Virus record (IMG/VR): IMGVR_UViG_3300022935_000005
Span: 216,914-280,913 of that record
DNA length: 64,000 nucleotides
Reading direction: 5' to 3' (one strand)
Shown: positions 1 through 64,000 of the stretch, in pieces
Layout: each line of letters starts with the position of its first letter
How positions within the stretch are numbered: the stretch's first letter is position 1
Notes under the pieces: model-generated
The model's database searches: none
The model's input: only the letters and a program-made list of their open reading frames with translations
Told to the model about the DNA's origin: nothing
Position numbers and translations under genes: made by a program

Positions 1-1110
1 ACGGATGTCGTGGGATTCGGGAAAACACAGCAGCCATGGCGGATTTATCACTTCCCAAAAAAAGAGGAAGAAGCTAAAGTACTAATATCTTTCAAGAAGA
101 AAGCGATTCTGATCACTGGGACATTTTATTCGGGAGAGATCAAGAAGAGTATTTTTTCGGTACTAAATTTCGAGTTTCCTCAATCTGGCCACTTGCCGAT
201 GCATTGCTCAGTGAATGTAGACAAAGAGCGAAGGAACCCTGCTGTTTTCTTCGGTCTGTCAGGAACAGGAAAGACAACTCTTTCTTCTGACGAAAATCGC
301 ATTTTGATCGGTGACGACGAGCATGGGTGGACCGATAGCGGCTTGACTAATTTCGAAGGCGGTTGCTATGCGAAGACGATTCGACTATCTAAAGAAGCTG
401 AACCCCAGATCTGGGATGCGTGCAATAAGCCTGGAACAATATTGGAGAATGTTGCCTTTAATGAAGACCTGATGCCGGATTTTGATGACGGCACTCTTAC
501 CGAGAACAGCAGAGCTTCATACGCATGTTCTAGTGTTCCCGGCGCTGATCATAAAGGGTATGTCAATGAACACCCTGAGAACGTTATCATGCTTACCTGT
601 GACGCATTTGGTGTGCTACCTCCAGTGATGAAACTGTCACCTGACGAGGCTGTTACACAATTTTTGCTTGGTTATACCGCGAAAGTAGCCGGTACTGAAG
701 CTGGTGTCGTAGAACCGCAAGCAACATTCTCTGCATGCTTTGGCGCTCCCTTCATGCCTCTGCACCCTCGAGAGTATGCTGCTATCTTAAGGGAAAAGTT
801 GGTAAAACACGGCACCTCGTGTTGGCTGGTGAATACTGGCTGGACGGGAGGCTCTTACGGAGTGGGAAGAAGAATGCCGATATCTACTACGAGAGAGATT
901 ATCCAGAAGATTCATACCGGTGAGTTACGAGACTGCGCTACATTCGTTCATGAACCAACAGGCTTTACAGTACCGGACTGCGATAGTATTGAAGAAACAA
1001 TTCTTTACCCAGAAAAGGGCTGGAGCTCTAGAGAAGATTATGATTCCAAGTCTGCTGAGCTAATGTCTTTGTTCCGGGAACAGATGAAAAACATTGGGAT
1101 CTCTAGTTAA
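1..1110 (+). CDS. pckA: Phosphoenolpyruvate carboxykinase (ATP), 5'-truncated by the window edge
   Basis: Motifs HCSVN, FFGLSGTGKTTLS (P-loop), IGDDEHGW, NFEGGCYAK, ENSRASY, SACFGAPF, WLVNTGW; frame is open from position 1. Confidence 0.95.
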   Translation, partial: TDVVGFGKTQQPWRIYHFPKKEEEAKVLISFKKKAILITGTFYSGEIKKSIFSVLNFEFPQSGHLPMHCSVNVDKERRNPAVFFGLSGTGKTTLSSDENRILIGDDEHGWTDSGLTNFEGGCYAKTIRLSKEAEPQIWDACNKPGTILENVAFNEDLMPDFDDGTLTENSRASYACSSVPGADHKGYVNEHPENVIMLTCDAFGVLPPVMKLSPDEAVTQFLLGYTAKVAGTEAGVVEPQATFSACFGAPFMPLHPREYAAILREKLVKHGTSCWLVNTGWTGGSYGVGRRMPISTTREIIQKIHTGELRDCATFVHEPTGFTVPDCDSIEETILYPEKGWSSREDYDSKSAELMSLFREQMKNIGISS

Positions 1111-1208
1111 CTGGCTGTTTTTCACTATTATATTTTCACATAATGAGACAAGTTCAGAGGTGAAAAGAGTTCGCTTCTAGTAACCGTTAATTAGTCTGAA
1201 AAGACATG

Positions 1209-1230
1209 AGAGGGAACCACGGTTCCCTCT
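1209..1230 (+). terminator. Hairpin between pckA and the zorB-like gene
   Basis: AGAGGGAAC-CACG-GTTCCCTCT perfect 9-bp stem; U-tail weak. Confidence 0.45.
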
Positions 1231-1255
1231 TACCATCTACAAAAAGGGTCTAGAC

Positions 1256-1960
1256 TTGAGTAACAGAAATTTGCAAATTCCTTGGGCAAATATCTCTGAT
1301 ATGATGTCTGCCTTGATGATGGTGTTTTTGCTGATCAGCGTTACATACAGCTCTCAAGTGAAAAACAAGTCTGAGCAGCTAGAAGAGAAAAATAAGAAGA
1401 TCCACAAGATTACGGCGGATTTCTCAGACAGCAGGTATGAGATATACGCTAGTTTGAATGAAGCTTTTTCTCATAAGTTTGAAGAGTGGCACGCTACGCT
1501 AGACAGAGAAACTCTGACTTTACGCTTTAACAATCCTGCTATCTTATTCGAGCCGGGTAGCGACAGGTTGACGCCAGCTTTTGAAAAGATACTTGCTGAC
1601 TTGTGGACAAATTACATAGAAGTGCTTCGTAGATACCCAGAAGATGTGGCTGAGGTCAAAATACAAGGTCATACTTCTTCTGAATGGTCTGATTCCACCA
1701 TCGAAGAGTCTTATTTCAACAACATGAAACTGTCTCAAGAAAGGACTCGCTCTACGCTTATCTTCTGCTATAACTTGACCCCTATGGACAAAAGGGATTG
1801 GGTGATAGAGAATGTTACTGCTAACGGTATGTCTTTTGCTAGAACAATTAAGGCACCTGACGGCTCTGAAGACGTGGTGAGGTCAAGAAGAGTAGAGTTT
1901 ACAGTCGTTGTCAATTCACATATCGCTCTAGAAAAGATAGGAGAAGCTTTAGATGATTGA
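1256..1960 (+). CDS. MotB/ZorB-like membrane protein with OmpA-like peptidoglycan-binding domain
   Basis: TM segment WANISDMMSALMMVFLLI with the conserved Asp; LFEPGSDRL, IQGHTSSEW, NMKLSQERTRS, SRRVEF. Confidence 0.85.
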   Translation: MSNRNLQIPWANISDMMSALMMVFLLISVTYSSQVKNKSEQLEEKNKKIHKITADFSDSRYEIYASLNEAFSHKFEEWHATLDRETLTLRFNNPAILFEPGSDRLTPAFEKILADLWTNYIEVLRRYPEDVAEVKIQGHTSSEWSDSTIEESYFNNMKLSQERTRSTLIFCYNLTPMDKRDWVIENVTANGMSFARTIKAPDGSEDVVRSRRVEFTVVVNSHIALEKIGEALDD

Positions 1961-2684
1961 GCACATCACATGGACCACTTTTCTTCCATTGATATTCTTG
2001 GTTCCGCTCATACCACCCTTAAATCGCGTATTTTCTTTCATTGACCCCTCGAAGATGTCATATGGAGCCGCGACTTCTGGGGTTCTTCTGACTTTTTTTG
2101 GCGTTTGGCAGGGTCTAATAGGCTTTGACATTACTAACACTTCTGAGAGTCTTCCTTTTTTGATCGAGGGCTTGAAGATTGCGTTTGGTTCGTCGGTGGT
2201 TGGCCTCGGCACGAGCATGGTCATTAATCTCATTTTCGTTACTAATGATTTATCTGAGGCTGACAGCACCGCTAAAATTGTGGAGCATCTGGAAGAGGTA
2301 AGGGTGAGCTTAGAGAAGTTCTCTGAAACTTCCACACAGTTGCAGACCACAGCGCTTGTATCTGCTATCGAAACTCTTATAACAGATCTAGAGATGGGAA
2401 TTAATACGGAGACAAGGGAAGTGATGTCACGTTTTCGAACATCTGTTGAGTTTTTGAGAGAATGGCAAGAAAAATACGTCGATGAAATCAAAAATGTTAC
2501 TGAAGCTATGGATAAAAACGCGATTGTTACGCAGGCGACATCAGCACAGCTAGATAGGACTAATGAAGTGCTAGCAGAGCTAGCGCCCGTTACAGAAACC
2601 ATAGCGGATAGCATTGGTTGGGTCCGGACAGCGCTTCCAGCGATGAGAAAGAGAAACAACACTGGAGATAAAAGTGAAGAATGA
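1953..2684 (+). CDS. MotA/ExbB/ZorA-like proton-channel protein with helical cytoplasmic tail
   Basis: TSGVLLTFFGVWQGLIGFD...LIEGLKIAFGSSVVGLGTSM, followed by about 140 aa of coiled/helical tail; overlaps the upstream gene. Confidence 0.8.
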   Translation: MIEHITWTTFLPLIFLVPLIPPLNRVFSFIDPSKMSYGAATSGVLLTFFGVWQGLIGFDITNTSESLPFLIEGLKIAFGSSVVGLGTSMVINLIFVTNDLSEADSTAKIVEHLEEVRVSLEKFSETSTQLQTTALVSAIETLITDLEMGINTETREVMSRFRTSVEFLREWQEKYVDEIKNVTEAMDKNAIVTQATSAQLDRTNEVLAELAPVTETIADSIGWVRTALPAMRKRNNTGDKSEE

Positions 2685-3234
2685 GTTCGTGATTTTTGTT
2701 GGTCCGATGTTCGGTGGCAAAACAACAAAGCTGTTAAGCGCGATTGACCGATACAAATACCAGGGCAGAGATATCCATGTCTTTAAGCCTATTGTTGACG
2801 AAAGATATTCTGCTTCTGAAGTGGTTACCCATTGGGGTGCAAAAATACCTGCGACCCGGATTAACTCCGAGTCGATGTACGATACATTACAACCCTTTTT
2901 CTATCAGGCGTCTGACAAAGACAGGGCTGTTATCGCTGTTGATGAAGCTTTTATGATAGGTGGCATCGGTGATGCTTTGGTTCAGCTATTTAAGAATGGT
3001 CACACAATATTGGCGTCGTCTTTACAGCTGTCCTCTGACTTCACACCATATAAGGAGCTTGCAGCCATGCTGCCTTACGCCACGAAGGTAGAAGTCTGTC
3101 CAGCTGTCTGTTCTATATGCGGGGCGGATGCATACTACACGGAAAAGATCGGAGGCAGATCTGACCACGGTATCGAGGTCGGCGGTGCAGATATGTATCA
3201 GCCGAGATGTTTTAATCATTTTTTGAAGGAGTAA
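2674..3234 (+). CDS. tdk: Thymidine kinase
   Basis: GPMFGGKTT P-loop, IAVDEAF, CSICG and IEVGG..Y.PRC zinc/lasso motifs. Confidence 0.92.
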   Translation: MKNEFVIFVGPMFGGKTTKLLSAIDRYKYQGRDIHVFKPIVDERYSASEVVTHWGAKIPATRINSESMYDTLQPFFYQASDKDRAVIAVDEAFMIGGIGDALVQLFKNGHTILASSLQLSSDFTPYKELAAMLPYATKVEVCPAVCSICGADAYYTEKIGGRSDHGIEVGGADMYQPRCFNHFLKE

Positions 3235-3238
3235 ATAC

Positions 3239-3664
3239 ATGAGGAAAGGGATAATTGCCGGTAATTTTGACGTGATCCATCCGGGGTACGTTCGCTTTTT
3301 CAAAGATGCGAAAGAGAACGCATGCGATTGGCTCATAGTCGCTCTTCACGTTGATCCGACAATCGAACGTCCACTTAAGGCAAAGCCGATACTTTCGGCG
3401 GATGAGCGAACAGAGATCTTACTTTCCCTAAAGTACGTAGATGAAGTCTTATATTACAACACTGAGAAAGAGCTTACACAGGTCTTGTCGAGCGTACCAG
3501 ACCATGTAAGAGTGATAGGATCAGATTACCTCGGGAAAGAATTCACTGGTAAGTCTCTCGCAGGTGATATTTATTACCATAAGCGCGACCACAATTGGTC
3601 AACCACGAGGTTCAAGACTGAAATAGCACAGCAATGTATGAGACAGGGTTACATAGACAGATAG
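3239..3664 (+). CDS. Cytidylyltransferase-like (TagD/RfaE family) nucleotidyltransferase
   Basis: AGNFDVIHPGY (HIGH-like), LKYVDEV, GSDY, WSTT. Confidence 0.85.
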   Translation: MRKGIIAGNFDVIHPGYVRFFKDAKENACDWLIVALHVDPTIERPLKAKPILSADERTEILLSLKYVDEVLYYNTEKELTQVLSSVPDHVRVIGSDYLGKEFTGKSLAGDIYYHKRDHNWSTTRFKTEIAQQCMRQGYIDR

Positions 3665-3951
3665 GCCACCAAGTCTTTTTTGTTATTTTAAATCTTCTCG
3701 ATTATCTAACAACTCATACCTTGATCTCGACTGACGGGCAAGAGTTGATGCCTGTCGGTAACGCTGTTATAGAAAATTATGGTCTTATCGGGCTCTTGGT
3801 ATTTAAGCTGTCATTGACATTTTTAGTCATTCTACTGGGTAAGGTATTCAGGTTCAAAGATTCACTGTGGGAACTATTGAACGGCTTCCTGACAGCGGTC
3901 GTTGTTTGGAACAGCACAGGGATATTTCTGTCAATGTTCTTCCCCGTCTAG
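3634..3951 (+). CDS. Small integral membrane protein (DUF5658-like)
   Basis: NLLDYLTT...ELMPV pattern and three hydrophobic segments. Confidence 0.55.
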   Translation: MYETGLHRQIGHQVFFVILNLLDYLTTHTLISTDGQELMPVGNAVIENYGLIGLLVFKLSLTFLVILLGKVFRFKDSLWELLNGFLTAVVVWNSTGIFLSMFFPV

Positions 3952-5846
3952 GCGGTGGGATCTTCGTACCATTCTTCCATGAATGATTCACCGGTGATTT
4001 CTTCTAGTCTTCTGATCATTTTTTCCATATTGATTTTTACAACTTTACCAGTTTTGACATTTCTAGAAAAATACTGCCACTCACCTTCTTCGTTGTGAGG
4101 GGATATTTGCGTAACATTGCCTGCTTCGTCTCTTACAAAAACTTCAGCAGAAGAAGCAACGTCTTTGGAGTAAATGTGAGCGTAATTGGTTACAGTGCTA
4201 GGATCACTTGTTGCTTGCATCGCAATTCTGCCATCAATCTCTAAATCTCCTAAAAACCTAGAATTACCTTTTACATCTAGTTCAGCACTTGGGTTGCTAG
4301 TTCCAATTCCCACACTTCCGGAAGTGTTAAAATGAATAGTACTCGACACATCACTTCCTAGTGTTGCTTCAGACACAATCGATGCATCACCACCTAAAGT
4401 GCCATGATATCCTCCGACATAATCTTTTATTCCATCTTGACCTGTGGTGTCAATGTGGTCTCCCATTTTCCACCAGTGGACTAAATCACTGTATGCAGAG
4501 TACTCTTCCATGTTCTTTACATTTCCGTCGTTGTAAAGTTCTTGAACTTCTGTGGGAGTAAGTACGCGATTAAACCTACACACATCTGCTAATTTACCAG
4601 CGAGCGCATTACTTGTTGAGTCGTTAACATCGATGCCGCCTAAAGTTGTTGGTATTGAGGTTTGAGGCATCCCGGAATAGTTCGTTGAGGTTTGTGTTGT
4701 GAAATATATTAGGTTGGGTACGTTCAAATCATTATTGATTGATGATCCACCGCCTCCCTCATAAATACTTCCATTCCCAACTGGATGTGAGTTCTTATAA
4801 ACTCTTATTCCGGACGTCGCTTTGCTTCCATCGTAAGTAACACAAAGATGAAACCAAGTATTTTCTGCGTGGAAAAATTTACTATTTGCAGAGGTTTGGG
4901 CTACCGCTATCCTGTTTGATGTACTAAAGGTTCCAACACCGTTTTGATCTGGGTCTGCATATAAAATAATTTGTAGCAGACCGCTTCCAACCCCAATATA
5001 AATTTCGCCATCATTAGGTGAAGTAGACCTTTTTGTATATAACCCACCTGCATGCTTCCCGTTTGTTCCATCGTAGTCTATCTCTTCTAGATTGACCCAC
5101 ATAGAAATAGTGAATGCTTTGTCAGTGCCCTGGCCAGAACTAAATGAAGTGTCTGTTGTAGCATCAGAAATAGTTACTTCATCAAACGGAGAGAGTCCGT
5201 CGAGCTGAATTGCCTTCTGGTTTACTAATGAGTCTGATTTTATTTGCACAGACCCAGTGACGCTAAAACTTCCTGTCACAAATGTATTACCTTGAAGTTT
5301 TGAAGTACCTTCTACATGAAGCACGTCAGTTGGCGTTGACGTTCCAATTCCGACTTTATCGTTCGCACCATCAACATAAAGCATATGTGTGTTGTTGTCT
5401 GACTCAACTCGAAAGTTAACTAGCGAGTCTGATGTTTGGTTAACGACAACCTCTGGAACAGCACCATCCAATCGCAATCCTTCACGGGAAGTTCCTGCGT
5501 CACTTGCTTTAAAAACGATATGTTTGTTTGAGTATAGGTTTTCAATTAGGATATTATTTGATGAATTGATCCCAATCAGAGCTCGATCACTATCATCTTC
5601 GGTAAATCTAATGAACGTTTCGTCACTCTGTCCTTCAACTCCGTTTATAGTGAGTTTCTCTGACGGAGTCTCGGTACCGATGCCTACATTCCCATGATCG
5701 TCGATGATAGCTCTTTCCGAACCGTTCGTTGAGAATCTAATTTTATTTTCATTAGGGTTCTGTTCAACTTCTACCTTCGTGTCTCCATCTTTATCTTCTA
5801 GGGTGTCCTCAGTGATGGCACCGGCTCTAATTTTGGTAATTGGCAT
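3948..5846 (-). CDS. Tail-fibre/virion-like protein with LamG (concanavalin-like) domain
   Basis: Repeated GNVGIGTxTP beta-helix units, FTISMWV...WFHLCVTYDG...LADVCRFNRVLT LamG signature; AGGAGG RBS and ATATTTA box upstream. Confidence 0.7.
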   Translation of the reverse strand: MPITKIRAGAITEDTLEDKDGDTKVEVEQNPNENKIRFSTNGSERAIIDDHGNVGIGTETPSEKLTINGVEGQSDETFIRFTEDDSDRALIGINSSNNILIENLYSNKHIVFKASDAGTSREGLRLDGAVPEVVVNQTSDSLVNFRVESDNNTHMLYVDGANDKVGIGTSTPTDVLHVEGTSKLQGNTFVTGSFSVTGSVQIKSDSLVNQKAIQLDGLSPFDEVTISDATTDTSFSSGQGTDKAFTISMWVNLEEIDYDGTNGKHAGGLYTKRSTSPNDGEIYIGVGSGLLQIILYADPDQNGVGTFSTSNRIAVAQTSANSKFFHAENTWFHLCVTYDGSKATSGIRVYKNSHPVGNGSIYEGGGGSSINNDLNVPNLIYFTTQTSTNYSGMPQTSIPTTLGGIDVNDSTSNALAGKLADVCRFNRVLTPTEVQELYNDGNVKNMEEYSAYSDLVHWWKMGDHIDTTGQDGIKDYVGGYHGTLGGDASIVSEATLGSDVSSTIHFNTSGSVGIGTSNPSAELDVKGNSRFLGDLEIDGRIAMQATSDPSTVTNYAHIYSKDVASSAEVFVRDEAGNVTQISPHNEEGEWQYFSRNVKTGKVVKINMEKMIRRLEEITGESFMEEWYEDPTA

Positions 5847-5886
5847 CTTAAAATCCTCCTGGCTTTAGTGTTTAAATATCTTCAAC

Positions 5887-5919
5887 AATCGTGCAAAACT
5901 AAACCACGCTTGATATAAT
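5887..5919 (+). promoter_or_regulatory. Repeated promoter, copy 1 (AATCGTGCAA-N17-TATAAT)
   Basis: AATCGTGCAA 5887-5896, TATAAT 5914-5919. Confidence 0.75.
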
Positions 5920-5952
5920 ACTTACATCATAGGATTAGAAACAGGAGAAAAA

Positions 5953-7890
5953 ATGGGAGCACTTGGCGGCCACATGGCTCATCTTCATGAGTCATTAGAA
6001 CTTACGTTTGATGAACTTTCGACTATTCTTGATAGTGTAGCAAACGCTGACATATCGGCGACTGAAAAGGTTGATGGTCAAAACCTGTTTTTGACAGTGA
6101 AGAGTGACGGGTCTATCAACACTGCCCGTAATGGCGGGGACCTAAAGAAGGGTGGAATGACTCCTAATGAGTTTGCTGCTAAGTGGAAGGGTCACCCCGC
6201 GGAGAGCGCTTTCACTAAGGGGTTCGAGGCAATCTCTCAAGCTATTAAATCCCTTGACCAGTCGACTTTAAATGACTTGTTTGCCAATGGGACGAGATAC
6301 GTTAATATGGAAGTCATGTACCCAGGCAATCCGAACATGATCGTGTATGATGCCGGCAACGTGGTACTTCATAACTTCCAAACGTTCGATTCTTCTGGCG
6401 CTCCCGTCGATGATCCAGACGCCCGCACCGCATTTCAACAGCTTGTTTCTGCTGTCGATGAAGCTGAGTCTGATGTCGATGGTGAAGCTTGGCTAGTGAA
6501 GGGTCCTGTAATCGCCCAGCTGCAGAGGCTAGCAGATGGGACAGCGCTCAAGGAAGTTCAAGCAGCGATCCAGAGGATTGCTTCGCCAGTGGGGATGTCT
6601 GCGACACTTGGGGATCTCGCAGAGTTGCGCTTGAGAGCCACGGCAATTCAGGCCGGTATACCAGAAAATAAGGTCGACCAGATGATGGACGCTGCGTTCG
6701 AGCGTGAGGGCGCTGCGTCTGTTAGGGACATCAAGAAAGGTTTGACGAAAGAACAGCAGGGCGTTGTTTCGAAGTTGGCAACTAAAGCCAACGCCAGGAA
6801 AGCGGTTGGTGCAGCCATGAAGCCGCTTGAATTAGCGATTACTGACTTTGCGATTGAAGTCCTCAGAGGGATGGAGAGCTACTTTGTTTCTGATACTGAT
6901 AAGGAATTGGCCCGACAACGGAATGAGCTTTCTAGGGCCATTGACTACCTCGAGGGACTAGCTACATCAGGTGACGAGGAGGTCGGTAAGATGGTCGACC
7001 GCCAGCTTGAGAAGTTGACTGACATCGAGAATCAGATTAATAGTACGATGGAGGGTATCGTCTTTGAATATCCACCTGGATCGGGAGAACTTAAGAAGCT
7101 TACCGGATCATTTGCGATGATGAATCAATTGGTTGGGAGAGCAAAGCGAGCAGGTATGCCTTCTGGTAGTGCGGTCGAGGAATCGTATGGTCGAGCTGCG
7201 TTCTCTTCTAGTGAATCAGCTTCGATTTACGACTTGATCTTGAATGAGCAAGCCTTCGTCGATAAGGGAAAGAGGGTCGGGTTGATTCCTGTCTCTGGAA
7301 AGCCGTATCACGCAGGACATCATTATCTTGTAGAGCAGGCAGCTGCCGATAATGACGAAGTTGTGCTTTTCGTTTCTACCTCTGATAGGAAAAGGAAAGG
7401 TGAAATGTCTATCTTGGGTGTAGACATGCTTCAAGTCTGGAAGCAAGAGCTAGAGAAGATTATGCCTACAAATGTCCGGGTAGAGTACGGAGGATCTCCT
7501 GTTCGTAAAGTCTATGACACCATTGGGAAAGCGTGTGAAGCGGGTGACGCTGAGGAAACCTACGTCATCTATTCAGATCCCACAGACACGATGCAGAACT
7601 ACCCGCAAGTGAATAGAGACAAATACATGCAGCCTATGTGTCGAATGGGACAAGTGGTTTTTGCGGCAGAAGAAGACCCGACAAGGTTTGAGAGAGGGGA
7701 GGGTTCACCAGATGTAAGCGGTACGAAAATGCGCGCCGCCATGGCAGCTGGAGATTTTGAAACCTTTGCAGCTGGTATGCCCGCAGGGGTTAACTCAAGA
7801 AATGTCTGGAGCATCTTGACTCACGATGAACCTTCTCCCACGTCGGAATCCAAGAAGTACTCTCTGGTATCAGCCCTTTACGGAAGTTAG
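5953..7890 (+). CDS. Two-domain protein: ligase-like KxDG N-terminal domain plus C-terminal HIGH-type nucleotidyltransferase
   Basis: MGALGGHMAH start, TEKVDGQN, C-terminal GKPYHAGH and VSGTKMR. Confidence 0.6.
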   Translation: MGALGGHMAHLHESLELTFDELSTILDSVANADISATEKVDGQNLFLTVKSDGSINTARNGGDLKKGGMTPNEFAAKWKGHPAESAFTKGFEAISQAIKSLDQSTLNDLFANGTRYVNMEVMYPGNPNMIVYDAGNVVLHNFQTFDSSGAPVDDPDARTAFQQLVSAVDEAESDVDGEAWLVKGPVIAQLQRLADGTALKEVQAAIQRIASPVGMSATLGDLAELRLRATAIQAGIPENKVDQMMDAAFEREGAASVRDIKKGLTKEQQGVVSKLATKANARKAVGAAMKPLELAITDFAIEVLRGMESYFVSDTDKELARQRNELSRAIDYLEGLATSGDEEVGKMVDRQLEKLTDIENQINSTMEGIVFEYPPGSGELKKLTGSFAMMNQLVGRAKRAGMPSGSAVEESYGRAAFSSSESASIYDLILNEQAFVDKGKRVGLIPVSGKPYHAGHHYLVEQAAADNDEVVLFVSTSDRKRKGEMSILGVDMLQVWKQELEKIMPTNVRVEYGGSPVRKVYDTIGKACEAGDAEETYVIYSDPTDTMQNYPQVNRDKYMQPMCRMGQVVFAAEEDPTRFERGEGSPDVSGTKMRAAMAAGDFETFAAGMPAGVNSRNVWSILTHDEPSPTSESKKYSLVSALYGS

Positions 7891-7954
7891 TGAACAAGCA
7901 CGGTTATTTTCTTATACTTGTTATGGCTTAAGCCGCAAGCAAAAGGAGAAAAAC

Positions 7955-8962
7955 TTGTTCCGTAAAGCCCTATCTTTTGACGACGTCTTACTCGTACCGA
8001 AGTATTCTGGCGTTCACTCACGTTCTGATATCGATCTCACTCTTGAGATTATGACAGACGAATCCATGAAGCTGCCGGTATTTGCAGCTCCAATGGATAC
8101 CATCATGAATGCAGAGATGGCTAGAGTTTTATTCGAAGCTGGAGCTCGCGGTGTTATGCATAGATACTGCAGTATCGAAGAGCAGGTCGCAGTTGTCAAG
8201 GAGGTAACTGATCAGGCTGAAATATTCGCTGCAGTAGGTATAACAGGAGATTATTATGATAGAGCAGGAGCCCTTATCGATGCAGGAGCTGTTGGGATTT
8301 GTGTGGACGTGGCTCATGGACATCACCGATCTGCAATTGATGCTATTCGAAACCTTAGTCGCACTTACAGAAATACTCATATAATGGCAGGCAACGTTGC
8401 CACCCTACGGGCTTTTGATGATTTAGCGGAAGCTGGAGCCAACTCTATCCGTGTTGGTGTCGGAGGTGGTTCCATCTGTAGTACCAGGATTATGACCGGT
8501 CACGGTGTACCGACATTACAGAGTGTTCTGGACTGCGCGTTGTCAGAGTCGGATGCTTTGCTTATCGCTGATGGTGGTATTAAGAACACTGGAGATATGG
8601 TGAAAGCGTTGGCTGCAGGTGCTGATGCAGTAATGGTTGGTAGAATGCTGGCTGGAACCACCGAGACCCCTGGACAGGTTATTGTTAACCCTGGAGAGAG
8701 GCCCACGAAAGTGTACAGGGGTATGGCAAGCCCGGAGGCTCAAGTTGCTTGGAGAGGTCGATATTCATCAAATGAAGGTGTAAGTAGGACTGTACCACTA
8801 AGAGGTTCTGCAAGAGCTGTGCTGTTTGAGATTGATAAGGGAATTCGTAGTGGTATATCTTATTCTGGAGCATTTTCTGTGAGAGAGCTACAGGCAAGGG
8901 CTGAGTTTATTGAGCAGTCTGCTGCTGGAGCTCGCGAGAGTTCGACGCATATTGACAACTAG
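7955..8962 (+). CDS. IMP dehydrogenase / GMP reductase family protein without CBS domains
   Basis: LSFDDVLLVP, APMDT, DVAHGH, GNVAT, VGVGGGSICSTR, ADGGI, YRGMAS; TTG start at 7955 after AGGAG. Confidence 0.9.
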   Translation: MFRKALSFDDVLLVPKYSGVHSRSDIDLTLEIMTDESMKLPVFAAPMDTIMNAEMARVLFEAGARGVMHRYCSIEEQVAVVKEVTDQAEIFAAVGITGDYYDRAGALIDAGAVGICVDVAHGHHRSAIDAIRNLSRTYRNTHIMAGNVATLRAFDDLAEAGANSIRVGVGGGSICSTRIMTGHGVPTLQSVLDCALSESDALLIADGGIKNTGDMVKALAAGADAVMVGRMLAGTTETPGQVIVNPGERPTKVYRGMASPEAQVAWRGRYSSNEGVSRTVPLRGSARAVLFEIDKGIRSGISYSGAFSVRELQARAEFIEQSAAGARESSTHIDN

Positions 8963-8986
8963 GGGATAATAAACCTCGTTAACTCA

Positions 8987-8993
8987 ATATTTA
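8987..8993 (+). promoter_or_regulatory. Putative late-promoter box ATATTTA
   Basis: Same heptamer at 5873-5879 (- strand), 21253, 30435, 40245 and 60848, each shortly before an ORF or ORF cluster. Confidence 0.5.
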
Positions 8994-9025
8994 GATTTGA
9001 ACACCAACGTGGAGAAGATTGAGAT

Positions 9026-9478
9026 ATGGCGAGCACAATCAGTACAGCTACTCTACAAGTCCAGATACTTGAAGACATTGAGCTTAATGGAGTCAAGAGG
9101 GGGTCTAGGGCGTACCACACATTTGCTAATATTAAGCAAATCGATGAGAGAATTCTAACGGTACCTACATATGAGGTAGATATTCTGCTTCTTAGCTCTT
9201 CAGCTGCTGCTGGTACTTATGCTACCAATAGCTTTAAGTACGCGAGGCTTACCAATCTAGATGATACTAATTATGTTTCGATCACCCTGCTGTCTGGTTC
9301 GCAGGGCTCGAAGTCAGTCCAGAAATTGCTTCCTAAGACGAGTATGATGATAACAGACCTTGCTCTATCAGGGTCATCAGCGGGTGTTTCTTTCGGGTCA
9401 TTCAACGATATCACAGCTGTAAAGGCTAGCGCTAATTCTGCTAATGTTGATTTGTCGCTTTTTGTGGCTACAACTTAG
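9026..9478 (+). CDS. Hypothetical protein, probably structural (beta-rich)
   Basis: S/T/A-rich; KYARLTNLDDTNYV; follows an ATATTTA box. Confidence 0.45.
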   Translation: MASTISTATLQVQILEDIELNGVKRGSRAYHTFANIKQIDERILTVPTYEVDILLLSSSAAAGTYATNSFKYARLTNLDDTNYVSITLLSGSQGSKSVQKLLPKTSMMITDLALSGSSAGVSFGSFNDITAVKASANSANVDLSLFVATT

Positions 9479-9545
9479 TGTCTAACGAATATAATCCAAG
9501 GTGAGATTCATATGAACAGTAACCAAAGAACTGACAGAGGCAAGA

Positions 9546-9833
9546 ATGGTTGATCTTGAATTGAGCTTAAAGGCACTACAAGCGGGTATTTTACCTGCCT
9601 TCTCCGGTGATGAGGTTGCCAAGCTGCTTGAGACATGTGATCCAGAAGAGGCTCATCGTCTTAAGCGGAGGTTTCGTAAGCTGTGGCGGAAAGAAATGAA
9701 AGCTCAACTTCGTGATTGTTCTTCTGATATTGAGATTAAGCGCACTGCCGCTACATTTTCGACGCCTGCTTCGAAAAGAGCAACTGTTAAGTTCAAGCTA
9801 TTAAGCGAGATTTTAGGAAAAAAAGAAGAGTAA
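9546..9833 (+). CDS. Hypothetical protein
   Basis: ORF with GAGG RBS, in line with neighbours. Confidence 0.5.
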   Translation: MVDLELSLKALQAGILPAFSGDEVAKLLETCDPEEAHRLKRRFRKLWRKEMKAQLRDCSSDIEIKRTAATFSTPASKRATVKFKLLSEILGKKEE

Positions 9834-9840
9834 GAAAGCT

Positions 9841-11388
9841 ATGCCTTATAATAAAAGAAAGCAAAAGTGCACACAGTCAGACGGTGACAAAGGAAACTAT
9901 GTCCTTTCTTATACTGACAAGAAAGGGAAAAAGCACCGTGCCTGTCATACCAGTAAGAAGAACATGCAAGGTCAGATCGCTGCGATAGAAGCTGAAGCTG
10001 ACACGTCTGAATCTGACATGCTCGAAGAAATTAGAGCTTTAGTAAGAGAAGAGGTGATGAGGCTTGGGGGATCTTCAGCAGAGGTTGGTCCAATCAAGCA
10101 AGATATGGATCTTATGTCTGTAGCTAAGGATATGTTGGAAGCAGGCGACTCTGAAGGACTTGAGGATCTAGTTGACCTTAACAACGCTATCTATACTTCT
10201 ATCGATAAGCGGGACGCTTGGGAGTCTATTGGCGAACAGCTATTAACCGCTTGGGGCTTTGACGCTCCAGCTCAAGGTAAGAAGGCTGCTGCTGCTTCCG
10301 AGGGTGGTAGCGACGGCTCTGTCGCGACTTTTTGGGACGTGAGAAAAGAAGGTGTGCTATATTCTGTGAAGACGAGTTTTAAGACTCCAACGAAGCCGAC
10401 TAACTACAAGCAAGCAACTCAAAGCTCCAATATAAAGTTGTCAGCACTTTTTTCTGCAATAAAAGAAAATCCGCCAGGAACAAAGCTGGGAAATATTGGC
10501 TGTATTTACTCTGAGGAAGAAAACTCTCGTGTTATTGGGTGGGGAAACGTGACAGCACCAATATCGTCTGACGATCTTAGTCAAAAAATAAGGAGCATCA
10601 TCCAGAAAAATGTTGCCCCTGAAAATGTTGAAATCATTTTAAGCTCGTACGATTCTTTAGTGGGAACTGCTACTGGCAAAAAAATGTCTAAAGACGAGAC
10701 AGTTACAACAAAGCTTATCATTCGTGCACTCTCTTCAGCCGGACTATCGACCTCAGATGGAAGGCTTACAGGTAAGGCTGAACAATTTTTAGGCAGCTAC
10801 TCTGAAGGAACACCGATAGCATCTCTCGCTGTTTATGAACCGTCATATTTCTTTAAGGAGACGATGGGTAAATTAGGTGACGTTGATGATAACCAATTGT
10901 CTCTCTTTGATTTGCCAAAGGCAGATAAAGAATTTGCTTCTGACGGAGAAAGAAATGACGTTGTTAAGAGGCTTGGGACGCTAGCAAGAGGAATGTCTAC
11001 GACACAGCTTGACAAGCTATTGTCAGCAGCCAGAGAAATTATGAATGAGTCATTAATACGTGAGTACATTAGTGAGGCCACACTAATCAATGAAGAGTTA
11101 ACGGGCTCTGATAAGTCTGAAATCAAGCGGATGATAAAGAAAGAGATCGAAGGTGCCACCAACCGTAAAGAGATCGATAAGGCTTTTAAGAAAGCTTTCG
11201 ATTCAGAGCTCAAGAAATCCCTTAGCTCAAAGTCTGTTGTAGACGAGATCCAGAAAGAAGTTGAGAAGAGCATGGGCTCATCTGCGAACCGAGAAGTGGT
11301 GGTCCGGATTTGCAAAGACGTTTTAGTCAAGCTGTACAGAGAGCTTAGTTTCTCGTATAAGCCAGTTATTGACAGAATGAAAGTGTAA
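9841..11388 (+). CDS. Multi-domain hypothetical protein with possible PD-(D/E)xK-like central domain
   Basis: Basic N-terminus; central WESIGE...WDVRKEGVLYSVK; linkers IRALVREE and LIREYISEATLINEE. Confidence 0.5.
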   Translation: MPYNKRKQKCTQSDGDKGNYVLSYTDKKGKKHRACHTSKKNMQGQIAAIEAEADTSESDMLEEIRALVREEVMRLGGSSAEVGPIKQDMDLMSVAKDMLEAGDSEGLEDLVDLNNAIYTSIDKRDAWESIGEQLLTAWGFDAPAQGKKAAAASEGGSDGSVATFWDVRKEGVLYSVKTSFKTPTKPTNYKQATQSSNIKLSALFSAIKENPPGTKLGNIGCIYSEEENSRVIGWGNVTAPISSDDLSQKIRSIIQKNVAPENVEIILSSYDSLVGTATGKKMSKDETVTTKLIIRALSSAGLSTSDGRLTGKAEQFLGSYSEGTPIASLAVYEPSYFFKETMGKLGDVDDNQLSLFDLPKADKEFASDGERNDVVKRLGTLARGMSTTQLDKLLSAAREIMNESLIREYISEATLINEELTGSDKSEIKRMIKKEIEGATNRKEIDKAFKKAFDSELKKSLSSKSVVDEIQKEVEKSMGSSANREVVVRICKDVLVKLYRELSFSYKPVIDRMKV

Positions 11389-11417
11389 ACTATTTCTTCG
11401 TCTGCTATAATCTCTGT

Positions 11418-12359
11418 ATGTATGGCAGAATCCCAAATGAAGAGAAGATGTTTGAGCCAGGTGATACTTTCTTGTATCAGGGTTCTCAAGTGACAGTAGA
11501 TCGTCTTATACCCCACACGGTATACTACGAACATCGCCCCATCGCTAGCTACCAAGCTTATTATTACGTCGTGACGTTACCTGATGGTTCTTCAAGGTCG
11601 CTGAGCTTGCAAGACATCAAGCCGGAGGAGCAGTGAGTGAATCCTACAAAATTGGCGAAGTTGTGTATGTGACTCAATACTACGACGACATGATAGTCAA
11701 GGAAAGGTCTATCGGCTTGATAACTGACATAGATAGATATTCTTGGCTGAATGTCCACGGGGGTAAGACGGAGTTTGAGATTTACAAAATACTAGACTCT
11801 AGAACTAACACAACCGTGACAGCTGAGAAATTTGCAATTAGCAAGCTCGAGGAGTATGTGTAATGAGAGATTTCCTAATAAGCGCAGTTTCTTTTGCAAT
11901 TATCGCAACAATTCTCTGGGGCTCTTTTTTACTGCTTTGTGTGGTGATCGACTTTTTATCTGGAATGGGCATATCTGCTGGCTTTTTGTGGTTTACGTCT
12001 GGTCTAGCTGTGGCTTACTGTAAGCCTGCCGCGGCCCTGCTAAAGTTGTGTGAGTCAGTTTATATTAAGGTTCACGATATATTCTGGAGACTTGATTGAA
12101 GGTCACACCATCACCAAGCCTGATGAGACACCATCAGAGAGAGTACTATGACCCATCTCGTCTGATTCAGATCATCGACGAGCTGATAATAACATCACCT
12201 GATATTCCAAATTCTTACAGATTTATGACCTCGACAGGACTAATCATACATGAGAAGTGTAGGTCTTTAGAGGAGTTTCTTAAAAATAAGACTGATGCGA
12301 GGAGCTTGCGAGTCAAGAATCTTCTGTCCAGACTTCTAAGGCTTAATCAGGAGGTCTGA
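11418..12359 (+). CDS. Run of four small hypothetical ORFs (11418-11636, 11633-11863, 11863-12099, 12096-12359)
   Basis: Overlapping stop/start junctions; the first two have xxPGD/xxIGE beta-barrel-like starts. Confidence 0.55.
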
Positions 12360-12363
12360 TAAG

Positions 12364-13119
12364 ATGGACCCGTACGCTGTCTTAGGAGTGCAAAAGTCTG
12401 CATCACAAGATGAGATAAAGAAGTCATATCGAAAGTTAGCCCTTAAGTACCATCCTGACAGAAATACAGCCCCCGAAGCATCAGAACAATTTAAGAAAGT
12501 CTCTGAAGCTTATTCCATGATAGGTGATCCGCAAGCTAGGAAAGACTACGAGTTGAAGTCTGGAAACCCGCGAAGCCGAGACTTTGAAGAGTTCTTCCGC
12601 GGAAGCCAGTGGGGATCATGGGATGAGATGTTCGGGACAAGATATCAAAAGACGCGACCTTACATTATAAAGGTGAAAATAGACTTCTCTCTGGAAGAGC
12701 TGAACAGCAGGCCCATGAAAAGCTTCCACTTGGATGGTCAGAGGATCGACTTTCGAGTCCCTCGTGGCGTTCGTCCAGGAGAAATCTTCAACGTCGAGTT
12801 AGGTGGTGGTCAGGAATTACATATAACTGCGGGAGTACTAAAGAATAAGCTGTTTGAGCTTAAGGGTGATGACCTGCATACACAAGTGAGTGTCCCTATT
12901 GACATTGCGCTGAAGGGTGGCGAGTTAAAGGTCCCGACGTTGTCAGGAACAATTAGTCTAAAGATTCCCGCGAGAACAAGTTCACACACAAAGCTAAGAG
13001 TGAAGTCATCTGGCCTACCTTTGAAAATTGCAGGTTTCGGATCTATAATCTATGAAGTGAGGTTGGATCTGAAGAAAATAAGTCCTGAATTATTATCATG
13101 GTCTTCTTCTTTCAATTAA
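12364..13119 (+). CDS. DnaJ-class co-chaperone (J domain plus C-terminal domain, no Zn finger)
   Basis: DPYAVLGV...[14 protein letters not shown]-terminal GDDLHT...[12 protein letters not shown]. Confidence 0.92.
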
Positions 13120-13642
13120 TTTGTACTTTACATTTTTGTTCGTATAATATCAATAGTGGAGTTAAAGGAGTTTTAGCCATGGGAGAAGTTGTGGACCTTC
13201 TTGAGTACAAACGGCTCAAGAAGACAGAGGAGGAAGAAGAGATAGAAAAGCTGAAGGCTGAACTACGTTCTCTCATTGGCGAGATAGGCGGGATTCATGT
13301 TGTACCTCTGGCGATGTCACGAGATATGACTGATCTTACGCACTTAGGTTTCGGATATTCTTTCGACCCGGGTGTGTACATGAGCTCTTCCTGTCCGTTC
13401 TACACGGTGAGTACATCAGGGGACAAAAGAGAAGATGAATAGCGAACATTCTCTAAATACTGGAGATATTCTAGAAGATAGATATGGCAACAAAATGGTG
13501 ATCGTAGATGTTTTGGCGCCTGAGAATACAGGTGCTGATTGTTTAGAATGCTTTGTTTTAGTTAACGGAAGAATCAAGAGGGTGAACGCCAATAGTCCCT
13601 CTATTATCAAGTCTTATAAAAAAGAGAAAAGGAGCTTAAAAA

Positions 13643-13876
13643 ATGGCTAATCAGGAAATTGTTACAGAGTTCGTAGAGAAAGTACTTGCTTTCGAGTCTG
13701 AAAAGCGTGAGCTAGCAGAGGCAGAGAAGGAGCTGTACGCAGATTACAAGGACAAGCTTGACGTAAAGGCTTTCAAGATTGCCCTCCGGATTGCAAAGAT
13801 GCGTGCAAAACTAGACTCCTCAGAAGATGCCGAAGTAGATCAAATTCTTGGTGTCGTTTCCACCCGCGTGCCATAA
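13643..13876 (+). CDS. Small helical DNA-binding protein (GapR/DUF2312 or T4 DsbA-like)
   Basis: FVEKVLAFESEKRELAEAEKELYADYK..LDVKAFKIALRIAK pattern. Confidence 0.55.
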   Translation: MANQEIVTEFVEKVLAFESEKRELAEAEKELYADYKDKLDVKAFKIALRIAKMRAKLDSSEDAEVDQILGVVSTRVP

Positions 13877-13919
13877 TTAACTGCGACTTATTTATCACAC
13901 TTTTTGGAGTTAATGTCCC

Positions 13920-14261
13920 ATGTTAGATATTAGAAATGATATGTATAAGGTCGGGCTGATTGGTGGAATAGTACTTTTATACGCCGCCTCAGCCTATAGT
14001 TATCTAAGCTCAACCGGTGATCGACAAACGTCTGGTGAATACTTGGCTACGCCTTCGACAGACAAAACGATGATCAGGGTTTTGGAAACAGCGCGAGCTC
14101 ATGGCGATCACAAGATACCTCACAAAAGCCTCCAGTCTGCGAATGTCATTGTACCGGGATCTACTTGCGTTATAACTAGTGAAAATCTAGACTTCAGTGG
14201 CGACTTTGTCGAGGTATCTGCCGACTGTTTTGCCGTGGGAAGCTCACAGGAAGCAGAGTGA
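13920..14261 (+). CDS. Membrane-anchored hypothetical protein
   Basis: N-terminal TM segment; overlaps the next gene. Confidence 0.5.
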   Translation: MLDIRNDMYKVGLIGGIVLLYAASAYSYLSSTGDRQTSGEYLATPSTDKTMIRVLETARAHGDHKIPHKSLQSANVIVPGSTCVITSENLDFSGDFVEVSADCFAVGSSQEAE

Positions 14262-15154
14262 AATTTGCTGCCGGCCTGCTTACGCTATTTCTACTATCCA
14301 GTAGCACCGCTGCTGATGAAAAGGCGTCTGAGTATATACTCTACAAGCATGAGCTACCAGACTGGGATGAAAGGTTTCAGTTAGCAGCTGGTACAGCGAA
14401 GGATAGATGCCAGCTCCATGAATGCTTGTGCTCTGTTTCTCGCCCGGTATCCTCTTCGCAATCGACCTTTGGCACAGGCACAGACCGCAGACATTCTCTC
14501 TATTTTTCAGAGGCAGGTTATGTCCCGAAAGAGAGTCAGAAAAGAAGTCTGGAGAACTGGATCAAGAAGCATTCTTTTAGTACGTCTATCACACTCATCG
14601 GATACACAGATAGTTGCGGTACCCACGATTATAATGAGAAGCTGGTAAGAAACAGAGTCTCTGAAGTACGGCAAACGCTAACGGGCATGGGATACCCGAA
14701 GGCTAGTTCTATCATTTTTAGGGCGGAAGCTAGTTACGGTCATGATCCTTCTTCCCGAAGGGTCGATGTGATAGTTCACCGAACAAGCCGGTTAACAACC
14801 ATGATTGAAAAGGTACAAGCAGATGTCTACTTAATAGATGCCTCTGGTTCGATGTGGGGTAGCTGGAGAAAATGGTCTGATATAGTCGCTGTTTCTTTTA
14901 AACCCGGTTCGAGGATATACCTTTCGAAGTCTGAAGACTGCTATTCTGGACAATCACTTGACAAGGTGTCTCCGTCAGGCGCAACAGAAATATGGTACTC
15001 TTACTGGAAGGTATTGGATAAGATGAAGGCAGGAGAGACTCTAGTGGTGATATCAGACTTTCGATCAACTGTTCCACTTACTCGTAGAGAGGCGGAAATG
15101 ATTGAAGAGAAAGTCAGGTCGAAGGGCATAAAGGTTATAGCTCTGAAGCCTTAA
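14258..15154 (+). CDS. Secreted protein with OmpA-like domain and C-terminal VWA-like domain
   Basis: Signal peptide; LIGYTDSCG...YNEKL..NRV...SRRVDV; YLIDASGSM and LVVISDF. Confidence 0.7.
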   Translation: MKFAAGLLTLFLLSSSTAADEKASEYILYKHELPDWDERFQLAAGTAKDRCQLHECLCSVSRPVSSSQSTFGTGTDRRHSLYFSEAGYVPKESQKRSLENWIKKHSFSTSITLIGYTDSCGTHDYNEKLVRNRVSEVRQTLTGMGYPKASSIIFRAEASYGHDPSSRRVDVIVHRTSRLTTMIEKVQADVYLIDASGSMWGSWRKWSDIVAVSFKPGSRIYLSKSEDCYSGQSLDKVSPSGATEIWYSYWKVLDKMKAGETLVVISDFRSTVPLTRREAEMIEEKVRSKGIKVIALKP

Positions 15155-15216
15155 CGTTACGCTTTTCCTTAATATGATATGAGGGTAAGGGATACAACAT
15201 CAGGAGGGATCCTCAA

Positions 15217-15423
15217 ATGGCAAGAATGCAATCAGAAGACGTACAAGCTCTTCTAAACTTAAGGGCAAATTTAATCAACGATCACATCCGGATGCTCGAC
15301 GGCGCGACTAGCCCTCACACCGCGATGGTGAAGCAGGCCGATGTAGCTCGTTGCTTGTCAACAGCCATTCGAAATTTAGAGGAAATTCTAGCCACCGCCG
15401 GCGGCGTAGAATTTAATAAGTAG
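15217..15423 (+). CDS. Hypothetical protein
   Basis: ORF with GGAGG RBS. Confidence 0.5.
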   Translation: MARMQSEDVQALLNLRANLINDHIRMLDGATSPHTAMVKQADVARCLSTAIRNLEEILATAGGVEFNK

Positions 15424-15487
15424 CTTTGTAAACTCCTCTTTCTAGAGTTATTATAGAAATAGTTCTAGCAATCAAATAGGAGAACTT

Positions 15488-15895
15488 ATGAAGCAGTATC
15501 GTAACAACTATAAGAATATGCACCCACAGTCAGCAAGGCACATCGGCCGAGAGATTGTGCTAGCCACTCTTTCTGACTCTAATGCTGAGAATGTTAATCG
15601 ACGTCTAAAGTCTGCCGGAGTTACCAATCCTGACGGTACAGACGTTGTGTTTTCAGAGCCACACTTGGATCAGATGAAGACAGGACTAGCTTCTATTATT
15701 GAGATGGTTCAGGATAGGGCTCCACATCGATTCGAGGAAGCTCTTGACCTTGTAATCAATATGCACACAGGTGGATCTTACGGCCCATGGTATCGTAAGT
15801 GGTACATCCCATACGCTTTAGAGACCGGAGCTCCTCTTTGGGTATCTTCATCTGAAGCTCATGAAGTTGTAGACCGACTACGCAGCGCAGCGTAA
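15488..15895 (+). CDS. Hypothetical protein
   Basis: Preceded by TTGTAA-N17-TATTAT (15426-15454) and AGGAG. Confidence 0.55.
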   Translation: MKQYRNNYKNMHPQSARHIGREIVLATLSDSNAENVNRRLKSAGVTNPDGTDVVFSEPHLDQMKTGLASIIEMVQDRAPHRFEEALDLVINMHTGGSYGPWYRKWYIPYALETGAPLWVSSSEAHEVVDRLRSAA

Positions 15896-15918
15896 CAACA
15901 TTTCTTATATGAGTATAT

Positions 15919-15947
15919 GGGGGGGCTTTGCTCCCCTTTTTACTTTT
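15919..15947 (+). terminator. Rho-independent terminator
   Basis: GGGGGGC-TTT-GCTCCCC stem followed by T-runs. Confidence 0.7.
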
Positions 15948-15994
15948 TCGCTCTATTTATCTATAGATAACTTTGTTGTAAAGGGTACAACGCC

Positions 15995-17245
15995 GTGAGC
16001 GGAAAAAACAATAAGGAAGAAGAGACTTTATTTGTAAAGGGTAACTATGTTGCCGTAATGAATGGTAAGGTCGACGCTAGCGGTCTTGTATCAACCTCTG
16101 TGACAGTATGTACCATTTTGCACGTAGGCTGTGATGACGTGTTTGTGCAGTCTACATCCAGCCAGTTTTCTAATCCAGTAAGGTATATCGTTTCTAAACA
16201 AGCGTGCGTTCCTCTCTCCATAGATCCCGGGAATGTCGTTGGTTGTGTGCCTGCCCAGCCCTCAATCGGAGATATGGTTTTGTTTCATGATAAGCTGACG
16301 TGGTCGAGTAAAGAGCTTGAACTTATAGTTGGTACTGTATATGAAATATCTTTTATGAAGGGACGTCCGTCAACCGCGACTGTAATGAGAGGCACTGACA
16401 TGATCGAGCTACCGTACGCCAGTTTGCTGGTTTTACAGAAGGCACATTCGGTAGTGTAATTGTTCGACCAAACGCTTATAGTATAGCCATGAGCAAAGAA
16501 AGCAGCAAACCAACAAGTAAGAAAGCATCGGCACGGGGCGCACGTAAGTCTCTCGTCGCGGAATATAAGGCGAAAGCAAGGGGCAAAAAAACTTCTAGCG
16601 TTTCCTCAAAGAAAAGTGCCGATAAGAGTAAGCCAGTTCGACGAACGCCCACGAAGATTACATACAACCCTATCACGGAAATGGAAGTGGCCGGAGAAGT
16701 TTATCGCACCGGTGACATCGCACACTTCGTTTTAGAGGGCCGGATGGAGTCCAAGAAGCCTCACACCGGTGAGATCAAGGAATGTTATCCCAACGATCGG
16801 ATGGAGCCGAGCGTGGCAGTTTGGGACCAGACCGACGGCAAATACAGAACAATCAGAGCCAGATTGGTTGGATGGACAGCCACAGAAGCAAAGAAGAAAT
16901 GGCAGGAGTTCCTCGGTGACAACCCGGAAAAAGATTACTACTAATAAAGAGAGTGATGTGATTCAATCGTCACGCCGTAAGCGTGCCTCTAGAATCGACC
17001 CCCTCTCAGAGCACTGGTTCCACCCCAGAACCCCTTTCGCTCCCGGAGACATAGTTGCCATCAAGTGGGCAGATGATGCGCTTTCTCACCTCATGAATGA
17101 GGGTCCTCGGAGAACAGGAGTTGTCCTGACCGTGCTTGACGATACCACACCTGAGGGTGTTGAAGTCATGTGGGACTCGGGGGATATTGATTGGGATTAC
17201 GCCGATGACCTCCGACACGTTGAGGAGAGTCCACGACATGAGTAA
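15995..17245 (+). CDS. Three hypothetical ORFs (15995-16459, 16489-16944, about 16958-17245) with SH3/Tudor-like segments
   Basis: PSIGDMVLF, YRTGDIAHF and FAPGDIVAIKW motifs. Confidence 0.5.
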
Positions 17246-18068
17246 AGAGAGAAAACACATACTTCACATTCACGTTCCCAAGACAGGCGGGACTTGGTTC
17301 AACAGAGTCATGCACGAGCACCTGGGTACCGCATTTACTAGTGCCGATCACAACGCTGTCGAGTGGGCCGTCGAGGGCACGATGAAGGTCCCGTTCTGGA
17401 TCACAAGCGGAGCTGAGCACGTCGCTATAACGCTGCAAGGCATCGATGCCGAGGGTAACCGCGTCCCAAACCTCCTCCGCCCGGAGATTTACACGCGAGT
17501 CGGCATCTGCCGGAATCCGTTCGAGCTGCTTGTGAGTCACTGGAGCCACGACCACCCCGCTGACCGCGAGCGTGCCGCTCGCTGGGGCGCGCTGCCAGCC
17601 GGCCCGGTCGGTTGGGACTGCACCAACGCGGTTCACGGCATCTCAAGTTTTGACGGCTTCATCAAACGCCTGACAGATCCTGAGTTTCCCTGGGCTCACG
17701 CAACGTTGCAGCAGTCGCTGCACTACCAGTTACTGACGACAAAACGCCCACCCCGGGTCACTGTTGACTATGTGCTGAGGAACGAGCGGTTGACGGAGGC
17801 AACGCGAGAGCTCTTGGGCTTTCTGGGCATTGAACCCAATGAGACCACGCTCGCGAGCGATCGCGCCAGCAACAGCAGCCGCCACCGAGACTACCGGAGC
17901 TACTATACCGACGAGTTGCGCGAGCTTGTGGAGACCCACTATGCCCGAGACCTGGACACGCTTGGGTACGATTTTGACGGGTCAACGATCGACGCGGCGT
18001 GGTTTGCCATGGACCCTGCTGAAGAGCTGCCCGAGACCGCCATTGACACATATGTGTTAAAGGTGTAA
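17238..18068 (+). CDS. Sulfotransferase family 2 protein
   Basis: HIHVPKTGGTW (5'-PSB), RNPFELLVSHW (3'-PB), DYVLRNERL, YRSYYTDEL...DLDTLGYDF. Confidence 0.85.
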   Translation: MSKERKHILHIHVPKTGGTWFNRVMHEHLGTAFTSADHNAVEWAVEGTMKVPFWITSGAEHVAITLQGIDAEGNRVPNLLRPEIYTRVGICRNPFELLVSHWSHDHPADRERAARWGALPAGPVGWDCTNAVHGISSFDGFIKRLTDPEFPWAHATLQQSLHYQLLTTKRPPRVTVDYVLRNERLTEATRELLGFLGIEPNETTLASDRASNSSRHRDYRSYYTDELRELVETHYARDLDTLGYDFDGSTIDAAWFAMDPAEELPETAIDTYVLKV

Positions 18069-18077
18069 TTGCTCGAC

Positions 18078-18111
18078 AATCGTGCAAAGGTGCACCCACT
18101 TAGTGTATAAT
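18078..18111 (+). promoter_or_regulatory. Repeated promoter copy
   Basis: AATCGTGCAA-N18-TATAAT. Confidence 0.75.
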
Positions 18112-18115
18112 ATAG

Positions 18116-19015
18116 ATGTTGGTGGGGCTGATCCCCCAACACTGGAGAGTGCTCATGGACATCATCGTTACCGACAAGATCACCGCCGTCTGGGGCCGCG
18201 ATGTTACCGGCGTCAAGTACGTCCTCAACATCATTGAGACCGAAAACCTGACTCTGCCCCGCACCGCCGCCACCGGTCTCACCGGTGCCGACCTGGGCTG
18301 GACTGCCTACCCCACGGCGCGGGTGACCCTCGACCGTCGGGCGCGATGACGCGCTATGATGATACCACCGGGCCTGCGCCGGGCACGCTTGTCGCTAACT
18401 GCAACGAGTTCAGCGCTTGTTACGGGAGTGTTGGCCTTGTCATTGAGGAAAACCGGTCGACGCTCGCCGCTCTCGTTTACTTTTTTGTTGACCAGAAAAT
18501 GCGACCTGAACGCTGGGTGTACTGGCGACACTTGTGCGATGTGGAGGATGTAGATGACGCGCAACTCACTTGACTTTTTCTCTGGTCGATCACAGGATGG
18601 GTTTGACCGCTTTGATCCGGATCCCTATGTGACCCAAACCCGGGACCACTTCCTGGCGCTGGTCGGCGGCGAGTTTGATTACTACGGTGCTGACGGTGCC
18701 GAGCATGAGTTCAAGATTGACGGCATTGTCTTCAGGGTCCTTGAGGATCCCCAAGACGGGTACCGAAGCTGCCTGGGCGTGATCGAGTACAGCCCCGACC
18801 AGAGCCGCGGGATCTTCTTCACTCAACCTCTGGCGCGAGTCCGGCTGGAACAGTACGACTTGTACAAGGGCGATGACGTCTACAACGAGGCGTGTCAAGG
18901 GTACCGGTTGGTCGACGTTGATGACGCTCACGTCTGGCTTGAGTTCGGGACTGACAACTACAATGACTACTACCCGATATTCATCTTCCGGCACTGGGCA
19001 AAACCGCCGGCATAG
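18116..19015 (+). CDS. Three small hypothetical ORFs (about 18116-18349, 18346-18573, 18554-19015)
   Basis: Overlapping ORFs downstream of the promoter, G+C-rich codons. Confidence 0.5.
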
Positions 19016-19022
19016 TTTTGAA

Positions 19023-19056
19023 AATCGTGCAAAACGCACTCGCTCTATGGTATTAT
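19023..19056 (+). promoter_or_regulatory. Repeated promoter copy
   Basis: AATCGTGCAA-N18-TATTAT. Confidence 0.75.
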
Positions 19057-19535
19057 AATGATGTTGGTGGGGATTGGACCCCACTCACGAAACAAGAGGT
19101 GACAATGCGTTGCAACTACAATTGGGTTCAGGTTCGCCGGCGTGGCGAGTGGGTTGACAACGATGAGGGGTATAACTACCGTTACTGCCCGTGCTGCGCT
19201 CGGACCACCGAGCATGATCTCGACAAGTGCGTTCCCTGTGACGACCGGCGCGCCCGCGCCCGGCGGCGCTAGGGGGTGGTGATGAAGACTGCTGAGGTTC
19301 ACGTTTCTTTTGACGGCTCTGACTGGCGCAACCGGTTCACGATGCGGAGCCCGACAGGTCGTGTTGTCACTCTGCATTGCAACGGCAAGTGGAGCAAGAT
19401 GAGCCGGGAGCTGCGGCGCCTCGTCAATAAGTACCAGTTCGCAGACGCGGCAGACATTCCCTGGGGTAGTACACGGAAAGAAACTGTTACTTACGACGTG
19501 ATGGCTGAGATCCTGAGCCTCAGCAAGGTGTACTA

Positions 19536-20057
19536 ATGGAGCTCAACGTCGGAGACATCGTCACCTGCAACTGCGAGGCGAAGACGTGGTACCAGGGAAT
19601 CCCTGGCATCATTGTCGAGATTGACGCGCTCAAGGACGTTCATGTCCTCTATGACAACGGTCGGGTCATTCGCCTTGCCCGTTCTGGGTTGGTGCTGGCA
19701 TGAAGGTCGGTGATGTTGTTCTCATGATCGGTGTTCGGGGCATGGGGGTCGAAGTCACAGCTGTTGTGGGAGTCATCATGGCACCCTGGAAGATTGATGA
19801 CTGGTGGGAGGTCATGACACCGCATCACGGTATCATTCACTGGCCTGAGAGTCAGATGCAGAGAGTGGAGATGGGCGATGATGAAACCCGGTGATCTTGT
19901 GTACGATCATGACCTGGATATGATGGGCCTTGTGATCAATGAGTGGGCAAAGGGGGAGAAGTCAACACTGTTCCAGGTCATGTTCAGCACCAGCTTCCTC
20001 ACCATCTGCTCAAGTTCGGACCCAAGCACGGAGGTGATTAGTGAAAATCAGAACTAG
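19536..20057 (+). CDS. Three tandem small SH3/KOW-like ORFs (19536-19703, 19700-19894, 19881-20057)
   Basis: Starts MELNVGDIV, MKVGDVVL, MKPGDLVY; coupled stop/start junctions; two were read by hand because they fall below the ORF-track cut-off. Confidence 0.6.
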
Positions 20058-20379
20058 CGCGCTTGACGGCGAGACGCTCGTCATTGAGATCGAAGAGGGA
20101 GACGACAACGAGCTTGTTCGGCTGCTTGACGGACCTCGTCCCAACGGCTTTGCTGTGTTCGGTCCTGAGGTCCCGGCACCTATTGCCGTCATTGACGGTC
20201 GGATCCTCAACACGGGTCTGACACCCGATCATTTGCTTGCCGTCGAGGCTCACGAGCTCGGGCACATCCACGAAAATACGATTGTTGAGCGCGTTGCAGA
20301 ACAGTTCGCTGTCGACTTGCTTGAAGAGCTGGGTTTGGTGGAGGCTCGGCAGATCTTGCTCGCGAGGGGTATTGTCTAG
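20041..20379 (+). CDS. Small zincin-like (HExxH) protein
   Basis: AVEAHELGH...E.VAEQFA. Confidence 0.55.
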   Translation: MKIRTSALDGETLVIEIEEGDDNELVRLLDGPRPNGFAVFGPEVPAPIAVIDGRILNTGLTPDHLLAVEAHELGHIHENTIVERVAEQFAVDLLEELGLVEARQILLARGIV

Positions 20380-20723
20380 AATGCTCTCTGTACACACTTA
20401 CACGATCCGTTAATATTATCCAAGGAGAACAGCAATGCGTATCACAGTACCTTACACAGCCATCTTCCGCAACCCTGATGGGACCTATGAGTTCGAATAC
20501 ATCGAGCTCCCACAAGGGATTCGAGCAGCTCGACAGTGGTTGGACACTGACTTGCACTTGAACCTGCAGGGCGATGTTGAAGTCGCGGCCCTGATCCCTG
20601 GAGTTCACACGACAGATCTTCCAAAGAGAATGGAGAAAAACTGCGCGTAACCTGTATAAGAGACTGCTGAGAGTGCTATATTAGATATAAGGGCGCGCCC
20701 TACTCTTCTTAGGACACTCATCA

Positions 20724-21215
20724 ATGATACTCACACTACAGTTACTTCTCTTTGTGGGAGGGCACGCTATTAGCGCCCTCCTTTTTTATTTTTTCCACAG
20801 GGTGATCTTTCACGGACCCTTGGCACGCTATCCAGTTTTCAAACAGTGGGCTGCCATTCACACTCGGCATCACGCTCGTCCCGGCGAACCCGGAGCATTT
20901 TTCTTCACATGGTGGGCGAATGCTGCGATCTGGGCACTCACAGCATCAGCACTTTACGCTGCCCCCGCTTTCGGAGCCGGGATGATCAGCTTCTTCTGTG
21001 TGTATGCCTACAATCACATCTCGGCGCATGCTGGCTCTCCATCACGCCAGTCCCATCACCACCTGAGCCACCACTATGTTGCTCCAAAGGCGAACTTTTC
21101 AGTATCATATCCAGCGCTCGATAAGCTCTTTGGATCATACCACCGCGTAAGCCCGGATGCGTTAGCAGCGAAAATAATAAGAGTTCAGAGAAGTGAAAAG
21201 AAAAAATGTGATTGA
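20724..21215 (+). CDS. Fatty-acid hydroxylase / sterol desaturase family membrane protein
   Basis: His boxes HRVIFHG, HTRHH, YNHISAH, HHHLSHHY; NFSVS..LDKLFGS. Confidence 0.8.
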   Translation: MILTLQLLLFVGGHAISALLFYFFHRVIFHGPLARYPVFKQWAAIHTRHHARPGEPGAFFFTWWANAAIWALTASALYAAPAFGAGMISFFCVYAYNHISAHAGSPSRQSHHHLSHHYVAPKANFSVSYPALDKLFGSYHRVSPDALAAKIIRVQRSEKKKCD

Positions 21216-21385
21216 AGCCGTGGACTTCCGTTAACTTTGCGCGGAGTCCATTATATTTAAAAGCATGGTGGGATTGCATGGTCTGAGCCCACCGTAAAAT
21301 AAAATGAGACTGGACATAAGCACTTGCCTACGCATCCTGTTGAGCCCAGTCAGATTTTCGATGATTTAGACTTAGGAGTTCCAGA

Positions 21386-21613
21386 ATGAAAATCACAAAG
21401 AACCAACTTAGAAGAATTATCCGGGAAGAGCGCGCTAAGCTTGCACGTGGCAGAGCTGTTAACGAACAGTACTCACCGGGTCCCGAGGAGCGCCGCGCAC
21501 GGTCCGCGATCGACCAGATTGTCACAGACTTTCTAGAGAGCGATGAGGGTGATCCGGCGTTAATTGCAGAGATTCTGAGAGAGATTGCCAACGACGTCGA
21601 CGAAGAAATGTAG
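21386..21613 (+). CDS. MKITK-leader protein 1
   Basis: MKITKNQLRRIIREERAKLARGRAVNE. Confidence 0.8.
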   Translation: MKITKNQLRRIIREERAKLARGRAVNEQYSPGPEERRARSAIDQIVTDFLESDEGDPALIAEILREIANDVDEEM

Positions 21614-21628
21614 TGGTCTGGGGGCGGC

Positions 21629-22165
21629 ATGAGAATCACAAAGAGACAACTTAGAAGAATTATCCGAGAAGCGATTGATGTTGTTGATAGAGACACTGGC
21701 GAAGTTATGCGCTTTTCTGATGATAGTAGCGACAGCATGGCAGATCTTCCTGAAAAAGCCTGGCCTGACCTGGTAAAGCGGCTTGGGTTGAGCCCTAAAG
21801 ACGTGGGTCTTGATGCTGCCGGTAATCAAGGATTTGAGCTAGACCAGAATGAGTTTATACGCCTTGACAACGAGACTCGTGAAAAAGCCTACAACCGTAA
21901 GATGAAAAAACAGGCAGCTGCCTACAAGGCTGATCGGGAAAGATTGGATATCGACAATCTCCTCGAGAGACTCCGCTATTGGGCACAAGACGCAGCGTCT
22001 GATTACATGGCTGACAATCCAGACACCGACCTGCAGGATATCGCCTATGACCTTGCGGACGCTTGGCAATTCGCGTTCGAAGAAGATGAACGAGAAGAAC
22101 TGTTGTGGCACTTTGACGGTGACCTTAACGACCTTAAGATTTTCGCAGCGGAGAGTATGGGATGA
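21629..22165 (+). CDS. MKITK-leader protein 2
   Basis: MRITKRQLRRIIREA. Confidence 0.8.
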   Translation: MRITKRQLRRIIREAIDVVDRDTGEVMRFSDDSSDSMADLPEKAWPDLVKRLGLSPKDVGLDAAGNQGFELDQNEFIRLDNETREKAYNRKMKKQAAAYKADRERLDIDNLLERLRYWAQDAASDYMADNPDTDLQDIAYDLADAWQFAFEEDEREELLWHFDGDLNDLKIFAAESMG

Positions 22166-22458
22166 AAATCACAAAACGTCAACTACGAAGAATCATTAAG
22201 GAAGAGAAAGCTCGCATTTTGGCTGAGCAACAACTTGATCCTCAAGTTGCCGCCCAAGCTCTTGCGGAGCTAAAGAACGATGGGTGGTTTAGTATGATAC
22301 AAACAGCGGCTACTGACGCAGCTGGTGACCTTGAGCAGCTCAGTGATCAGGTTGATGTCAAGTTAATGGACGCCGGCCTGAACGAGCTTGCCGTAGATAT
22401 CAGAAGTGTTGTTGAGCTATTGGACAAGATTAGACAAGCAGCGTACGGTCAGAGGTAA
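22162..22458 (+). CDS. MKITK-leader protein 3
   Basis: MKITKRQLRRIIKEEKARILAE. Confidence 0.8.
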   Translation: MKITKRQLRRIIKEEKARILAEQQLDPQVAAQALAELKNDGWFSMIQTAATDAAGDLEQLSDQVDVKLMDAGLNELAVDIRSVVELLDKIRQAAYGQR

Positions 22459-22563
22459 CATGATGAAAAAAAAGCTAATGGAGCTGCAAAAGCTCGCTAG
22501 AGATATTCGCGTGAATGTCCAACCGACAGCTGAGCAATCAGCAAGCAAACGAGGGAGTTTCGA

Positions 22564-23019
22564 ATGAAAATTACAAAGACGCAACTAAGACAGATTGTTA
22601 GAGAAAGCGCAGCGATGGACGATGCTGTTTATGAGGCTGGCTACAAAGACGCGATGCAAGATCGCCCACATGGTGCTAATGCAGATATGCGTGATATGGA
22701 TCCAAGATCATATGACTACGGTTTCGATAAGGGTACCGCTGACCGCATGGACATGCAGCGACCGCTTGGAACCAGAGGGTTTTACGAAGGTAAGGTGAGA
22801 ATCAAAAAGAGCGACCTTCAAAGAATCGTCAAGGAAGAGCTTATGTCTGAAGTCCGGACCGACGCGGACCTTGAAATGGACGCTATGTGGGACGAACTGT
22901 TTCAGGCACTAAAGAACAAAAGCTTCGGACTTGACCACGGTCTAGAAAGAGATGAAATTTACATCATGACAGGTGCTGCTGAGGGCATCACGGTCAAGAT
23001 AATGCGAAGAGGTCGATAA
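22564..23019 (+). CDS. MKITK-leader protein 4, with an internal second leader
   Basis: MKITKTQLRQIVRES; internal VRIKKSDLQRIVKEELMSE. Confidence 0.8.
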   Translation: MKITKTQLRQIVRESAAMDDAVYEAGYKDAMQDRPHGANADMRDMDPRSYDYGFDKGTADRMDMQRPLGTRGFYEGKVRIKKSDLQRIVKEELMSEVRTDADLEMDAMWDELFQALKNKSFGLDHGLERDEIYIMTGAAEGITVKIMRRGR

Positions 23020-23246
23020 TGCGTATTGCAAAGTCAGAGCTTAGAAGAATTATTGCAGAAGAGAGAGCAAAGCTTCAAGAACAGCGCCGCGGCCCAAGCG
23101 AAGCGCAAATAGAAGACGCCGTCTCTGGGATCGAGTTTGAGTTAAACAGACTGTATGACCAAGGGATGGATAACGCTGGCTTGCACAAAGTGCTCGACCA
23201 GATTAAGATTGACATTGACCGTGGATTTGTAGGAGAGCCAAGATGA
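23019..23246 (+). CDS. MKITK-leader protein 5
   Basis: MRIAKSELRRIIAEERAKLQE. Confidence 0.8.
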   Translation: MRIAKSELRRIIAEERAKLQEQRRGPSEAQIEDAVSGIEFELNRLYDQGMDNAGLHKVLDQIKIDIDRGFVGEPR

Positions 23247-23503
23247 AAATCACAAAGAACCAATTACGAAGAATCATCAAAGAAGAGCGTGCTAAGCTGC
23301 TCAAAGAAGGTGGATATCGTCACCCGAAAACCGGTGAGGATCTGCTTCTTATGTTAAATGACGTCGTCGACAAACTCATGGACGCTGGTATGGATTTCTA
23401 CGAGCTTGCTGATGAACTTCGAGGTTTGGCTGATGATGTGGAAAACAGCCAGCCTGAAGAGTCTCCGAAATTTATCGACATGACAGATCCAAGGGAGTTG
23501 TAA
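23243..23503 (+). CDS. MKITK-leader protein 6
   Basis: MKITKNQLRRIIKEERAKLLKE. Confidence 0.8.
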   Translation: MKITKNQLRRIIKEERAKLLKEGGYRHPKTGEDLLLMLNDVVDKLMDAGMDFYELADELRGLADDVENSQPEESPKFIDMTDPREL

Positions 23504-23892
23504 TGAAAATCACGAAGAGCCAACTAAGAAGAATCATTAAGGAAGAGAAGGCGAAGCTGCTCAAAGAGTATGGCGCTATGAACATGGAAGCCCTGAGCCC
23601 GCTGGTTCAGTTTGGACAGGCGTATGTTGGTCTCGGCGATGCAGTTCAGTCACAGCTGATTGATCTTGTCAATGCACACATCGAAGGACGCATCGAAGAC
23701 GCAGTATATGAGATGAATCCAAATGCACTTGACATGGCGTTCCAGAGATTACAGCAACCCTTATCTGCTCTAGCAAGAGCAGGTAGCGAAGACGCCGAGG
23801 AAGTGATGGATGCCATGGAGGCAGCTGCTGAAATATTCGCAGAGGGCGACGCAGAAGTGGACGCCGATGCACGAGCTGCAGGAGATATATAA
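23503..23892 (+). CDS. MKITK-leader protein 7
   Basis: MKITKSQLRRIIKEEKAKLLKE. Confidence 0.8.
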   Translation: MKITKSQLRRIIKEEKAKLLKEYGAMNMEALSPLVQFGQAYVGLGDAVQSQLIDLVNAHIEGRIEDAVYEMNPNALDMAFQRLQQPLSALARAGSEDAEEVMDAMEAAAEIFAEGDAEVDADARAAGDI

Positions 23893-23893
23893 A

Positions 23894-24211
23894 ATGAAAA
23901 TCACAAAGAACCAACTTAGAAGAATTATCAAAGAAGAGAAGACAAAACTTCTCGTTGAGATGAACGCTGTGGCAGACGCCGAGCGCTCCCTGGGTTTGTA
24001 CGCTAACGCATCCACAGTCGACAAGCTGTCTAGCGCCCTACAAAGTCTTTTGATGGAAGTCGAAACAGGTGCGATTGAAGACGGTCTTGAAGAAGATGAA
24101 GCTGAAGACATGGCAGCGAACGCTGGACTCATGGCAGTCGCTAACGCATTCCAGTCAGTGGGTATGATTGCTGAATACGACGCACTATACAGATTACTAC
24201 AGCGGGGTTAA
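23894..24211 (+). CDS. MKITK-leader protein 8
   Basis: MKITKNQLRRIIKEEKTKLLVE; likely start is the ATG at 23894, not 23810. Confidence 0.8.
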   Translation: MKITKNQLRRIIKEEKTKLLVEMNAVADAERSLGLYANASTVDKLSSALQSLLMEVETGAIEDGLEEDEAEDMAANAGLMAVANAFQSVGMIAEYDALYRLLQRG

Positions 24212-24217
24212 GACAAG

Positions 24218-24511
24218 ATGAAAATCACAAAGAACCAACTGCGAAGAATTATCAAGGAAGAGAAAGCGAAGCTTATGAACGAGCAGTTCAATTTTGCTGC
24301 TGCCGATCAAGAGATGATTAAGTGCGCTACACAGATGGGAGCTCTATTGGCAGGCCGGCCTGACGTTGCCACGGCAGTCCGTGATGCTCTAGCTGCAGGT
24401 CCTTTTAAGAAGGGAGCCGAGGCTCTTTTTAAAGCGTATGAGTCTGCACAAGCTGCTGCCGACACAGAGTACATGAGCTTTGGTGCCGGATACGATGACG
24501 ACGATTTTTAG
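24218..24511 (+). CDS. MKITK-leader protein 9
   Basis: MKITKNQLRRIIKEEKAKLMNE. Confidence 0.8.
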   Translation: MKITKNQLRRIIKEEKAKLMNEQFNFAAADQEMIKCATQMGALLAGRPDVATAVRDALAAGPFKKGAEALFKAYESAQAAADTEYMSFGAGYDDDDF

Positions 24512-24526
24512 GACTAGGAGAACAAA

Positions 24527-24988
24527 ATGAAAATCACAAAAAGACAATTACTTAGAATAATCAGAGAAGAAAAGGCCCGCATCGCTGAGCAGACTGTAGG
24601 TGTTGAAGACGTTTCTCAGTCAGAGGATGCGTTCGGTGGTGGAGACGTCGAGGAGGAGATCTTTGTCGATGCAGATGCCGATTCTTTACTGAACCAGAAC
24701 GATGATCCCGGTGAGGTTACCGACATCGAGGTCATACCTGAGCGTGTACGTTTGAAGAGACACCTCCGCAAGATTGTGTCAGAAGTTGCTGGCGGTGGTG
24801 GAGCGCTTCCTCCCGTTGATGACCTCGCTACTAAGCTTGCTAGTGTTGGATCTGAAGAAGCTCTTGACTTTATCCAGCGTGTTCTTGCCGCTATGTCGCG
24901 TAAAGCTGGCGCCTCGGCGGCTCCCGCTGAAGATGCAGTGGTAGAACCACCGGCTCCAATGCCCCCGGTTCCTGACGAAGAAGTTTAA
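24527..24988 (+). CDS. MKITK-leader protein 10, with an internal leader-like segment
   Basis: MKITKRQLLRIIREEKARIAE; internal VRLKRHLRKIVSE. Confidence 0.8.
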   Translation: MKITKRQLLRIIREEKARIAEQTVGVEDVSQSEDAFGGGDVEEEIFVDADADSLLNQNDDPGEVTDIEVIPERVRLKRHLRKIVSEVAGGGGALPPVDDLATKLASVGSEEALDFIQRVLAAMSRKAGASAAPAEDAVVEPPAPMPPVPDEEV

Positions 24989-25012
24989 TTAGCTAGAAGA
25001 GGAGGATGCCTC

Positions 25013-25777
25013 ATGGAAAGCAAAAGCTTACGTCTTATAAGACAACTTATACGCGAATCTCTCCTCGCTGAAGGTGTCTATGATCCGGGGGTCCTGAAAG
25101 CTGTTTTTATGGCTGGCGGACCAGGAAGTGGAAAAAGCTTCACTGCTAAGAAGATCTTTGGTGTACCGAGAGAAGTTGCAGCATACGCGACAGGTACTGC
25201 TAGCGGCTTGAAGCTTGTCAATTCAGATCCAGCATTTGAACATTTCCTCAAGAAAGCGGGTATCGATCCTGCTAGCCTTGGAAAGATGTCAAAAGAGGAG
25301 TTCGAAGCTGTAACAGTCGGACCCGATAGTCCACGTGGTAAGGCAAAGACTCTCAGGGGCCAAGCTCAAGAACTATATCAGGGCGGCCGACTAGGGCTAG
25401 TCATCGACGGCACTGGAGACGACTTTGAAAAGATTAGTCGGAAGAAAGGTGAGCTTGAAAAGCTTGGGTACGATACCTACATGATTTTCGTCAACACCTC
25501 AGAAGAAGTGGCACTACAAAGAAACAGAGATCGTGAACGCAAGCTTCCTGACGAACTCGTATCTCAGATCTGGGGTGATGTCCAAAAGAACCTCGGCGCG
25601 TTTCAACAACTCTTCGGTTCTGACCGCATCGCGATTATTGACAATACAGAGTACGGTCCAGTTCCAGAAAAAGTCCAGAAAGCCGTTGACAAGTTCATCT
25701 CTCAACCAGTTAAGAATATCATCGGTAAGAAGTGGATTGAGAACGAGCTTCGTATGAAAGACCGCTCTGACAAATAA
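25013..25777 (+). CDS. P-loop kinase (zeta-toxin/AAA_33-like) with leader-like N-terminus
   Basis: KAVFMAGGPGSGKSF, LVNSD..FE, GLVIDGTG, MIFVNTS.EVALQRN..R.R; N-terminus LRLIRQLIRESLLAE. Confidence 0.8.
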   Translation: MESKSLRLIRQLIRESLLAEGVYDPGVLKAVFMAGGPGSGKSFTAKKIFGVPREVAAYATGTASGLKLVNSDPAFEHFLKKAGIDPASLGKMSKEEFEAVTVGPDSPRGKAKTLRGQAQELYQGGRLGLVIDGTGDDFEKISRKKGELEKLGYDTYMIFVNTSEEVALQRNRDRERKLPDELVSQIWGDVQKNLGAFQQLFGSDRIAIIDNTEYGPVPEKVQKAVDKFISQPVKNIIGKKWIENELRMKDRSDK

Positions 25778-25795
25778 ATAACCAATAATTTTGAA

Positions 25796-25828
25796 AATCG
25801 TGCAATTGACTGCTCCCTGTGGTATAAT
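25796..25828 (+). promoter_or_regulatory. Repeated promoter copy
   Basis: AATCGTGCAA-N17-TATAAT. Confidence 0.75.
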
Positions 25829-25881
25829 AAGAATGTAAGAGGGTAGGGGAAATGGTTCCCCACCTAACCATAGGAGTCAAC

Positions 25882-26697
25882 ATGCCCCGTAAGTCCCGCA
25901 CTCTTCGTCTTCAGCAGGCTCAAGCCCTCGAGGCTGCGTGGGCAAAGTCTCCCTTCATCAACGACTACCGCCACCGGTTCATCCGTGATATGATCGCTCG
26001 GCTCGAGCGTGATCGCGGTACATCCACCAAGCAGCGAAACTGGCTGGACACTCTCATCGAGGAGGGCGTCCCGGTTGTCGAGAACAAGAACCCCGAGCTC
26101 ACGGCGCAGATTGATGCTGCCATTGCGGCTTTCGCCGCAGCTGGCACTTCCTACGACTGGGAGCACAACGTCCTCGTCGACATGCGACCTCGAGTTCTTC
26201 TCGGTAAGTCGATGTCGGAAAAGCAGATGGGCCTTCTTACTCGGCTCTGCTTTGACGGCGAGCAGCTCGCGAAGGGTAACGTCTGGACACCAGACGAAGA
26301 AACAATCGAACAACTCAAGAACGCCGTACGCCTCTACAAGGGTTACGCCGTGCAGTGGCGGGCAGAGCGCCCAGCGGTTTTCCGAGCTGTCACCGATGTC
26401 GAAAACTTCCTAAACCTGGGTGATCAGCTCAAAGCAGCCGCGGCCGATAAGCTCCTCAATGCTGTTTCTGGCAAGCTCAAGAAGGTCAATAAGCCTCGCT
26501 TCAAGACTGGAGACGTTGGCAAGAAAACCGTGACCAAATGGAACCCGTCCACCCACCGCCACGAAGCTGTTGAAACCCAGCGCCTTGTCTGCGTGAGTGA
26601 TGTGTATGTCACTAAAGACGGGTTGATCGTCAATGACTGGCTACTCCCCACTGGTGAGTTCAAGACTATTGCTGCTGAGCAGGTGGCAAAGCGATGA
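25882..26697 (+). CDS. Hypothetical protein
   Basis: AGGAG RBS; internal repeats of S.KQ..WL/SEKQMGLL; C-terminal RFKTGDV barrel-like segment. Confidence 0.6.
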   Translation: MPRKSRTLRLQQAQALEAAWAKSPFINDYRHRFIRDMIARLERDRGTSTKQRNWLDTLIEEGVPVVENKNPELTAQIDAAIAAFAAAGTSYDWEHNVLVDMRPRVLLGKSMSEKQMGLLTRLCFDGEQLAKGNVWTPDEETIEQLKNAVRLYKGYAVQWRAERPAVFRAVTDVENFLNLGDQLKAAAADKLLNAVSGKLKKVNKPRFKTGDVGKKTVTKWNPSTHRHEAVETQRLVCVSDVYVTKDGLIVNDWLLPTGEFKTIAAEQVAKR

Positions 26698-27501
26698 ATA
26701 AAAGCCAGCTCAATTGGTATGTCGGCAAAGTTGTCTATGATCACGCGTACTTCAAGACTGGTCTTGTGATTCGTACTCCCGCTAGCTGGACAGATACTGA
26801 TGGTCAAGACCATGCTTGGGATTTCGATATCTTGTACGAAGATGGTGAACTCGGGCAAGCTGATCTAGATGAGCTAGAGGTGGTAAATGCCGAAACTCAA
26901 GAAGGGTGATCTGGTCCGGCTTAAAGGCGATTGGACACCTGAAGATGAATACTACAAACCAATGCTCGTTGTTGGTACATTCACTCGAAACAAGAGAGAA
27001 GGACAATGGGTTGTGTGCTTACGAGGCGAAGAAACCATATCGTATACTGCGCTGATGCTGGATAAAGTAGGAGATGACAATGACTGACAAGTGGCCACAA
27101 TGCTGGGACTGCGGCGACGAGTTCAATCCGAAGAGAAAAGCTCTTGGATACGAGCACTGCCTTAGCTGTGGAGACGATTACGCTCAGAAAGAGGCGATCA
27201 GAAAAAGTAAGTGCACGGCCCCAGCTTATAATAAAGGTAACTATGTGTACATCAGTTCTAAAGCTGACGCTAGAGATATTGGGAGGTAGAAATGGGATTT
27301 GAAGTCGGTGATACAGTCATGTGGACAGACACAGAGTCACCCTACTCTAAGTGGTTCTATAGCCAGATAGGTGTAATTAAGAACATCACCAACGGTCACT
27401 GTAGGGTAAACTGGCTCTTTCCAGTGAAGTATTACAACACATACGTAAAGTCTAGCGATTTTGGGTTAGTGCACTTTTCAAAGCCGCAGATGAAAAGCTA
27501 G
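26694..27501 (+). CDS. Four small ORFs (26694-26909, 26887-27087, 27074-27289 Zn-finger CxxC...CxxC, 27292-27501)
   Basis: Overlapping; LKKGDLVRL and FEVGDTVMW starts; CWDC/CLSC pairs. Confidence 0.6.
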
Positions 27502-27532
27502 TACTTCGAAACTATTATTTTAAGGGGGCGTC

Positions 27533-27682
27533 ATGAAAACAAAGAACCAGAAAAAGTTGTTTAAGACACGGAACTGGCTTGCTGTCACCGCGCACTTTAA
27601 GACCGGTGCTGGTCATCATGGCGACAAGAACAAGTACAGCCGTAAGAAGAAGCATAAGAAATCACTAGCAGGAGATGAATAA
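27533..27682 (+). CDS. Very basic 49-aa protein, weakly ArfA-like
   Basis: Hand translation MKTKNQKKLFKTRNWLAVTAHFKTGAGHHGDKNKYSRKKKHKKSLAGDE; GGGGG RBS; next ORF starts at 27683. Confidence 0.45.
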   Translation: MKTKNQKKLFKTRNWLAVTAHFKTGAGHHGDKNKYSRKKKHKKSLAGDE

Positions 27683-28021
27683 ATGTACGTTACTGAAATC
27701 ATACGTATTGAGTCTTGTCGGTCCATTGGACCTATTTTTTTCTCTGGAGAACTTGCGTCATCGCAGTTTAGGGAAGTAAGTGATGCTCGAAAAGCCGCTA
27801 GAGACTGGTGCGAAAAGAATAGTGTTGATATGGATACGATCAAGATCGTCAGTAGCATCGTGGGGTGCTTATGATCGAACTGATACCTGTCGTAGCAATC
27901 ACCGCTCTCGTTTACATCATAGCTCGTACTGTTAGTTACGCTGAAGCAAGTCACAAAGCTGCGCAAAAAGAAAAGCTGGAACAAGAGCGAAAAAAGCGAA
28001 TCGCTGAGCTTTACGGAAGAT

Positions 28022-28055
28022 AATCGTGCAAGCACAGGTCAAACTGTTGTATAAT
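28022..28055 (+). promoter_or_regulatory. Repeated promoter copy
   Basis: AATCGTGCAA-N18-TATAAT. Confidence 0.75.
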
Positions 28056-28218
28056 ATAAATGTTGGTAAGGAGGTCAATTGGAAAACTTGACGAACATTG
28101 AGAACTGGATTATCGTTGGAAAAGCAATGATTCAGATCACTTACAACTTTTGGCCCTGTGTTGCTCTGTTCATGGGGTATTGTGTGTACGAAACTTTTTT
28201 TATGAAGGAAGAGCGATA

Positions 28219-29051
28219 ATGAAGTACGAGACTTTGGTAAAGAAACTTAAGAAACGACTTGGTGAAGACATCGATATTCAAGTTGGTGAATACAAGGATT
28301 TCCTTGTCTACGGGGGTAGAGTCCTCTCTTGGCGGAAGGACATCGATGGTCAAGTCCGAGGGTTTCACACAAAAGGCGTCGGCCAGGAGTCTTGTCCACA
28401 CACTGATTATTATCCGGGAACGTGGTGGGATAACGCAACACAGATGATCGACAGCGTCTGCCCACCACCTCCGAAGTTTGTTCCAGGACAGTACGTCCGA
28501 TTCAAAGACAACAAGCGAAATCAACGCGCAGGTCTAGTCGGTAAGTCAGACTTGGTGGTTGAAGCTAAAAGTAAGTATTCAGTCACTTTGATGAATATGT
28601 CTACTAGCACCCATCCAGTCTGGGGTCAGCAAACAATCGTTTTCAATGAAAGAGATCTAGAGCTAGTAAGCTAGAAGGGAAAATAATGGCCTTCGCGGTT
28701 AAGAACAACAAGGGTGATATCGACAAACGGAAGACAAACACTCTTGCGAAACAACTAGAAAAGTCTTGCAAGAATATTAATAAGACAGTCTTGAAAGAGG
28801 TTACTACATTCAAGAAGATGGCCGAAGAGTTCGAGGTTGATGATTCTTTCTGGCGTGCGGCAGCTCACCGAGCGATGCTTACGCTACACAAAGACAATAT
28901 GGATGTCTGGCTGTCTGCCGAGTTTGGTGATCTCTTTGGTAATGCAGATTTGCATAATCCAACCAACATTAACAGCTGGGTCGACATCGAGAGGCTAGAA
29001 AGCGCTCGACAGAAATGGGAAGAAAAACAAAAGAAGAAGGAGAACAAATGA
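28219..29051 (+). CDS. Two hypothetical ORFs (about 28219-28674, 28686-29051)
   Basis: The first has a C-terminal FVPGQYVRF barrel-like domain. Confidence 0.55.
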
Positions 29052-29410
29052 AGAAGTATCACACGTATTTTTTTGATATCGATGGAACGATTTTCGTATA
29101 TCGAAAGTTTGAGACATACGGAGATTCGCCTGCGGTGCTGACCCCAGGAGCCCTTGAGAAGCTTCGAGAGATCAAGGATGCTGGTCACACCATCATTCTT
29201 ACTACAGCCCGGCCAGAAGAGCTCCGCGACCTTACAGTGGTAGAGTTGAGAGGTGCCGGAGTTCCTTACGACCAGCTGGTAATGGGACTAGCTCGAGGGC
29301 CCCGCCATCTTGTGAATGATATGTCGCCGAATGAACCGGGTGAGAGGGCCACTGGCTGGAACCTAACCAGAGATGAAGGTCTTGAAAAAATTGAAGTTGT
29401 TAGAGTCTAA
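29048..29410 (+). CDS. HAD-superfamily phosphatase (PNK/Pnk phosphatase-domain-like)
   Basis: FFDIDGTI motif I, IILTTARP motif II, YDQLVMG...VND. Confidence 0.8.
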   Translation: MKKYHTYFFDIDGTIFVYRKFETYGDSPAVLTPGALEKLREIKDAGHTIILTTARPEELRDLTVVELRGAGVPYDQLVMGLARGPRHLVNDMSPNEPGERATGWNLTRDEGLEKIEVVRV

Positions 29411-30369
29411 CTGCTGACCACGTAGCCGACTTCAACTAGAGCACCGCCACTGGGTATGACTGTGAAAAGCACAGTGTTAGTTGCGACGTCGAACGTCCAA
29501 TCAAGATATTCTGACCCGTCGACAAATACTCTTATTGTCTGTTCTATCGGAGTGTATGACAACGTGATGGATTCATAGGGTTCTATTTGATCGGTCGCCG
29601 CACTGACTCCGGGGGTCCAGTCTTCAGAACATATATCAACGATCGTACCGAACATCAGGTTAGTTGCATCCATGTATCGTACACCAACGTCTGAGCTCCC
29701 TACGGGAACCTCACACACTGACTGGTCTTCTTCTTGCATAACAATGCTTGCAAGAAAAACGTTCCCGAACCGTCTAGAGGTATACCACATCACAAACTCA
29801 TTAGCTGTAGCGAATGTAGTGCTTTGATCATCTTCATCGCTAACGAAAACAACGAGAAGCGCAGCATCATGTCTCATCCAAGACGCAGCGTATGGATTAT
29901 ATTGCATATAGTGATATAACGCGTCAAAACCCTCTTCGTCAGCTCCCGTGCCCATCGCCGCGTACATGTCCTCTGCGTCAGTTATTGTATCACCCGGTAC
30001 CAGAGGGAACTGCTGTTCCACCTCTGCTTCTTCCGGGTCTGTTGGTATCATTATCAACCGCCAACCAGTTGGGGGTAAAGATAGCATCATTTGCTCAATG
30101 CCTACCAACAATCGATCTTGGAATTGCTGCATTGATCCGCTAGTATCAATAACCCATATGATATCGACACCATCGACAGCAGAAACCTGTACAAATGAAT
30201 CAATCCAAATGTCTGCTTCCTCGATCGGTGTCTCGACTTCGACTGGCACTTCGACGACGACTTCGACTTCGACTGGTACTTCAACAACTTTTTCGTATAC
30301 TAGAGTCTGATCAGAGCCACAGCCGGCGAGCAGTGATATTGATAGGATGATGTGTGGGAAGAGCTTCAT
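29407..30369 (-). CDS. Lipoprotein with VWA domain (myxobacterial type)
   Basis: Lipobox LLAGC; VEVPVEV repeats; DIIWVIDTSGSM, LVVFVSDEDDQS. Confidence 0.8.
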   Translation of the reverse strand: MKLFPHIILSISLLAGCGSDQTLVYEKVVEVPVEVEVVVEVPVEVETPIEEADIWIDSFVQVSAVDGVDIIWVIDTSGSMQQFQDRLLVGIEQMMLSLPPTGWRLIMIPTDPEEAEVEQQFPLVPGDTITDAEDMYAAMGTGADEEGFDALYHYMQYNPYAASWMRHDAALLVVFVSDEDDQSTTFATANEFVMWYTSRRFGNVFLASIVMQEEDQSVCEVPVGSSDVGVRYMDATNLMFGTIVDICSEDWTPGVSAATDQIEPYESITLSYTPIEQTIRVFVDGSEYLDWTFDVATNTVLFTVIPSGGALVEVGYVVSS

Positions 30370-30461
30370 TGTGGTCCCTTATTTGTAACTATACAGAAGA
30401 GAGCTATTTGTGTTTACCTAACACTCAAAGGCGTATATTTATATCTGCAAGGAGTTTGACT

Positions 30462-30851
30462 ATGAAAATAACAGAAAGCAACATCAGAAAGATAATCAGA
30501 GAAGAGCTCTCCTCACTTATGGAGCAGGACGAGGCGAAGCCAAAGAAGCTCGATGATCTTGACTTTAAGTCTGATGACCGAATGGAGTATGAGAGATGGG
30601 CTCGTTCTGCTGGTCACGTTTCTCCTGAAGTCCAATCAACTCTAGTTTCGTATTTCTTAAACCAAAATCTACAGAATGCTCATGACTTGCACCAGAGGCT
30701 CTGTGACGAACTCGGTTTAGACCATGATGCAGTGATGGCGGCTATGGAAAACCGACTAGAAAAAGAAGAAGATCCAGCTGCAGAGGAATCTGCTCGAGAG
30801 CTCGATCTAGCACGCGTCGCAGAAGCAGTATCTGCAATCTCTAAGCTGTAA
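30462..30851 (+). CDS. MKITK-leader protein, dispersed member
   Basis: MKITESNIRKIIREELSSLME; ATATTTA at 30435 and AGGAG RBS. Confidence 0.75.
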   Translation: MKITESNIRKIIREELSSLMEQDEAKPKKLDDLDFKSDDRMEYERWARSAGHVSPEVQSTLVSYFLNQNLQNAHDLHQRLCDELGLDHDAVMAAMENRLEKEEDPAAEESARELDLARVAEAVSAISKL

Positions 30852-31748
30852 CATCTCATCAGGTTCCTGAAGAAAGAATACTTATAGAGTAAGGAACTGG
30901 AGATAGCGATGAAAATTGAAGAGCTTGCGCCCGGAATGCTACTCAAGCCGATCCCGGGTTATGTCTGGGTAGAAATACCGTGGAAGGGCAGCTCTGGTAA
31001 AGTGGTCGGGTCGTACATCAAGGTTTGTACCGATAGGTATAACCCTGCTCCAGAAGAGATGGTTCGTTGCGAAAGAGTCTTGTACCTCGGAGATTCAAGC
31101 TTAACAGGTGTTATGCCCACTCCCGGTAAGCAGGTAGTCCTTGCATGGGGATCAAAAATGACGATCGATCCGACGAGCTGGCGTTTCATCTGTCAAGTTA
31201 CCTAAAATTGTACATTGATTGTACAGAAGCATATTTCCCTATAGAATAAATGGTGTACAGTATTACTCGGTGGGAAATATTACTCAGATGAAGAATATAG
31301 ACATTAAACTTAGCTCTGGTGAAGGCGCGATAGTGTTTCGCGGTGAAGGAGTGGAGTTCTATTATCCAGATGGCGGGCCCATCGATCTTCGAGAAACGTT
31401 TGAGTTTTTAACTTTCGCGCTTATGAAGCACGAGTGGTTAGCTGAGTGGTACGAGTATCTCGCATCTGCCGAAGCGCTTAGAGACCTTGCTGGTGAAAAT
31501 GATAAGCCGCATCTTAGGTTGATAGTTGGAGGAAAATCAGACGATGAAATTGAGTCATAGCACACAGAGAGCTATCGTTCTTGCTACTTTTGTAGCTGGA
31601 CTTTTAGTTATACTATACCCATTCTTAGAAGGTGTCGTCCTCGCTCCTTCTTCACAAGAGTTTCTTGCAAAACCAACGCAAGCTCCTGAAGAAAACCCAG
31701 CCTTCACCCCATTATATCCTGAGGGCTCTGGAGAGAGGGTTCCAGCAA

Positions 31749-32261
31749 TTGGAAAACAGTAACATCAAGATTGCTTTTTATAAAGGGAGCCACGACAGTC
31801 GTCTTCATCAGTTCATAAAGTGGTACACGAAAAGCAAATACAGCCACGCTGAGTTGGTACTACCTGATGGGAAAACGTGGGTCAGTATTAGTCCTTTCCT
31901 TTCATCTACGGTAGAGACCAGGATCGTCGATCATCCAAACCCAGAAAATTGGGACTACCTGACTCTTAAGTTACACTGGCGCGAGCCTGTGAGGAAATAC
32001 CAGCTTGAACAATTAGGGAAGTTCATAGGAATGACCGAAGGTTCTGGGTATGACTGGGTTGGAATGATTCTTTCTCAGCTTTGTCCGTTTGTAATAAAGC
32101 ACAAAAAGAAGTGGTATTGCTCAGAGTGGATTGCATATGCATTGGTACATTCTAGGATCGTGATGTGGGACGATATAAAGCTATATAGGACACCTGATCT
32201 TCACCCTGGAAAGCTGTATAACATCCTGAGTAGTATTGACGAAAATGCGATGTACAAATAG
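31749..32261 (+). CDS. Permuted papain-like amidase (YaeF/YiiX-like)
   Basis: SKYSHAELV (His before Cys), YDWVG, KWYCSEWIA; start position uncertain. Confidence 0.7.
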   Translation: MENSNIKIAFYKGSHDSRLHQFIKWYTKSKYSHAELVLPDGKTWVSISPFLSSTVETRIVDHPNPENWDYLTLKLHWREPVRKYQLEQLGKFIGMTEGSGYDWVGMILSQLCPFVIKHKKKWYCSEWIAYALVHSRIVMWDDIKLYRTPDLHPGKLYNILSSIDENAMYK

Positions 32262-32337
32262 ACAGCTTTTCTTATATTGACACATCAAATAATTTAGCGA
32301 CTCAGGAACACGCTAACGAAGTCAAGGAGATGAAATA

Positions 32338-32775
32338 ATGAGTCAAGTTGTAGAGAATGGTAACACGATTGCCGTAAATTATGTTGGTACCCTCGAGGAC
32401 GGTTCAGAGTTTGATAACTCATATGAGCGTGGAGAGCCGATCGGCTTTGAAGTCGGGGGAGCGCAGGTGATCAAAGGTTTCAGCAATGCCGTCTTGGGTA
32501 TGCAGGTCGGTGAGAAGAAATCTGTTACCATTGCACCTGAAGACGCCTACGGTGAACGTCAACTTGAGGCAGTACAAGTATTTCCTCGTGAAGCTTTTCC
32601 TGAAGATATGGAGCTAGCTCCAGGGATGCAAGTTACCGGGGCTGGACCCGAGGGGCAAGAGTTCCCTGCAATTGTTACAGCTATCGCATTCAATGGTGTT
32701 ATTCTTGATATGAACCACCCTCTTGCTGGTAGAACCTTAAACTTCGATATCGAAGTTGTAAGTATTGAGCAGTAA
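32338..32775 (+). CDS. FKBP-type peptidyl-prolyl isomerase (SlyD-like, no metal tail)
   Basis: VNYVGTLEDGSEFDNS, GEKKSVTIAPEDAYG, DMNHPLAGRTLNFDIEV. Confidence 0.93.
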   Translation: MSQVVENGNTIAVNYVGTLEDGSEFDNSYERGEPIGFEVGGAQVIKGFSNAVLGMQVGEKKSVTIAPEDAYGERQLEAVQVFPREAFPEDMELAPGMQVTGAGPEGQEFPAIVTAIAFNGVILDMNHPLAGRTLNFDIEVVSIEQ

Positions 32776-32864
32776 ACTTGTACAATCAGAAGTGCTCTGA
32801 TAATATCTGATGGATTCACAGGTTGTGAACATCTTTATTGTTTAAAAAGAAAGGAGGAAAATCA

Positions 32865-33218
32865 ATGAAGAACATTATTTTGACGCTGCTCGCCGGAGTT
32901 GCTATCTATGGTTTTGGTGGATTCATGGTCGGTTGCGGTGATGGTGAAGATGAGACTGTAGAGACTGGAACTGAAGCAGAGACTGATGCTGGAACTGAAG
33001 CAGAAGCAGAAGCAGAAGCTGGAACTGAAGCAGAAGCTGGAACTGAAGCAGAAGCTGGAACTGAAGCAGAAGCTGGAACTGAAGCAGAAGCTGGAACTGA
33101 AGCAGAAGCTGGATCTGAGACTGAGACTGATGCTGGAGCGGAAGCTGGGGCTGGGGCAGACGCCGGCGTTGAAGAAGACGAAGATGCAGGCGCCGACCCT
33201 GAAGAATCTCAGGACTAA
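32865..33218 (+). CDS. Acidic low-complexity lipoprotein with (AGTEAE)n repeats
   Basis: Signal ending VGC, AGGAGG RBS, E/A/G/T-rich body. Confidence 0.7.
   Translation: MKNIILTLLAGVAIYGFGGFMVGCGDGEDETVETGTEAETDAGTEAEAEAEAGTEAEAGTEAEAGTEAEAGTEAEAGTEAEAGSETETDAGAEAGAGADAGVEEDEDAGADPEESQD
32988..33107 (+). repeat. 18-bp coding tandem repeat GCTGGAACTGAAGCAGAA
   Basis: Five perfect tandem units at 33018-33107 plus one at 32988-33005. Confidence 0.95.
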
Positions 33219-33303
33219 TAAAACAAGCCGCAGGAAGGCACGGGCTGAAATGGTTTCGATAGGTGCCTAAACCCATTAACACACACACACAAAGGAGAAA
33301 AAA

Positions 33304-33507
33304 ATGGGTAAAGAAAATAAGAGTGGTTACGAACTACGCACTGAATTGCTTGGTATGGCAATTGGAATTGTTGACCAGAAGACACAACGTCTTTTTGAAA
33401 ATGAGCATCTCAAGCCAGAAGGTACGAGATCTCCGGTTTCACCATTCACAACTGAGGACGTAATTGCTGAGGCTGAGAAGCTTTACAATTTTGTTCAGCA
33501 GAAGTAG
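33304..33507 (+). CDS. Small phage-type hypothetical protein
   Basis: YELRTELLGMA...P..TEDVIAEAEKLYNFV. Confidence 0.6.
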   Translation: MGKENKSGYELRTELLGMAIGIVDQKTQRLFENEHLKPEGTRSPVSPFTTEDVIAEAEKLYNFVQQK

Positions 33508-33529
33508 CCGTGAATAGCTAGTTCTACTT

Positions 33530-33562
33530 GAGGGGGAAGTTAATTCTTCCCCCTCTTTTTTT
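33530..33562 (+). terminator. Rho-independent terminator
   Basis: GAGGGGGAAG-TTAATT-CTTCCCCCTC followed by T7. Confidence 0.9.
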
Positions 33563-33937
33563 GTTCGGAGGTTCACATGATAACTTTTCTGTTATTCTGT
33601 TTCGGTTTCACCGTCGGAACACTATTTGGCATGGCACTAGCCAAAGTCAGGTTTAGTATGATGTCATGGGAACTCTTAAAGTGGCATCCTGAATCCCTTG
33701 GTTATAGGATCGTCCCAGGTCCCAAGCCCAAAATTAAGAGGGGCGAAAGAGCTTATCTTGCTCTTCCTCTCGATACGTCAGGCCTCAGTCCGGGAGAAGA
33801 AATCGTCGTAAAGAGGCCTGAGTAAATTTCTTTGTACAAACTGATTTTTATGATTATTTATTATACAGATGGCAGGAACGCCATAACGGGTTCTTGACAT
33901 CTAGCAGTAACTCGCTTGAATAAAAAGGAGGTAAGCA

Positions 33938-34378
33938 ATGAACACTGCACTTACTCGACGTACAAACGTCTCATTCCCAAGTCTTCTTGGACGTTCCGTA
34001 TTTGATGATGTATTTGATACATTCTTCAATGATATGCCGACCCATGTAAAACAATCTACGCAGGGTTACCCGGTAGCTGATATCTACAGCGACGCGGATG
34101 GAAATACGGTCATGGAGTTTGCGCTGGCTGGATTCTCTAAGGAGAACCTCACCATTGAAGTGAAGCCAGAAGAACGCACTCTGACTGTTGCCGCTAACAC
34201 CGACGAAGGTGGTGTAAGTGAGCGCCGCATCGCTCGTCGTAGTTTCAGTAAGACGTATGTCAATTATGACGACAACCTCGACCTCGCACAGGCGAAGGCC
34301 CGATTTGAGAATGGACTTCTCTCTATCACAGTGCCGCGCCGACCTGAGGTAGCGCCTGTCGCAATTGATATCGCTTGA
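33938..34378 (+). CDS. Small heat-shock protein (Hsp20/IbpA family)
   Basis: YPVADI, EFALAGFSK, RRIARRSFSKT, ARFENGLLSITVP. Confidence 0.92.
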   Translation: MNTALTRRTNVSFPSLLGRSVFDDVFDTFFNDMPTHVKQSTQGYPVADIYSDADGNTVMEFALAGFSKENLTIEVKPEERTLTVAANTDEGGVSERRIARRSFSKTYVNYDDNLDLAQAKARFENGLLSITVPRRPEVAPVAIDIA

Positions 34379-34400
34379 TCCGACGGTCAGCTATTCGGGT

Positions 34401-34433
34401 GGGGGAGAAGGTTTCGGCCTTCTCCCCCTTTTT
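34401..34433 (+). terminator. Rho-independent terminator
   Basis: GGGGGAGAAGG-TTTCGG-CCTTCTCCCCC followed by T5. Confidence 0.9.
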
Positions 34434-34481
34434 CATTTGTAAACTTAGATTCGTCCGTTAGAATCATCTTAGGAGAGTAGT

Positions 34482-34793
34482 ATGTCACAGGACACTATCT
34501 GGTGGGTTTATGTTGTAGAATGCAGTGATAATAGTCTCTACACAGGGACGACCACAGATGTACAACGGAGGGTAAAAGAACACAACTCTCGAAGCCAGGG
34601 AGCAAAGTACACACGTTCTAGACGCCCGGTGAGGCTGAAAGTCTGTTTTCCTTGTGCTGATAGATCACAAGCACTGAAGGAAGAGTATAAGTTCAAGCAG
34701 CTCTCTAGAGAAAAGAAACTCCGATTTATTGAAGAGTACTGTGGCACGTGCCGACAGATGCCGTGTGACTGTAACGTTATGTTTGGGTTTTAA
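34482..34793 (+). CDS. GIY-YIG nuclease (UPF0213-like)
   Basis: WVYVVEC.DNSLYTGTTTDVQRR..EHN, GAKYTRSRRP, AL.EE. Confidence 0.88.
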   Translation: MSQDTIWWVYVVECSDNSLYTGTTTDVQRRVKEHNSRSQGAKYTRSRRPVRLKVCFPCADRSQALKEEYKFKQLSREKKLRFIEEYCGTCRQMPCDCNVMFGF

Positions 34794-34794
34794 G

Positions 34795-35250
34795 ATGGAA
34801 ATATCGAAGAGTTTAAGGATACGTATTCCGAATGTTATAACACACCAAGAAGCGAATCATTTGGTATCAACAGCTCGAAGAGACTGGAACATCACCTTCT
34901 TAGAGTCGACTCCGCCCGTCGTCAACCGGGTGTTAGATAGCTTGAGAGAACACTTTGAGTTTGAGCTAACTGACAATTCATACTGGCGTTTACAGGACAC
35001 TCCAGAAGCTGGAGTGTGGTGGCATAAGGATGTTGGAAGTCATGGGCACATGTCATGGTGTAAGTTCGGTGTTAGCGTTCTTCTCACCGAAGAATGTGGA
35101 GGTCGATTTAAGTACCGAAAAGACGGGATCGAGGAAACTATAAATGATCGCGAAACTTTTGATGCTCTTGTCCACTCGAGTGACTGGGAACACATGGTAG
35201 AAGCTCCTGACCCAGGCGCAACCAGAACGGTGTTACTATTTTTCATCTAG
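34795..35250 (+). CDS. Hypothetical protein, possible 2OG-Fe(II) oxygenase-like fold
   Basis: WHKD, CGG.F.Y, H.V...R.VLL pattern. Confidence 0.35.
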   Translation: MEISKSLRIRIPNVITHQEANHLVSTARRDWNITFLESTPPVVNRVLDSLREHFEFELTDNSYWRLQDTPEAGVWWHKDVGSHGHMSWCKFGVSVLLTEECGGRFKYRKDGIEETINDRETFDALVHSSDWEHMVEAPDPGATRTVLLFFI

Positions 35251-35464
35251 AGCCTGGCGATCTCGTATTAAGCCTCACTCATGACGAGGCTGGAGTTGTT
35301 GTGTCACCGCCACGTAAGAGGTTCATGGTCGGCTATGTTGTAGAAGTGCTAATCTCTGGTCAGATCGAAACTCTCGTGCTAGAGAGAGTTGAGCTTCTTG
35401 AAAAAAATGCAACGAAATAATACAAAGACTTACATCATGCGGCGTGATCTATTTGCTGGTTGAC

Positions 35465-35498
35465 AATCGTGCAAAAGAGGTGCTTACTTTGTTATAAT
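35465..35498 (+). promoter_or_regulatory. Repeated promoter copy
   Basis: AATCGTGCAA-N18-TATAAT. Confidence 0.75.
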
Positions 35499-35549
35499 GG
35501 TAACATAGGAAATGAGGGAATCAACTCTCATGTAGACAAGGAAGACCGC

Positions 35550-35828
35550 ATGTCTGATAACCGTCCAATACTGCAGATGCCACCAGCAATCTTTAAAAGC
35601 ACCGTAAGTGGAAAGACGTATATCGTCGGTGGCCGCTGGGTCGAAGTTCCTGAGGGCACTCGCTTGGAAGATGCTCACAAGTACGTAAACTACGTAAAGC
35701 CTGTGTATGAAACAAAGACGTGGCAGGTCCGCCAGTATACAGTCAGAAAGACTAGCCACGGTCTAACATGCAGCTGTCCTGGATTCAGGTGGCACAGAAA
35801 GTGTAAGCACCTCAAGGAAGCAGCATAA
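35550..35828 (+). CDS. SWIM zinc-finger protein
   Basis: TCSCPGFRWHRKCKH. Confidence 0.75.
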   Translation: MSDNRPILQMPPAIFKSTVSGKTYIVGGRWVEVPEGTRLEDAHKYVNYVKPVYETKTWQVRQYTVRKTSHGLTCSCPGFRWHRKCKHLKEAA

Positions 35829-35850
35829 AAAAATGTCGTCAGAGCTTGAC

Positions 35851-35884
35851 AATCGTGCAAAAGCTGGTTTGACTGTGGTATTAT
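35851..35884 (+). promoter_or_regulatory. Repeated promoter copy
   Basis: AATCGTGCAA-N18-TATTAT. Confidence 0.75.
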
Positions 35885-35933
35885 ATAAATGAAGGTGGGG
35901 AAGGAATAAAGACCCCCACTAAGGAGAGACACC

Positions 35934-38482
35934 ATGCTAGCAAAGCCCAAACTTTTCGGACCCCTCATTGGCGACCGCGTTCGGTCCTTTGACTTCCACG
36001 GCAACAAGGATCTTGATGGCGAACGAGCCTGCTACATGGAAGGCCAGATCACTGGGCTCGAGCAGATTGAGGGTTGCTGGCGGTACAAAATTGAGGTCCG
36101 CAAGTCGATTTTTGGGGGAATGGAAGTGAGTGACTTTCCATCGGTCATCTTTCCACCGGTCAACGGAACTCCTCGATTGTTCGGTGGAGAATGCAACGGC
36201 GTGGAGGTCATCTAATGAATGCTGTAACAGTTCCAGCCACAAAGAGGAATCTTCCTTCTTGGCGTACGATTGCCAACGCCTATCGCGATGGCCTGAAACA
36301 GGTCTTCGGATGCGGTTGTGATGACGTCGATGACTATCTCATCAAGGCGCTGAAGAGTGATGTCCACAAGGCAGACAGAGCCCCGGGACAGTGGTCGCCC
36401 AACTCGATCCTCGAAATCTACTGCGAGAACGGAATCCCTAACGCGACTGACATTAACGAGTTCCGTTGGGAAGGGAAGTGGCACTGCTCTTACAACAGTG
36501 AGAAGTGGTGCAAAGTCGATGATTATGTTAATCAGACACTAGCGCTCAAAGGGTATCGTGAGCGTGTTTATCACGAACCCTACAACAGCGCAGTTGTCAA
36601 CATTGGGTGGAGCTGAAAATGCTGGTACAACGTCGTTCAATCCTTACTGGTGTGGTCCGGGCTCGCGAGCTGGACATTACAGAAGAGCAGCTCAACGCTT
36701 GGCAGAATGGTGCTCTGATTCAGGATGTCATGCCGAATCTCTCGGTTTCTGACCGGGAGTTTCTCATCAACGGCGTCACTGATGAAGAGTGGGCTGCAAC
36801 CTTCGGAGATGATGCATGAAGATTGGTGATCTGGTGAAGATGTCTGGAGGGGATGATCCAGGCGTGGGCTTGATACTAGAAGAACCGGTGCCTTGTGGGC
36901 CTCATGGCAACCGTGAACGTGTCAAGCTTCTGTGGCTCGACTGTGATGAAGTTTGTTTTGAACGCGTAGACTGGCTGGAGATCGTTAATGAAAGTCGGTG
37001 ATGTGATAAAGCTCAAAGGGTCTTTCAAAGAAACCCGGGTTGGTGTGTTGGTTAGTGAGACAAAGGGAAACTGGAACGGCTGGTGGAATATTCTGGACTC
37101 TGACGGCTTGATGGTGATGTGGCCCGAGACGATGATCGAGGTGCTTAATGCAGATCGGTGACTTGGTGACGGTGGAAAAGAAGGTTGGGATTGTAGATGA
37201 AGGTATTATCGTCGGCATCGAGAACTCCGGTAACTGCTTCAAGGCTTTTGAAGTGCTCTGTTTTGGAACAGGAAAGGTCTGTTCCGCCCACCCCCTTGAC
37301 GTAAAGAAGATGACAGGAGAAAAAAAATGACTCGTAAAGATTTTGCAGATGCGCTCCGGCGACACGACTGGTATTACGCTTACAGCGATGACCACCGCTA
37401 CTGGACCCGCGGACGAGATGAGGCCGCAGCTCTTAACGCAAGCCACTCTGCGCTTGAGTGCCCTTTTGACATGGCTACTCTACGTAAGTGGGCTCATGAT
37501 ATGGTCGTTGACCACTTCGCTGAGGAGGAACCCGGCAATTGGTATCGCCAACCACGATTGTACAAGTGCGTTGCCCCAACTCCCCGCGCCGATTTGATCA
37601 CGAACGAAGAACACAACAACATTTCACGATGGATGGAAGAATAAATGACTGAGAATGAACTTGATCGTCTACTAGCGATGCTGAACCCCGCATGTGATGA
37701 TACCACAGTAGAGTTCGTAAAAGAGCGATTGATCAATGCAGGAGCTGTTAGGCGCCCACGCTCGATGAGTGAAGCGCAGACAATCAATCCTTTTGAAAGA
37801 CCGCCTGCAAACGATCCAGTGGAGTGGTAATGGCCCGTACGATTCGAATGTCTGCTCAAGACCGAGCAGATCTGCAAAAGATCTTGGATGAAGGGAAGAA
37901 CCCAGTTGGTGGAGGATCGTGCAGGATCTCCGCCACGAAGCTTGTCAGGAACAACGGCATTCTGTTCGTCGATGGCGAACGCCAAGAGTCCGTGGGACTA
38001 CGAGAAGCAAAGTACGCTGTCGACAAGATGCTAATTGACCAAAATCACCCATCAGCACCAAGAGAATCTCCGCCTACGCAAGTGAGTATTTTCCCGATGC
38101 TGCAGATCAAAAGCATCACTGTCGATACCGGAGCTGGTTGCGTCGAGCTAGATATTGACGGCTTGCAACTTAAGCTACTCGAGGGGATGGATACTATCCC
38201 GCTTGATATTCTTGCACCATCTACTCAGCTGATTCAATACATTCGAGATTGGCATGAGGGTAAAGTGTAAAAGGAGTTGTAATGCGTAACATGAGGTCAG
38301 AGTACTATGAAGGTCTAGCAGCCGTTGTTTTCATGGTTGCAGCTTGTATTGTCTGGTATTTCGCATATGTCAAACCGAACGATGAAGCGCGCGGAGAGAT
38401 TGTAAAGTGTATGCGTGCAACGGACGACATGAGCTTCGAGAACTGGCAAAAGTGTAGTAAAGAGCTTGATGCTCTTAGATAA
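35934..38482 (+). CDS. Operon of about 10 small hypothetical ORFs, including three KxGD barrel-like ORFs (36816-37001, 36988-37161, 37148-37330)
   Basis: Contiguous coupled ORFs 35934, 36215, 36607, 36816, 36988, 37148, 37327, 37645, 37824, 38282. Confidence 0.6.
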
Positions 38483-38514
38483 TCGTGCAAGAGGCCTCCC
38501 TCCTTTGATATAAT
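38481..38514 (+). promoter_or_regulatory. Repeated promoter copy
   Basis: AATCGTGCAA-N18-TATAAT. Confidence 0.75.
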
Positions 38515-38875
38515 AGTAATATAGAGAGGAGGTCGCTAGTGTTAGAGTTCTTATTCTTTTTCTTCCTTATAGCCTGGCTTTTCGGTGCCAAGTTTTGGGA
38601 TCTCTTTAAGCTCTTTCTTTTCGGGTCAGCAGCGTATATGCTTATTTGTCTGCTGTGGCTTCTTTTCTTGTATTTGTTTTCTTCGTGGGTCTTCCACTTA
38701 ATTTTCTAAAGGAGCGACAATTGCTATACAATAATCCAATCTACAGAGATACAGTAACCAAGTTGGCGTTCGCCAGTGCGTTCACGACCATGCTAGTTTT
38801 GTGTACACACTTAGTGCTATACCTCGGTAATCTGTAAACCCCGCGAAAACAAATAAAATAAATCAGGAGGTTCAT

Positions 38876-39814
38876 ATGTCATCAGTCAACCTTGGATATG
38901 CGTGTATCAACATGACGCTCCAGAAATCTCGCAAAGTTCAGTGCAATCGTGGCATGATCAAACGCACGTTTGCAGCAAAAGGCATCTCGTATGCTAGCGA
39001 GCTAGCTCTGAAGAATGTTACAGATCTTCGTGAAGTCATAAAGTGGAACAACGAAAACGGTGTCAGCGTTTATCGTATGACATCGTGCTTGTTTCCGTGG
39101 TTCTCAGAATATGACATGTTCGATCTTCCAGACATTGATAAGATCGCAGAGGTTATGGCAGACGCTGGTAAGATCGCTATGGATGCCGGACAGCGGCTAA
39201 GCTTCCATCCTGGCCCCTTCAACTGTCTGGCTTCACCAAGCGAAAGTGTAGTTCTTAAGACCATCAAAGAGCTTAATGATCATGCCGCGCAGATGGACCT
39301 CATGGGTCTACCAGCCTCCCCCATGGCTAAGATTAATATCCATGTTGGTGGAGCATATGGTGAGCATGACAAAGCACTGGAGAGGTTCTGTAAGAACTTC
39401 GAACGTCTTGGTGAAACTACTCGAGCTCGGCTGACTGTGGAAAATGACGACAAGCCCGCCTTATATTCTACCAAGATGCTGGTTGAAGGTGTCTCGAATC
39501 GAGTTGGGGCTCCAGTAGTCTTCGACTCTCATCACCATGAGCTAGGCCCGCAGGATTTGGATTACCACGATGCGTTCCATCTTGCTCGTGAAACTTGGGA
39601 AAAGCGCAGTGCCAAGCAGCAGTGTCACCATTCAAACTCTCGTAAGAACTACGAAGACCCTACCGCGAACGCAGTAGCGCACTCTGACTGGTACTATACT
39701 CCTTTCGAGAGCTTTGGTAAGCAGGTAGATGTTGTTCTAGAATGTAAGAAGAAAGAAGTTGCTCTATTCAAATACAGGAATGATTTCGTCGACAGTCTTC
39801 AAAAGGTGGCATAA
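38876..39814 (+). CDS. uvsE: UV DNA damage endonuclease
   Basis: LGYACIN, YRMTS.LFP, RLSFHPGPF.CLASP, INIHVGG, LTVENDDK, VFDSHHH, HSD. Confidence 0.92.
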   Translation: MSSVNLGYACINMTLQKSRKVQCNRGMIKRTFAAKGISYASELALKNVTDLREVIKWNNENGVSVYRMTSCLFPWFSEYDMFDLPDIDKIAEVMADAGKIAMDAGQRLSFHPGPFNCLASPSESVVLKTIKELNDHAAQMDLMGLPASPMAKINIHVGGAYGEHDKALERFCKNFERLGETTRARLTVENDDKPALYSTKMLVEGVSNRVGAPVVFDSHHHELGPQDLDYHDAFHLARETWEKRSAKQQCHHSNSRKNYEDPTANAVAHSDWYYTPFESFGKQVDVVLECKKKEVALFKYRNDFVDSLQKVA

Positions 39815-40888
39815 ATGAAAGATGTAAGGATAACAGATAAGTTTAGCGAGCTCAATATCAGAATGTGTGAAAAACATTTTCGGTCCTATAGAGTCCATAT
39901 GATGAATGCAGCAGCTGGTGGTACTAGCTACAGTTTCCAATCCACATCTGGTAGGGGCTGTGATATCTGTAAAAAGGAGAGAAGTAATGAATAGTAGAAC
40001 GCTTAAGCGAAATAAAGAGCGAGCACAAAAGAAACTGGCAAAGAAAGCCATGAAGAATGTATCGAAAGCTCTAGAACGGATGCCTCAGAGGTGTGATGAG
40101 TGCTCGACTGTCTTCGACCGCGAAAATAAAGAATCCCTTGAGTGGCGCATCGCTGTATACGACGATGGAAGGGTTCACCTTGTATGCCCAAGCTGTGTAC
40201 CTGATGATGTAAAGAACCAACAGTGATCTAGCGCTCCTCACCATATATTTAATTGTATGCGCCAAGGAGAAGCAAATGGTTACAGCTGTTATCATACTGA
40301 TCATCGGTACGCTATTTTGCATCTTGGCTCTTGTACTATATGGAGCCCGACAAGATTCAGAAGCTAGTCTTGACGTCAGGTTGAGGAAAGCTTTAGGGAA
40401 CCATGAGATCATAGGTCTTGTGATGAGACTGTCTGACGCGAGGGTCCGAATGAGGTCCCATGAAAAAAGAGACATAGCGAGATATAATCTTTTGAGAGCA
40501 CGTCTAAAAGAGAAAGTATCAGATCAAGATGTGCTAGATGTGTTACACAAGATTGTTGAAAGAATAAGCAACAAGAAATGAGTGATGACAAAAAAATAGA
40601 GGCAGGATACTTCTCCAAAGACCCATGGATGTTAGGGTTTATCAGCGACTGTCTCGACATATATGGTTGTCCTACAGACGAATCTGTATGCGTTAGCAGA
40701 GAGGAAGAGATCTGGTTCATGTATTCTTCCATGTTTCTCATGGGTGCAATAGAGAACATGCCAGAAGAACGGCTGGAAGAGTTAAGGCAGCTCAGTACCA
40801 GGGATGCTGCGTACCTGTATGCAAAGTTCTATGAAACTATGTACAGTGAACCGCTTGTGATGCCTTTCGCAGGCAAGGAGGAACCACA

Positions 40889-41401
40889 ATGACTACCAGT
40901 CTGCTACTAGCGACTCTGTGTACGGTCTTTTCAGACCCAAGCTTCTACATGAGTAACACTCGCCAGAAACAGGTATGTGATATTATGCCAGAAGTGCTCA
41001 ATGAAGCTACGAAAAATAATCTCGATCCATTTCTCTTAATGGGACTGATAACTGTAGAGTCTAATTGGAAGACTACGGCAGTCAGTCACGCCGGCGCGTG
41101 CGGACTAACTCAAGTCATGCCGAAATATACTGGAGGCTCTGCTACATCGAGAGTCAAATATACCTGCAAACAGCTTCAAGTACCTCGAACGGGAGTCCGC
41201 GTGGGAGCTAAGGTACTAGCTTGGTGGATCTATAGATACGGAAAGGGAGATGTACAGACAGGACTGTGCGGATATTTCTCAGGGTTTAGATGTCGGCCAC
41301 CAACAAAAGCAGGTAAGAACTACAGCATGAAGGTGCTTAAATATCGTGATAAAATTAAGCGGTTATACGAGGCAAAGGCTTCGGGAGGAAACGGTGGTTA
41401 A
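40889..41401 (+). CDS. Lytic transglycosylase (SLT domain) with N-terminal anchor
   Basis: GLITVESNW...AVSHAGACGLTQVMP. Confidence 0.88.
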   Translation: MTTSLLLATLCTVFSDPSFYMSNTRQKQVCDIMPEVLNEATKNNLDPFLLMGLITVESNWKTTAVSHAGACGLTQVMPKYTGGSATSRVKYTCKQLQVPRTGVRVGAKVLAWWIYRYGKGDVQTGLCGYFSGFRCRPPTKAGKNYSMKVLKYRDKIKRLYEAKASGGNGG

Positions 41402-41485
41402 TCGTGTGGCAAGTCGCTGGAGATCTTGTACTAGCAGGTTTGATAATAGCTAGCGGAATACTTTTCGTAGTTGTCAATGTGAATT

Positions 41486-41746
41486 ATGAGGGTGATGATT
41501 GAAAACACCAGAGCCCACATGACTGGGTCGTGTGTACTTCATCTATCAGGCACCTTGCAACAGAGTGTGATTGAAGATCTACATACTCAAGCTAATTGTT
41601 CACAGTCTAACTTCTATCATGATCCCTTTATAAACAAACTGGTACTTACCAGTTATTATTTATCAAATCGAGGCCACTGTTGCGGAAGCGGATGCAGACA
41701 CTGTCCGTACCAAGGTGACCTGTTAGGGGATAACAGTGGTATCTAG
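41486..41746 (+). CDS. Cys-rich protein (DUF5522-like)
   Basis: LSNRGHCCGSGCRHCPY; start uncertain. Confidence 0.65.
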   Translation: MRVMIENTRAHMTGSCVLHLSGTLQQSVIEDLHTQANCSQSNFYHDPFINKLVLTSYYLSNRGHCCGSGCRHCPYQGDLLGDNSGI

Positions 41747-41972
41747 AAAGCGCCATATGGCTAAGGCTTTAAGCTGGCGGGCTGTCGGTACACTAGACAC
41801 AATGCTTGTGAGCTGGATAGTGACCGGCGATGCGTTGGTGGGATTATCAATAGGCCTCTTCGAAATAGTTTCAAAAACAGCTCTTTATTATTTTCACGAA
41901 AGAGTGTGGTATAGACTGTCTGACTTCGGTCTAGACAAAGAAAACACAGGGAAGGAAAACCAAACTAAATGA
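41736..41972 (+). CDS. DUF2061-like membrane protein
   Basis: KALSWRAVGTLDT...KTALYYFHERVW. Confidence 0.85.
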   Translation: MVSRKRHMAKALSWRAVGTLDTMLVSWIVTGDALVGLSIGLFEIVSKTALYYFHERVWYRLSDFGLDKENTGKENQTK

Positions 41973-42577
41973 AAGCAACGAACTTGCACTATCACTCAGA
42001 AACTGTGACGACAGAAGCGAAAGCTGCGAGAAATGGGCATAACCCATGCGTGATTTGGCTTACTGGACTGTCTGGTTCAGGAAAATCAACCATAGCCAAC
42101 GCCTTAGAGTCCACTTTATTTGGGATGGGTTTACAAACTCATCTTCTGGACGGTGATAACGTGAGGATGGGTCTAAACTCAGATCTGGGGTTTTCGCCTG
42201 AAGATAGGGCTGAAAACATCAGGCGGATCGGTGAAGTCGCAAACCTCTTCGCTCAAGCAGGTACAATCGTGATAACAGCATTTATATCTCCATATGAAAG
42301 CGACCGTTCGATTGCCAGAAGTGCAAGTAAACAAGACTTCCTTGAAGTGCACGTCCATGCAGATCTAGAAACTTGCGAATCTAGAGACCCAAAAGGATTG
42401 TATAAAAAAGCTCGGGCCGGGGTGATTAAAGGTTTTACAGGTATTGACGCTCCCTATGAAGCGCCGGACCTGGAGAGAGAGAACACTACTGTTGTTGACA
42501 CAAGTGTGTTGACAGTTCAAGAGTGTGTAGATTTAATAATCAAAGAATTAAGAGAGATGAAAGTGATTGGAGCATAA
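41969..42577 (+). CDS. cysC: Adenylyl-sulfate (APS) kinase
   Basis: WLTGLSGSGKST, LDGDNVR.GL..DLGFS..DR.ENIRR, FISPY, RDPKGLYKKA, FTGIDAPYEAP. Confidence 0.95.
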   Translation: MKATNLHYHSETVTTEAKAARNGHNPCVIWLTGLSGSGKSTIANALESTLFGMGLQTHLLDGDNVRMGLNSDLGFSPEDRAENIRRIGEVANLFAQAGTIVITAFISPYESDRSIARSASKQDFLEVHVHADLETCESRDPKGLYKKARAGVIKGFTGIDAPYEAPDLERENTTVVDTSVLTVQECVDLIIKELREMKVIGA

Positions 42578-42971
42578 GATGAGAAGAGCAATGTTCGTAG
42601 GAAGATGGCAACCACTACATAATGGTCATAAGTGGTTAATAGGTCAAAAGTTGGATGAGGGAGTTCCAGTCCTAATATGTGTAAGAGACATTCCTCCTGA
42701 TGAAAAGAACCCATTCACAACAGAGCAAACAGTCGAGATGCTTGAGACTGCATATGCTGATCAGGATGTTGTTGTGATGGCTATCCCCGACATTGAGAGC
42801 GTGAATTACGGACGTGGGGTAGGATATGGCATCGTTGAACACGTGCCACCGCAGGATATTGGGTTCATTTCAGCGACTGATATCCGTGCAAAGATCTCAA
42901 CGGGAGATGATTCTTGGAGAGAGAAAGTTGACCCCAAAATCCACGATCTGGTGATCCAGGGACTAAGCTGA
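42567..42971 (+). CDS. Minimal HIGH-type nucleotidyltransferase (NadM/cytidylyltransferase-like)
   Basis: MFVGRWQPLHNGH, ISATDIR. Confidence 0.8.
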   Translation: MEHKMRRAMFVGRWQPLHNGHKWLIGQKLDEGVPVLICVRDIPPDEKNPFTTEQTVEMLETAYADQDVVVMAIPDIESVNYGRGVGYGIVEHVPPQDIGFISATDIRAKISTGDDSWREKVDPKIHDLVIQGLS

Positions 42972-43052
42972 TAGTTATTTTTGATATACCTGCAAACTCG
43001 TGCAGAATTGTATATAATAGTACTATAAGAAAGGGTTGACTTAGGAGTTAAC

Positions 43053-43535
43053 ATGAAAGTACTTTTTCTGCATGGACTTGAATCGAAGCCGGGTGGAACG
43101 AAAGCCAGGTTTTTAAAAGAAAATGGGTGTGAGGTTCTCAACCCGGGGCTCCCCAGAGAGAGCTTCGAAGAGTCTGTCCAAATTGCGCAAGATGTTATTG
43201 ACAAAGAGAGTCCTGATGTTGTAGTTGGGTCGTCGAGAGGCGGAGCAGTTGCTATGAGTGTTAATACTTGTGGTGCTGCTGTCGTCTTGATCGCTCCAGC
43301 TTGGCGCCGATTCATGAATGAAAATCAGCGTAAAGCTTGGGACATTAGATGTGAGCAGCAGAAAACGATTGTCCTACACTCGAAAAATGATGCTATAGTT
43401 CCCTATGCAGATAGTGAGTATCTAAACGAAGAGTGGGGAGTGAAAGTCATGGATGTCGGTGATAACCACCGGATGAGTGATGAAGACGCACTAGCAGCGC
43501 TTCTGGATGTTGTCCAGTGGCTCGGAAGACGATGA
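43053..43535 (+). CDS. Alpha/beta hydrolase (YqiA-like)
   Basis: FLHGLES, VGSSRGG nucleophile elbow, HSKND, DNHRM. Confidence 0.85.
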   Translation: MKVLFLHGLESKPGGTKARFLKENGCEVLNPGLPRESFEESVQIAQDVIDKESPDVVVGSSRGGAVAMSVNTCGAAVVLIAPAWRRFMNENQRKAWDIRCEQQKTIVLHSKNDAIVPYADSEYLNEEWGVKVMDVGDNHRMSDEDALAALLDVVQWLGRR

Positions 43536-43813
43536 AGGTTGACCACATAGCGCTACAAGTTGAAGACCCTAGAGCGGCAGCTGAGTGGTACATAGAAAAC
43601 TTCTCTGCAGAACCGTTATATGTCGACGATACCTGGGGAATCGTTCAGTTTGAAAATATCAAATTAGCGTTCGTCGTCAAAAACCAACATCCGCCTCATT
43701 TTGCGTTTGATGTGCCAGACCTCGAGAGTGGGACCCTACACAGAGATGGGTCAATATCCCAATATAAGAAAGACCCATGGGGTAACATCTACGAGCTGAT
43801 CAAATACGAGTAG
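43532..43813 (+). CDS. VOC/glyoxalase-family protein
   Basis: VDHIALQV, HFAF, KKDPWGNIYELI. Confidence 0.8.
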   Translation: MKVDHIALQVEDPRAAAEWYIENFSAEPLYVDDTWGIVQFENIKLAFVVKNQHPPHFAFDVPDLESGTLHRDGSISQYKKDPWGNIYELIKYE

Positions 43814-43823
43814 GGGCGTAAAA

Positions 43824-44171
43824 GTGATCTACACCAACAGATACCTCGTAACACAACCTGACCTTAATGCTCACGGTACTCTGCACGGTGGCGTTTTGAT
43901 GAAGTGGGTAGATGAGGCGTGCGGAATGCAAGCTCGCATGCTTACGAAGGGTGTTTGTGCAACTAGATTTATTGGTGAGATAGAGTTCGTCTCCACTGCA
44001 AAAGCTGGTGACATTTTAGAAGTCTCATTCCACATCGTGAGAGGTGGCAAAACAAGTATTACCTTCAAGGCAGAAGTTATTAACATCACTTCCTTTAATT
44101 CTCTTGTGGCGCTATTCGATAAAGTAGTATTTGTTGCGATCGACAAAGACCATAAGCCAAGAACGTATTAA
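43824..44171 (+). CDS. Acyl-CoA thioesterase (hotdog fold)
   Basis: DLNAHGTLHGG.LMKWVDEA, GKTS, VFVAID. Confidence 0.88.
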   Translation: MIYTNRYLVTQPDLNAHGTLHGGVLMKWVDEACGMQARMLTKGVCATRFIGEIEFVSTAKAGDILEVSFHIVRGGKTSITFKAEVINITSFNSLVALFDKVVFVAIDKDHKPRTY

Positions 44172-44246
44172 ATGTCTGTAAAGCCCGACCTGCAAGACTA
44201 TTATTGAAATGCCTTTCGGGCTTTGGTGTAAAAGGAGAAAAAACAC

Positions 44247-44726
44247 ATGACATCATTCGCAGATAAGATCAAGAACCTCAACGTCGCTACTGACACTTTC
44301 GTAACTCTCACCTACGAAGAGGGTGCTGACGTTTTCCACTTTAACGAGACAGAAATTGAGACAGCGCTATCAGAGACTAACGTCGTTGAAACTCTCTGTT
44401 CCCTTCTTCTAACAAAGGGGCTCGATGTCCGAGACTCGTGGCAGGGCGAAAGTATTATTCAGAATTTGCGTGATCAAGACCTGTTAGAGGATTATGAGCG
44501 GGGCTCATTTGATTTCGAGTCTTACCTTGTAGAGACGATCAAGGAAAACTTCTACGATGTAGAGCTTGTAGATTACTCTACTGAGAAATACGATCACAAG
44601 CGTGGGTTTACGACGCTGACTGCAACTGTCAAGGTTCCAGTTGAGAACTTTTTAGCAATTGACCCTGCATGTTCAGAGTGGACGGTTTCTGTAGAAACTG
44701 ACGCTGGTACTCTTACACTTTCTTGA
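44247..44726 (+). CDS. Hypothetical protein, paralog of the C-terminal part of 50151-50867
   Basis: EEGADVFHFN...YERGSFDFESY...STEKYDHKRGFTTLTA. Confidence 0.7.
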   Translation: MTSFADKIKNLNVATDTFVTLTYEEGADVFHFNETEIETALSETNVVETLCSLLLTKGLDVRDSWQGESIIQNLRDQDLLEDYERGSFDFESYLVETIKENFYDVELVDYSTEKYDHKRGFTTLTATVKVPVENFLAIDPACSEWTVSVETDAGTLTLS

Positions 44727-44739
44727 TTCATAAACAACT

Positions 44740-44783
44740 CACCCCTTGCCTTTACTATTCAAAAGAAGAAAGGCAAGGGGTGA
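44740..44783. terminator. Long perfect hairpin after 44726
   Basis: CACCCCTTGCCTTT...AAAGGCAAGGGGTG, 14-bp stem; no clear U-tail. Confidence 0.55.
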
Positions 44784-45263
44784 TGTCGTATGACCAATAC
44801 AGAGTTCCATAAAGAGATTAGAAAGATTATTAAAGCCGCGCTGGATGACTTCTCTGGAAACCAGTTAAATCTGGATTCAGACTCCTGCAAAGAGGCTGTC
44901 TCCTACCGAGTGGCGACTGACATCATAGAAAACTTCGAGTTCTTATACGAGGATAAAAAGAAAGGATAGGACGTGTCGCGAGCGATTCTAGATCTTATAC
45001 AGCAACGGTACAAGTCAAAAGTCAAGCGTGAGATGCAATTGATCGAAAACAGCTTAGGTGCCGAGCTAAGAGAAGTCCCGGTAAAATTTAGGTACCGTCC
45101 AGCAGGAAGCAAAGAGAGCCATGTTGTGGAAGGAACAGTTTCTAGGGCGACATGGGATATTCATAGCGATGATGTAACTCTTGTGATAGACTTCCTGTGC
45201 CCAGAAAGAAAGAGTCCTAATACAACAGTCAGAAAAATTTCAGAGCTTTATGAGTGAGGTGAA

Positions 45264-45581
45264 GTGGAAAAGTTAGTCCGTGATTTCATTCCAGCTGTTA
45301 TTCAAGAATCAGGTAACTCCTGTAAATGGCGGTATGTCGATAGCAAGACAGAGCATGTAAGCTTTCTAATAAAGAAGCTGACTGAAGAAGCGAAAGAGCT
45401 AACTGATGCGATCGCTTTTTCAGATGTGAAGCAGGAAGCGGGTGATCTGTACGAAGTGTTTCAAACCCTTCTCAACATTACAGGCGTCTCATTAGAAGAA
45501 GCGCAAGCTGCCGCTAAGAAAAAAGCGTTGAGGCGTGGCGGCTTCAAAGAAGGTATTATCCTAGAAATGAAAGAGCGATGA
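45264..45581 (+). CDS. MazG-like / PRA-PH-like NTP pyrophosphohydrolase
   Basis: KLVRD.IP, KKL.EEA.EL, EAGDLYEV, K...RGGF..GIIL. Confidence 0.8.
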   Translation: MEKLVRDFIPAVIQESGNSCKWRYVDSKTEHVSFLIKKLTEEAKELTDAIAFSDVKQEAGDLYEVFQTLLNITGVSLEEAQAAAKKKALRRGGFKEGIILEMKER

Positions 45582-45872
45582 CCGCGTCGCTGGTGTTGTT
45601 GTTGGCCAGCTTACCTGCCGTTGAATGCCCTCGCTGGTTACCAGGAACAGATCAGGTTCTTCCTCCGCAAGTCCACCTGACGCCAGACCAACAGTTATCT
45701 AATAACCTTCGATGCTATTGCGAATTCGTAAAGCCCGCCGAGAGGGAGTGCGCACGAAATAATCCTCTAGACCAGTGTAAGCAGCGGACTCTAGAATGGA
45801 TAAATCGAAACCTTAGATTGAATACTTCTGGCAATGTTCCCGGCGTCCCACGACGGCTAAGGATGATATCTG

Positions 45873-46238
45873 TTGAGCCGTAAAGGGTTTGCGCTAGTGA
45901 CCGTATTATTTCTAGCGGCAGTGATTGTGTCTGGTGCATATCTAGTTTGGTCGATGGTGAACACAGATCAACAGATTGTACTCAACACCCGCAAAATATC
46001 TTTAGCAAGGGCAGCAGCGCAATCAGGCCTCAACCATTTTGTTGCTCTCGGCCTGTCTGACTCTGACGTGTCTGATCGGTTCGTGATACCAGAGACTAGC
46101 CTATCAAATAACACTACCTATGAAGTCATCGCGACTTGGATCGATCAACAAACACTCTTGGTAGTCAGCACGGGAAAATACAAAAAGAATGGTATGACTT
46201 TATTCTCATATCCCATGAGAGCAGTCTTTGGAAGATAG
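45873..46238 (+). CDS. PilX-like (minor pilin/pseudopilin K-type N-terminus) protein
   Basis: RKG-FALVTVLFL prepilin-like site; ...ARAAAQSGL. Confidence 0.7.
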   Translation: MSRKGFALVTVLFLAAVIVSGAYLVWSMVNTDQQIVLNTRKISLARAAAQSGLNHFVALGLSDSDVSDRFVIPETSLSNNTTYEVIATWIDQQTLLVVSTGKYKKNGMTLFSYPMRAVFGR

Positions 46239-46830
46239 TTTGTAATCTGCTACTATTTCTTTTATATTTTATATTATAGGGCAAATCACTAAGGAGGCCA
46301 CATGAGACACGATACGATTGTTGAAATTACTCCCGACGGCAGACCAGCTTTGCGGCTGGTAATCGTTCCAGACAGCTACTCTAGACCTCCAGAGAATGAC
46401 CACCCAGAACCAGAAAGTGTAGTAATCATTTCCTACGAAGAAGATGACCCTTACGTCGTGAAGGAAAATACCGTCACTTGGGAAGTCTAATGAAGCCCGG
46501 CGACTTAGTGAGGTTTCACCAGTGGGGTGATTTAGCTGATGTTAACGACTGGTCAACTACCCCGAAGTCTAAAGTCGGTGTTCTGATAGAGCACAATAAG
46601 CTCTTCGGTCACGTCGACATCTTGTATGAAGGTAATGTCATAAGAGAGCGCTCTGCTTTCGTAGAAAAAGCTGGAAAACGAGATTTAGCCAGAGAAGAAG
46701 ATGAATTGCCAAACTGAGCCTTTTTGTAGTTTCTGCGGTGAAGAGATGCCCCAGGGCTCACGTACGTTGGGCCAGATTTTTTGTAACTTGCTTTGTCAGC
46801 TTAAAGCTGATCCTATAGAACCGGTGACGC

Positions 46831-47076
46831 ATGAAGAAAGAAAAGGTAGACCACCCTTCCCACTACAACAAGGGGAAGATAGAAGTAATTGACGCTATCG
46901 AAGATTGGGATCTCAATTTCTCTGAAGGCAACGTCATAAAGTATGTCGCAAGACATCGTTTCAAAGGCGAACCGCTTGAAGACCTAAGGAAAGCAGAGTG
47001 GTATATTCAGCGCCTTATTAGAAATTTAGAAAAAAAACGTGAACAAGAGTTGTCAAATCGCTATACTCAATTATGA
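46831..47076 (+). CDS. DUF3310 / nucleotide-kinase-like phage protein
   Basis: VDHPSHY..G.IEVIDAI, FSEGNVIKY..R...KG..EDL.KA.WY. Confidence 0.85.
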   Translation: MKKEKVDHPSHYNKGKIEVIDAIEDWDLNFSEGNVIKYVARHRFKGEPLEDLRKAEWYIQRLIRNLEKKREQELSNRYTQL

Positions 47077-47489
47077 AGAGAGGAATAGCATTTTTGATAG
47101 TAGCGCTGTGTGCAGGCGCCGAAGTTGCACATGCAGATGTGATAAACACTGTAGACGATAATTGGAATAAGCATTGTAAGAAATGCCATGGCGTCGACGG
47201 AGAAGCGACAAAGATTGGGCTAAAGCTCAAGGCTCCCCCCGACTTATTCTCGGCTGTTGGGGCAAAATCAAGAGATGTCATAACTGACTATATTGAAAAC
47301 GGCAAAAACAAAATGCCGAAATATAGAAAGAAGCTCTCAACCGAAGAAATAGCAGCGCTGGTAGAGTTTGTTGAGTACGCGTCTCTTACGAAGAGAATGC
47401 GTGAAAATGAAGACAGGATAGATTCGACTCTGGAGCAGATTAAAAAAGATTATAAAAATTTGCCCGAGTGTGACTCTGTTACTCAATAA
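47073..47489 (+). CDS. Class I c-type cytochrome (c6/c553-like)
   Basis: Signal peptide, CKKCH haem site, GKNKMP axial Met, LSTEEIAALVEFV. Confidence 0.88.
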   Translation: MKRGIAFLIVALCAGAEVAHADVINTVDDNWNKHCKKCHGVDGEATKIGLKLKAPPDLFSAVGAKSRDVITDYIENGKNKMPKYRKKLSTEEIAALVEFVEYASLTKRMRENEDRIDSTLEQIKKDYKNLPECDSVTQ

Positions 47490-47498
47490 GGGGGACTC

Positions 47499-48209
47499 AT
47501 GAATAAATTGTCTATGATCGTAGGCGGTTTGGTACTACTGTTTTCTTCTCTTGCTAACGGTGCTGAAAAACTAGAGTATCAAATAAAAGTTCTCAACGTC
47601 GACTTTGGAGATGCTACACTATACACTTCTGAGGAACGCTTGTATGGTGAGATGAAGACTAATGATAAGTGGGGTAGCTTATACGCTGTTGATAACAAGA
47701 TGGCAACGTGGTTATCTCCTGAGGATTCACCGAAGAAGACAGAAATAGTATATAGAAAGCCCAGCAGAGTCATTAAATTTGAGCTCTTTTTTACCGCTGT
47801 GAACAATGTAAAAGTGAAGCTTTCAAGGCCTCATAAAAATCCCAAGTCCTATGTGACAAAGTCAAAGAGTGAAGTCTATGACTTTCTTACAATGCTCGCG
47901 ATTATGAGAAAAAAAGTGGGAGCCGATGAGACTGTTTTCTCAGTGATCACAGGTAAGAAGATTTATGACGTCGTGTTTACAAAGCAGAAGGATCAGAGTA
48001 TTACGACTTTATTGGGGCCCAAGGAAGCGGCGGTATATGATATCGTTGTGACGAGACCTGGAAAATTCCGACAAGAAATGAGAGTTTGGTTTGAGAAGAA
48101 TCCCGAGGCAACCCCCTTGAAGTTGGCTGGTAAAACCAAGCTCGGCGCTTTTGATGTGTCGATCCTAAAGCGCTCCCTCAACACGAATCAAGAAAGTTAT
48201 CAAAAATGA
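47499..48209 (+). CDS. Secreted DUF3108-like protein
   Basis: Signal peptide; L.YQI...DFGDA; RVWF...P..L. Confidence 0.6.
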   Translation: MNKLSMIVGGLVLLFSSLANGAEKLEYQIKVLNVDFGDATLYTSEERLYGEMKTNDKWGSLYAVDNKMATWLSPEDSPKKTEIVYRKPSRVIKFELFFTAVNNVKVKLSRPHKNPKSYVTKSKSEVYDFLTMLAIMRKKVGADETVFSVITGKKIYDVVFTKQKDQSITTLLGPKEAAVYDIVVTRPGKFRQEMRVWFEKNPEATPLKLAGKTKLGAFDVSILKRSLNTNQESYQK

Positions 48210-48496
48210 AGATTACGCTTACAAAGGATGAAGTTGAAAAACTTATAAGGACGCTCGACTGGGTCAACTTTGCAACTCAAGATACTGAGGAGTCAAGAGA
48301 GCAAATTAAGACCATAATCGCAAAGCTAGCGGTTGGACTAAAGAATGCGAGACAAACAACAGAGCTGAAGATTGATATTGTAGATGTCTAGTGAATAATT
48401 AAACACAGTTCCCGGAACCCCTAAGTTTGTAATCGGGTGGAGGGCAGACATCAACACGGCTTGAGCTTAACAGCTTGCCGTTATAAAGGACAGACG

Positions 48497-49843
48497 ATGA
48501 GGTTCATTTTTCTTAGTGTTATTGCACTTAGTTCTCTTACGTTCCCCGCATATTCACAGGATATCAGCGACAGTGAGACGTCATATTCTGGAGCTACAAT
48601 ATTAGAGGGAGACACCGACGTCTTCTTTTTTGATTTTGAGCCTATCAATGATCCGGACGGAGAAACAGATCCCTACGCATTTTTTGAGGGTAACACTCTG
48701 TATGCGGGAAATTCAGACCAGTACGGAAATACAGTAGATGCTATCATCGAATTCTTCTGGTTCGAATCCTCAATTGATCGTGGTTCTGATTTCTATGTTG
48801 CCGTTATCAAGACGAGAGTCACTCCTGGCGATGATTGCCAATGGGCTCCGTTTTCGTGGGCGGATGGAGTCAAGTGTAGGTTATGGACAGACCAGTGGCA
48901 GGACTGGGGGGAACATCCGGTGATGTCGGTCGAAGCCCATACTGATATATCCCTTGAACAAGGTGCGTTCAGGTGGGACTGGTCCATCCCTTTTGAAACG
49001 TATGGTATCGATGCTTATGGGCAAGTCACACTTAAGAATGAGTATGGGTTGGGTATTGAGTCTGAAGGCGCCGCAGTCGCCCACGGTGAATATCAGCTTG
49101 ACGAAGAGGGTAATGTAGAAGCAGAGGGTGAAGTACAAATCAAAGGGTTCGCTAATGAAGAGTACAGTGTTAAGACCCAGTACAACATTACGCTCTGGGA
49201 GTGGGAGATCTTTGTTGATGGACGAGCTGATCTGATGGCTTGGGACATGTACCTAAACCTTTCTGCTCGAGATGAACAGTCGGCTTACCATGAGTATTTC
49301 CTCAGCATTCAAGTTGCAGAAGGAGAGATGTTTACACTCAACGAAATCAAGATTCTTTCAAATTTCGATACGGGATGGTACAACCCAATTCACCATGAAG
49401 TGGGTTTAAGCATCGGACCCATCATGATAAATCGACCCTTCTACGAAATCGTAACGCCTGAAGAGCCAGAGGAAGAGCCAGAGCAGAACCCAGGAAAGAG
49501 ATACGAATTTCCCGTCTTGCCAGTTCCAGATGAGCAATCTGAGCCTGATCAGGTCGACATTGACGCTCCTTCGATGATGTCTGAAACACGAGGAGAGAGC
49601 GATCCCGTAGCCTCTGAGGCTTCAAAGGAAGCTCAAGAGACGCAGCAGGATGAGTTTAGCGGGCTTAGAGATATGTCATGGGATTATTTTGATGGGGGCC
49701 AGAGCGTAGAGTCTCCAGAAGCGCCGCCGCCCACTGAAACTATATACTCTAATGGATCTGGCTGCACCACCGCTAGTTCTGCTCCTTCACTTTTCATGTT
49801 CCTATTCATGATTCTGCCTCTAGTTGCCCGAAGCAAACATTAA
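48497..49843 (+). CDS. Secreted acidic protein with MYXO-CTERM-like C-terminus
   Basis: Signal peptide; E/P-rich stalk; GSGCTTASS plus TM segment plus ARSKH. Confidence 0.65.
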   Translation: MRFIFLSVIALSSLTFPAYSQDISDSETSYSGATILEGDTDVFFFDFEPINDPDGETDPYAFFEGNTLYAGNSDQYGNTVDAIIEFFWFESSIDRGSDFYVAVIKTRVTPGDDCQWAPFSWADGVKCRLWTDQWQDWGEHPVMSVEAHTDISLEQGAFRWDWSIPFETYGIDAYGQVTLKNEYGLGIESEGAAVAHGEYQLDEEGNVEAEGEVQIKGFANEEYSVKTQYNITLWEWEIFVDGRADLMAWDMYLNLSARDEQSAYHEYFLSIQVAEGEMFTLNEIKILSNFDTGWYNPIHHEVGLSIGPIMINRPFYEIVTPEEPEEEPEQNPGKRYEFPVLPVPDEQSEPDQVDIDAPSMMSETRGESDPVASEASKEAQETQQDEFSGLRDMSWDYFDGGQSVESPEAPPPTETIYSNGSGCTTASSAPSLFMFLFMILPLVARSKH

Positions 49844-50150
49844 TCTGTAAACTCTCATTCCCGCCTCTATAATAAAACAGCAACTATAAAACGATTCCGT
49901 AAATACAGAAAGTGAACTGATTGAAAGGTCATGTAATGGCTTGGACAAAAGAAACGCTGCTCGACAGCTTTTATCGCAAGAAGGGCAAAGCGCTGAAACA
50001 AGAAAAGAGCTTGCTAAAAATTAGAATGAACAGGGGGGACATCACACACGCTGAATACCTTGAGATCTTAGAAGAAACTAAAGAATACTATGCACAGTGG
50101 AAAGACCACAAAGAACCAAAGACACGTCAACGACGACAAGGGTTAAGATA

Positions 50151-50867
50151 ATGAGTACAGATTTCGCAGCAAGAATGGCAAAGATCAAAGCAGCAGAACC
50201 TTTTAAGGTTGGTGCAAAAGTAACACATAACGGAGATATCGGCACAGATGCGGAAGGTACTGTGTACGAGATATCAGTTCAGCAAGGGGTAGGTGCGCGC
50301 ATCTGGCTGGATCCGTATCGAAGCGGCACTCCATGTAGTTTTGAGGAGCTAGCTCTAGTCTCGACTGCAGTTAGTCGACGAGAGAAACTGAACAATACCT
50401 TCGACAAAACAGAGGTATCGGGTGATACCCGAGTCGAACTCTTCATGGAGGATGGCGCGGATGTTATTCACTACAACGACACTCAAGACGAAACCGTAAT
50501 GGAGGAGACAACTGTGATCGAGAGCTTGGTGGAGGCATCTCGTTCCGGTATTAAGTTTGAAGAAGACCTGATTCAGACACTTCGGGACTGGGACATGCTG
50601 GAAGACTACGAGCGCGGTTCGTACGAATTTGACAGCTACTGTTTAGAAAAGATTAAGGAGAATGCATATGACTTCTGCGACTTTATCGATTTCAGCACAG
50701 AACAGTACGATCACAAACGAGGTTATACAACTTTGACAGCACGTCTTTATACTACAGTAGATAACTTGAGGTCGGCTAACGAAGGACAAGTCAATGCGTT
50801 GTCAGGTTGGTCAGCAAAGTTTGAGTCGAAGGCTGTCGGTAACAGCACGATCACGATTGAAATTTAA
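50151..50867 (+). CDS. Hypothetical protein: KVGAKV barrel fused to a 44247-type domain
   Basis: EDGADVIHYN...YERGSYEFDSY...STEQYDHKRGYTTLTA. Confidence 0.7.
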   Translation: MSTDFAARMAKIKAAEPFKVGAKVTHNGDIGTDAEGTVYEISVQQGVGARIWLDPYRSGTPCSFEELALVSTAVSRREKLNNTFDKTEVSGDTRVELFMEDGADVIHYNDTQDETVMEETTVIESLVEASRSGIKFEEDLIQTLRDWDMLEDYERGSYEFDSYCLEKIKENAYDFCDFIDFSTEQYDHKRGYTTLTARLYTTVDNLRSANEGQVNALSGWSAKFESKAVGNSTITIEI

Positions 50868-50884
50868 TTTAACAAAAATTACAC

Positions 50885-50917
50885 AATCGTGCAAACGACT
50901 CCCTGGCGTGGTACTAT
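50885..50917 (+). promoter_or_regulatory. Repeated promoter copy
   Basis: AATCGTGCAA-N17-TACTAT. Confidence 0.7.
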
Positions 50918-51161
50918 AAAAATATAAAGGATAGCAACCACAAGGAAGGAGGTCAAAGATGACCAAGAAGATCAAAGTTGGAGATAGAGTTTACTACAGA
51001 GCTCCCCGGTTGGCAGATCGTAAGAAGGGCTCAAAGCCAGAATTCACAGTGGTAGAACTTTACGACGGTGGTACGATGGCTAATGTCAAACATGACGACG
51101 GTTATATCTTCACTGGCTACATCGTAGACCGAATGACTAAATACGAAGGATAGGTGTCAGT

Positions 51162-51755
51162 ATGAAAAACTATCTATTGCTCACTTCTATTATTCTTGCT
51201 GCATGCGGAGAAAACCCTGATATTACAGTTAGCGAAGAATCTTTGATTGAAGATCATGATGTAGCAACTCAGAATCTTCCTTATGTAGATTTTCTTCTTG
51301 ATATAGGGAACCTTAAAGCGAACGGAGATTTTCATTTCATGAATTCTTCTCTTAAAACCAGCGAAGACATTCATACGATATACGCTCAAGTCGGAGCGTT
51401 CATGGTGGATGTTGGGGATCATAATCCCGAACTGCTTCGAGTGCACTTTCGGAGTGACTATGAAGAGTGGGTAAGCTTTGATGACATCCTTTCTCCTGTT
51501 CATGCCACACAAGAAGAATGTGAAGAAAGTTCTTCTTACTGCGAAAGGGTTGACATCGTCCACGGCGAGAGCGGTTTGGTGGATTCTCAAGAGGGTCTGG
51601 TAGGCCTCAAGAATGTATACTGTCGTCACCTTGAAGAATCATATGAGTATGAGGTAGAAGCATGGGTAACAACCTTAGAGACTTACCCACCAACGATTGT
51701 AAGTGAAATAGAAGTTCTGACAGTTCAGTGCGAAAATGTAGATAGAGGAGAGTAA
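51162..51755 (+). CDS. Acidic lipoprotein
   Basis: MKNYLLLTSIILAAC lipobox. Confidence 0.65.
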   Translation: MKNYLLLTSIILAACGENPDITVSEESLIEDHDVATQNLPYVDFLLDIGNLKANGDFHFMNSSLKTSEDIHTIYAQVGAFMVDVGDHNPELLRVHFRSDYEEWVSFDDILSPVHATQEECEESSSYCERVDIVHGESGLVDSQEGLVGLKNVYCRHLEESYEYEVEAWVTTLETYPPTIVSEIEVLTVQCENVDRGE

Positions 51756-52331
51756 GATGAGTTTAAATTATAAAGAGTTCGGTATTGCTAGTGTTGTAAC
51801 TGTAGCTTACTTGTTGGTAGTTTTTGGTAGTTTGTTTGCCCAATAAAGGAGAAGCTTGAAAGTTGGAGAATTAGTCAATGTTCGGGTTCGCCTTGGTTGT
51901 GTTGATCCTCCTGTCTTCCAGGAACGTGGGATTGGATTAGTACTGGATATTAAGCGGACTGTGCCTCTCACTCTAAAGGGAGAAACTTTCTGTTTAGGAA
52001 ACGACATCGTGGTTTGTCTTGACGGTCGGGTTGAGAAATTCCACGAAAGTGATGTGCAAGAGGTACCTCACTAACTTGAGAGAAGGAAAGTTATGAAAAA
52101 ACTATGGTTTCTTAGCGTTACCGCGATCATCTCAACCTCGGCGATCTTCTTTCTTTTGAAAGAAAATATCGAGATCAAAGAAGGCTTGGGCAGTTGCATA
52201 GAGAACGTACAGAAGCAGTGCGGACCAATAATAAACTACGGAGTAGCTTTAGAGAATGAAAACGCGCGGCTGAACAGAAAGCTAGCCGCCTGTATCTGTC
52301 CAGAAAAGCTGGACTGAAAGATTCGGGGGAG

Positions 52332-54440
52332 ATGACCAACAGAAGACTAGCAGCTTCATTTTTCTTTCTTGCTGCTATCGGGTGCTCAGAAGATCAAGTC
52401 TCTCAGATGACCGTCGACTCTGGTGTAAGGACTATCACTCAAGATGACAGCAGTGCTGCAGATGTAATGATAGTCACAGTTCAAGACGCCTCTATAGATA
52501 TGTTCATTGATCCATGTCTCGACATCCAGAACACCGATGATATGTACTGTGAGTGTCACCCCAGATGCTGTCAAAATCAAACATGGTACTGCCCTCCTAG
52601 AGGTACTGAAGTTTTGGCAAAAGATGCTGTCTTAGACATCTGCGATACTGACTATGTACCGTGTGATAGAAACATTGATGAATCATGTCCTCCGGCAGAA
52701 ATTATCTACGAAAGTTCTTGTAACCATATGTTTGACTGTCCACCGGGCATAGACGAAGACTTTACAGTTTTCTATGATTGTGAGGTGGATGGTAACCCGG
52801 GCACTCAGAGGGTGCGTTGTGACAAGGGAAGGTTAGACTATGGACAGTGCGTCGTTTGTGTCTTGGCGGACGAGATCTGTGACGGCCAAGATAATGACTG
52901 CGATGGCGAAATAGACGAACACCAATTGAATGAATGTGGTCAATGTGGATTGTTACCCCAAGATGCTTGTGATGGGCTCGATAACGACTGCGATGGTCTT
53001 GTTGATGAAGATCTGGTTCAAGCATGTGTCACTACATGTGAGCGTGGTGTAGAGGTTTGTGAAAACGGAGCCTGGGTGGGTTGTACAGCAAGACAGCCAT
53101 CCGAAGAAATCTGCGACGGCTTCGATAATGACTGCGACGGTTTGATTGATGAAGAGCTTAATTGCGGATGCCCACCTGAGATGGTCGGCGCGTTGCTACC
53201 CTGTATGGAACCACCACTAACTTGTGGGATGGGATTCAAGACGTGCGAGTGTGAAGATGAAGACTGCTTGACAACTCGAATGTCTGACTGCTTCGCTTTG
53301 TGCGCTTGGTTACCGGCAGAGATAGTCCAGCATGATGAGCCAGACACTTGTGACAGATACGCAGGAATGCCTGTTAATCCAGAAGTTTGTAATAACTTCG
53401 ACGAAGACTGTGACGGTTTAATCGATGAGAGACTAAACAAGCCTTGCTATTCTGGTCCTCAAGATACTATAGGGGTAGGTGTGTGTCGAGGTGGTAGTCA
53501 AGTCTGCGAACAAGGTCGCTGGTACGGAGAAACAACAGCCGGCAGTTTTGTTCACGATTTTTGTGCAGGTGAGATCGTACCCAGCAGAGAGATTTGCGAC
53601 GGTAGTGATAATGACTGCGATGGTGTTACCGACTTTGGTCGAGAGATTCCAGACACAGACATTCTTTTCATTCTTGATTGGTCTGGATCTATGGCATACC
53701 AGATCAACGCTGTAAAGATGGCGATGAATAGATTTGCAAACCATTTCGCTGCAGAGGGTAAGTTAAAATGGGGATTAATAACCGGACCTCGGATTTTTCC
53801 AAGAGAAGGTCAAGATCCTTCACAGGCTAAACAATACCTGAGGTTAGAAACTGACATAACATCATTCTCAGATTTTATCGCTGCATTCTCTGCAGCTGGT
53901 GCTTTTGAGACTGGAGCAACCCATGAAATGTTAATTGACGCGCTGCTGCTTTCTGTCGCGACTATTTCATCTAACATGACTTATGACCTGTCAACCGCAC
54001 AGTGGTTCAATGGTTTCTCTGACGCCGGATCGATTCCGAGTCTACAAGACTTTCGAATAAACTGGCGACATAACGCTGACAGGGTTATCGTAGTGTTTAC
54101 AGACGAGGAGGATCAGTCTTTCCTCGTACCGAAAGTGACTAGCGAACAAGCTATAGCAGCCCTCGAGGGATCACCAGATACTACACTTTATGTGTTCACA
54201 CAAAGATACTTTTTTTCGAGGTGGGACGATTATGTAGACCCGACAGGTGGAAGACTGTTCCCATTATCTTCTAACTCTGAGCAGATGTATGATGATCTCA
54301 TGTCTATACTCGATGAGATCTGCCTTAACGCAGGCTCTTCTGTACAGATGGAAGAAGCTTCGTATAATGGTAATATGTCAAGCCAGCTATACAATCCAGT
54401 GATTTCAAGATATAATTTTTCTGGTGGCTATTGCTACTAA
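52332..54440 (+). CDS. Cys-rich lipoprotein with repeated E.CDG.DNDCDG..DE (putative metal-binding/MopE-like) motifs and C-terminal VWA domain
   Basis: Lipobox AAIGC; five CD/NxxDxDCDG units; DILFILDWSGSM, VIVVFTDEEDQS. Confidence 0.85.
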   Translation: MTNRRLAASFFFLAAIGCSEDQVSQMTVDSGVRTITQDDSSAADVMIVTVQDASIDMFIDPCLDIQNTDDMYCECHPRCCQNQTWYCPPRGTEVLAKDAVLDICDTDYVPCDRNIDESCPPAEIIYESSCNHMFDCPPGIDEDFTVFYDCEVDGNPGTQRVRCDKGRLDYGQCVVCVLADEICDGQDNDCDGEIDEHQLNECGQCGLLPQDACDGLDNDCDGLVDEDLVQACVTTCERGVEVCENGAWVGCTARQPSEEICDGFDNDCDGLIDEELNCGCPPEMVGALLPCMEPPLTCGMGFKTCECEDEDCLTTRMSDCFALCAWLPAEIVQHDEPDTCDRYAGMPVNPEVCNNFDEDCDGLIDERLNKPCYSGPQDTIGVGVCRGGSQVCEQGRWYGETTAGSFVHDFCAGEIVPSREICDGSDNDCDGVTDFGREIPDTDILFILDWSGSMAYQINAVKMAMNRFANHFAAEGKLKWGLITGPRIFPREGQDPSQAKQYLRLETDITSFSDFIAAFSAAGAFETGATHEMLIDALLLSVATISSNMTYDLSTAQWFNGFSDAGSIPSLQDFRINWRHNADRVIVVFTDEEDQSFLVPKVTSEQAIAALEGSPDTTLYVFTQRYFFSRWDDYVDPTGGRLFPLSSNSEQMYDDLMSILDEICLNAGSSVQMEEASYNGNMSSQLYNPVISRYNFSGGYCY

Positions 54441-54450
54441 TGGGGAAGCC

Positions 54451-54837
54451 ATGAGCTTTAATCTAAGAGAAACTAAGATATTTGTTGCGCTCGCTTCAGT
54501 ATTTATGTTATGCTACGCGGCTTTACTTATAAAGGGCGCCAACAGGTTCGAGGCTCATTCTGCGACGTCACAATCTGCTGCTGAGGTTGAGTATGCAAGG
54601 ACAGCGGCCCAAGAAGGAATGAGCGAGTTTATCTCTATCCACCTCTCCAATGAACCAATAGAAAGCGGTGTTTTGATTCCAGAAACGCAGTTGAGACATG
54701 GCTCGTCTTATGAAGTAGAAATCCAGCATAATGAGGCTGGTAACATCGTTGTCACGAGTAGAGGGAAATACAAGAGTTCGAATGATATAATCTATGAGTA
54801 TCCTATACGGGCAGTCCTCAGCCCCAAAAGTGACTAA
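54451..54837 (+). CDS. Second PilX-like protein
   Basis: TM segment, then ARTAAQEG; YEV, V.SRGKYK and YP.RAV shared with 45873. Confidence 0.6.
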   Translation: MSFNLRETKIFVALASVFMLCYAALLIKGANRFEAHSATSQSAAEVEYARTAAQEGMSEFISIHLSNEPIESGVLIPETQLRHGSSYEVEIQHNEAGNIVVTSRGKYKSSNDIIYEYPIRAVLSPKSD

Positions 54838-55192
54838 TGATGCGAGTACCGTCAAGTCGTATACCGAAAGGGTGGGAACAAGTGCTGTCTGGTCACTCTT
54901 TATTAGAAGGGGATTATTTCTGGTGTGCGATAGAAGGGAATTGGAAGCCTATTTCTTTACGAAACGTAGGCCTGATTATTAGTGAAAAAGCGGGGGTTTT
55001 ATATATCAGACAGAAAGGTCCACCCCTAGCTGAAGCAAGTCTGCAAGTTATACGTAGACATCTCGGTGGTGTTTTTGAAGACCTACTTCGGGCTGGGTAT
55101 AGAGGCGAACATTTCGGAGCTGCCTATGATGATGTGCTGCTCTGGGAGATTGCGTCTGCATGCGTCGAATGGGACAAGAGGAGTAAGTAGAC

Positions 55193-55498
55193 TTGCTTAA
55201 AAGTGATTACATAAGAAAAGAACATGAGAACACGCTATTGTACCAAGGATATATCTGCGTAAAGACAGACACAACAGGCACCCAGACATGGGCTGACATG
55301 ACTGAAGGCGGACCAGACATCTATCATCACACTGAAGAGTATGATATGTATGTGGAAGAGTTAGGACATTTCGCGCCGACAAAGGCAGAAGCCGCCGGAG
55401 CGCGCTACTTCACAATCCACCACGAGAACATAAAAGAGACATATCAGACAGCGATCGTCAGCAAGGCGATAGCGTACGCCAGAACCAAAATTTATTAA
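55193..55498 (+). CDS. Hypothetical protein, GYI..GxQTWxD family member 1
   Basis: QGYICVKTDTTGTQTWAD. Confidence 0.6.
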   Translation: MLKSDYIRKEHENTLLYQGYICVKTDTTGTQTWADMTEGGPDIYHHTEEYDMYVEELGHFAPTKAEAAGARYFTIHHENIKETYQTAIVSKAIAYARTKIY

Positions 55499-55517
55499 GT
55501 AAACCATATTTAATACC

Positions 55518-55919
55518 ATGGCTCGCCGAAAGAAAAAAAAGTCGAAGCTCTGGAAGTCGATAAAGAAGGTCAACTACACTCGAGTTAGCGATGGGAAAGT
55601 TATCCAGATGGATAGCAGTTGGGAAGTTAAGTGTGCTGAAAAACTAGACGAGCTGAATGTCGAGTGGGAACGAACCGAAGACATAAAGCTACAATACATT
55701 GATAAGAAAGCGCAGACTAGAAACTACATCCCTGACTTTTACCTCCCAGAGTATGACATTTATTTAGAAGTGAAAGGATACTGGACGACACCAGCCAGAT
55801 GGAAAATGAGATCCGTTATGGATAGGAATCCTGGGAAAATTCGTCTGCTCCAGAGTCTAGATGAAATATCAGAGTTAGAGCTTCCCGTTCTGGCAACGAC
55901 CAGTAGCGTTCCGCTATGA
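55518..55919 (+). CDS. PD-(D/E)xK endonuclease (TnsA-N / T7 endonuclease I-like)
   Basis: DSSWE, YIPDFYL...IYLEVKGYW. Confidence 0.8.
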   Translation: MARRKKKKSKLWKSIKKVNYTRVSDGKVIQMDSSWEVKCAEKLDELNVEWERTEDIKLQYIDKKAQTRNYIPDFYLPEYDIYLEVKGYWTTPARWKMRSVMDRNPGKIRLLQSLDEISELELPVLATTSSVPL

Positions 55920-55969
55920 TGTCTGTACAAGCCGATGTCTTTCTCTATAATCTAACTGGATAGAACAGA

Positions 55970-56212
55970 GTGCTAAAAACCACACATCCCTTGAATGCAT
56001 TTGAAAAAACGCTTCTGGCTAGTGGTTATATCTGTGTTGAAAGGGTAGCAGGGGTTCAGACTTGGGTTGACTTACTTTTTGATGGTAAACCTATCACTTA
56101 CAGAAAGACTCGAGGCTCAAAGAAAGCTTTCTTTACCGGAGGCACGAAATATAAGAGTCTTGAAGCTGTGATAATAGCGTCACGATCAGATGGATTCACG
56201 GAGCTTCCATGA
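55970..56212 (+). CDS. GYI..GxQTWxD family member 2
   Basis: SGYICVERVAGVQTWVD. Confidence 0.6.
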   Translation: MLKTTHPLNAFEKTLLASGYICVERVAGVQTWVDLLFDGKPITYRKTRGSKKAFFTGGTKYKSLEAVIIASRSDGFTELP

Positions 56213-56883
56213 ACAGCTCGTATAATAGTGGGTAAAAGAACTTGAAGATTGGTGATTATGTCGGTCTATACGCGAGCTCGCCTTCCTCTGATACCGAGGA
56301 TTCGCCTCTTGGTGTCGTCATCGGATTTAACGAAACTGGAGAGGGCGGGAGACACTTCGTACACGTCTTGACAGATGCGGGCATCGAGATATTTTCAGCT
56401 TGGAACCTTTACGTTATCACAGACCATGAAGAAGATTGAAAGTGAAGATAAGATGGAAGACGATTGGGAAGATAAAGAGCTTGAGGTGTCCGACGAAGAG
56501 TGGTATCCTGTGACCCTACAATTTGAGATCCCGGGTACCGGTGAATTTCACCGCATTGACATTCTAGACAAAGATGAAGAAGAGGCTGCGTTAGCTTGGA
56601 TGTATGAACAGTGCGGAGAAGACTTTGAAGACTACGAATGGCGATGAGATCAAGCTCGGAAGCATCGTTAAAGCCAATGGTCATGTATCTGGCTCTACGA
56701 AAGTGTGGGACATAAAGTACCGGTCTGGTATCGTTATTGAACTACACACTCCGAAATGGGACTCGGTATATACATCGCTTCCTTCTGCTACTGTATTGTG
56801 GGAAGACGGAAAGACAAATGTTCTGTGGGTTCAAGACCTTGAACTAGTTGAAGAAGCTGACAACTAGTAACAAAAAAATTTAA

Positions 56884-56917
56884 AATCGTGCAAACCTACC
56901 AACAAGTATGGTACTAT
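56884..56917 (+). promoter_or_regulatory. Repeated promoter copy
   Basis: AATCGTGCAA-N18-TACTAT. Confidence 0.7.
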
Positions 56918-57132
56918 GAATCATAAAGAAACAAAGGACTTGGAGGTAAAAATAAGTGAGGAGTACTGATTATGTCTAACATACCTGCATTCATTTTGTT
57001 ATGTCTCTTTTCTGTTGGAGCCAACCTATATGTTGTCTATAAGTTGTTCGAGATAGAAGATTATCTCAAAAGGCGAGACAGGGATGACCCTCAAAATGCA
57101 CCAACAGAGAAAGTTGCGATTAGGAGAGCCCG

Positions 57133-57408
57133 ATGAAATCCAGCACCTTGATTCTGGTTCTGGGTTTTCTCGCTGGGTGTGGCGATCATATGGAGCTATC
57201 TGTAGATGAAGACTGTTCACCGCAGCATGAAGAGTATACGCATTCTGTACTGTACTGTAACAACCAGCTGAGCACTATCGCTGTCGTCTGCGATCCATCT
57301 GAAGAACTTCCACAAGAGCAGTGCTCGACCTCAGAAGACTTGCTTACTGATAATTGCGAGCTGGTGTCTGTCTGCTGCATCGATTATGAGTGTAGGACGA
57401 ATTACTGA
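57133..57408 (+). CDS. Small Cys-rich lipoprotein
   Basis: LGFLAGC lipobox; several Cys residues. Confidence 0.6.
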   Translation: MKSSTLILVLGFLAGCGDHMELSVDEDCSPQHEEYTHSVLYCNNQLSTIAVVCDPSEELPQEQCSTSEDLLTDNCELVSVCCIDYECRTNY

Positions 57409-57409
57409 T

Positions 57410-57443
57410 AATCGTGTAACCAGAACATTGACTGTTGTATAAT
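57410..57443 (+). promoter_or_regulatory. Repeated promoter copy (variant)
   Basis: AATCGTGTAA-N18-TATAAT. Confidence 0.7.
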
Positions 57444-58179
57444 AGTAATACTCCCGGGAGTGGAATGGAAACAGTATCATTCACGATCAAGTTCGGAGAC
57501 ACTTCCGACCCCCACCAGCTTGCACGGCAGATCGCTGAGGAGCTAGACCTTCGAAGTTGGAGGGTCAAGGAATCTGACTCATCCTCTGAGGATGAGGGTA
57601 TCGCTGCCACAAAATACATTATCCAAGGATGGAGCACCGAATGGTGAAAGAAGAGGTAAGGGACATCGTTATCGCTACCACCGTTAACGCTATCACCGTT
57701 GGCGCAGGTATCTTACTCGGGTACACCATGTATCCTATTATCGTCGAGTTTATGAAGTGATACATCTCATTGGTGACATCGTCCGGTTTGTGGGGTCTAG
57801 TGCTGATGAGATGTACATGATTATCGACAGAGCATATCCCGGCGATGATGAGGAGTGGGAGTGGGAGTGGGTCTTGATGAACTTTCACGGTGGACATATC
57901 ATTTATTGTGCTGATGAAGAGATCACCCTCGTCTCAGAGGGTGAAGAGTGAAAGTGGGTGACTTGGTAAGAGTTCAGTATCCGGATGATGATACTTGGTA
58001 TTCGGGTTTTCTAGTCGAGGTTGCTCACGACGACGATCCGATGTCAACCTATCAGATGTATTGTGTTGAGCGTGAAGCTCTTCATATTCTAAGTCCGGGC
58101 CGCGATCTAATCGAGGTGATTAGTGAAGAATAGATGCCACCAGCAGTGTAAAACAGCATACTTAAGATTAGAATAGAAT

Positions 58180-58626
58180 ATGAGTGATTACCGTCTTGAA
58201 ATTGTTACCAACCGTCCTGAGCTTTGGAAAGACGGTGATCCAGTCCGCCCTGAACTGGGCGTATCCTACAAGACATACCCGGGAAGAGAAGTATACGGTC
58301 TAAGAAATCCTGCCGGTGGATATGATGCTTTCTGCTGCATCGCTAGAACGTTTAGCGTACCTCAAGATATTATGTCATTGAGCAACCTGACTAGCCTAGA
58401 CGGCTCTGTATGGGTACCCTATACAGTCTGGTCTAGCCGCCGCGGCGCAGGAAGAGAGATCATAAAGAAGATCTTGGAGTACTCTCAAATAGTGAGTCCT
58501 CGAGCGGACAGGATCGTAACACTCTCTCCAAACAATGACATGGCTAGAAAGTTCCACCTCAGGAACGGTGCCACAGAGATAGCGACATTCGCGTCGACTG
58601 CAAACTTCGAGTATACTATCAAGTAA
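58180..58626 (+). CDS. Hypothetical protein, possible GNAT-like fold
   Basis: DPVRPEL, YTVWSSRRGAGREII, ARKFHLRNGA. Confidence 0.45.
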   Translation: MSDYRLEIVTNRPELWKDGDPVRPELGVSYKTYPGREVYGLRNPAGGYDAFCCIARTFSVPQDIMSLSNLTSLDGSVWVPYTVWSSRRGAGREIIKKILEYSQIVSPRADRIVTLSPNNDMARKFHLRNGATEIATFASTANFEYTIK

Positions 58627-59037
58627 GCTCCCAACCCACTTCACAAACAACAACTACATTTTTCAAGGAGTCTTATGACTAGATTTTTTGCTCTCATCGG
58701 AATTATAAGACGCCGGTCATAGTGCTGTGACCTTCCTTTTGGGGACTCTTTGCAGAAGTCTATTCATTTACATATCGTGGTACTTGTTTAGCGCTATAGC
58801 TTGGATGGTTTTACAATGAAAGTTGGTGATCTGGTCGAGGTTTACGACGTCTGTAACGGTTGGTCTCTCGGCGTAATCGTTGAGATCAACGCACGACCCA
58901 CCGGGTCAGACTTTATCAAGGTGTTTAGGGACGGTGCAGTTGAAGCAACGACTTCGCTGTGGTGTCGAGATCCCATAACGCAAAAGCGACACCGTTACGG
59001 AACTGAGACTTGAAAAGAGACTTCATAACAGCGGGAG

Positions 59038-59283
59038 GTGCTGATGTTGACAGAAGAAGAAGTCCAGCTTTTTGAAGCTGGATACATAAGGATAGAAACG
59101 AACGAAGAGACGGGTGAGCAAACTTGGGTCGACCTTCAGCAGGGCGGCCTTGATATCATTCATAGTCCTCTAGACTTTTTTCGAAGGTTTAGGGTCGAGA
59201 ATGGCACCAAGAGCTTTTCTACTGGAGGTGTCGACAATGCAATTAGAGGAAGCAGAGGGGACGCAAAACTAGACTCATGGTAA
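59038..59283 (+). CDS. GYI..GxQTWxD family member 3
   Basis: AGYIRIETNEETGEQTWVD. Confidence 0.6.
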   Translation: MLMLTEEEVQLFEAGYIRIETNEETGEQTWVDLQQGGLDIIHSPLDFFRRFRVENGTKSFSTGGVDNAIRGSRGDAKLDSW

Positions 59284-59464
59284 ATTTTCTTCCGAATGAA
59301 GAGTTCTGGAATCTCGACTCAATCCCGGGTGAGTACTTGAACAACCTCCTCACCTGAGTTATGATTTGATGAACAAAGATTGAAATCTTCTAGAAAGACG
59401 GGATATTTTATATTAAAGAACCAGAGCTATAAGATAATTAAATTAGATAGAGGATGGAAACACT

Positions 59465-60616
59465 ATGACTTATGCACAAGAGCTTCTCATAAAGGAGCAC
59501 ATAGAATTATTTGAAACCCGTGTTCAGTTGAGAAAACCCATGCATCATATCCCTATGGTGTACACTGTCCAGGAAGGAGTTGTTGACGACGCGCTTGAAG
59601 CTCTGGCAACGGCAGGTGAAGGTGCGATTCTAAATATCGTCCAATGGGCAGTAGCAGGCGCCGCTGAATACGGATTGGTCGCAACTGGTGCCGGAGCTCC
59701 AGCTGCACCCTTCGCAGAAACCTTAATTGATGTAGGGTTCACTGCGGGTGACCTTGCTAGTGCAACCTCTTCAATGGCATCTATTCAAACGAATTTCTCA
59801 GAATTCTCGAAAATGATAGGTGACGCAATAGAAAGTTATGGTGAAAGCTGGTCTGCTTTCTACAAAAAGGTTCGAAAAATCATCCGTGAAGGCTTGAGAG
59901 CTCTTGGTAAAGGCGCGACAGGAAAAGTAGATGAGCTAGCGGAGAAACTAAAAAAGGGACTCAAGAATATCCTCAAGAAGTTGAACCGTACAATTGGCAA
60001 CCTCATTCAGGCTATTATACCAGATGCGACTATAGGGGCAACAGTTGCTACCGCGATTGAAACCTTACTGACTGGATTGACACAAAGTCCTTTCAGCGCT
60101 GTCACAAGTACCATGGGTAAAATACCAGTAGTCAAAGATCTCATTCTTGAACCTGCTAAGTTTGTACAATTCTTCAAAGACGGGTTTCAGTCACTTATCA
60201 AAGGCATCATTGCATTAGGTAAGAAAATTGATGCAGGCGGTTTCATGGAAAAAGCTGCACTGGCTACCGTGAGTCCAATCCTTGGAGCTCTCGCCGCTGC
60301 CGGCGCTGTGGGCAAAGGACTCGAGTGGATTGCTAAGAATGTCATCGAGCCAGTTATTGAACCGGCGACGAAAGTGATCACACAAATCCTCGAAGTTGTA
60401 ATGCCTACCGTGATGTCACTCCTCGCAGTATATCAGATACTAGTAAAAGGTGAATACAAAGAGCAAAAAGTTACAAGCGAAAGCAGAAAGCTGCGCGCCT
60501 CTGACATTGAGTTTGCTTACGTTGACAACCTGATAGAGCAAAGGGTCAAATTGTATGAGCAGGCAAAAATCGATTTGTCGCTAAACACAAAAAGTCTCTC
60601 TGCTTTTATTGCGTAA
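59465..60616 (+). CDS. Ala/Gly-rich helical hypothetical protein with hydrophobic hairpins
   Basis: AVAGAAEYGLVATGAGAPAAP, ALATVSPILGALAAAGAVG; long amphipathic helices. Confidence 0.6.
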   Translation: MTYAQELLIKEHIELFETRVQLRKPMHHIPMVYTVQEGVVDDALEALATAGEGAILNIVQWAVAGAAEYGLVATGAGAPAAPFAETLIDVGFTAGDLASATSSMASIQTNFSEFSKMIGDAIESYGESWSAFYKKVRKIIREGLRALGKGATGKVDELAEKLKKGLKNILKKLNRTIGNLIQAIIPDATIGATVATAIETLLTGLTQSPFSAVTSTMGKIPVVKDLILEPAKFVQFFKDGFQSLIKGIIALGKKIDAGGFMEKAALATVSPILGALAAAGAVGKGLEWIAKNVIEPVIEPATKVITQILEVVMPTVMSLLAVYQILVKGEYKEQKVTSESRKLRASDIEFAYVDNLIEQRVKLYEQAKIDLSLNTKSLSAFIA

Positions 60617-60698
60617 AGAGTGAAAGTCGGTGAAACCTCACAAAGCACCGCACAAAGCACCTTGAACAACGCTCTCACCTGAGTTACAATAATTCAAC

Positions 60699-60814
60699 AG
60701 GAGTGAGGCGGTATTACGCAGGGTTCTACTGAGACAATAAACGACCCGGGCCGAGGAATAAGAGTCTAACAAAGGAATACTCGGTCACTTGCAGGTGAGA
60801 ACCCTGCCACTCCT
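60699..60814 (+). ncRNA. Structured RNA motif A, copy 1
   Basis: AGGAGTG/CACTCCT, GCAGGGTTCT/AGAACCCTGC and GGCCGAG/CTCGGTC stems; TTGAAC-N17-TACAAT promoter directly upstream and T-run downstream; second copy at 63189. Confidence 0.75.
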
Positions 60815-60877
60815 TCTTTTTTGGTATATCTATATGCTGCGCTCGATATATTTATCTTTACGATCTGGAGGACAATA

Positions 60878-61156
60878 ATGAAAATCACAAAAAGACAGCT
60901 TAGAGGGATTATCAGAGAAGCTATGCAGCCCGGCGGAATGGCTGTACGTTTGCAAACAAATAAGCTGGTGAAAGCGGGTCTTGCAGATTTTTCAGGACCT
61001 ATCGAGTACAAGAGTCCACAAAATTTTGTCATTAGAGACGTAGAGAAATCCAAAGTGCCTGAATTCATTAGCTGGATCGAGGAAATCGATTCAATGATGC
61101 GCCATGAAGAACCAGGATCCGCGCCTCACTTGGTAGACTTGCATTACGGAGTGTAG
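60878..61156 (+). CDS. MKITK-leader protein, dispersed member
   Basis: MKITKRQLRGIIREA; ATATTTA at 60848 and GGAGG RBS. Confidence 0.75.
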   Translation: MKITKRQLRGIIREAMQPGGMAVRLQTNKLVKAGLADFSGPIEYKSPQNFVIRDVEKSKVPEFISWIEEIDSMMRHEEPGSAPHLVDLHYGV

Positions 61157-61157
61157 A

Positions 61158-61382
61158 ATGAAAATCACAAAGCGACAACTAAGAAGAATTATTAGAGAAG
61201 CTACTGTATCCCCTAAGTTACCCAATCCAGATCCTCACTATGAAGATGGATGGAATGACGCTATTGTGTACGGTGAACCTAGACAAACTCCCACTCATCC
61301 ACCCAAAGCCGTTGATGCGTATTGGGACGGTTATCAAGATGGTGAAGATCATGCACGAAGGTCCGAAGAGCCTCTTCATTAA
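61158..61382 (+). CDS. MKITK-leader protein, dispersed member
   Basis: MKITKRQLRRIIREA; body Y.DGW.D...Y.DGY.DG. Confidence 0.75.
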   Translation: MKITKRQLRRIIREATVSPKLPNPDPHYEDGWNDAIVYGEPRQTPTHPPKAVDAYWDGYQDGEDHARRSEEPLH

Positions 61383-61444
61383 ACAAACCTCTCCAAAAAC
61401 ACTCCTCTCTTGTAAATACATCTACTCCCATAATACAATTCTAT

Positions 61445-61513
61445 AAATGAAGTTACCCCGATCGTAGCGGGTGGGACTGGAAACAGTCAGTTAGGTGGTC
61501 TGGTTGCCTAACA
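61445..61513 (+). ncRNA. Structured RNA motif B, copy 1
   Basis: ACCCCG/CGGGT, GACTG-GAAA-CAGTC and GTTAGG/CCTAAC hairpins plus T-run; TTGTAA-N18-TACAAT upstream. Confidence 0.7.
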
Positions 61514-61597
61514 TTTTTAATTTAGTTGCTTTTTATGAGCAAAACGCCCACTCGGAGTAGGCACTATGACACATAAAAGTAACTTGCGGAGAAGAGA

Positions 61598-62182
61598 ATG
61601 ACTGACGAAATCAAAGAACTCAAAAAGCAAGTAGAAGAACTCAAAAAAGAGAATACAGAGCTACAACGAGAGTTATCAGTTCATAATTTTCTTGATACTG
61701 GCGTTCCACAGGAGCGACTTGATTATCAGCGAGAGTTAAAAAAAGAACTAAACGAATTTCGTTATCTCTACGGAAGTGTTCTTTCTCGCATAAACAAGTT
61801 GGAAGACGACACAAGAGCAGCGATAGAGTTTGCCGACCTCGCAGAAGACGATAGGGGAACTGAAATGATCTTGAAGTTCTGCGACGACATTACAAAGTTG
61901 GTTGGAGAATAAAGAATGAAAAGCAACCACTCTTATAATGCTGGTTATCACAGAGGACTAAACACAGAATACCACGATGTTCCTATTGAAGAACTCTTTG
62001 CTAAATGGATTGCCGATGTTCGCAGACCAGCATCAGCAGAAGCATTTGACCCTGTTGCTTTTGAGAAAGGTTATAACGACGGCAAAGACGACTATCTATG
62101 CGGTGGCAACACACCAGAAAGAGTTGAAGAACAGATAGAGTGGTTGAAGAAACTTGCGGAGAAAGAAAATGAACAACATTGA
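61598..62182 (+). CDS. Two hypothetical ORFs (61598-61912 coiled coil; 61916-62182)
   Basis: A-rich ORFs with GGAG RBSs. Confidence 0.55.
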
Positions 62183-62747
62183 GGACATTAAAAACAAATG
62201 GGAGAACACAAGGCTCCTAGAAGAACTACCAGAAGACGAGCAATATTCTATGAGTCAATTGTTAGAAAATGAAGCAAGACATATTCTATCTACTTACCAA
62301 GATGTAAATGAAAGTCAATTAGCATACATTTGTTTTCCTTTAATTCGCAGGATATTCCAATCATCAGGTTTTTTTGAAGAAGGTGATTGCCCACTCACTT
62401 TCACATACGAAACAAGTGTTCTTCCCGCATTTACCTACTTCAAGCCAGACGAAGAAGAAGCAAGTGTTGCAATAACTCAGGTTTATGATTTTGAATCCTC
62501 GCCAAACAAAGAAGTGGTTGAGGAAATTTGCTCCAATAGGTATTATGCTCTGGATGCGGAAGTTGGACTAACAGCAGAACTCGCTGAAAGATTCAGAAAC
62601 GAACTTAACGAGAAACACAAAGGAAAACATCTTATTTTTGGAGATCCAATTATGATGAGAGAAGAAGACGGCGAAAGGATTTATTCTTATCGTTGTGCGG
62701 TTTTACCGGGAGGTTCAAGATTACACGAAGGAGGATATAAAGAATGA
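62169..62747 (+). CDS. Protein resembling the N-terminal part of a T4 gp23-type major capsid protein (truncated paralog)
   Basis: KWENTRLLEEL...MSQLLENEARHIL...FPLIRRIF. Confidence 0.6.
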   Translation: MNNIEDIKNKWENTRLLEELPEDEQYSMSQLLENEARHILSTYQDVNESQLAYICFPLIRRIFQSSGFFEEGDCPLTFTYETSVLPAFTYFKPDEEEASVAITQVYDFESSPNKEVVEEICSNRYYALDAEVGLTAELAERFRNELNEKHKGKHLIFGDPIMMREEDGERIYSYRCAVLPGGSRLHEGGYKE

Positions 62748-63180
62748 ACAACATTGAGATTCTATATCAAGAATGCAAAGTGTGTGGAAAAACATTCAAA
62801 CTTCCAACTCGTAAAGAACTGGAAAAATCAATTTTATTCAAGGCTGCCGAGGCTCTCGGAATTGATATGGGAAATGGTTATACAGGCGGGAATAGTTTAT
62901 TGGCGATGTTGAACTGTTCTGTTGAGTGTGCGAGAAAACTGGAGAGCGAAGAGTGAAAGTCGGTGATCTGGTAAAAGCAAAGCACAAATACTCTAAAAAC
63001 GAAGTAGGGATTGGGATAGTACTCAAAGTAGAAGAAAACTTCTACAAAACCTATAATGATTACTTTGAAGACCGATTGACTATTCACTGGGCACACGGGG
63101 AGACAACTTTGGAACCAGATAGTTATGTTGAGAAAATAAGTGGAACAAAATGTCAACATTTGCTCCCAGATGGAGTATAA
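62744..63180 (+). CDS. Zn-finger ORF (62744-62956) and KVGDLV barrel ORF (62953-63180)
   Basis: CKVC...CSVEC; MKVGDLVKAKHK. Confidence 0.6.
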
Positions 63181-63188
63181 TTGTAACA

Positions 63189-63308
63189 AATAGAGTGAGG
63201 CGGTATTACGCAGGGTTCTACTGAGATGATATACGACCCGGACCAAGGAATAAGAGTCTTAAAAGGGAATACTTGGTCGCTTGCAGGTAAAAATCCTGCC
63301 ACTCTATT
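63189..63308 (+). ncRNA. Structured RNA motif A, copy 2
   Basis: AATAGAGTG/CACTCTATT and GACCAAG/CTTGGTC stems, compensatory relative to copy 1; TATAAT at 63176-63181. Confidence 0.75.
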
Positions 63309-63311
63309 ATA

Positions 63312-63422
63312 AAATGAAGTTACCCCGATTGTAAGGATGAAGCGGGAGAGGGATAAACTCCATGATTGCTAATCTGCGGGTGGGACTGGAAACAGTCAGT
63401 TAGGTGGTCTGGTTGCCTAACA
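63312..63422 (+). ncRNA. Structured RNA motif B, copy 2, with a 42-nt insertion
   Basis: Nearly identical to copy 1 except insert 63334-63375 in the first hairpin loop. Confidence 0.7.
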
Positions 63423-63443
63423 CCTTTTTAGGGAGAGCGAAGA

Positions 63444-63533
63444 ATGAAAGTCGGTGATCTGGTAAAAGCAAATCACAAAATCGGCGCGGCTAATATCAAA
63501 AAACGCTACAAGATGACGAGCGGTCAAGCTTAA
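63444..63533 (+). pseudogene. Truncated copy of the 62953 gene start
   Basis: 41-bp near-identity 62941-62981 vs 63432-63472 (one mismatch at the start codon), then divergence and a stop after 29 aa. Confidence 0.6.
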
Positions 63534-64000
63534 AGGAAGAGACAGCGCCACTATAACGAGAGACGCATCATCTACTATAAGAACATACACCTCAGCTCAC
63601 ACTCACGATCACGCTTCTGTTATACAAGAATAGAGTAGTATATCAGCGCTCTCTGCTCTCTGTCTCCCAGCTCTCTGCCCACTCTAACACCAAAAAACAC
63701 TCACTAACACCCATTAACACCCATTTACACTCGGGTATCCCTCTTGGGTCGTGACAGGTGGCTATTCCTCCATGTGTCCTGGCTCGTAGGGGGCAGTTTT
63801 TCTGTTGCTCCCTCTGGTCACATTCCACGAGGAGTTATTTCTGTGTTGAGATTTTTTCTCTCGGCTAAGTACATATACGAGCCGATGTACACAAGTAAAT
63901 GAGTTTAATAGAAAAAAAGTAGATTTACACGAATTTCATGTGCGAATACAAAACTTTTACAATTCTCTTCGAGAACCCGCGTTTCCAACTGTTCTCGCGT

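What the first reader, a model, noticed from the sequence alone, without database searches (positions are those of the whole stretch)
47073..47489. Phage-encoded periplasmic c-type cytochrome
Seen: signal peptide, a single CKKCH, distal GKNKMP Met and a C-terminal helical extension, coupled to a DUF3310 phage gene upstream and a DUF3108-like gene downstream. Established: class I cytochromes c need host Ccm or Res maturation and shuttle electrons. Inference: an uncommon auxiliary gene that could redirect host respiration during infection.
Basis: partly seen in the sequence, partly recalled or inferred. Interest (0 to 1): 0.62.

Follow-up and report, generated by a model that had tools for sequence, protein, structure and literature searches.

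The report
Jumbo-phage periplasmic cytochrome c with tail
A 281-kb salt-marsh jumbo phage really does encode an exported, single-haem cytochrome c that is conserved under strong selection in a clade of related phages, carries a phage-only C-terminal helix ending in a cysteine, and is usually paired with a lipid-carrier-like barrel protein, so it probably carries electrons in the infected host's periplasm, though its partner and host are unknown.

Summary
Window 47073-47489 (+) encodes a 138-aa protein with a Sec signal peptide, one CKKCH haem motif, a distal Met81 in GKNKMP, and a ~35-residue helical C-terminal extension. It overlaps the upstream DUF3310 gene by 4 nt (ATGA), and a DUF3108 gene starts 9 nt downstream.

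The contig is a bona fide jumbo myovirus: it has terminase, portal, major head, sheath and baseplate genes, and CheckV rates it 92% complete. This is its only CxxCH protein, and it has no cytochrome c maturation genes.

The protein is a class I cytochrome c, closest to Kuenenia c-552 kustc0562 (His/Met, +244 mV). It reaches no named equivalog cut-off.

It defines a family seen only on phage-like contigs (about 10 clusters at 50% identity) under strong purifying selection (dN/dS 0.02-0.12).

All 81 sampled cellular relatives lack the extension and the DUF3108 neighbour. Most precede a NapC/NirT multihaem cytochrome instead.

DUF3108 folds as a LolA/YmcC-like open barrel, and in one phage it is fused to MlaC.

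Most likely function: a host-matured periplasmic electron carrier. Its redox partner, the role of the tail and of DUF3108, and the host are unresolved.

Verdict: a new variant of a known kind, of moderate interest.

The parts
47073..47489 (+). Cytochrome c gene (138 aa): the whole feature
   Evidence: ORF. Pfam PF13442 51 bits and PF00034. AF2 pLDDT 82.5. Foldseek top hits are Kuenenia c-552 7o38/5mxy, then cytochrome c6. dN/dS 0.02-0.12.
47073..47135 (+). Sec signal peptide, residues 1-21 (MKRGIAFLIVALCAGAEVAHA | D)
   Evidence: Read from the sequence. The n/h/c regions and the A-x-A-type site are conserved in all 9 first-found homologues. It is not a lipobox: Leu at -1, and the Cys is not conserved.
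47175..47189 (+). Haem-attachment motif C35-K-K-C38-H39
   Evidence: Invariant in A1 and A6. It is the only CxxCH in an ORF of the 281-kb genome.
47301..47318 (+). G77-K-N-K-M81-P: distal (sixth-ligand) Met motif
   Evidence: Aligns residue for residue with GKNKMP of kustc0562, whose distal ligand is Met (PMC8388095). G77, K80, M81 and P82 are invariant in A1.
47382..47486 (+). C-terminal extension found only on phage-like contigs, residues 104-138: amphipathic heptad helix (L105, M109, I116, L120, I123, Y127, L130) ending in L-P-E-C133 (Cys codon 47469-47471)
   Evidence: Helix 90-128 in the model. Heptad stripe. Absent from 81/81 cellular homologues, which end 3-8 aa after the haem domain. 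Present with the LP(E/P)C motif in all ~10 full-length representatives of the exhaustive search.
46831..47076 (+). Upstream DUF3310 gene (81 aa); its stop overlaps the cytochrome start (ATGA)
   Evidence: Pfam PF11753 E=2e-18. Many PHROG hits. The same position is kept in L012, L108-L113.
47499..48209 (+). DUF3108 partner (236 aa): exported LolA/YmcC-like open beta-barrel
   Evidence: Pfam PF11306 44 bits. AF2 pLDDT 82.6, all-beta. Foldseek hits: DUF1849 6ntr, RseB, YmcC-like 3fzx/2in5, VioE, LolA, LppX/LprG. Adjacent to the cytochrome in both gene orders in seven cytochrome clusters. Fused to MlaC in L105.
48206..48391 (+). 61-aa ORF overlapping the DUF3108 stop; conserved only in the nearer relatives
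   Evidence: 52% identity in L012 and 44% in L108/L111. No family hit. Not homologous to the small ORFs in the swapped-order loci.
48500..49843 (+). Acidic, Trp-rich secreted protein (447 aa from M22) with a C-terminal GSGC + hydrophobic + RSKH anchor-like tail; a neighbourhood member, link to the cytochrome unproven
   Evidence: 79-85% identical homologues follow DUF3108 in L012, L108 and L111. Homologues of 33-34% identity (E 1e-45 to 1e-49) lie upstream of DUF3108-cytochrome in L014 and L019. No Pfam, NCBIfam, PHROG or Atlas hit.

Best explanation
This is a genuine phage gene for a small, Sec-exported, monohaem His/Met class I cytochrome c.

Shown: the sequence, fold, genomic setting and selection.

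Inferred:
- The apoprotein is exported to the periplasm of a diderm host.
- The host's own System I or System II machinery attaches haem to C35/C38, with H39 and M81 as axial ligands.
- The holoprotein acts as a soluble, probably high-potential, one-electron carrier that plugs into the host's periplasmic electron-transfer chain during infection. This would keep energy conservation going for a large, slow-replicating jumbo phage.
- In cells the nearest relatives are co-transcribed with a NapC/NirT-type multihaem quinol dehydrogenase, so a host enzyme of that kind is the best guess for its electron donor.
- The amphipathic heptad helix ending in Cys133 most likely mediates self-association (a disulfide-stapled coiled coil) or docking or tethering.
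- In this phage and its nearer relatives the cytochrome is co-expressed with an exported LolA/YmcC-like barrel (DUF3108). That barrel probably binds a hydrophobic ligand and works in the same compartment. It is not indispensable, because at least one more distant family member lacks it.
For: Identity as a cytochrome c:
- Pfam scores are above the cut-offs.
- 42% identity and TM 0.74 to the solved kustc0562, with matching CxxCH and GKNKMP motifs.
- That protein is a His/Met carrier of +244 mV.
- The AF2 model is confident.

Phage origin:
- Hallmark genes are present across the contig, and it is a virus record rated 92% complete.
- The same locus occurs in more than 13 DNA runs and in a second IMG/VR contig.
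- It is syntenic with a related ~274-kb phage.

Functional constraint:
- The haem residues are invariant and dN/dS is 0.02-0.12.
- The phage clade is monophyletic on a long stem.

Dependence on the host:
- No PF01578, PF05140 or PF03100, with positive controls registering hits.
- It is the single cytochrome c domain in the genome.

Cellular context:
- 61-65 of 80 relatives precede a ~5-haem NapC/NirT-like protein, including in a Chlamydiota MAG and a 'Deltaproteobacteria' MAG.

Tail:
- Absent in 81/81 cellular relatives and present in all full-length representatives.
- It has a heptad pattern.

Partner:
- Adjacency in both gene orders, a LolA-like fold, and a fusion to MlaC.

Possible transcription:
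- Contigs 100% identical to the locus in RNA libraries cover 45662-47476.
Against: - No haem attachment, redox potential, partner or phenotype has been measured.
- The host is unidentified, so it is unknown whether it has a matching chain or a NapC/NirT enzyme.
- The phage has no other respiratory gene that would point to a pathway.
- The genome arm is dominated by exported or envelope proteins, not energy-metabolism genes. That fits an envelope role at least as well.
- The RNA-library contigs cover the whole 5-kb stretch evenly in the best run and could be DNA carry-over.
- Haem-domain charge is not conserved across the family, so there is no conserved docking surface at that level.
- The complex prediction of cytochrome with DUF3108 gave no verdict.
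- L117 shows the cytochrome without DUF3108.
Confidence: 0.55

Rival explanations
1. Envelope or lipid-directed module. The cytochrome, the DUF3108 barrel and neighbouring exported proteins act on the host cell envelope rather than feeding respiration. Possible roles include redox chemistry on a lipid or quinone held by the barrel, a tethered electron conduit toward the outer membrane, or envelope remodelling, exclusion or lysis support.
For: - DUF3108 has the fold of periplasmic lipid and lipoprotein carriers.
- In L105 it is fused to MlaC, the phospholipid shuttle.
- In other phages the neighbours are lipoproteins and secreted Cys-rich proteins.
- This arm of the genome encodes SLT, an OmpA-like protein, a pseudopilin-like protein, an anchored acidic protein and a vWA lipoprotein.
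- The cellular NapC/NirT partner has been replaced.
- In a gonococcal mlaA mutant, a DUF3108 protein rises together with MlaC (PMC6424457).
Against: - No catalytic feature beyond an ordinary His/Met haem site.
- DUF3108 is absent next to the cytochrome in L117 and apparently in L118.
- No predicted contact between the two proteins (no verdict).
- Our phage has no MlaC or MlaD.
Confidence: 0.2
2. Another periplasmic redox role. The protein might donate electrons to a host cytochrome c peroxidase or nitrite/NO/N2O reductase for detoxification, or act as a haem or iron buffer, rather than supporting energy conservation.
For: - Small class I cytochromes serve many periplasmic reductases (established knowledge).
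- The closest solved relatives differ in partner specificity despite near-identical folds and potentials (PMC8388095).
- The habitat is salt marsh and estuary, where redox conditions fluctuate.
Against: - Nothing in the phage genome or neighbourhood points to a specific reductase.
- This reading is equally untested.
Confidence: 0.1
3. Non-functional passenger. The gene would be a captured host gene that is decaying or never receives haem.
For: - Some distant representatives lack the distal Met (P0156, P0208, P0276).
- Divergent SoxD genes lacking haem motifs are reported in other phages (PMC8190135).
Against: - dN/dS is 0.02-0.12.
- The haem ligands and signal peptide are invariant in the near family.
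- The gene is retained across phages whose synonymous sites are saturated.
- The clade is monophyletic on a long stem, so this is not a recent capture.
Confidence: 0.05
4. The contig is bacterial, or chimeric through misassembly, so the cytochrome is really a host gene.
For: - The contig has no terminal repeat and is classed as linear.
- It carries several cell-like metabolic genes, including PEPCK, IMPDH/GMP reductase and APS kinase.
Against: - A full set of myovirus hallmark genes is present, and 236 of 267 ORFs lie on one strand.
- The locus is reproduced with >=0.96 of its words in 13 DNA runs and on a second IMG/VR contig.
- Gene-by-gene synteny over 18 kb with a related ~274-kb phage contig.
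- GC content is uniform around the gene.
- No cellular genome among 185,579 species carries the tailed form.
Confidence: 0.02

Closest known systems
Kuenenia stuttgartiensis small c-552 cytochromes kustc0562/kustc0563 (PDB 7o38, 5mxy)
   Same: - Sec-exported monohaem class I fold.
- 42% identity over the haem domain.
- CxxCH and GKNKMP motifs in register.
- TM 0.70-0.74.
- These are His/Met carriers of +244 and +268 mV.
   Different: - They are ~85-aa mature proteins that end right after the core C-terminal helix.
- They have no 35-residue heptad extension and no terminal Cys.
- They are cellular (anammoxosome) proteins, not phage proteins.
- They have no DUF3108 neighbour.
Monohaem cytochrome c encoded upstream of a NapC/NirT-family multihaem cytochrome in Acidobacteriota (also in a Chlamydiota MAG and a 'Deltaproteobacteria' MAG)
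   Same: - The nearest cellular sequences found.
- 33-49% identity over residues ~30-100.
- Same size of haem domain, a signal peptide and the G-K-N-K-M-P motif.
   Different: - All 81 stop 3-8 residues after the haem domain.
- 61-65 of 80 are followed by a ~5-haem NapC/NirT-like protein, and none by DUF3108.
- They are separated from the phage clade by a long branch.
Cytochrome c6 / c553 (PetJ family)
   Same: Same class I fold. These are weaker sequence and structure matches.
   Different: - NCBIfam PetJ scores 37.6 bits against a cut-off of 135.
- There is no photosynthetic context.
- The phage protein has an extra C-terminal helix.
Previously reported phage-borne c-type cytochromes: SoxD in sulfur phages (PMC8190135) and a NapC/NirT multihaem cytochrome in amoC jumbo phages (bioRxiv 10.64898/2026.06.18.733297)
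   Same: These are c-type cytochrome genes carried on phage genomes and read as auxiliary metabolic genes that need host maturation.
   Different: - They are host-like subunits of defined pathways (Sox; quinol dehydrogenase) and group with host homologues.
- This one is a free-standing monohaem carrier with features seen only on phage-like contigs.
- It is not close to any sampled host lineage and has no pathway partner on the phage.
Cyanophage electron-carrier AMGs (plastocyanin, ferredoxin, PTOX)
   Same: The concept is the same: a phage supplies a small soluble electron carrier to sustain host electron flow during infection (established knowledge; PMC5082946 appeared in the search results).
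   Different: - A different protein family and cofactor.
- Those are near-copies of host genes in known hosts.
- Here the host and the chain are unknown.

Membership tests
Class I c-type cytochrome (Pfam PF13442 Cytochrome_CBB3 / PF00034 Cytochrom_C) | Profile score above the curated cut-off | tested here: met
   PF13442 51 bits against a cut-off of 27; PF00034 29.5 against 21.3. Reproduced on the genome.
Class I c-type cytochrome | Single N-terminal CxxCH with His as fifth ligand, and a Met sixth ligand ~40-50 residues downstream | tested here: met
   C35-K-K-C38-H39 and M81 in GKNKMP. These are invariant in the family and align with the same motifs of kustc0562.
Class I c-type cytochrome | All-alpha cytochrome c fold | tested here: met
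   AF2 pLDDT >90 over residues 31-130. The top 40+ Foldseek PDB hits are all class I cytochromes, TM by target up to 0.74 and probability 1.00, although E-values are only 1.7e-3 and weaker for this small fold.
Class I c-type cytochrome | Export signal for periplasmic maturation | tested here: met
   A typical Sec signal peptide with a conserved A-x-A site. Judged by eye, as no dedicated predictor was available.
Class I c-type cytochrome | Covalently attached haem | not testable with these tools
   Needs expression with ccm or ccs genes, plus haem staining and spectroscopy.
Cytochrome c6 PetJ (NF045930); c551 (NF045774); c550 (NF045773); PedF c-550 (TIGR04494); SorU (NF052248) | Equivalog score at or above the curated cut-off | tested here: not met
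   Scores against cut-offs: 37.6/135, 27.7/118, 27.1/125, 23.3/122 and 22.3/100 bits.
cbb3 oxidase subunit III CcoP (TIGR00782) | Dihaem, membrane-anchored subunit scoring above the cut-off and encoded with ccoNOQ | tested here: not met
   25 bits against a cut-off of 179.95. It has one haem motif and no oxidase context. The Pfam name 'CBB3' refers only to the domain.
Cellular monohaem cytochrome + NapC/NirT operon family | Adjacent downstream multihaem NapC/NirT-like gene; protein ends just after the haem domain | tested here: not met
   The phage has no other CxxCH ORF, the gene is followed by DUF3108, and it carries a 35-aa extension.
Auxiliary metabolic gene of a phage | Located on a bona fide viral genome, flanked by viral genes | tested here: met
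   Hallmark genes are present. A DUF3310 phage gene is immediately upstream. The locus is syntenic with related phage contigs.
Auxiliary metabolic gene of a phage | Expressed during infection and altering host metabolism | tested here: inconclusive
   Identical contigs occur in four RNA libraries, but strand, expression level and DNA carry-over cannot be judged from contigs. No host or phenotype data exist.
DUF3108 (PF11306), for the neighbouring gene 47499-48209 | Profile score above the cut-off; exported YmcC/LolA-like beta-barrel | tested here: met
   44.3 bits against a cut-off of 26. The fold matches 6ntr, 3fzx, 2in5, LolA and RseB. The Atlas look-alikes are all DUF3108.

The most novel reading that the evidence does not exclude
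The tailed cytochrome is not a respiratory booster. It would instead be the redox half of a phage-invented periplasmic device. Tethered or dimerised through its heptad helix and Cys133, it would work with a lipid-carrier-type barrel (DUF3108, in one phage fused to MlaC) on a membrane-derived hydrophobic substrate such as a lipid or quinone. That would be a phage-driven redox modification or electron tap at the host envelope, with no described counterpart in phage biology.
Probability: 0.15. Interest if true: 0.8.

Novelty: new variant of a known kind. Interest (0 to 1): 0.55.

Why it matters
Phage auxiliary genes for electron transport are well documented in cyanophages (plastocyanin, ferredoxin). 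For c-type cytochromes they are known only as host-like pathway subunits (SoxD, NapC/NirT).

This case is different. A free-standing soluble cytochrome c has become a lineage of its own on phage genomes. It is conserved under strong purifying selection across jumbo phages whose synonymous sites are saturated. It has gained a structural element, a heptad helix with a terminal Cys, that no sampled cellular relative has. It has also exchanged the cellular multihaem partner for a lipid-carrier-like barrel.

If it does carry electrons in infected cells, then some non-photosynthetic hosts in salt-marsh and estuarine sediments have their periplasmic electron flow rewired by phages. The family would also give a compact, easily expressed handle to test that.

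The DUF3108-MlaC fusion is a rare functional clue for DUF3108, a widespread family of unknown function.

Tried and rejected
- **Complex prediction**, mature cytochrome against mature DUF3108: ipSAE 0.06 and 0.00, below the mark. The tool gives no verdict, so this is not evidence either way.

- **Host inference** failed by every route tried:
  - TerL and major capsid protein are only 37-51% identical to phages of Flavobacterium, Microcystis and Rhodothermus.
  - PEPCK relatives are unnamed metagenome contigs, apart from one Pelagibacteraceae MAG bin at ~60%.
  - The T9SS C-terminal-domain search was uninformative because its control registered nothing.
  - The seven phage tRNAs were not compared further.

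- **amoC/pmoC**: absent, but the control also registered nothing.

- **MlaC and MlaD** elsewhere in the phage: absent.

- **A C-terminal sorting-domain model** for the 468-aa protein: no NCBIfam hit. The Atlas gave no usable hit.

- **Earlier reading corrected**: I first took the ~460-aa protein downstream in the swapped-order loci as the counterpart of the 468-aa protein (15-18% identity). tblastn showed the true homologue lies upstream.

- **The 61-63-aa ORFs** are not homologous between the two gene orders.

- **Haem-domain net charge** as a docking signature: it varies from -8 to +4 across the family, so no inference was drawn.

- **Promoter and terminator scans and Rfam** around the locus: nothing beyond chance.

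- **The careful maximum-likelihood tree** did not finish in the time allowed. Only the quick tree is reported, with 83 columns and many unresolved forks.

- **The genome-contig scan** is biased by its two peptide patterns and by MAG sampling. The predominance of Acidobacteriota is therefore not evidence for a donor or a host.

- No genetic code other than table 11 was used.
Full report
**1. The observation**

Window 47073-47489 (+) is an intact 138-codon ORF. Its product has these features:
- A canonical Sec signal peptide, MKRG / IAFLIVALCAGA / EVAHA|D.
- One haem-attachment motif, C35-K-K-C38-H39 (nt 47175-47189).
- A G77-K-N-K-M81-P motif.
- About 35 residues beyond the point where class I cytochromes normally end.

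Pfam places it in Cytochrome_CBB3 (E=1.8e-13, 51 bits, cut-off 27) and in Cytochrom_C.

The upstream ORF 46831-47076 is DUF3310 (E=2e-18), and its stop overlaps the cytochrome start (ATGA). The downstream ORF 47499-48209 is DUF3108 (E=2.5e-11). It has its own signal peptide and a GGGGGA ribosome-binding site in the 9-nt spacer.

**2. Is it a phage?**

The window is the last 64 kb of a single 280,913-bp contig (GC 0.449, no Ns). Of 267 ORFs, 236 lie on one strand. PHROG profiles identify:
- a helicase,
- terminase large subunit (C1:102294-103892),
- portal,
- major head protein,
- tail sheath,
- baseplate wedge,
- long-tail-fibre-like proteins,
- SbcCD, ribonucleotide reductase and GroEL.

The record is an IMG/VR virus record that CheckV rates 92% complete. 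TerL and the major capsid protein are 37-51% identical to those of Flavobacterium phage immuto, Microcystis phage Mel-JY01, Rhodothermus phage RM378 and metagenomic huge phages. That makes this a distant branch of the T4-like lineage.

The 5-kb stretch around the gene occurs nearly word for word in 13 salt-marsh DNA runs, and partly in estuary and freshwater runs. It also occurs on a second IMG/VR contig. It is collinear gene by gene over 18 kb with a related phage whose contigs reach 274 kb. GC content is even across the locus. Misassembly or a bacterial origin is therefore very unlikely.

**3. What the protein is**

The best solved sequence relative is Kuenenia stuttgartiensis cytochrome c-552 kustc0562 (7o38, E=3.4e-13). 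CxxCH and GKNKMP align residue for residue, and the c6 family follows more weakly.

An AlphaFold2 model built on the family alignment is confident, with pLDDT above 90 over residues 31-130. All of its top Foldseek PDB hits are class I cytochromes, with TM up to 0.74 and 42% identity to 7o38.

Kustc0562 and kustc0563 are soluble His/Met carriers of +244 and +268 mV, and their partner specificity is set by surface electrostatics (PMC8388095).

NCBIfam equivalogs for c6 PetJ, c551, c550, CcoP, PedF and SorU all score far below their cut-offs. The protein belongs to the superfamily but to no named family.

It is the only CxxCH ORF and the only PF13442 hit in the 281-kb genome. The phage has none of CcsA/CcmC/CcmF, ResB or CcmE, and the positive controls for those searches registered hits. 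Haem attachment must therefore be done by the host.

**4. A family seen only on phage-like contigs**

The word-index search found eight further clusters of 38-78% identity. The exhaustive profile search of 1.84 billion representatives gave 3,453 hits, but only about ten cover the whole profile (P0141-P0147, P0150, P0151, P0156). Essentially all the others match only the haem domain, profile positions ~25-98, and many are multi-domain proteins.

All full-length representatives share the long C-terminal helix and a terminal (D/N)Y..LP(E/P)C motif.

In the query the extension shows a clean a/d heptad stripe (Y102, L105, M109, I116, L120, I123, Y127, L130), followed by Cys133.

Every member whose context I could read lies among runs of small same-strand ORFs. 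These sit with typical phage genes: UvdE, DUF3310, MazG, HSP20, thymidine kinase and adenylosuccinate synthase.

Among phage relatives the haem ligands, W31, the TKIGL segment and KKL are invariant. dN/dS is 0.02-0.12 in every pair whose synonymous sites are not saturated.

A quick ML tree places the nine first-found phage sequences in one clade (SH-aLRT 95) on a stem of 1.75 substitutions per site, apart from 80 cellular sequences. This is an old, maintained phage lineage, not a recent capture.

Four catalogues of phage proteins do not contain it:
- 50,697 GenBank phage records by tblastn,
- PHROGs,
- BFVD structures, best E 0.41,
- IMG/VR by pattern scan, which found only the phage itself (limited by the patterns used).

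Full-text searches for phage- or virus-encoded cytochrome c found only SoxD in sulfur phages, a NapC/NirT multihaem protein in amoC phages, and an oxidase subunit report.

**5. Contrast with cellular relatives**

A scan of one genome per species (185,579 species) gave 194 relatives, and the best 80 were kept. These are mostly Acidobacteriota MAGs, plus a Chlamydiota MAG and a 'Deltaproteobacteria' MAG. This ranking is biased by the two peptide patterns used and by MAG sampling.

Identity is 33-49% and is confined to residues ~30-100. In all 81 cellular ORFs the match stops at profile position 97-98, and the protein ends 3-8 residues later. None has a DUF3108 gene within 5 kb.

Instead, 61-65 of 80 are followed, after a median gap of 107 nt on the same strand, by a ~482-aa protein. 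That protein has about five CxxCH motifs and a NapC/NirT N-terminal domain. The two non-acidobacterial MAGs show the same arrangement.

In cells, then, this subfamily of monohaem carriers is wired to a membrane quinol-dehydrogenase-type multihaem cytochrome. The phage version has lost that neighbour and gained the tail.

**6. The DUF3108 partner**

In the window and in six further cytochrome clusters, the cytochrome is directly adjacent to DUF3108. The clusters are P0002, P0003, P0004, P0006, P0007 and the 130-aa protein of L111.

Two gene orders occur. In the nearer relatives the order is cytochrome then DUF3108. In the more distant ones it is DUF3108 then cytochrome, with a 1-4-nt overlap.

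The DUF3108 proteins are exported, contain no Cys in our phage, and diverge faster than the cytochrome: 49% against 77% amino-acid identity for the same phage pair.

The AF2 model (pLDDT 82.6, pTM 0.79) is an open all-beta barrel. Its Foldseek matches are DUF1849 (6ntr, TM ~0.6), RseB, the YmcC-like proteins 3fzx and 2in5, VioE, LolA/LolB and LppX/LprG. This is the fold of periplasmic carriers of acyl chains and other hydrophobic ligands. It agrees with the literature note that DUF3108 has a YmcC fold (PMC4364669).

In L105 the partner is a 406-aa fusion of DUF3108 (residues 29-221) with MlaC (residues 252-402, E=4.5e-29), the periplasmic phospholipid shuttle.

The link is not universal. L117, a 48.7-kb phage-like contig, has the tailed cytochrome with no DUF3108 within 3.5 kb on either side. 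In L116 and L118/L119 the gene just upstream is instead a 105-111-aa Cys/Trp-rich predicted lipoprotein. The same lipoprotein precedes DUF3108-cytochrome in L014-L018, but it is absent from our phage.

A complex prediction for cytochrome with DUF3108 gave no verdict.

**7. Neighbourhood**

The arm of the genome around the gene is rich in exported or envelope proteins:
- SLT transglycosylase,
- an OmpA-like protein,
- a pseudopilin-like protein,
- the 468-aa acidic Trp-rich secreted protein with an anchor-like C-terminus (homologues in both phage subclades),
- a 702-aa predicted lipoprotein with MopE-type Cys repeats and a vWA-like motif.

This points to a diderm host, and it is the main reason to keep an envelope-directed role as the chief rival.

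**8. Expression**

Contigs assembled from four metatranscriptomic libraries are 99-100% identical to the locus. One 1,815-nt contig covers 45662-47476, which is almost the whole gene. Contigs show neither strand nor expression level, and DNA carry-over is possible. This is only suggestive.

**9. Mechanism and verdict**

Shown:
- It is a phage gene.
- It has an export signal.
- It has a complete class I haem site and fold.
- It is under strong purifying selection.
- The phage has no maturation genes.
- The tail is found only in the phage-contig family.
- It has a recurrent lipid-carrier-like neighbour.

Inferred: the host attaches haem, and the holoprotein shuttles single electrons in the periplasm during infection. 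Judging by its nearest solved relative, it probably works at high potential. By analogy with its cellular cousins, it possibly draws electrons from a NapC/NirT-type enzyme. The tail mediates self-association or tethering.

I put 0.55 on this reading as a whole. Identity as a phage-encoded cytochrome c is about 0.9, while the respiratory-support role is much less certain. I put 0.2 on an envelope or lipid-directed role for the module, and the remainder on other redox roles, decay or artefact.

The finding is real and uncommon. It is best classed as a new variant of a known kind: a class I cytochrome c and a phage electron-carrier auxiliary gene, with new phage-specific anatomy.

**10. Limits**

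- The host is unknown.
- There is no biochemical evidence.
- The tree is a quick one on 83 columns.
- The cellular sample is pattern-biased.
- The signal peptide was judged by eye.
- The homodimer hypothesis could not be tested.

Noticed in passing
L105:800-2020 (+): In a related phage-like contig the gene next to the cytochrome is a 406-aa fusion of DUF3108 (residues 29-221) with MlaC (residues 252-402, E=4.5e-29). This is a Rosetta-stone type clue linking the uncharacterised DUF3108 family to periplasmic phospholipid handling.
   Followed up: partly
L023-L102, about 100 nt downstream of each cytochrome (e.g. L028:5356-6804, L032:5411-6925, L095:5327-5821): In 61-65 of 80 cellular loci the small monohaem cytochrome is followed on the same strand by a ~482-aa protein with about five haem motifs and a NapC/NirT-family domain. 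The loci are mostly Acidobacteriota, plus a Chlamydiota MAG and a 'Deltaproteobacteria' MAG. This looks like a conserved two-gene electron-transfer unit.
   Followed up: partly
L014:6983-7309, L118:3184-3501, L116:252-587 (also L015-L018, L119): A 105-111-aa Cys/Trp-rich predicted lipoprotein family (lipobox, 6-8 Cys, motif C.(H/Y)(E/D)W.(Y/W)D.(W/Y).C.W) sits immediately upstream of the tailed cytochrome or of DUF3108-cytochrome in several phage contigs. It is absent from this phage. No family was assigned.
   Followed up: partly
window 48437-49843 (probable start 48500): An acidic, Trp-rich secreted protein with a Pro/Glu-rich linker and a C-terminal 'GSGC + hydrophobic + RSKH' tail that resembles a sorting or anchor signal. 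It has no hit in Pfam, NCBIfam, PHROGs or the Atlas. Homologues in the other phage subclade are fused to MopE-type repeats.
   Followed up: partly
window 52332-54440: A 702-aa predicted lipoprotein (lipobox AAIGC) with repeated CDGxDNDCDG 'MopE' metal-binding-type motifs (PF11617, E=2e-17) and a vWA-like DWSGSM motif near residue 455. It is conserved in related phages.
   Followed up: partly
window 1-1110 (full ORF C1:216551-218023, locus L115): A phage-encoded ATP-dependent PEP carboxykinase (490 aa, Pfam E=2e-139). Homologues of 65-79% identity lie on other jumbo-phage-sized contigs (274 kb), so it is a conserved central-carbon auxiliary gene of this clade.
   Followed up: partly
window 41969-42971, 17136-18068 and 5953-7890: A sulfation and nucleotide-activation set: APS kinase (E=3.5e-66), an adjacent cytidylyltransferase-like protein, a sulfotransferase, and a 645-aa protein with a cytidylyltransferase-like C-terminal part. 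This suggests the phage makes PAPS and sulfates some substrate.
   Followed up: no
window 7826-8962 and 38876-39814: An IMPDH/GMP-reductase family enzyme (E=2e-93; phrog_9582) and a UvdE UV-damage endonuclease (E=6e-54). UvdE is conserved in every related contig that was long enough to show it.
   Followed up: no
window 44247-44726 and 50097-50867: Two paralogous ORFs (about 46% identity over ~150 aa; shared ...LEDYERGS.(D/E)F.SY...STE.YDHKRG.TTLTA... block) flank the cytochrome module on either side. Their function is unknown.
   Followed up: no
window 45873-46238: A 121-aa protein with a prepilin-like N-terminus (MSRKGFALVTVLFLAAV...) that weakly resembles the minor pseudopilin GspK. It has a 71% identical homologue in L012.
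   Followed up: no
window 16000-22000: A GC-rich stretch (0.50-0.56 against 0.45 for the genome) that includes the sulfotransferase gene. It may be a more recently acquired segment.
   Followed up: no
C1:210284-215396 (L011:10284-15396), just upstream of the window: A cluster of seven tRNA genes (2x Met, Asn, Glu, Leu-CAA, Gln, Thr-TGT), the only tRNAs in the genome.
   Followed up: no
P0162, P0169, P0178, P0208, P0212, P0181, P0263, P0276 (e.g. L120:1430-1855): A second, more distant tier of ~140-170-aa monohaem cytochromes also has a C-terminal helical extension but no LPEC motif, and some lack the distal Met. The one context read (2.6 kb) is again small same-strand ORFs.
   Followed up: partly

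What the first reader, a model, noticed from the sequence alone, without database searches (positions are those of the whole stretch)
60699..63308. Structured RNA motif A: two promoter-driven copies with compensatory base changes
Seen: two copies of about 115 nt (60699-60814 and 63189-63308). The closing stems differ in sequence but both pair (AGGAGTG/CACTCCT vs AATAGAGTG/CACTCTATT). The inner stem covaries (GGCCGAG/CTCGGTC vs GACCAAG/CTTGGTC). A GCAGGGTTCT/AGAACCCTGC stem is largely kept. Unpaired segments are invariant (AGGCGGTATTAC bulge, GACCCGG, GGAATAAGAGTC, GGAATAC), and an AGAC/GTCT pseudoknot is possible. Each copy starts 8-10 nt after a -10 box. Inference: a functional ncRNA whose conserved single-stranded residues suggest a ribozyme, ligand-binding RNA or protein decoy. 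I do not recognise the family.
Basis: partly seen in the sequence, partly recalled or inferred. Interest (0 to 1): 0.85.

Follow-up and report, generated by a model that had tools for sequence, protein, structure and literature searches.

The report
Phage tRNA-like RNA with giant loops
The two repeats are genes for a previously uncatalogued small RNA of uncultured marine giant phages. It is built on the cloverleaf of a long-variable-arm tRNA but cannot decode, and in related phages it sits among tRNA genes or inside the phage's own tmRNA.

Summary
Both copies are real (60699-60815 and 63191-63307, + strand), and each starts 7-9 nt after a sigma-70-like -10 box. I collected 60 distinct full-length homologues, all from uncultured marine, estuarine and salt-marsh viral contigs. 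None came from 185,579 reference bacterial and archaeal genomes, cultured phages or Rfam 15.

The fold is a tRNA cloverleaf. It has a 7-bp acceptor stem, 2 nt, a 3-bp D stem, 1 nt, and a 5-bp 'anticodon' stem with a 17-nt loop. A 7-bp 'variable arm' carries a conserved 24-nt loop. The T arm (G53-C61, U54 and A58 kept) abuts the acceptor 3' strand. Thirteen stem pairs covary. The AGAY/RUCU loop-loop pairing has one covarying pair and remains only suggestive.

After trimming the two expanded loops in silico, ARAGORN of 60 copies class II tRNAs. A covariance model of the motif scores phage T4 tRNA-Ser, tRNA-Leu and T4 species 1 RNA best. In relatives the element lies in tRNA arrays, just downstream of phage tmRNA genes, or nested inside intact tmRNAs.

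My best reading is a stable tRNA mimic whose ends are made by tRNA-maturation enzymes and whose invariant body binds an unknown partner. The identity is well supported. The function is inferred.

The parts
60662..60690 (+). Promoter of copy 1 (-35 TTGAAC, 17-nt spacer, -10 TACAAT). The same promoter type recurs at 59337-59365 ahead of a 383-aa gene.
   Evidence: family D10. The same promoter sequence precedes the motif in L015 and L061.
60699..60815 (+). Copy 1, whole tRNA-like RNA. Acceptor 60699-60705 / 60808-60814. D arm 60708-60719. 'Anticodon' arm 60721-60747 (17-nt loop 60726-60742). 'Variable' arm 60749-60786 (24-nt loop 60756-60779). T arm 60791-60807. Discriminator-like U at 60815.
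   Evidence: Covariance model hit at 142.6 bits; pair counts; RNAalifold; ARAGORN on trimmed sequences.
60732..60735 (+). Copy 1, AGAC in the anticodon-loop expansion: 5' half of the possible loop-loop pairing.
   Evidence: helix 4; the partner is 60764-60767.
60764..60767 (+). Copy 1, GTCT in the variable-arm loop: 3' half of the possible loop-loop pairing.
   Evidence: C-G 28, U-G 20, U-A 11, other 1; one search was inconclusive.
60817..60822 (+). Run of six T directly after copy 1. A hairpin and two small MKITKRQLR... genes follow (60878-61156 and 61158-61382).
   Evidence: The same arrangement occurs in 7 distinct related contexts (class 'Trun').
63153..63181 (+). Promoter of copy 2 (-35 TCAACA, 17-nt spacer, -10 TATAAT).
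63191..63307 (+). Copy 2, whole tRNA-like RNA. Acceptor 63191-63197 / 63300-63306 (extendable by 2 bp, to 63189 on the 5' side and to 63308 on the 3' side). D arm 63200-63211. 'Anticodon' arm 63213-63239. 'Variable' arm 63241-63278. T arm 63283-63299. Possible loop-loop pairing 63224-63227 with 63256-63259.
   Evidence: Covariance model hit at 146.6 bits.
63311..63430 (+). Companion element 'motif B', long form, directly 3' of copy 2. It comprises AAATGAAGTTACC, a helix with a 43-nt insert, GGTGGG, a GAAA hairpin and an intrinsic terminator (stem 63399-63421).
   Evidence: D8; B follows the motif in 45 of 79 distinct contexts. The same AAATGGNTACC helix flanks the motif inside tmRNAs.
61445..61518 (+). 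Motif B, short form. It follows the two small genes after copy 1, has its own promoter-like site (61410-61439), and ends in a terminator (stem 61490-61512).
   Evidence: (D8).

Best explanation
Each copy is a gene for a roughly 117-nt RNA descended from, or closely modelled on, a class II (long-variable-arm) tRNA. It keeps the acceptor stem and T arm. These form the coaxial 12-bp helix that RNase P, the 3' tRNA-trimming nucleases and the CCA-adding enzyme recognise (established tRNA biology). It has lost what a decoding tRNA needs: the anticodon loop is 17 nt, the D loop has no GG, and T-loop positions 55 and 56 are free to vary. Two expansions were added, about 10 nt in the anticodon loop and about 20 nt in the variable loop. 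They are highly conserved and may pair with each other. Shown: the fold, selection on the stems, the phage-only distribution, the promoters, and placement among or inside tRNA and tmRNA genes on the same strand. Inferred: the RNA is transcribed from its own promoter, starting at the acceptor stem, or is cut out of tRNA or tmRNA co-transcripts by the host's tRNA-maturation enzymes. It then accumulates as a stable RNA and acts in trans as a tRNA mimic. Its invariant lower body (30 invariant nt at the 5' side plus the variable-arm loop with two GGAAUA repeats) would bind a conserved protein or RNA partner. I think that partner is most likely a tRNA-handling or tRNA-targeting factor, or the trans-translation machinery. 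[quoted passage not shown]
For: Fold and selection: 98.8% of cells are paired and 14 pairs show double changes, with 0 of 500 shuffles reaching this and slid controls at 2-6 pairs. RNAalifold predicts the same cloverleaf de novo. Acceptor and variable-stem columns changed 3-8 times each on a tree. tRNA likeness: the spacing is 7/2/3/1/5/.../5/7, and G53-C61, U54 and A58 are invariant or nearly so. Some copies have a canonical GGTTCAAATCC T arm. ARAGORN of 60 copies class II tRNAs once the two loops are trimmed, against 0 of 60 untrimmed. ARAGORN in intron mode uses the same acceptor, D and T arms. The motif's covariance model aligns end to end with real tRNAs: L026 tRNA-Pro at 19 bits, L112 tRNA-Leu at 19 bits, T4 tRNA-Ser at 26 bits (E 2e-6) and T4 tRNA-Leu at 18 bits. 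Context: the element is 11 nt before tRNA-Leu in L105 and 37 nt before tRNA-Gln in L097. It lies inside tRNA arrays in L062 and L114, and is followed within about 20 nt by a tRNA-Met-like sequence in L049 (read by eye). It is about 80 nt after tmRNAs in six loci and nested in four distinct Rfam-confirmed tmRNAs (L064, L071, L088, L108). It is on the same strand as the tRNA or tmRNA in 25 of 25 loci. In most promoter-bearing contexts the -10 box ends 5-8 nt (up to 13 nt) before the acceptor stem, across several unrelated promoter sequences. Distribution: about 110 viral or metagenomic loci, 0 true hits in reference genomes and 0 in cultured phages.
Against: There are no transcript data, so expression, processing, CCA addition and stability are all inferred. 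The D and anticodon stems never vary, so covariation is silent on them. Neither Rfam's tRNA model nor default ARAGORN recognises the native sequence. No partner has been identified. The window holds no Ro/TROVE protein, RNA ligase, CCA-adding enzyme or tmRNA. The two window copies have no tRNA neighbours, and copy 1 could equally be read as a 5' leader of two small genes.
Confidence: 0.55

Rival explanations
1. The element is purely a cis-acting processing signal ('tRNA punctuation'). It exists only to recruit RNase P and 3' nucleases, so that flanking RNAs (motif B, tmRNA halves, small-gene mRNAs) get defined ends. The excised cloverleaf itself has no function.
For: The element always abuts another RNA or gene: B in 45 of 79 contexts, plus tRNAs, tmRNA parts and small genes. 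Permuted tmRNAs are known to be cut by tRNA-processing enzymes (PMC11915505, read).
Against: A processing signal needs only the acceptor and T-arm helix. Here the most conserved parts are elsewhere: 30 invariant nt in the D and anticodon region and the 24-nt variable loop. Many copies start at a promoter with nothing upstream to process.
Confidence: 0.15
2. The element is a selfish or decaying relic: a degenerate tRNA or tmRNA fragment spread by recombination among repeated small-gene cassettes, with no role for the phage.
For: There is a degenerate half copy (L095 10890-10990). L093 has a 5'-truncated tmRNA fused to the motif. L026 has a tRNA 5' fragment just upstream. AAATGRNG repeats lie on both sides of some copies.
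Against: Compensatory changes occur in three helices, and loops are invariant across 60 distinct sequences from many environments. The two window copies differ by 12% yet both keep every pair. Independent strong promoters were acquired repeatedly.
Confidence: 0.08
3. This is the first reader's reading: a self-cleaving ribozyme or a ligand-binding (riboswitch-like) RNA.
For: The element has a multi-helix junction with invariant single-stranded segments and a possible pseudoknot. Copy 1 and six related contexts lie upstream of small genes with a T-run in between.
Against: No Rfam ribozyme or riboswitch family matches at E<=10. Downstream content is not constant: it can be B, tRNAs, tmRNA or unrelated genes. 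The architecture is explained by tRNA descent.
Confidence: 0.07
4. The element is a working decoder tRNA with an unusual anticodon loop, for example for recoding or frameshifting.
For: The first seven loop nucleotides (CUACUGA) have U33 and a purine at position 37. A rare short variant has an 8-nt loop (L006 and L076). ARAGORN labels the trimmed forms tRNA-Ser(ACU).
Against: The loop is 17 nt in 60 of the 62 distinct full-length copies. There is no G18G19 and no conserved positions 55-56. There is no sign of stop-codon reassignment in the window: all three stops are used, and reading any one as sense gives similar, strand-unspecific gains.
Confidence: 0.05

Closest known systems
Class II tRNAs (tRNA-Ser and tRNA-Leu type, long variable arm)
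   Same: The cloverleaf spacing is identical, and the 7-bp acceptor stem is stacked on a 5-bp T stem. G53-C61, U54 and A58 are kept, and a base-paired variable arm emerges after the anticodon stem. The motif's own covariance model scores T4 tRNA-Ser and tRNA-Leu best. ARAGORN accepts the trimmed forms.
   Different: The anticodon loop is 17 nt instead of 7, and the variable loop is 24 nt instead of 3-5. The D loop is 6 nt without GG, position 8 is A, and positions 55 and 56 are variable. No CCA is encoded in most copies. Neither Rfam's tRNA model nor default ARAGORN detects it.
Phage T4 species 1 RNA (rnaC), a stable RNA of unknown function at the end of the T4 tRNA cluster
   Same: Both are phage-encoded RNAs of roughly 120-140 nt sitting with tRNA genes. 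The 3' part of rnaC is a tRNA-like domain with a long extra arm and a canonical T arm, and it is the third-best hit of the motif's model in the T4 region (16 bits, E 0.002).
   Different: The score is no better than for ordinary class II tRNAs, and none of the invariant loop sequences is shared. rnaC has a 47-nt 5' extension. T4 rnaD does not match at all. This is an analogy, and homology beyond common tRNA ancestry is not shown.
tmRNA gene forms (standard, group I intron-interrupted, circularly permuted two-piece)
   Same: The element is physically nested in otherwise intact phage tmRNAs with a tag such as ANNNNYELALAA, in a helix after the second pseudoknot. Permuted tmRNAs are matured by tRNA-processing enzymes, and one has a tRNA gene in its intervening sequence (PMC11915505).
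   Different: The element is not the tmRNA's own tRNA-like domain. It has no G3-U70 (G-C in 57 of 60) and no tag frame, and the insertion is in the pseudoknot region, not the T loop. A tRNA-like insertion at that site is not among the gene forms described in that database paper.
Bacterial Y RNA YrlA (tRNA-like module bound to Ro/Rsr; also reported in phages)
   Same: Both are non-decoding tRNA mimics within a bacterial or phage non-coding RNA. Jumbo phages can carry Ro/TROVE with a tRNA-like partner (PMC7824862).
   Different: In YrlA the RNA ends form the Ro-binding stem in place of the anticodon stem (from my own knowledge of the family). Here the ends form the acceptor stem. There is no Rfam match and no TROVE gene in the window.

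Membership tests
tRNA (Rfam RF00005 / ARAGORN) | 7-bp acceptor stem abutting a 5-bp T stem with a 7-nt T loop; G53-C61, U54 and A58 | tested here: met
   both stems covary, G53-C61 and A58 are invariant, and U54 is above 90%.
tRNA (Rfam RF00005 / ARAGORN) | 7-nt anticodon loop presenting a triplet | tested here: not met
   The loop is 17 nt in 60 of the 62 distinct full-length copies, and 8 nt in L006 and L076.
tRNA (Rfam RF00005 / ARAGORN) | D loop G18G19 pairing with T loop positions 55 and 56 (elbow) | tested here: not met
   The D loop is an invariant GUAUUA. T-loop positions 55 and 56 vary (GA, GG, UC, UU, AA, GC).
tRNA (Rfam RF00005 / ARAGORN) | Recognised by tRNA detectors | tested here: not met
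   Rfam finds nothing at gathering score or at E<=10. Default ARAGORN finds 0. Detection occurs only after in-silico trimming of both loops (54 of 60) or in intron mode (5 of 62).
tmRNA (RF00023) | tRNA-like domain with G3-U70, a tag reading frame and pseudoknots | tested here: not met
   There is no tmRNA hit in the window. Pair 3-70 is G-C in 57 of 60. ARAGORN's 'tag' inside the motif is not conserved between copies. The motif is a guest inside some tmRNAs.
Known ribozyme and riboswitch families (Rfam 15) | Match to a curated covariance model | tested here: not met
   Searches gave 0 matches, even at E<=10 over 60300-64000.
Group I intron (considered because AGAC/GUCU recalled the P7 pairing) | P3-P8 core order, guanosine-binding P7, flanking exons that rejoin | tested here: not met
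   The helix order does not fit (the 3' partner lies inside a hairpin loop). There is no Rfam Intron_gpI hit. No tRNA 3' half lies downstream in L026.
T4 species 1 / species 2 RNAs | Specific sequence or structure similarity beyond generic tRNA likeness | tested here: not met
   rnaC scores 16 bits, below T4 tRNA-Ser (26) and tRNA-Leu (18). rnaD does not match.
YrlA / bacterial Y RNA | Ro-binding terminal stem plus tRNA-like module; adjacent rsr gene | tested here: not met
   There is no Rfam hit and no TROVE domain among the 40 window ORFs scanned. The rest of the 281-kb genome was not available.

The most novel reading that the evidence does not exclude
The element is a trans-acting tRNA mimic that marine jumbo phages use against a host tRNA-directed process, either an anticodon- or acceptor-targeting defence nuclease or trans-translation. 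Its nesting in phage tmRNAs would define a fourth tmRNA gene form, in which host tRNA-processing enzymes excise the cloverleaf and leave a non-permuted two-piece tmRNA.
Probability: 0.15. Interest if true: 0.85.

Novelty: new variant of a known kind. Interest (0 to 1): 0.65.

Why it matters
Phage tRNA genes are now seen as weapons in the contest with host tRNA-cleaving defences, yet tRNA-like RNAs that cannot decode, such as T4 species 1 RNA, have had no assigned function for fifty years. This family offers a second, much better-sampled example. It has a clear division into a generic part (acceptor and T arm) and an invariant specialised part, which makes a partner hunt feasible. It also shows a tRNA-shaped insert in the pseudoknot region of otherwise intact tmRNAs. 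That arrangement is not among the described tmRNA gene forms, and it could reveal how two-piece tmRNAs arise. On the practical side, tRNA and Rfam scans miss the element, so it is currently unannotated in more than a hundred viral contigs.

Tried and rejected
1. Rfam at gathering score and at E<=10 gave nothing.
2. I compared the sequence by eye with the group I intron P7 pairing and the hammerhead core. The helix order and core residues do not fit.
3. A small ORF reading does not hold. The 28-aa ORF at 63226-63312 has no start in copy 1, and substitutions are compensatory rather than synonymous.
4. Cultured phages (INPHARED) gave no DNA or protein match for the region, for a 515-aa neighbour or for a related phage tmRNA, so host and taxon remain unknown.
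5. Reference genomes gave 0 hits with the 27-nt core. The 5 hits with the loop pattern were all chance, matching the model only locally.
6. Three further viral-contig patterns on other parts of the motif found no new loci. The family as sampled is therefore shallow and its 5' 30 nt are invariant.
7. Origin from tRNA-Pro: the L026 tRNA-Pro shares 6 of 7 acceptor pairs and the D stem with the motif. The L097 pair of sequences shows no such link, so I treat this as a coincidence.
8. The tree-aware test of the pseudoknot pair was underpowered.
9. The stop-codon recoding scan was negative.
11. I tried to check whether the motif is one of the 8,495 IMG/VR candidates of PMC10690425, but no supplement text is held.
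12. The two GGAAUA repeats in the variable loop resemble CsrA or anti-Shine-Dalgarno binding sites. This is a recollection only and was not tested.
Full report
**Observation.** The window holds two + strand copies of a roughly 117-nt element. They are 88% identical without gaps over 112 nt. The 19-nt core GAGGCGGTATTACGCAGGG occurs exactly twice, against 0.00 expected. Each copy is preceded by a sigma-70-like promoter whose -10 box ends 8 or 9 nt before the first paired base. Folded alone, each copy gives the same multi-branched structure on the + strand, with z-scores of -2.1 and -2.8. Rfam 15 has no match, either at gathering scores over the whole window or at E<=10 over 60300-64000. ARAGORN finds no tRNA or tmRNA in the window.

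**Relatives.** The window is the last 64 kb of a 280,913-bp viral contig (IMGVR_UViG_3300022935_000005).
- A 17-nt core pattern found 27 true homologues in IMG/VR.
- Three patterns on other parts of the motif found nothing new.
- A degenerate pattern found 86 more stretches in marine, estuarine and salt-marsh metagenomes.
- There are no true matches in 185,579 reference genomes and none in 50,697 cultured phage records.
- Sixty distinct full-length sequences were aligned (A3 and A4).

**Structure.** RNAalifold, run de novo, and my manual assignment agree. In order, the fold has:
- a 7-bp closing stem;
- two unpaired nucleotides;
- a 3-bp hairpin (GCG/CGC);
- one nucleotide;
- a 5-bp stem with a 17-nt loop;
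- one nucleotide;
- a 7-bp stem with a 24-nt loop;
- four nucleotides;
- a 5-bp stem with a 7-nt loop, which runs directly into the 3' strand of the closing stem.

Overall, 98.8% of cells are paired and 14 pairs carry changes on both sides: closing stem 5, 7-bp stem 5, 3' hairpin 3, loop-loop pairing 1. No shuffle out of 500 reaches this, and slid controls give 2-6 pairs. On a tree, the covarying columns of the closing and 7-bp stems changed 3-8 times each. The 3' hairpin rests on about three independent events (with the alignment).

It is broken in exactly those sequences where the 3' hairpin has switched from GCAGG/CCTGC to GTGGG/CCCAC, so I reject it.

Three of its four pairs are invariant. 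The fourth is C-G in 28 sequences, U-G in 20, U-A in 11 and mismatched in 1. A tree-aware sign test had too few independent contrasts to decide, so it stays suggestive.

**Identity.** The spacing 7/2/stem/1/5-loop-5/arm/5-7-5/7 is that of a tRNA with a long variable arm.
- The last hairpin is a T arm. The pair equivalent to G53-C61 is invariant, A58 is invariant and U54 is nearly so. Several relatives carry a canonical GGTTCAAATCC.
- ARAGORN in intron mode calls five copies a tRNA using the same acceptor, D and T arms.
- I removed 10 nt from the 17-nt loop and 20 nt from the 24-nt loop in silico. Default ARAGORN then called 54 of 60 sequences a class II tRNA with exactly my arm assignment. It called 0 of 60 when either loop was left intact.
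- A covariance model built from the family (R1) aligns end to end, weakly but significantly, with real tRNAs in related loci: tRNA-Pro at 19.1 bits and tRNA-Leu at 18.9 bits.
- In the phage T4 tRNA region its best hits are tRNA-Ser (26.1 bits, E 2e-6) and tRNA-Leu (18.4 bits). The third is the tRNA-like 3' domain of species 1 RNA, rnaC (16.0 bits, E 0.002).

The element is nevertheless not a decoding tRNA. The anticodon loop is 17 nt, the D loop (GUAUUA) lacks the GG that forms the elbow, T-loop positions 55 and 56 vary freely, and position 8 is A. The window shows no stop-codon reassignment that would call for an odd suppressor.

**Context.** In 79 distinct flank contexts:
- 45 are followed within a few nucleotides by a second conserved element, motif B. 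In the window it lies at 63311-63430, and as a separate unit at 61445-61518.
- 7 are followed by a T-run and small genes, as in copy 1.
- 18 are followed by something else.
- 9 are cut by contig ends.

Among the 'something else' are tRNA genes. The element is 11 nt before tRNA-Leu in L105 and 37 nt before tRNA-Gln in L097. It lies inside arrays in L062 and L114, and in L049 a tRNA-Met-like sequence starts about 20 nt downstream (read by eye). L026 has a tRNA 5' fragment immediately upstream.

ARAGORN and Rfam also show phage tmRNA genes. In six loci the element starts about 80 nt after a tmRNA. In four distinct tmRNAs (L064, L071, L088, L108; 84-108 bits against RF00023) it is nested inside the tmRNA. 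It replaces the tip of a helix that follows the second pseudoknot, while the tRNA-like ends and a normal tag (for example ANNNNYELALAA in L064) are intact. That enclosing helix covaries by eye: CUUGA/UCAAG, CCUA/UAGG and CUCG/CGAG.

The sequence AAATGGNTACC lies just 5' of the element in all four tmRNAs, whereas AAATGAAGTTACC lies just 3' of it in the free-standing units. The element and this helix therefore travel together in two permuted arrangements. L093 has a promoter, the element, and then only the 3' part of a tmRNA.

Wherever tRNA or tmRNA genes share a locus with the element, they are on the same strand (25 of 25 loci). Several unrelated promoter sequences are used. In most promoter-bearing contexts the -10 box ends 5-8 nt (up to 13 nt) before the acceptor stem, so transcription would start at or next to the first paired base.

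The protein genes next to the window copies have no Pfam or PHROG match. There is no reverse transcriptase, endonuclease, Ro/TROVE or RNA-repair gene nearby.

**Mechanism.**

*Shown:* this is a selected RNA fold of class II tRNA architecture. It is restricted to uncultured phages, promoter-driven or embedded in tRNA and tmRNA transcription units. Its acceptor and T-arm half is generic and free to covary. Its D and anticodon half and its variable loop are invariant in sequence.

*Inferred from established tRNA biology:* the acceptor/T-arm helix is the part recognised by RNase P, the 3' processing nucleases and the CCA-adding enzyme. That would give the RNA defined ends and stability in every context seen. 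The invariant half would then be the working surface, binding a conserved partner. This makes it a tRNA mimic acting in trans.

Processing of the nested copies would release the element and leave a two-piece tmRNA. This parallels what is known for permuted tmRNAs (PMC11915505).

I put 0.55 on this combined reading. About 0.85 of my belief is in the tRNA-derived identity, and considerably less is in the trans-acting decoy function. The rivals are a pure processing signal (0.15), a relic or selfish element (0.08), a ribozyme or riboswitch (0.07) and a decoding tRNA (0.05).

**Comparison with the known.** The element works like, and probably descends from, a class II tRNA, but it fails three defining tRNA features, so it is not filed as a tRNA.
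- The nearest functional analogue is T4 species 1 RNA, a stable tRNA-like RNA at the end of the T4 tRNA cluster. The similarity is no more than generic tRNA likeness.
- It is not a tmRNA, though it can be a guest in one. The tmRNA database paper describes three gene forms (standard, intron and permuted). A tRNA-like insert in the pseudoknot region is not among them.
- It is not a YrlA-type Y RNA by topology or by Rfam.
- A published catalogue of 8,495 IMG/VR structured-RNA candidates (PMC10690425) may already contain it. Its supplementary lists were not available to check.

**Verdict.** One helix was mis-assigned, and the family was unrecognised because tRNA finders are defeated by two loop expansions. 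It is a new variant of a known kind (phage tRNA-like RNA), with an unusual and testable link to tmRNA. Interest is 0.65.

Noticed in passing
window 61445-61518 and 63311-63430: Motif B is a second conserved RNA-like element. It comprises AAATGAAGTTACC, a helix, GGTGGG, a GAAA hairpin and an intrinsic terminator. The long form has a 43-nt insert in the first hairpin loop. Its first helix resembles the tmRNA helix that encloses motif A in related phages.
   Followed up: partly
L064 214-673; L071 375-850; L088 94-580 (-); L108 2371-2860 (-): These are intact phage tmRNAs with motif A nested in the pseudoknot region. ARAGORN mis-reads part of the insert as the tag (DPDRGIRV). The real tag in L064 reads ANNNNYELALAA.
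   Followed up: partly
L093 610-915: A promoter is followed by motif A and then only the 3' portion of a tmRNA (pseudoknot, T arm, acceptor 3' strand, CCA). No 5' acceptor strand is present anywhere in the 2.1-kb contig. This is either a truncated relic or one half of a split tmRNA.
   Followed up: partly
L097 5323-5438; L092 8818-8944 (also L098 1360-1486): Other long (116-127 nt) tRNA-like sequences with canonical T arms lie in the same phage tRNA clusters. ARAGORN did not call them, and they are unrelated in sequence to motif A.
   Followed up: no
L095 10890-10990 (-): This is a degenerate half copy of motif A, with the 3' half conserved and the 5' half replaced. It lies about 780 nt downstream of an intact copy.
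   Followed up: no
L006 249-344 (-), L076 1015-1117 (-), L103 5040-5135 (-): A short variant of motif A lacks 9 nt of the anticodon-loop expansion (8-nt loop) and has a different 3' end without an obvious T arm. One is on a contig labelled as a giant-virus MAG.
   Followed up: no
window 21376-24591, 30452-30518, 60868-60934, 61148-61214: At least 12 small paralogous genes start with MKITKxQLRRIIxEE, eight of them in a tandem block (repeat families D2 and D3). Two of them follow motif A copy 1. They have no Pfam or PHROG match.
   Followed up: partly
window 57936-57983, 58816-59013, 62953-63180, 63444-63533; also L026, L084, L093: A second small-gene family starts with (M/V)KVGDLVK. It repeatedly flanks motif A units in this and related phages.
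   Followed up: no
window 18075, 28019, 35848, 38478, 57407 (each about 43 nt): A repeated promoter-like element (GATAATCGTGCAA, about 17 nt, then TATAAT) occurs five times. A similar GATAAACAATGCA motif precedes motif A in L014 and L032. It may be a phage-specific promoter class.
   Followed up: no
window 10-1110, 2674-3234, 7826-8962, 12364-13119, 17136-18068, 20724-21215, 38876-39814, 41969-42577: The region is dense in auxiliary metabolic and repair genes for a phage: PEP carboxykinase (cut by the window start), thymidine kinase, an IMPDH/GMP-reductase-family protein, DnaJ, a sulfotransferase with APS kinase, a fatty-acid hydroxylase and the UV endonuclease UvdE.
   Followed up: partly
window 52332-54440 and 32930-33208: A 702-aa protein carries repeated CxDGxDNDCDG (MopE-like metal-binding) motifs. 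Separately, there is an 18-nt tandem coding repeat of 12 overlapping registers, rich in GAA, GCA and ACT codons.
   Followed up: no

What the first reader, a model, noticed from the sequence alone, without database searches (positions are those of the whole stretch)
61445..63422. Structured RNA motif B: three-hairpin sRNA with a length-variable stem
Seen: two near-identical copies (61445-61513 and 63312-63422) made of an ACCCCG/CGGGT hairpin, a GACTG-GAAA-CAGTC GNRA hairpin, and a GTTAGG/CCTAAC hairpin followed by a T-run. Copy 2 has a 42-nt insert exactly in the first loop, and the insert can itself fold (AGC-GGAG...CTCC-GCT). Copy 1 has its own promoter, while copy 2 lies 3 nt after motif A copy 2. 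Inference: an independent sRNA that may work together with motif A, since the A-B order is kept at both loci. The insert could also be a small excisable element.
Basis: partly seen in the sequence, partly recalled or inferred. Interest (0 to 1): 0.72.

Follow-up and report, generated by a model that had tools for sequence, protein, structure and literature searches.

The report
Conserved three-hairpin phage small RNA
Motif B is a real, roughly 74-base three-hairpin RNA element, conserved in one or two copies per genome in uncultured giant T4-like phages. It sits just behind a promoter or a tRNA-like RNA and ends in a terminator; it is absent from the RNA databases and its function is still unknown.

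Summary
Two copies lie at 61445-61518 (short) and 63312-63427 (42 extra bases in the first hairpin loop), each with three hairpins and a T-run.

The window is the last 64 kb of a 281-kb T4-like phage contig, and these are the only two copies in it. A covariance model finds the element in about 43 related IMG/VR contigs, one per large contig. Compensatory changes occur in all 5 pairs of hairpin 2 and 8 of 9 pairs of hairpin 3. The 5' tail, hairpin 1 and a GGUUG loop motif are nearly invariant. No Rfam family matches.

Near-consensus sigma-70 promoters place the transcription start on its first bases. Otherwise it follows the tRNA-like motif A by 3-10 nt, or a stop codon. Downstream genes differ (ORFans, thyX), so it does not regulate one gene. 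Word depth in metatranscriptome contigs is 4-6 times the neighbouring gene at B and 4-16 times at A, against about 2 times in a DNA run.

The 42-nt insert occurs only inside B and stays in RNA contigs, so it is not excisable.

In one phage the same element sits inside a genuine tmRNA.

Best reading: a small stable RNA module that also serves as the leader of the cassette behind it. Its mechanism is unresolved.

The parts
61410..61439 (+). Sigma-70-like promoter of B copy 1 (TTGTAA-18-TACAAT). The predicted start falls on the AAA at 61445-61447.
   Evidence: Relatives L032, L055, L068, L127, L138, L167 and L173 have near-consensus TTGACA-17-TATAAT-type promoters exactly 6 nt before AAATGAAG.
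61445..61518 (+). Motif B copy 1, short form: 5' tail 61445-61452, P1 61453-61474, P2 61475-61488, P3 61490-61512, T-run 61514-61518.
   Evidence: (101.8 bits).
63312..63429 (+). Motif B copy 2, long form: tail 63312-63319, P1 63320-63383, P2 63384-63397, P3 63399-63421, ACC spacer, T-run 63425-63429.
   Evidence: (94.2 bits).
63334..63375 (+). 42-nt expansion of the P1 loop. It folds as an imperfect extension of P1.
   Evidence: Found only inside B in IMG/VR. Retained in RNA-library contigs, with no skip joint.
60697..60815 (+). Motif A copy 1, a tRNA-like cloverleaf. It starts at the predicted transcription start of promoter 60662-60690. Here it is followed by a T-run and two small genes rather than by B.
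63189..63307 (+). Motif A copy 2, behind promoter 63153-63181. B copy 2 follows 4 nt later.
63432..63533 (+). Shine-Dalgarno sequence plus a short 29-codon ORF directly behind B copy 2. Its first 48 nt repeat the start of the gene at 62941-63180.
   Evidence: (repeat family D2).
61519..61597 (+). 79-nt spacer between B copy 1 and the start codon at 61598. It is conserved in L104 and contains further small hairpins.

Best explanation
Motif B is a conserved structured RNA module of a lineage of uncultured T4-like jumbo phages, present in one or two copies per genome.

The core is about 74 nt and has these parts:
- An invariant single-stranded 5' tail, AAAUGAAG.
- P1 (UUACCC(C)G with CGGGUGG), whose loop tolerates expansions.
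- An optional 5-bp P2.
- P3, a covarying stem with an invariant G/U-rich GGUUG loop.

Shown by sequence analysis: it is transcribed on the gene strand. Transcription starts either at its own sigma-70-type promoter, with the start on the first A's, or as the immediate 3' extension of the tRNA-like RNA A, or behind a stop codon.

Inferred:
- In this clade P3 plus the U-run acts as a leaky intrinsic terminator. A small stable RNA of about 74 or 116 nt accumulates (or A-B together), while read-through RNA carries the downstream ORFan cassette.
- The RNA's function is independent of the downstream gene.
- The invariant tail, the GGGUGG segment and the GGUUG loop are probably contact surfaces for a conserved partner: a protein, the ribosome, or another RNA.
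- At the DNA level its edges serve as recombination junctions that swap the cassettes behind it.
For: - Structure: P2 and P3 covary, and unpaired parts are invariant.
- Strand: a block of conserved G-U pairs is readable only on the + strand.
- Copy number: 2 in this 281-kb contig and exactly 1 in each of five relatives of 88-233 kb.
- Promoters are positioned so that the start falls on the first bases of B in at least 7 loci.
- A terminator-like P3 with a T-run is present in the window and in most clades.
- The downstream genes are unrelated: coiled-coil ORFans, a zinc-finger-like ORF, ThyX and others. The upstream context also varies: promoter, motif A, or the stop codon of an Hsp20-like gene, named from its C-terminal sequence only.
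- RNA-library contigs: word depth over B copy 2 is 4-6 times the upstream gene in three salt-marsh metatranscriptomes, against 2.3 times in a DNA run. Over motif A copy 2 it is 4-16 times against 2.0. Depth falls after the T-run.
- Words of the A-B unit occur in at least 14 RNA libraries.
- Joints in other strains lie exactly at the 3' edge of B (61513, 63428) and link it to other genes.
- The same module is embedded in a genuine phage tmRNA in L328. This shows it is a self-contained RNA fold and not just a terminator.
Against: - There is no direct mapping of RNA ends. The runs are held only as unstranded contigs, and DNA carry-over in the RNA libraries cannot be excluded.
- In most of the loci examined B lies 7-18 nt before a Shine-Dalgarno sequence and start codon. 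In other loci the gap is about 58-200 nt; window copy 1 has 79 nt. The tight spacing fits a cis-acting leader equally well.
- Several clades lack the U-run (the thyX clade, L167/L173, L328). B cannot be released by termination there.
- P3 is AU-rich at its base and is often separated from the U-run by ACC, so it would be a weak terminator.
- No partner or target is known.
Confidence: 0.5

Rival explanations
1. B is purely a cis-acting 5' leader or attenuator. It gates or stabilises transcription and translation of the cassette immediately downstream, for example by early termination relieved later in infection, by protecting the mRNA, or as a put/nut-like element. It would have no function as a free RNA.
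For: - It is always co-oriented with a gene. In most of the loci examined it lies 7-18 nt upstream of that gene's Shine-Dalgarno sequence and start codon.
- It sits directly behind promoters.
- In L167/L173 and the thyX clade there is no terminator, so B must be part of the mRNA.
Against: - There are only 1-2 copies per genome of 200-300 kb with many promoters.
- The downstream genes are unrelated between clades.
- B also occurs 110 nt from the transcription start behind motif A, behind stop codons, and inside a tmRNA.
- No conserved alternative pairing (anti-terminator) was found; candidate pairings did not covary.
Confidence: 0.25
2. B is only a transcription terminator plus a patch of homology that is kept similar by recombination, like PeSL cassettes. 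The RNA itself would have no function.
For: - P3 with a T-run is picked up by the terminator scan.
- Half-elements (P3 plus T-run) are fused to the end of an ORF in L083.
- Recombinant joints lie at the edges of B.
- PeSL precedent: PMC4122927.
Against: - The 5' tail and P1 are conserved across clades in which P2, P3 and all flanking genes have diverged.
- P2 covaries although it plays no part in a terminator.
- The P3 loop motif GGUUG is invariant while the stem changes.
- Several clades have no U-run.
- Copy number is 1-2, whereas PeSL elements occur as a series spread through a genome's hyperplastic regions.
Confidence: 0.07
3. B is a free-standing descendant of the last pseudoknot domain of a phage tmRNA. 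It would be either a relic of a decayed tmRNA gene or a domain that still contacts the ribosome or the trans-translation machinery.
For: - In L328 a full B (57 bits with model R2, 32 bits for the tail-plus-P1 model R3) lies inside an RF00023 tmRNA with tag ANDNVEFDYALAA. It sits in the slot just 5' of helix 2 and the T-arm.
- Three related phage tmRNAs have weakly B-like sequence in their pseudoknot region: L345/L357 in the same slot (13 bits) and L353 further upstream (12.6 bits). L351 looks similar by eye.
- B's neighbours are tRNA-type RNAs: motif A, and the tRNA cluster in L082.
Against: - Only one tmRNA case is statistically solid.
- Most of the sister tmRNAs found by the tag scan (tags ANDNV...) give no B match or only a weak one.
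- No tmRNA was found in this phage.
- There was no hit in 156 bacterial genomes, which is a weak test.
- The direction of transfer is unknown: B may have been captured by the tmRNA.
Confidence: 0.1
4. B encodes a leaderless micro-peptide (MKLPRL) whose translation controls folding of P1, in the manner of leader-peptide attenuation.
For: - AUG AAG is invariant at the extreme 5' end.
- In most variants a stop codon lies in the P1 loop.
- The predicted transcription start is 0-2 nt before the AUG.
Against: - The peptide is not conserved: MKIP-stop, MKLPLL, and 9-25-codon read-throughs occur.
- The only variable base in the tail is a first codon position, with no third-position variation.
- There is no Shine-Dalgarno sequence when B lies behind motif A or behind a gene.
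- The homologous second module in the thyX clade reads AUG-UGA.
Confidence: 0.04
5. B is an RNA anti-CRISPR, that is, a mimic of a single CRISPR repeat. The 33 nt from GUUACCCC to GGAAAC look repeat-like.
For: From memory only: the stretch resembles type I-C or I-E repeats, with a stem-loop followed by a handle ending in GAAAC. It also has its own promoter and terminator.
Against: - A scan of 185,579 species genomes with a 17-mer spanning the supposed handle gave 73 single hits, about the chance number. None was in an array and none was B-like.
- The supposed handle is hairpin P2, which covaries and even disappears in relatives.
Confidence: 0.02

Closest known systems
Phage T4 RNAC and RNAD (species 1 and 2 stable RNAs)
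   Same: They are small stable RNAs of a T4-type phage, encoded in tandem a few bases apart beside tRNA genes. RNAC carries a canonical T-arm and is tRNA-like, as motif A is. Their functions are unknown (PMC3014915, PMC9697503). In L082 the A-B unit lies inside the tRNA cluster.
   Different: No sequence or structure homology is detectable. Model R1 gives nothing at rnaD, and local alignments are no better than shuffles. In this phage A-B lies about 62 kb from the tRNA cluster. A and B have their own sigma-70-type promoters, and B is followed by protein genes.
PeSL promoter/stem-loop cassettes of T4-like phages (PMC2839356, PMC4122927)
   Same: Both are conserved non-coding cassettes containing a sigma-70-like early promoter, hairpin(s), a Shine-Dalgarno sequence and a start codon, found in hyperplastic regions. 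Both sit at indel and cassette-exchange junctions (joints).
   Different: In PeSL the stem-loop lies upstream of the promoter, and a series of copies is spread through a genome's hyperplastic regions. B lies downstream of the promoter and has three hairpins with covariation and invariant loops. It occurs once or twice per genome.
tmRNA pseudoknot domain (last pseudoknot, before helix 2 and the T-arm)
   Same: In L328 a full B element occupies exactly this slot of an RF00023 tmRNA.
   Different: The window copies are free-standing and this phage has no tmRNA. A pseudoknot pairing could not be demonstrated. Most sister tmRNAs lack a significant match.
sRNAs derived from tRNA 3' trailers (E. coli 3'ETS-leuZ; from general knowledge, not tested here)
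   Same: It is a short RNA lying between a tRNA-type gene and an intrinsic terminator, and could be released by processing of the precursor. This matches the A-B arrangement.
   Different: B also has its own promoter in many loci. No processing or target data exist. Motif A is not a recognised tRNA (ARAGORN and Rfam are negative).
Promoter-proximal leader RNAs of lambdoid phages (HK022 put, lambda nut, the 6S leader with tR'; from general knowledge)
   Same: They are adjacent hairpins immediately downstream of a promoter and upstream of a terminator. P2 resembles boxB in form, with 5 bp and a GNRA-type loop.
   Different: B also functions 110 nt from the transcription start, behind stop codons and inside a tmRNA. 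P2 and its GAAA loop are dispensable in relatives. Nothing in Rfam matched the region.

Membership tests
Any Rfam 15 family | Covariance-model score at or above the curated gathering threshold | tested here: not met
   No hit in the whole window at the gathering threshold. No hit at E<=10 in 60600-64000. Nothing over A or B in related loci.
Intrinsic (Rho-independent) terminator | Stable hairpin followed within 0-2 nt by a U-run | tested here: met
   P3 with a T-run is listed for both window copies. The stem has only 3 G-C pairs. In copy 2 an ACC spacer precedes the U-run.
Intrinsic (Rho-independent) terminator | The element is nothing more than the terminator (no conserved 5' part) | tested here: not met
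   The tail, P1 and P2 are conserved or covary. The U-run is absent in the thyX clade, L167/L173 and L328, while P3 is kept.
PeSL cassette | Stem-loop located upstream of the early promoter | tested here: not met
   All three hairpins lie downstream of the -10 box. PeSL layout is as described in PMC4122927.
PeSL cassette | A series of copies spread through the hyperplastic regions of a genome | tested here: not met
   2 copies in 281 kb. 1 copy in each of five contigs of 88-233 kb.
PeSL cassette | Lies at recombination or indel junctions between strains | tested here: met
   Joints at 61513 and 63428 link B to other genes in other strains. Different genes follow B in different contigs.
T4 RNAC/RNAD | Sequence or structure homology to rnaC or rnaD | tested here: not met
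   R1 search of the T4 tRNA region with filters off found nothing at rnaD or rnaC. Local alignments were matched by 447 and 351 of 3000 shuffles.
T4 RNAC/RNAD | Tandem small RNAs next to the phage tRNA cluster | tested here: inconclusive
   True in L082, where tRNA genes lie on both sides. In this phage the cluster is about 62 kb upstream.
tmRNA pseudoknot domain | Located inside a tmRNA between the tag reading frame and helix 2/T-arm | tested here: not met
   Met only for L328. The window copies are free-standing, and no tmRNA was found in the phage.
tmRNA pseudoknot domain | H-type pseudoknot pairing of a hairpin loop with flanking sequence | tested here: inconclusive
   Checked by eye. The candidate AACCA:UGGUU pairing is seen in L328 only. 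No partner for the GGUUG loop exists in copies that start at the promoter.
RNA anti-CRISPR (solitary repeat mimic) | Matches a CRISPR repeat that occurs in arrays | tested here: not met
   A 17-mer scan of genome contigs gave 73 single hits, about the chance number, with no arrays.
Trans-acting terminator-ended sRNA | Own promoter, intrinsic terminator, and a conserved single-stranded segment | tested here: met
   This rests on sequence only; the RNA ends were not mapped.
Trans-acting terminator-ended sRNA | Conserved complementarity to target mRNAs | not testable with these tools
   The host is unknown. Within the phage, matches to the complement of the tail are few, and the exact 11-nt match lies inside an ORF rather than at a start site.
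Leader-peptide attenuator | Conserved translatable short ORF with a ribosome-binding signal | tested here: not met
   The peptide varies in length and sequence. No consistent Shine-Dalgarno sequence is present.
Mobile or excisable insert (the 42-nt segment) | Occurs at other sites, or is removed from the RNA | tested here: not met
   14 of 14 IMG/VR occurrences lie inside B. An RNA contig spans it unchanged and no skip joint appears.
tRNA / tmRNA gene (B itself) | Called by ARAGORN or by the Rfam tRNA or tmRNA models | tested here: not met

The most novel reading that the evidence does not exclude
A and B together are a previously undescribed pair of phage stable RNAs derived from the translation-RNA toolkit. 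A is a tRNA-like cloverleaf with the acceptor stem of the phage's tRNA-Pro type. B is a portable domain that can also serve as the last pseudoknot module of a phage tmRNA. Together they would act on the host translation or RNA-processing machinery, as a decoy or as a ribosome- or nuclease-binding RNA. This would make them the functional counterpart of the unexplained T4 RNAC/RNAD pair.
Probability: 0.15. Interest if true: 0.8.

Novelty: new member of a known kind. Interest (0 to 1): 0.6.

Why it matters
A 2010 review (PMC3014915) noted that no riboswitch or trans-acting small RNA had been functionally characterised in T4. A 2022 study (PMC9697503) still lists the roles of T4's two stable RNAs as unknown.

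B, with its partner A, gives a comparative handle that T4 never offered. There are dozens of diverged copies with clear covariation, invariant loops that point to contact surfaces, and evidence of abundance in metatranscriptome contigs. One member is built into a tmRNA.

If B proves to be a functional small RNA, it defines a new RNA family for jumbo T4-like phages of estuarine and marine habitats. It would also offer a testable link between phage tRNA-like RNAs, tmRNA domains and host takeover.

B also marks the exact points at which these phages swap ORFan cassettes.

Tried and rejected
- Rfam at gathering and permissive thresholds, and ARAGORN, gave nothing for B.
- blastn against 50,697 cultured phage records gave no relative. 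The only hits were 32-36-nt chance matches.
- T4 rnaC/rnaD homology was rejected.
- CRISPR-repeat mimic was rejected.
- Integron attC: P3 reads GTTAGGT...GCCTAAC, which matches the core and inverse-core words. They are in the wrong order, and other family members lack them. Rejected from the sequence itself.
- Insert as a partial tandem duplication of the P1-3'/P2 segment: the alignment score was only marginal (64 of 2000 shuffles as good). Left as a weak idea.
- Alternative or anti-terminator pairings and an A-B pairing: UUACC with the GGUGG of P3, and GGGUG with the CACCU tail, are not conserved across variants. RNAalifold shows A and B as independent modules.
- sRNA target search inside the phage: one 11-nt complement of the tail lies within an ORF, and one 11-nt complement of P1 lies in a 5' UTR at the genome start. 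Both are within chance expectation.
- Replication-origin idea: GC skew is positive along the whole contig, so it is uninformative.
- Search for a tag-like reading frame or tmRNA remnants in this phage found nothing convincing.
- A scan for further B elements lying 60-90 nt upstream of a T-arm found only L328 and chance hits beside tRNAs.
- Model R2 found nothing in 156 bacterial genomes. This is a weak test because of the filters.
- Complex prediction, structure prediction and the metagenome-contig scan were not used, because no protein partner or further sampling question required them.
Full report
**What is there.** Copy 1 spans 61445-61518 and copy 2 spans 63312-63427. Their 5' 22 nt are 95% identical and their 3' 52 nt are 96% identical. 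Copy 2 has exactly 42 extra bases (63334-63375) in the loop of the first hairpin.

Each copy has these parts:
- an 8-nt tail, AAAUGAAG
- P1 (UUACCCCG with CGGGUGG)
- P2 (a 5-bp stem with a GAAA loop)
- one unpaired base
- P3 (six Watson-Crick pairs topped by three G-U pairs)
- a T-run

Thermodynamic folding alone is not better than shuffled sequence (z -1.3 and -0.4). The case rests on comparison with relatives.

**The genome.** The window is the last 64 kb of a 280,913-bp IMG/VR virus contig. The phage encodes a Gp23-type capsid protein. Its nearest cultured relatives are distant T4-like myoviruses, at 36-51% identity. It has no psbA. Almost the whole contig has positive GC skew. A tRNA cluster lies just upstream of the window. 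A and B each occur only twice in the contig, all within its last 3.3 kb.

**Relatives.** Exact-word scans of IMG/VR followed by a covariance model (R1) recover B in about 43 contigs. Five large relatives of 88-233 kb hold exactly one copy each.

On a broad alignment of 23 distinct sequences, 96.6% of cells are paired. All 5 pairs of P2 and 8 of 9 pairs of P3 show compensatory changes, and no shuffle of 500 reaches the observed values.

Conservation across the family:
- P1 is nearly invariant. So are the tail and a GGUUG motif in the P3 loop, although the P3 stem changes completely (GUUAGG, GGCGAG, GAUAGA, GUCAAGC, GGUAAG and others).
- P2 can lose its GAAA loop or be absent.
- The P1 loop exists in three forms: 7 nt, +42 nt, and a different hairpin of about 30 nt in L096.

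So it is a real variable-length stem.

No Rfam family matches. Nothing similar exists in 50,697 cultured phage records. A 17-mer spanning the end of P1 and the start of P2 found no B-like sequence in the genomes of 185,579 prokaryote species.

**Context.**
- In at least seven loci a near-consensus sigma-70 promoter ends exactly 6 nt before AAATGAAG, so the conserved 5' end is the predicted transcript start. Window copy 1 has a weaker version at 61410-61439.
- In most other main-clade loci B follows motif A by 3-10 nt, and A itself begins at the predicted start of such a promoter.
- In divergent clades B follows the stop codon of an upstream gene. In two contigs that gene is Hsp20-like, judged from its C-terminal sequence only. 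In another clade B lies in the 5' region of thyX.
- In the loci examined, the first gene behind B usually starts 7-18 nt after it. The genes are unrelated to one another.
- A U-run, often after ACC, follows P3 in most clades. It is missing in the thyX clade, in L167/L173 and in L328.

**Expression and population data.** Only unstranded assembler contigs could be laid on the region. The table gives summed word depth as a multiple of the preceding gene.

| Region | X1 (RNA) | X15 (RNA) | X22 (RNA) | X2 (DNA) |
|---|---|---|---|---|
| A copy 2 | 7.6 | 4.4 | 16 | 2.0 |
| B copy 2 | 5.9 | 4.7 | 4.0 | 2.3 |

Depth drops behind the T-run. This is suggestive, not proof. Depths sum over strains, and DNA carry-over into the RNA libraries is possible.

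Words of the A-B unit occur in at least 14 RNA libraries from salt marsh, seawater, sediment and other aquatic samples.

Contigs from other strains join the 3' edge of B (61513, 63428) to different genes. Others show A running directly into B where this phage has two inserted genes. The edges of the module are therefore recombination junctions.

**The insert.** All 14 IMG/VR occurrences of the 42-nt segment lie inside B. It folds as an imperfect extension of P1. One of its two variable positions changes G-U to A-U within that extension. An RNA-library contig spans it unchanged, and no 42-nt skip appears. It is an expansion segment, not an excisable element.

**Motif A and the tmRNA lead.** RNAalifold folds A as a class-II-like cloverleaf with covariation, independent of B. 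Its arms are:
- a 7-bp acceptor-like stem
- a short D-like arm
- a 5-bp arm with a 17-nt loop
- a long extra arm
- a 5-bp arm with a 7-nt loop

The acceptor sequence matches that of a phage tRNA-Pro in L082. In L097 and L104 the last arm is a canonical T-arm.

Unexpectedly, in L328 a full B element lies inside a bona fide tmRNA, in the slot of the last pseudoknot:
- B scores 49-57 bits with R1 and R2, and 32 bits for the tail-plus-P1 model.
- The tmRNA has the ARAGORN tag ANDNVEFDYALAA and scores 79.5 bits against RF00023.

Sister phage tmRNAs are at best weakly B-like, at 12.6-13.1 bits, and one by eye. A further scan found no more cases.

This shows that B is a self-contained RNA fold that works outside a terminator context. 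It also hints at a link to the tRNA/tmRNA gene set. It does not establish which came first.

**Interpretation.** Several features argue for an RNA with its own function rather than a regulator of one gene or a bare terminator:
- low copy number
- conservation across clades with changing neighbours
- promoter and terminator signals
- invariant unpaired segments
- apparent RNA abundance

Tight coupling to the next start codon in most loci, and the terminator-less clades, keep a cis-acting leader role alive. Both roles may hold.

The closest known analogues are the unexplained T4 RNAC/RNAD pair, with no homology to B, and PeSL cassettes, which differ in layout and copy number.

The alternatives tested and set aside are listed under Tried and rejected: a CRISPR-repeat mimic, attC, a leader peptide, anti-terminator pairings and a replication origin.

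**Verdict.** B is a new RNA family of a known general kind (a phage small structured RNA or leader). Its mechanism is unresolved, and I rate interest at 0.6.

Noticed in passing
window 60697-60815 and 63189-63307: Motif A folds as a tRNA-like class-II cloverleaf with covariation in three stems. Its acceptor stem equals that of a phage tRNA-Pro(UGG) in L082. Its last arm is a canonical T-arm in L097 and L104. It begins at the predicted start of a sigma-70-type promoter. ARAGORN and Rfam do not call it.
   Followed up: partly
L328:4917-5275 (B at 5153-5214): A phage tmRNA (tag ANDNVEFDYALAA, RF00023 79.5 bits) carries a full B element in the slot of its last pseudoknot. Related phage tmRNAs are only weakly similar there.
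   Followed up: partly
L359:3411-3601, 4021-4219, 4669-4853 (G000 about 212910-214352, just upstream of the window): There are three Rfam group I intron matches (70, 63 and 49 bits; the last is just under the 50-bit threshold). Each is followed by a T-arm, acceptor strand and CCA. These are apparently three intron-containing tRNA genes that ARAGORN missed.
   Followed up: partly
window 61519-61597: The 79-nt stretch between B copy 1 and the next start codon is conserved in L104 and contains further small hairpins. Other B copies lack it.
   Followed up: no
window 62941-62988 versus 63432-63479, and 63534-64000: The Shine-Dalgarno sequence and first codons of the gene at 62954 are repeated (96%) behind B copy 2, where only a 29-codon ORF follows. 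The last 470 nt of the contig hold only short ORFs of at most about 60 aa. Part of this tail (about 63640-63740) is C/T-rich with ACACCC-like repeats.
   Followed up: no
L082 (upstream of A) and L179:2866-2975: A tRNA 5' half (acceptor, D-arm and the start of the anticodon stem) is fused directly upstream of motif A. In L179 the 5' end of B is joined to the same tRNA fragment through a CGTAGC microhomology. These are traces of illegitimate recombination among the RNA genes.
   Followed up: partly
L109, L123, L132, L137, L177 (downstream of B): In the thyX clade a second, B-tail-like module lies between B and the thyX ribosome-binding site. It consists of AUGUGAAGAUUUUGCCC followed by a hairpin.
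   Followed up: no
window 60878-61156 and 61158-61382: Two tandem paralogous small genes both start MKITKRQLR. Contigs from other strains skip one of them (joint 60871 to 61158). The whole two-gene block sits exactly at the A|B boundary that is uninterrupted in relatives.
   Followed up: no
L083:5776-5954: Only the 3' end of P2 plus P3 and the T-run survive here, fused to the 3' end of a protein-coding ORF. This is a half-element left by recombination.
   Followed up: no
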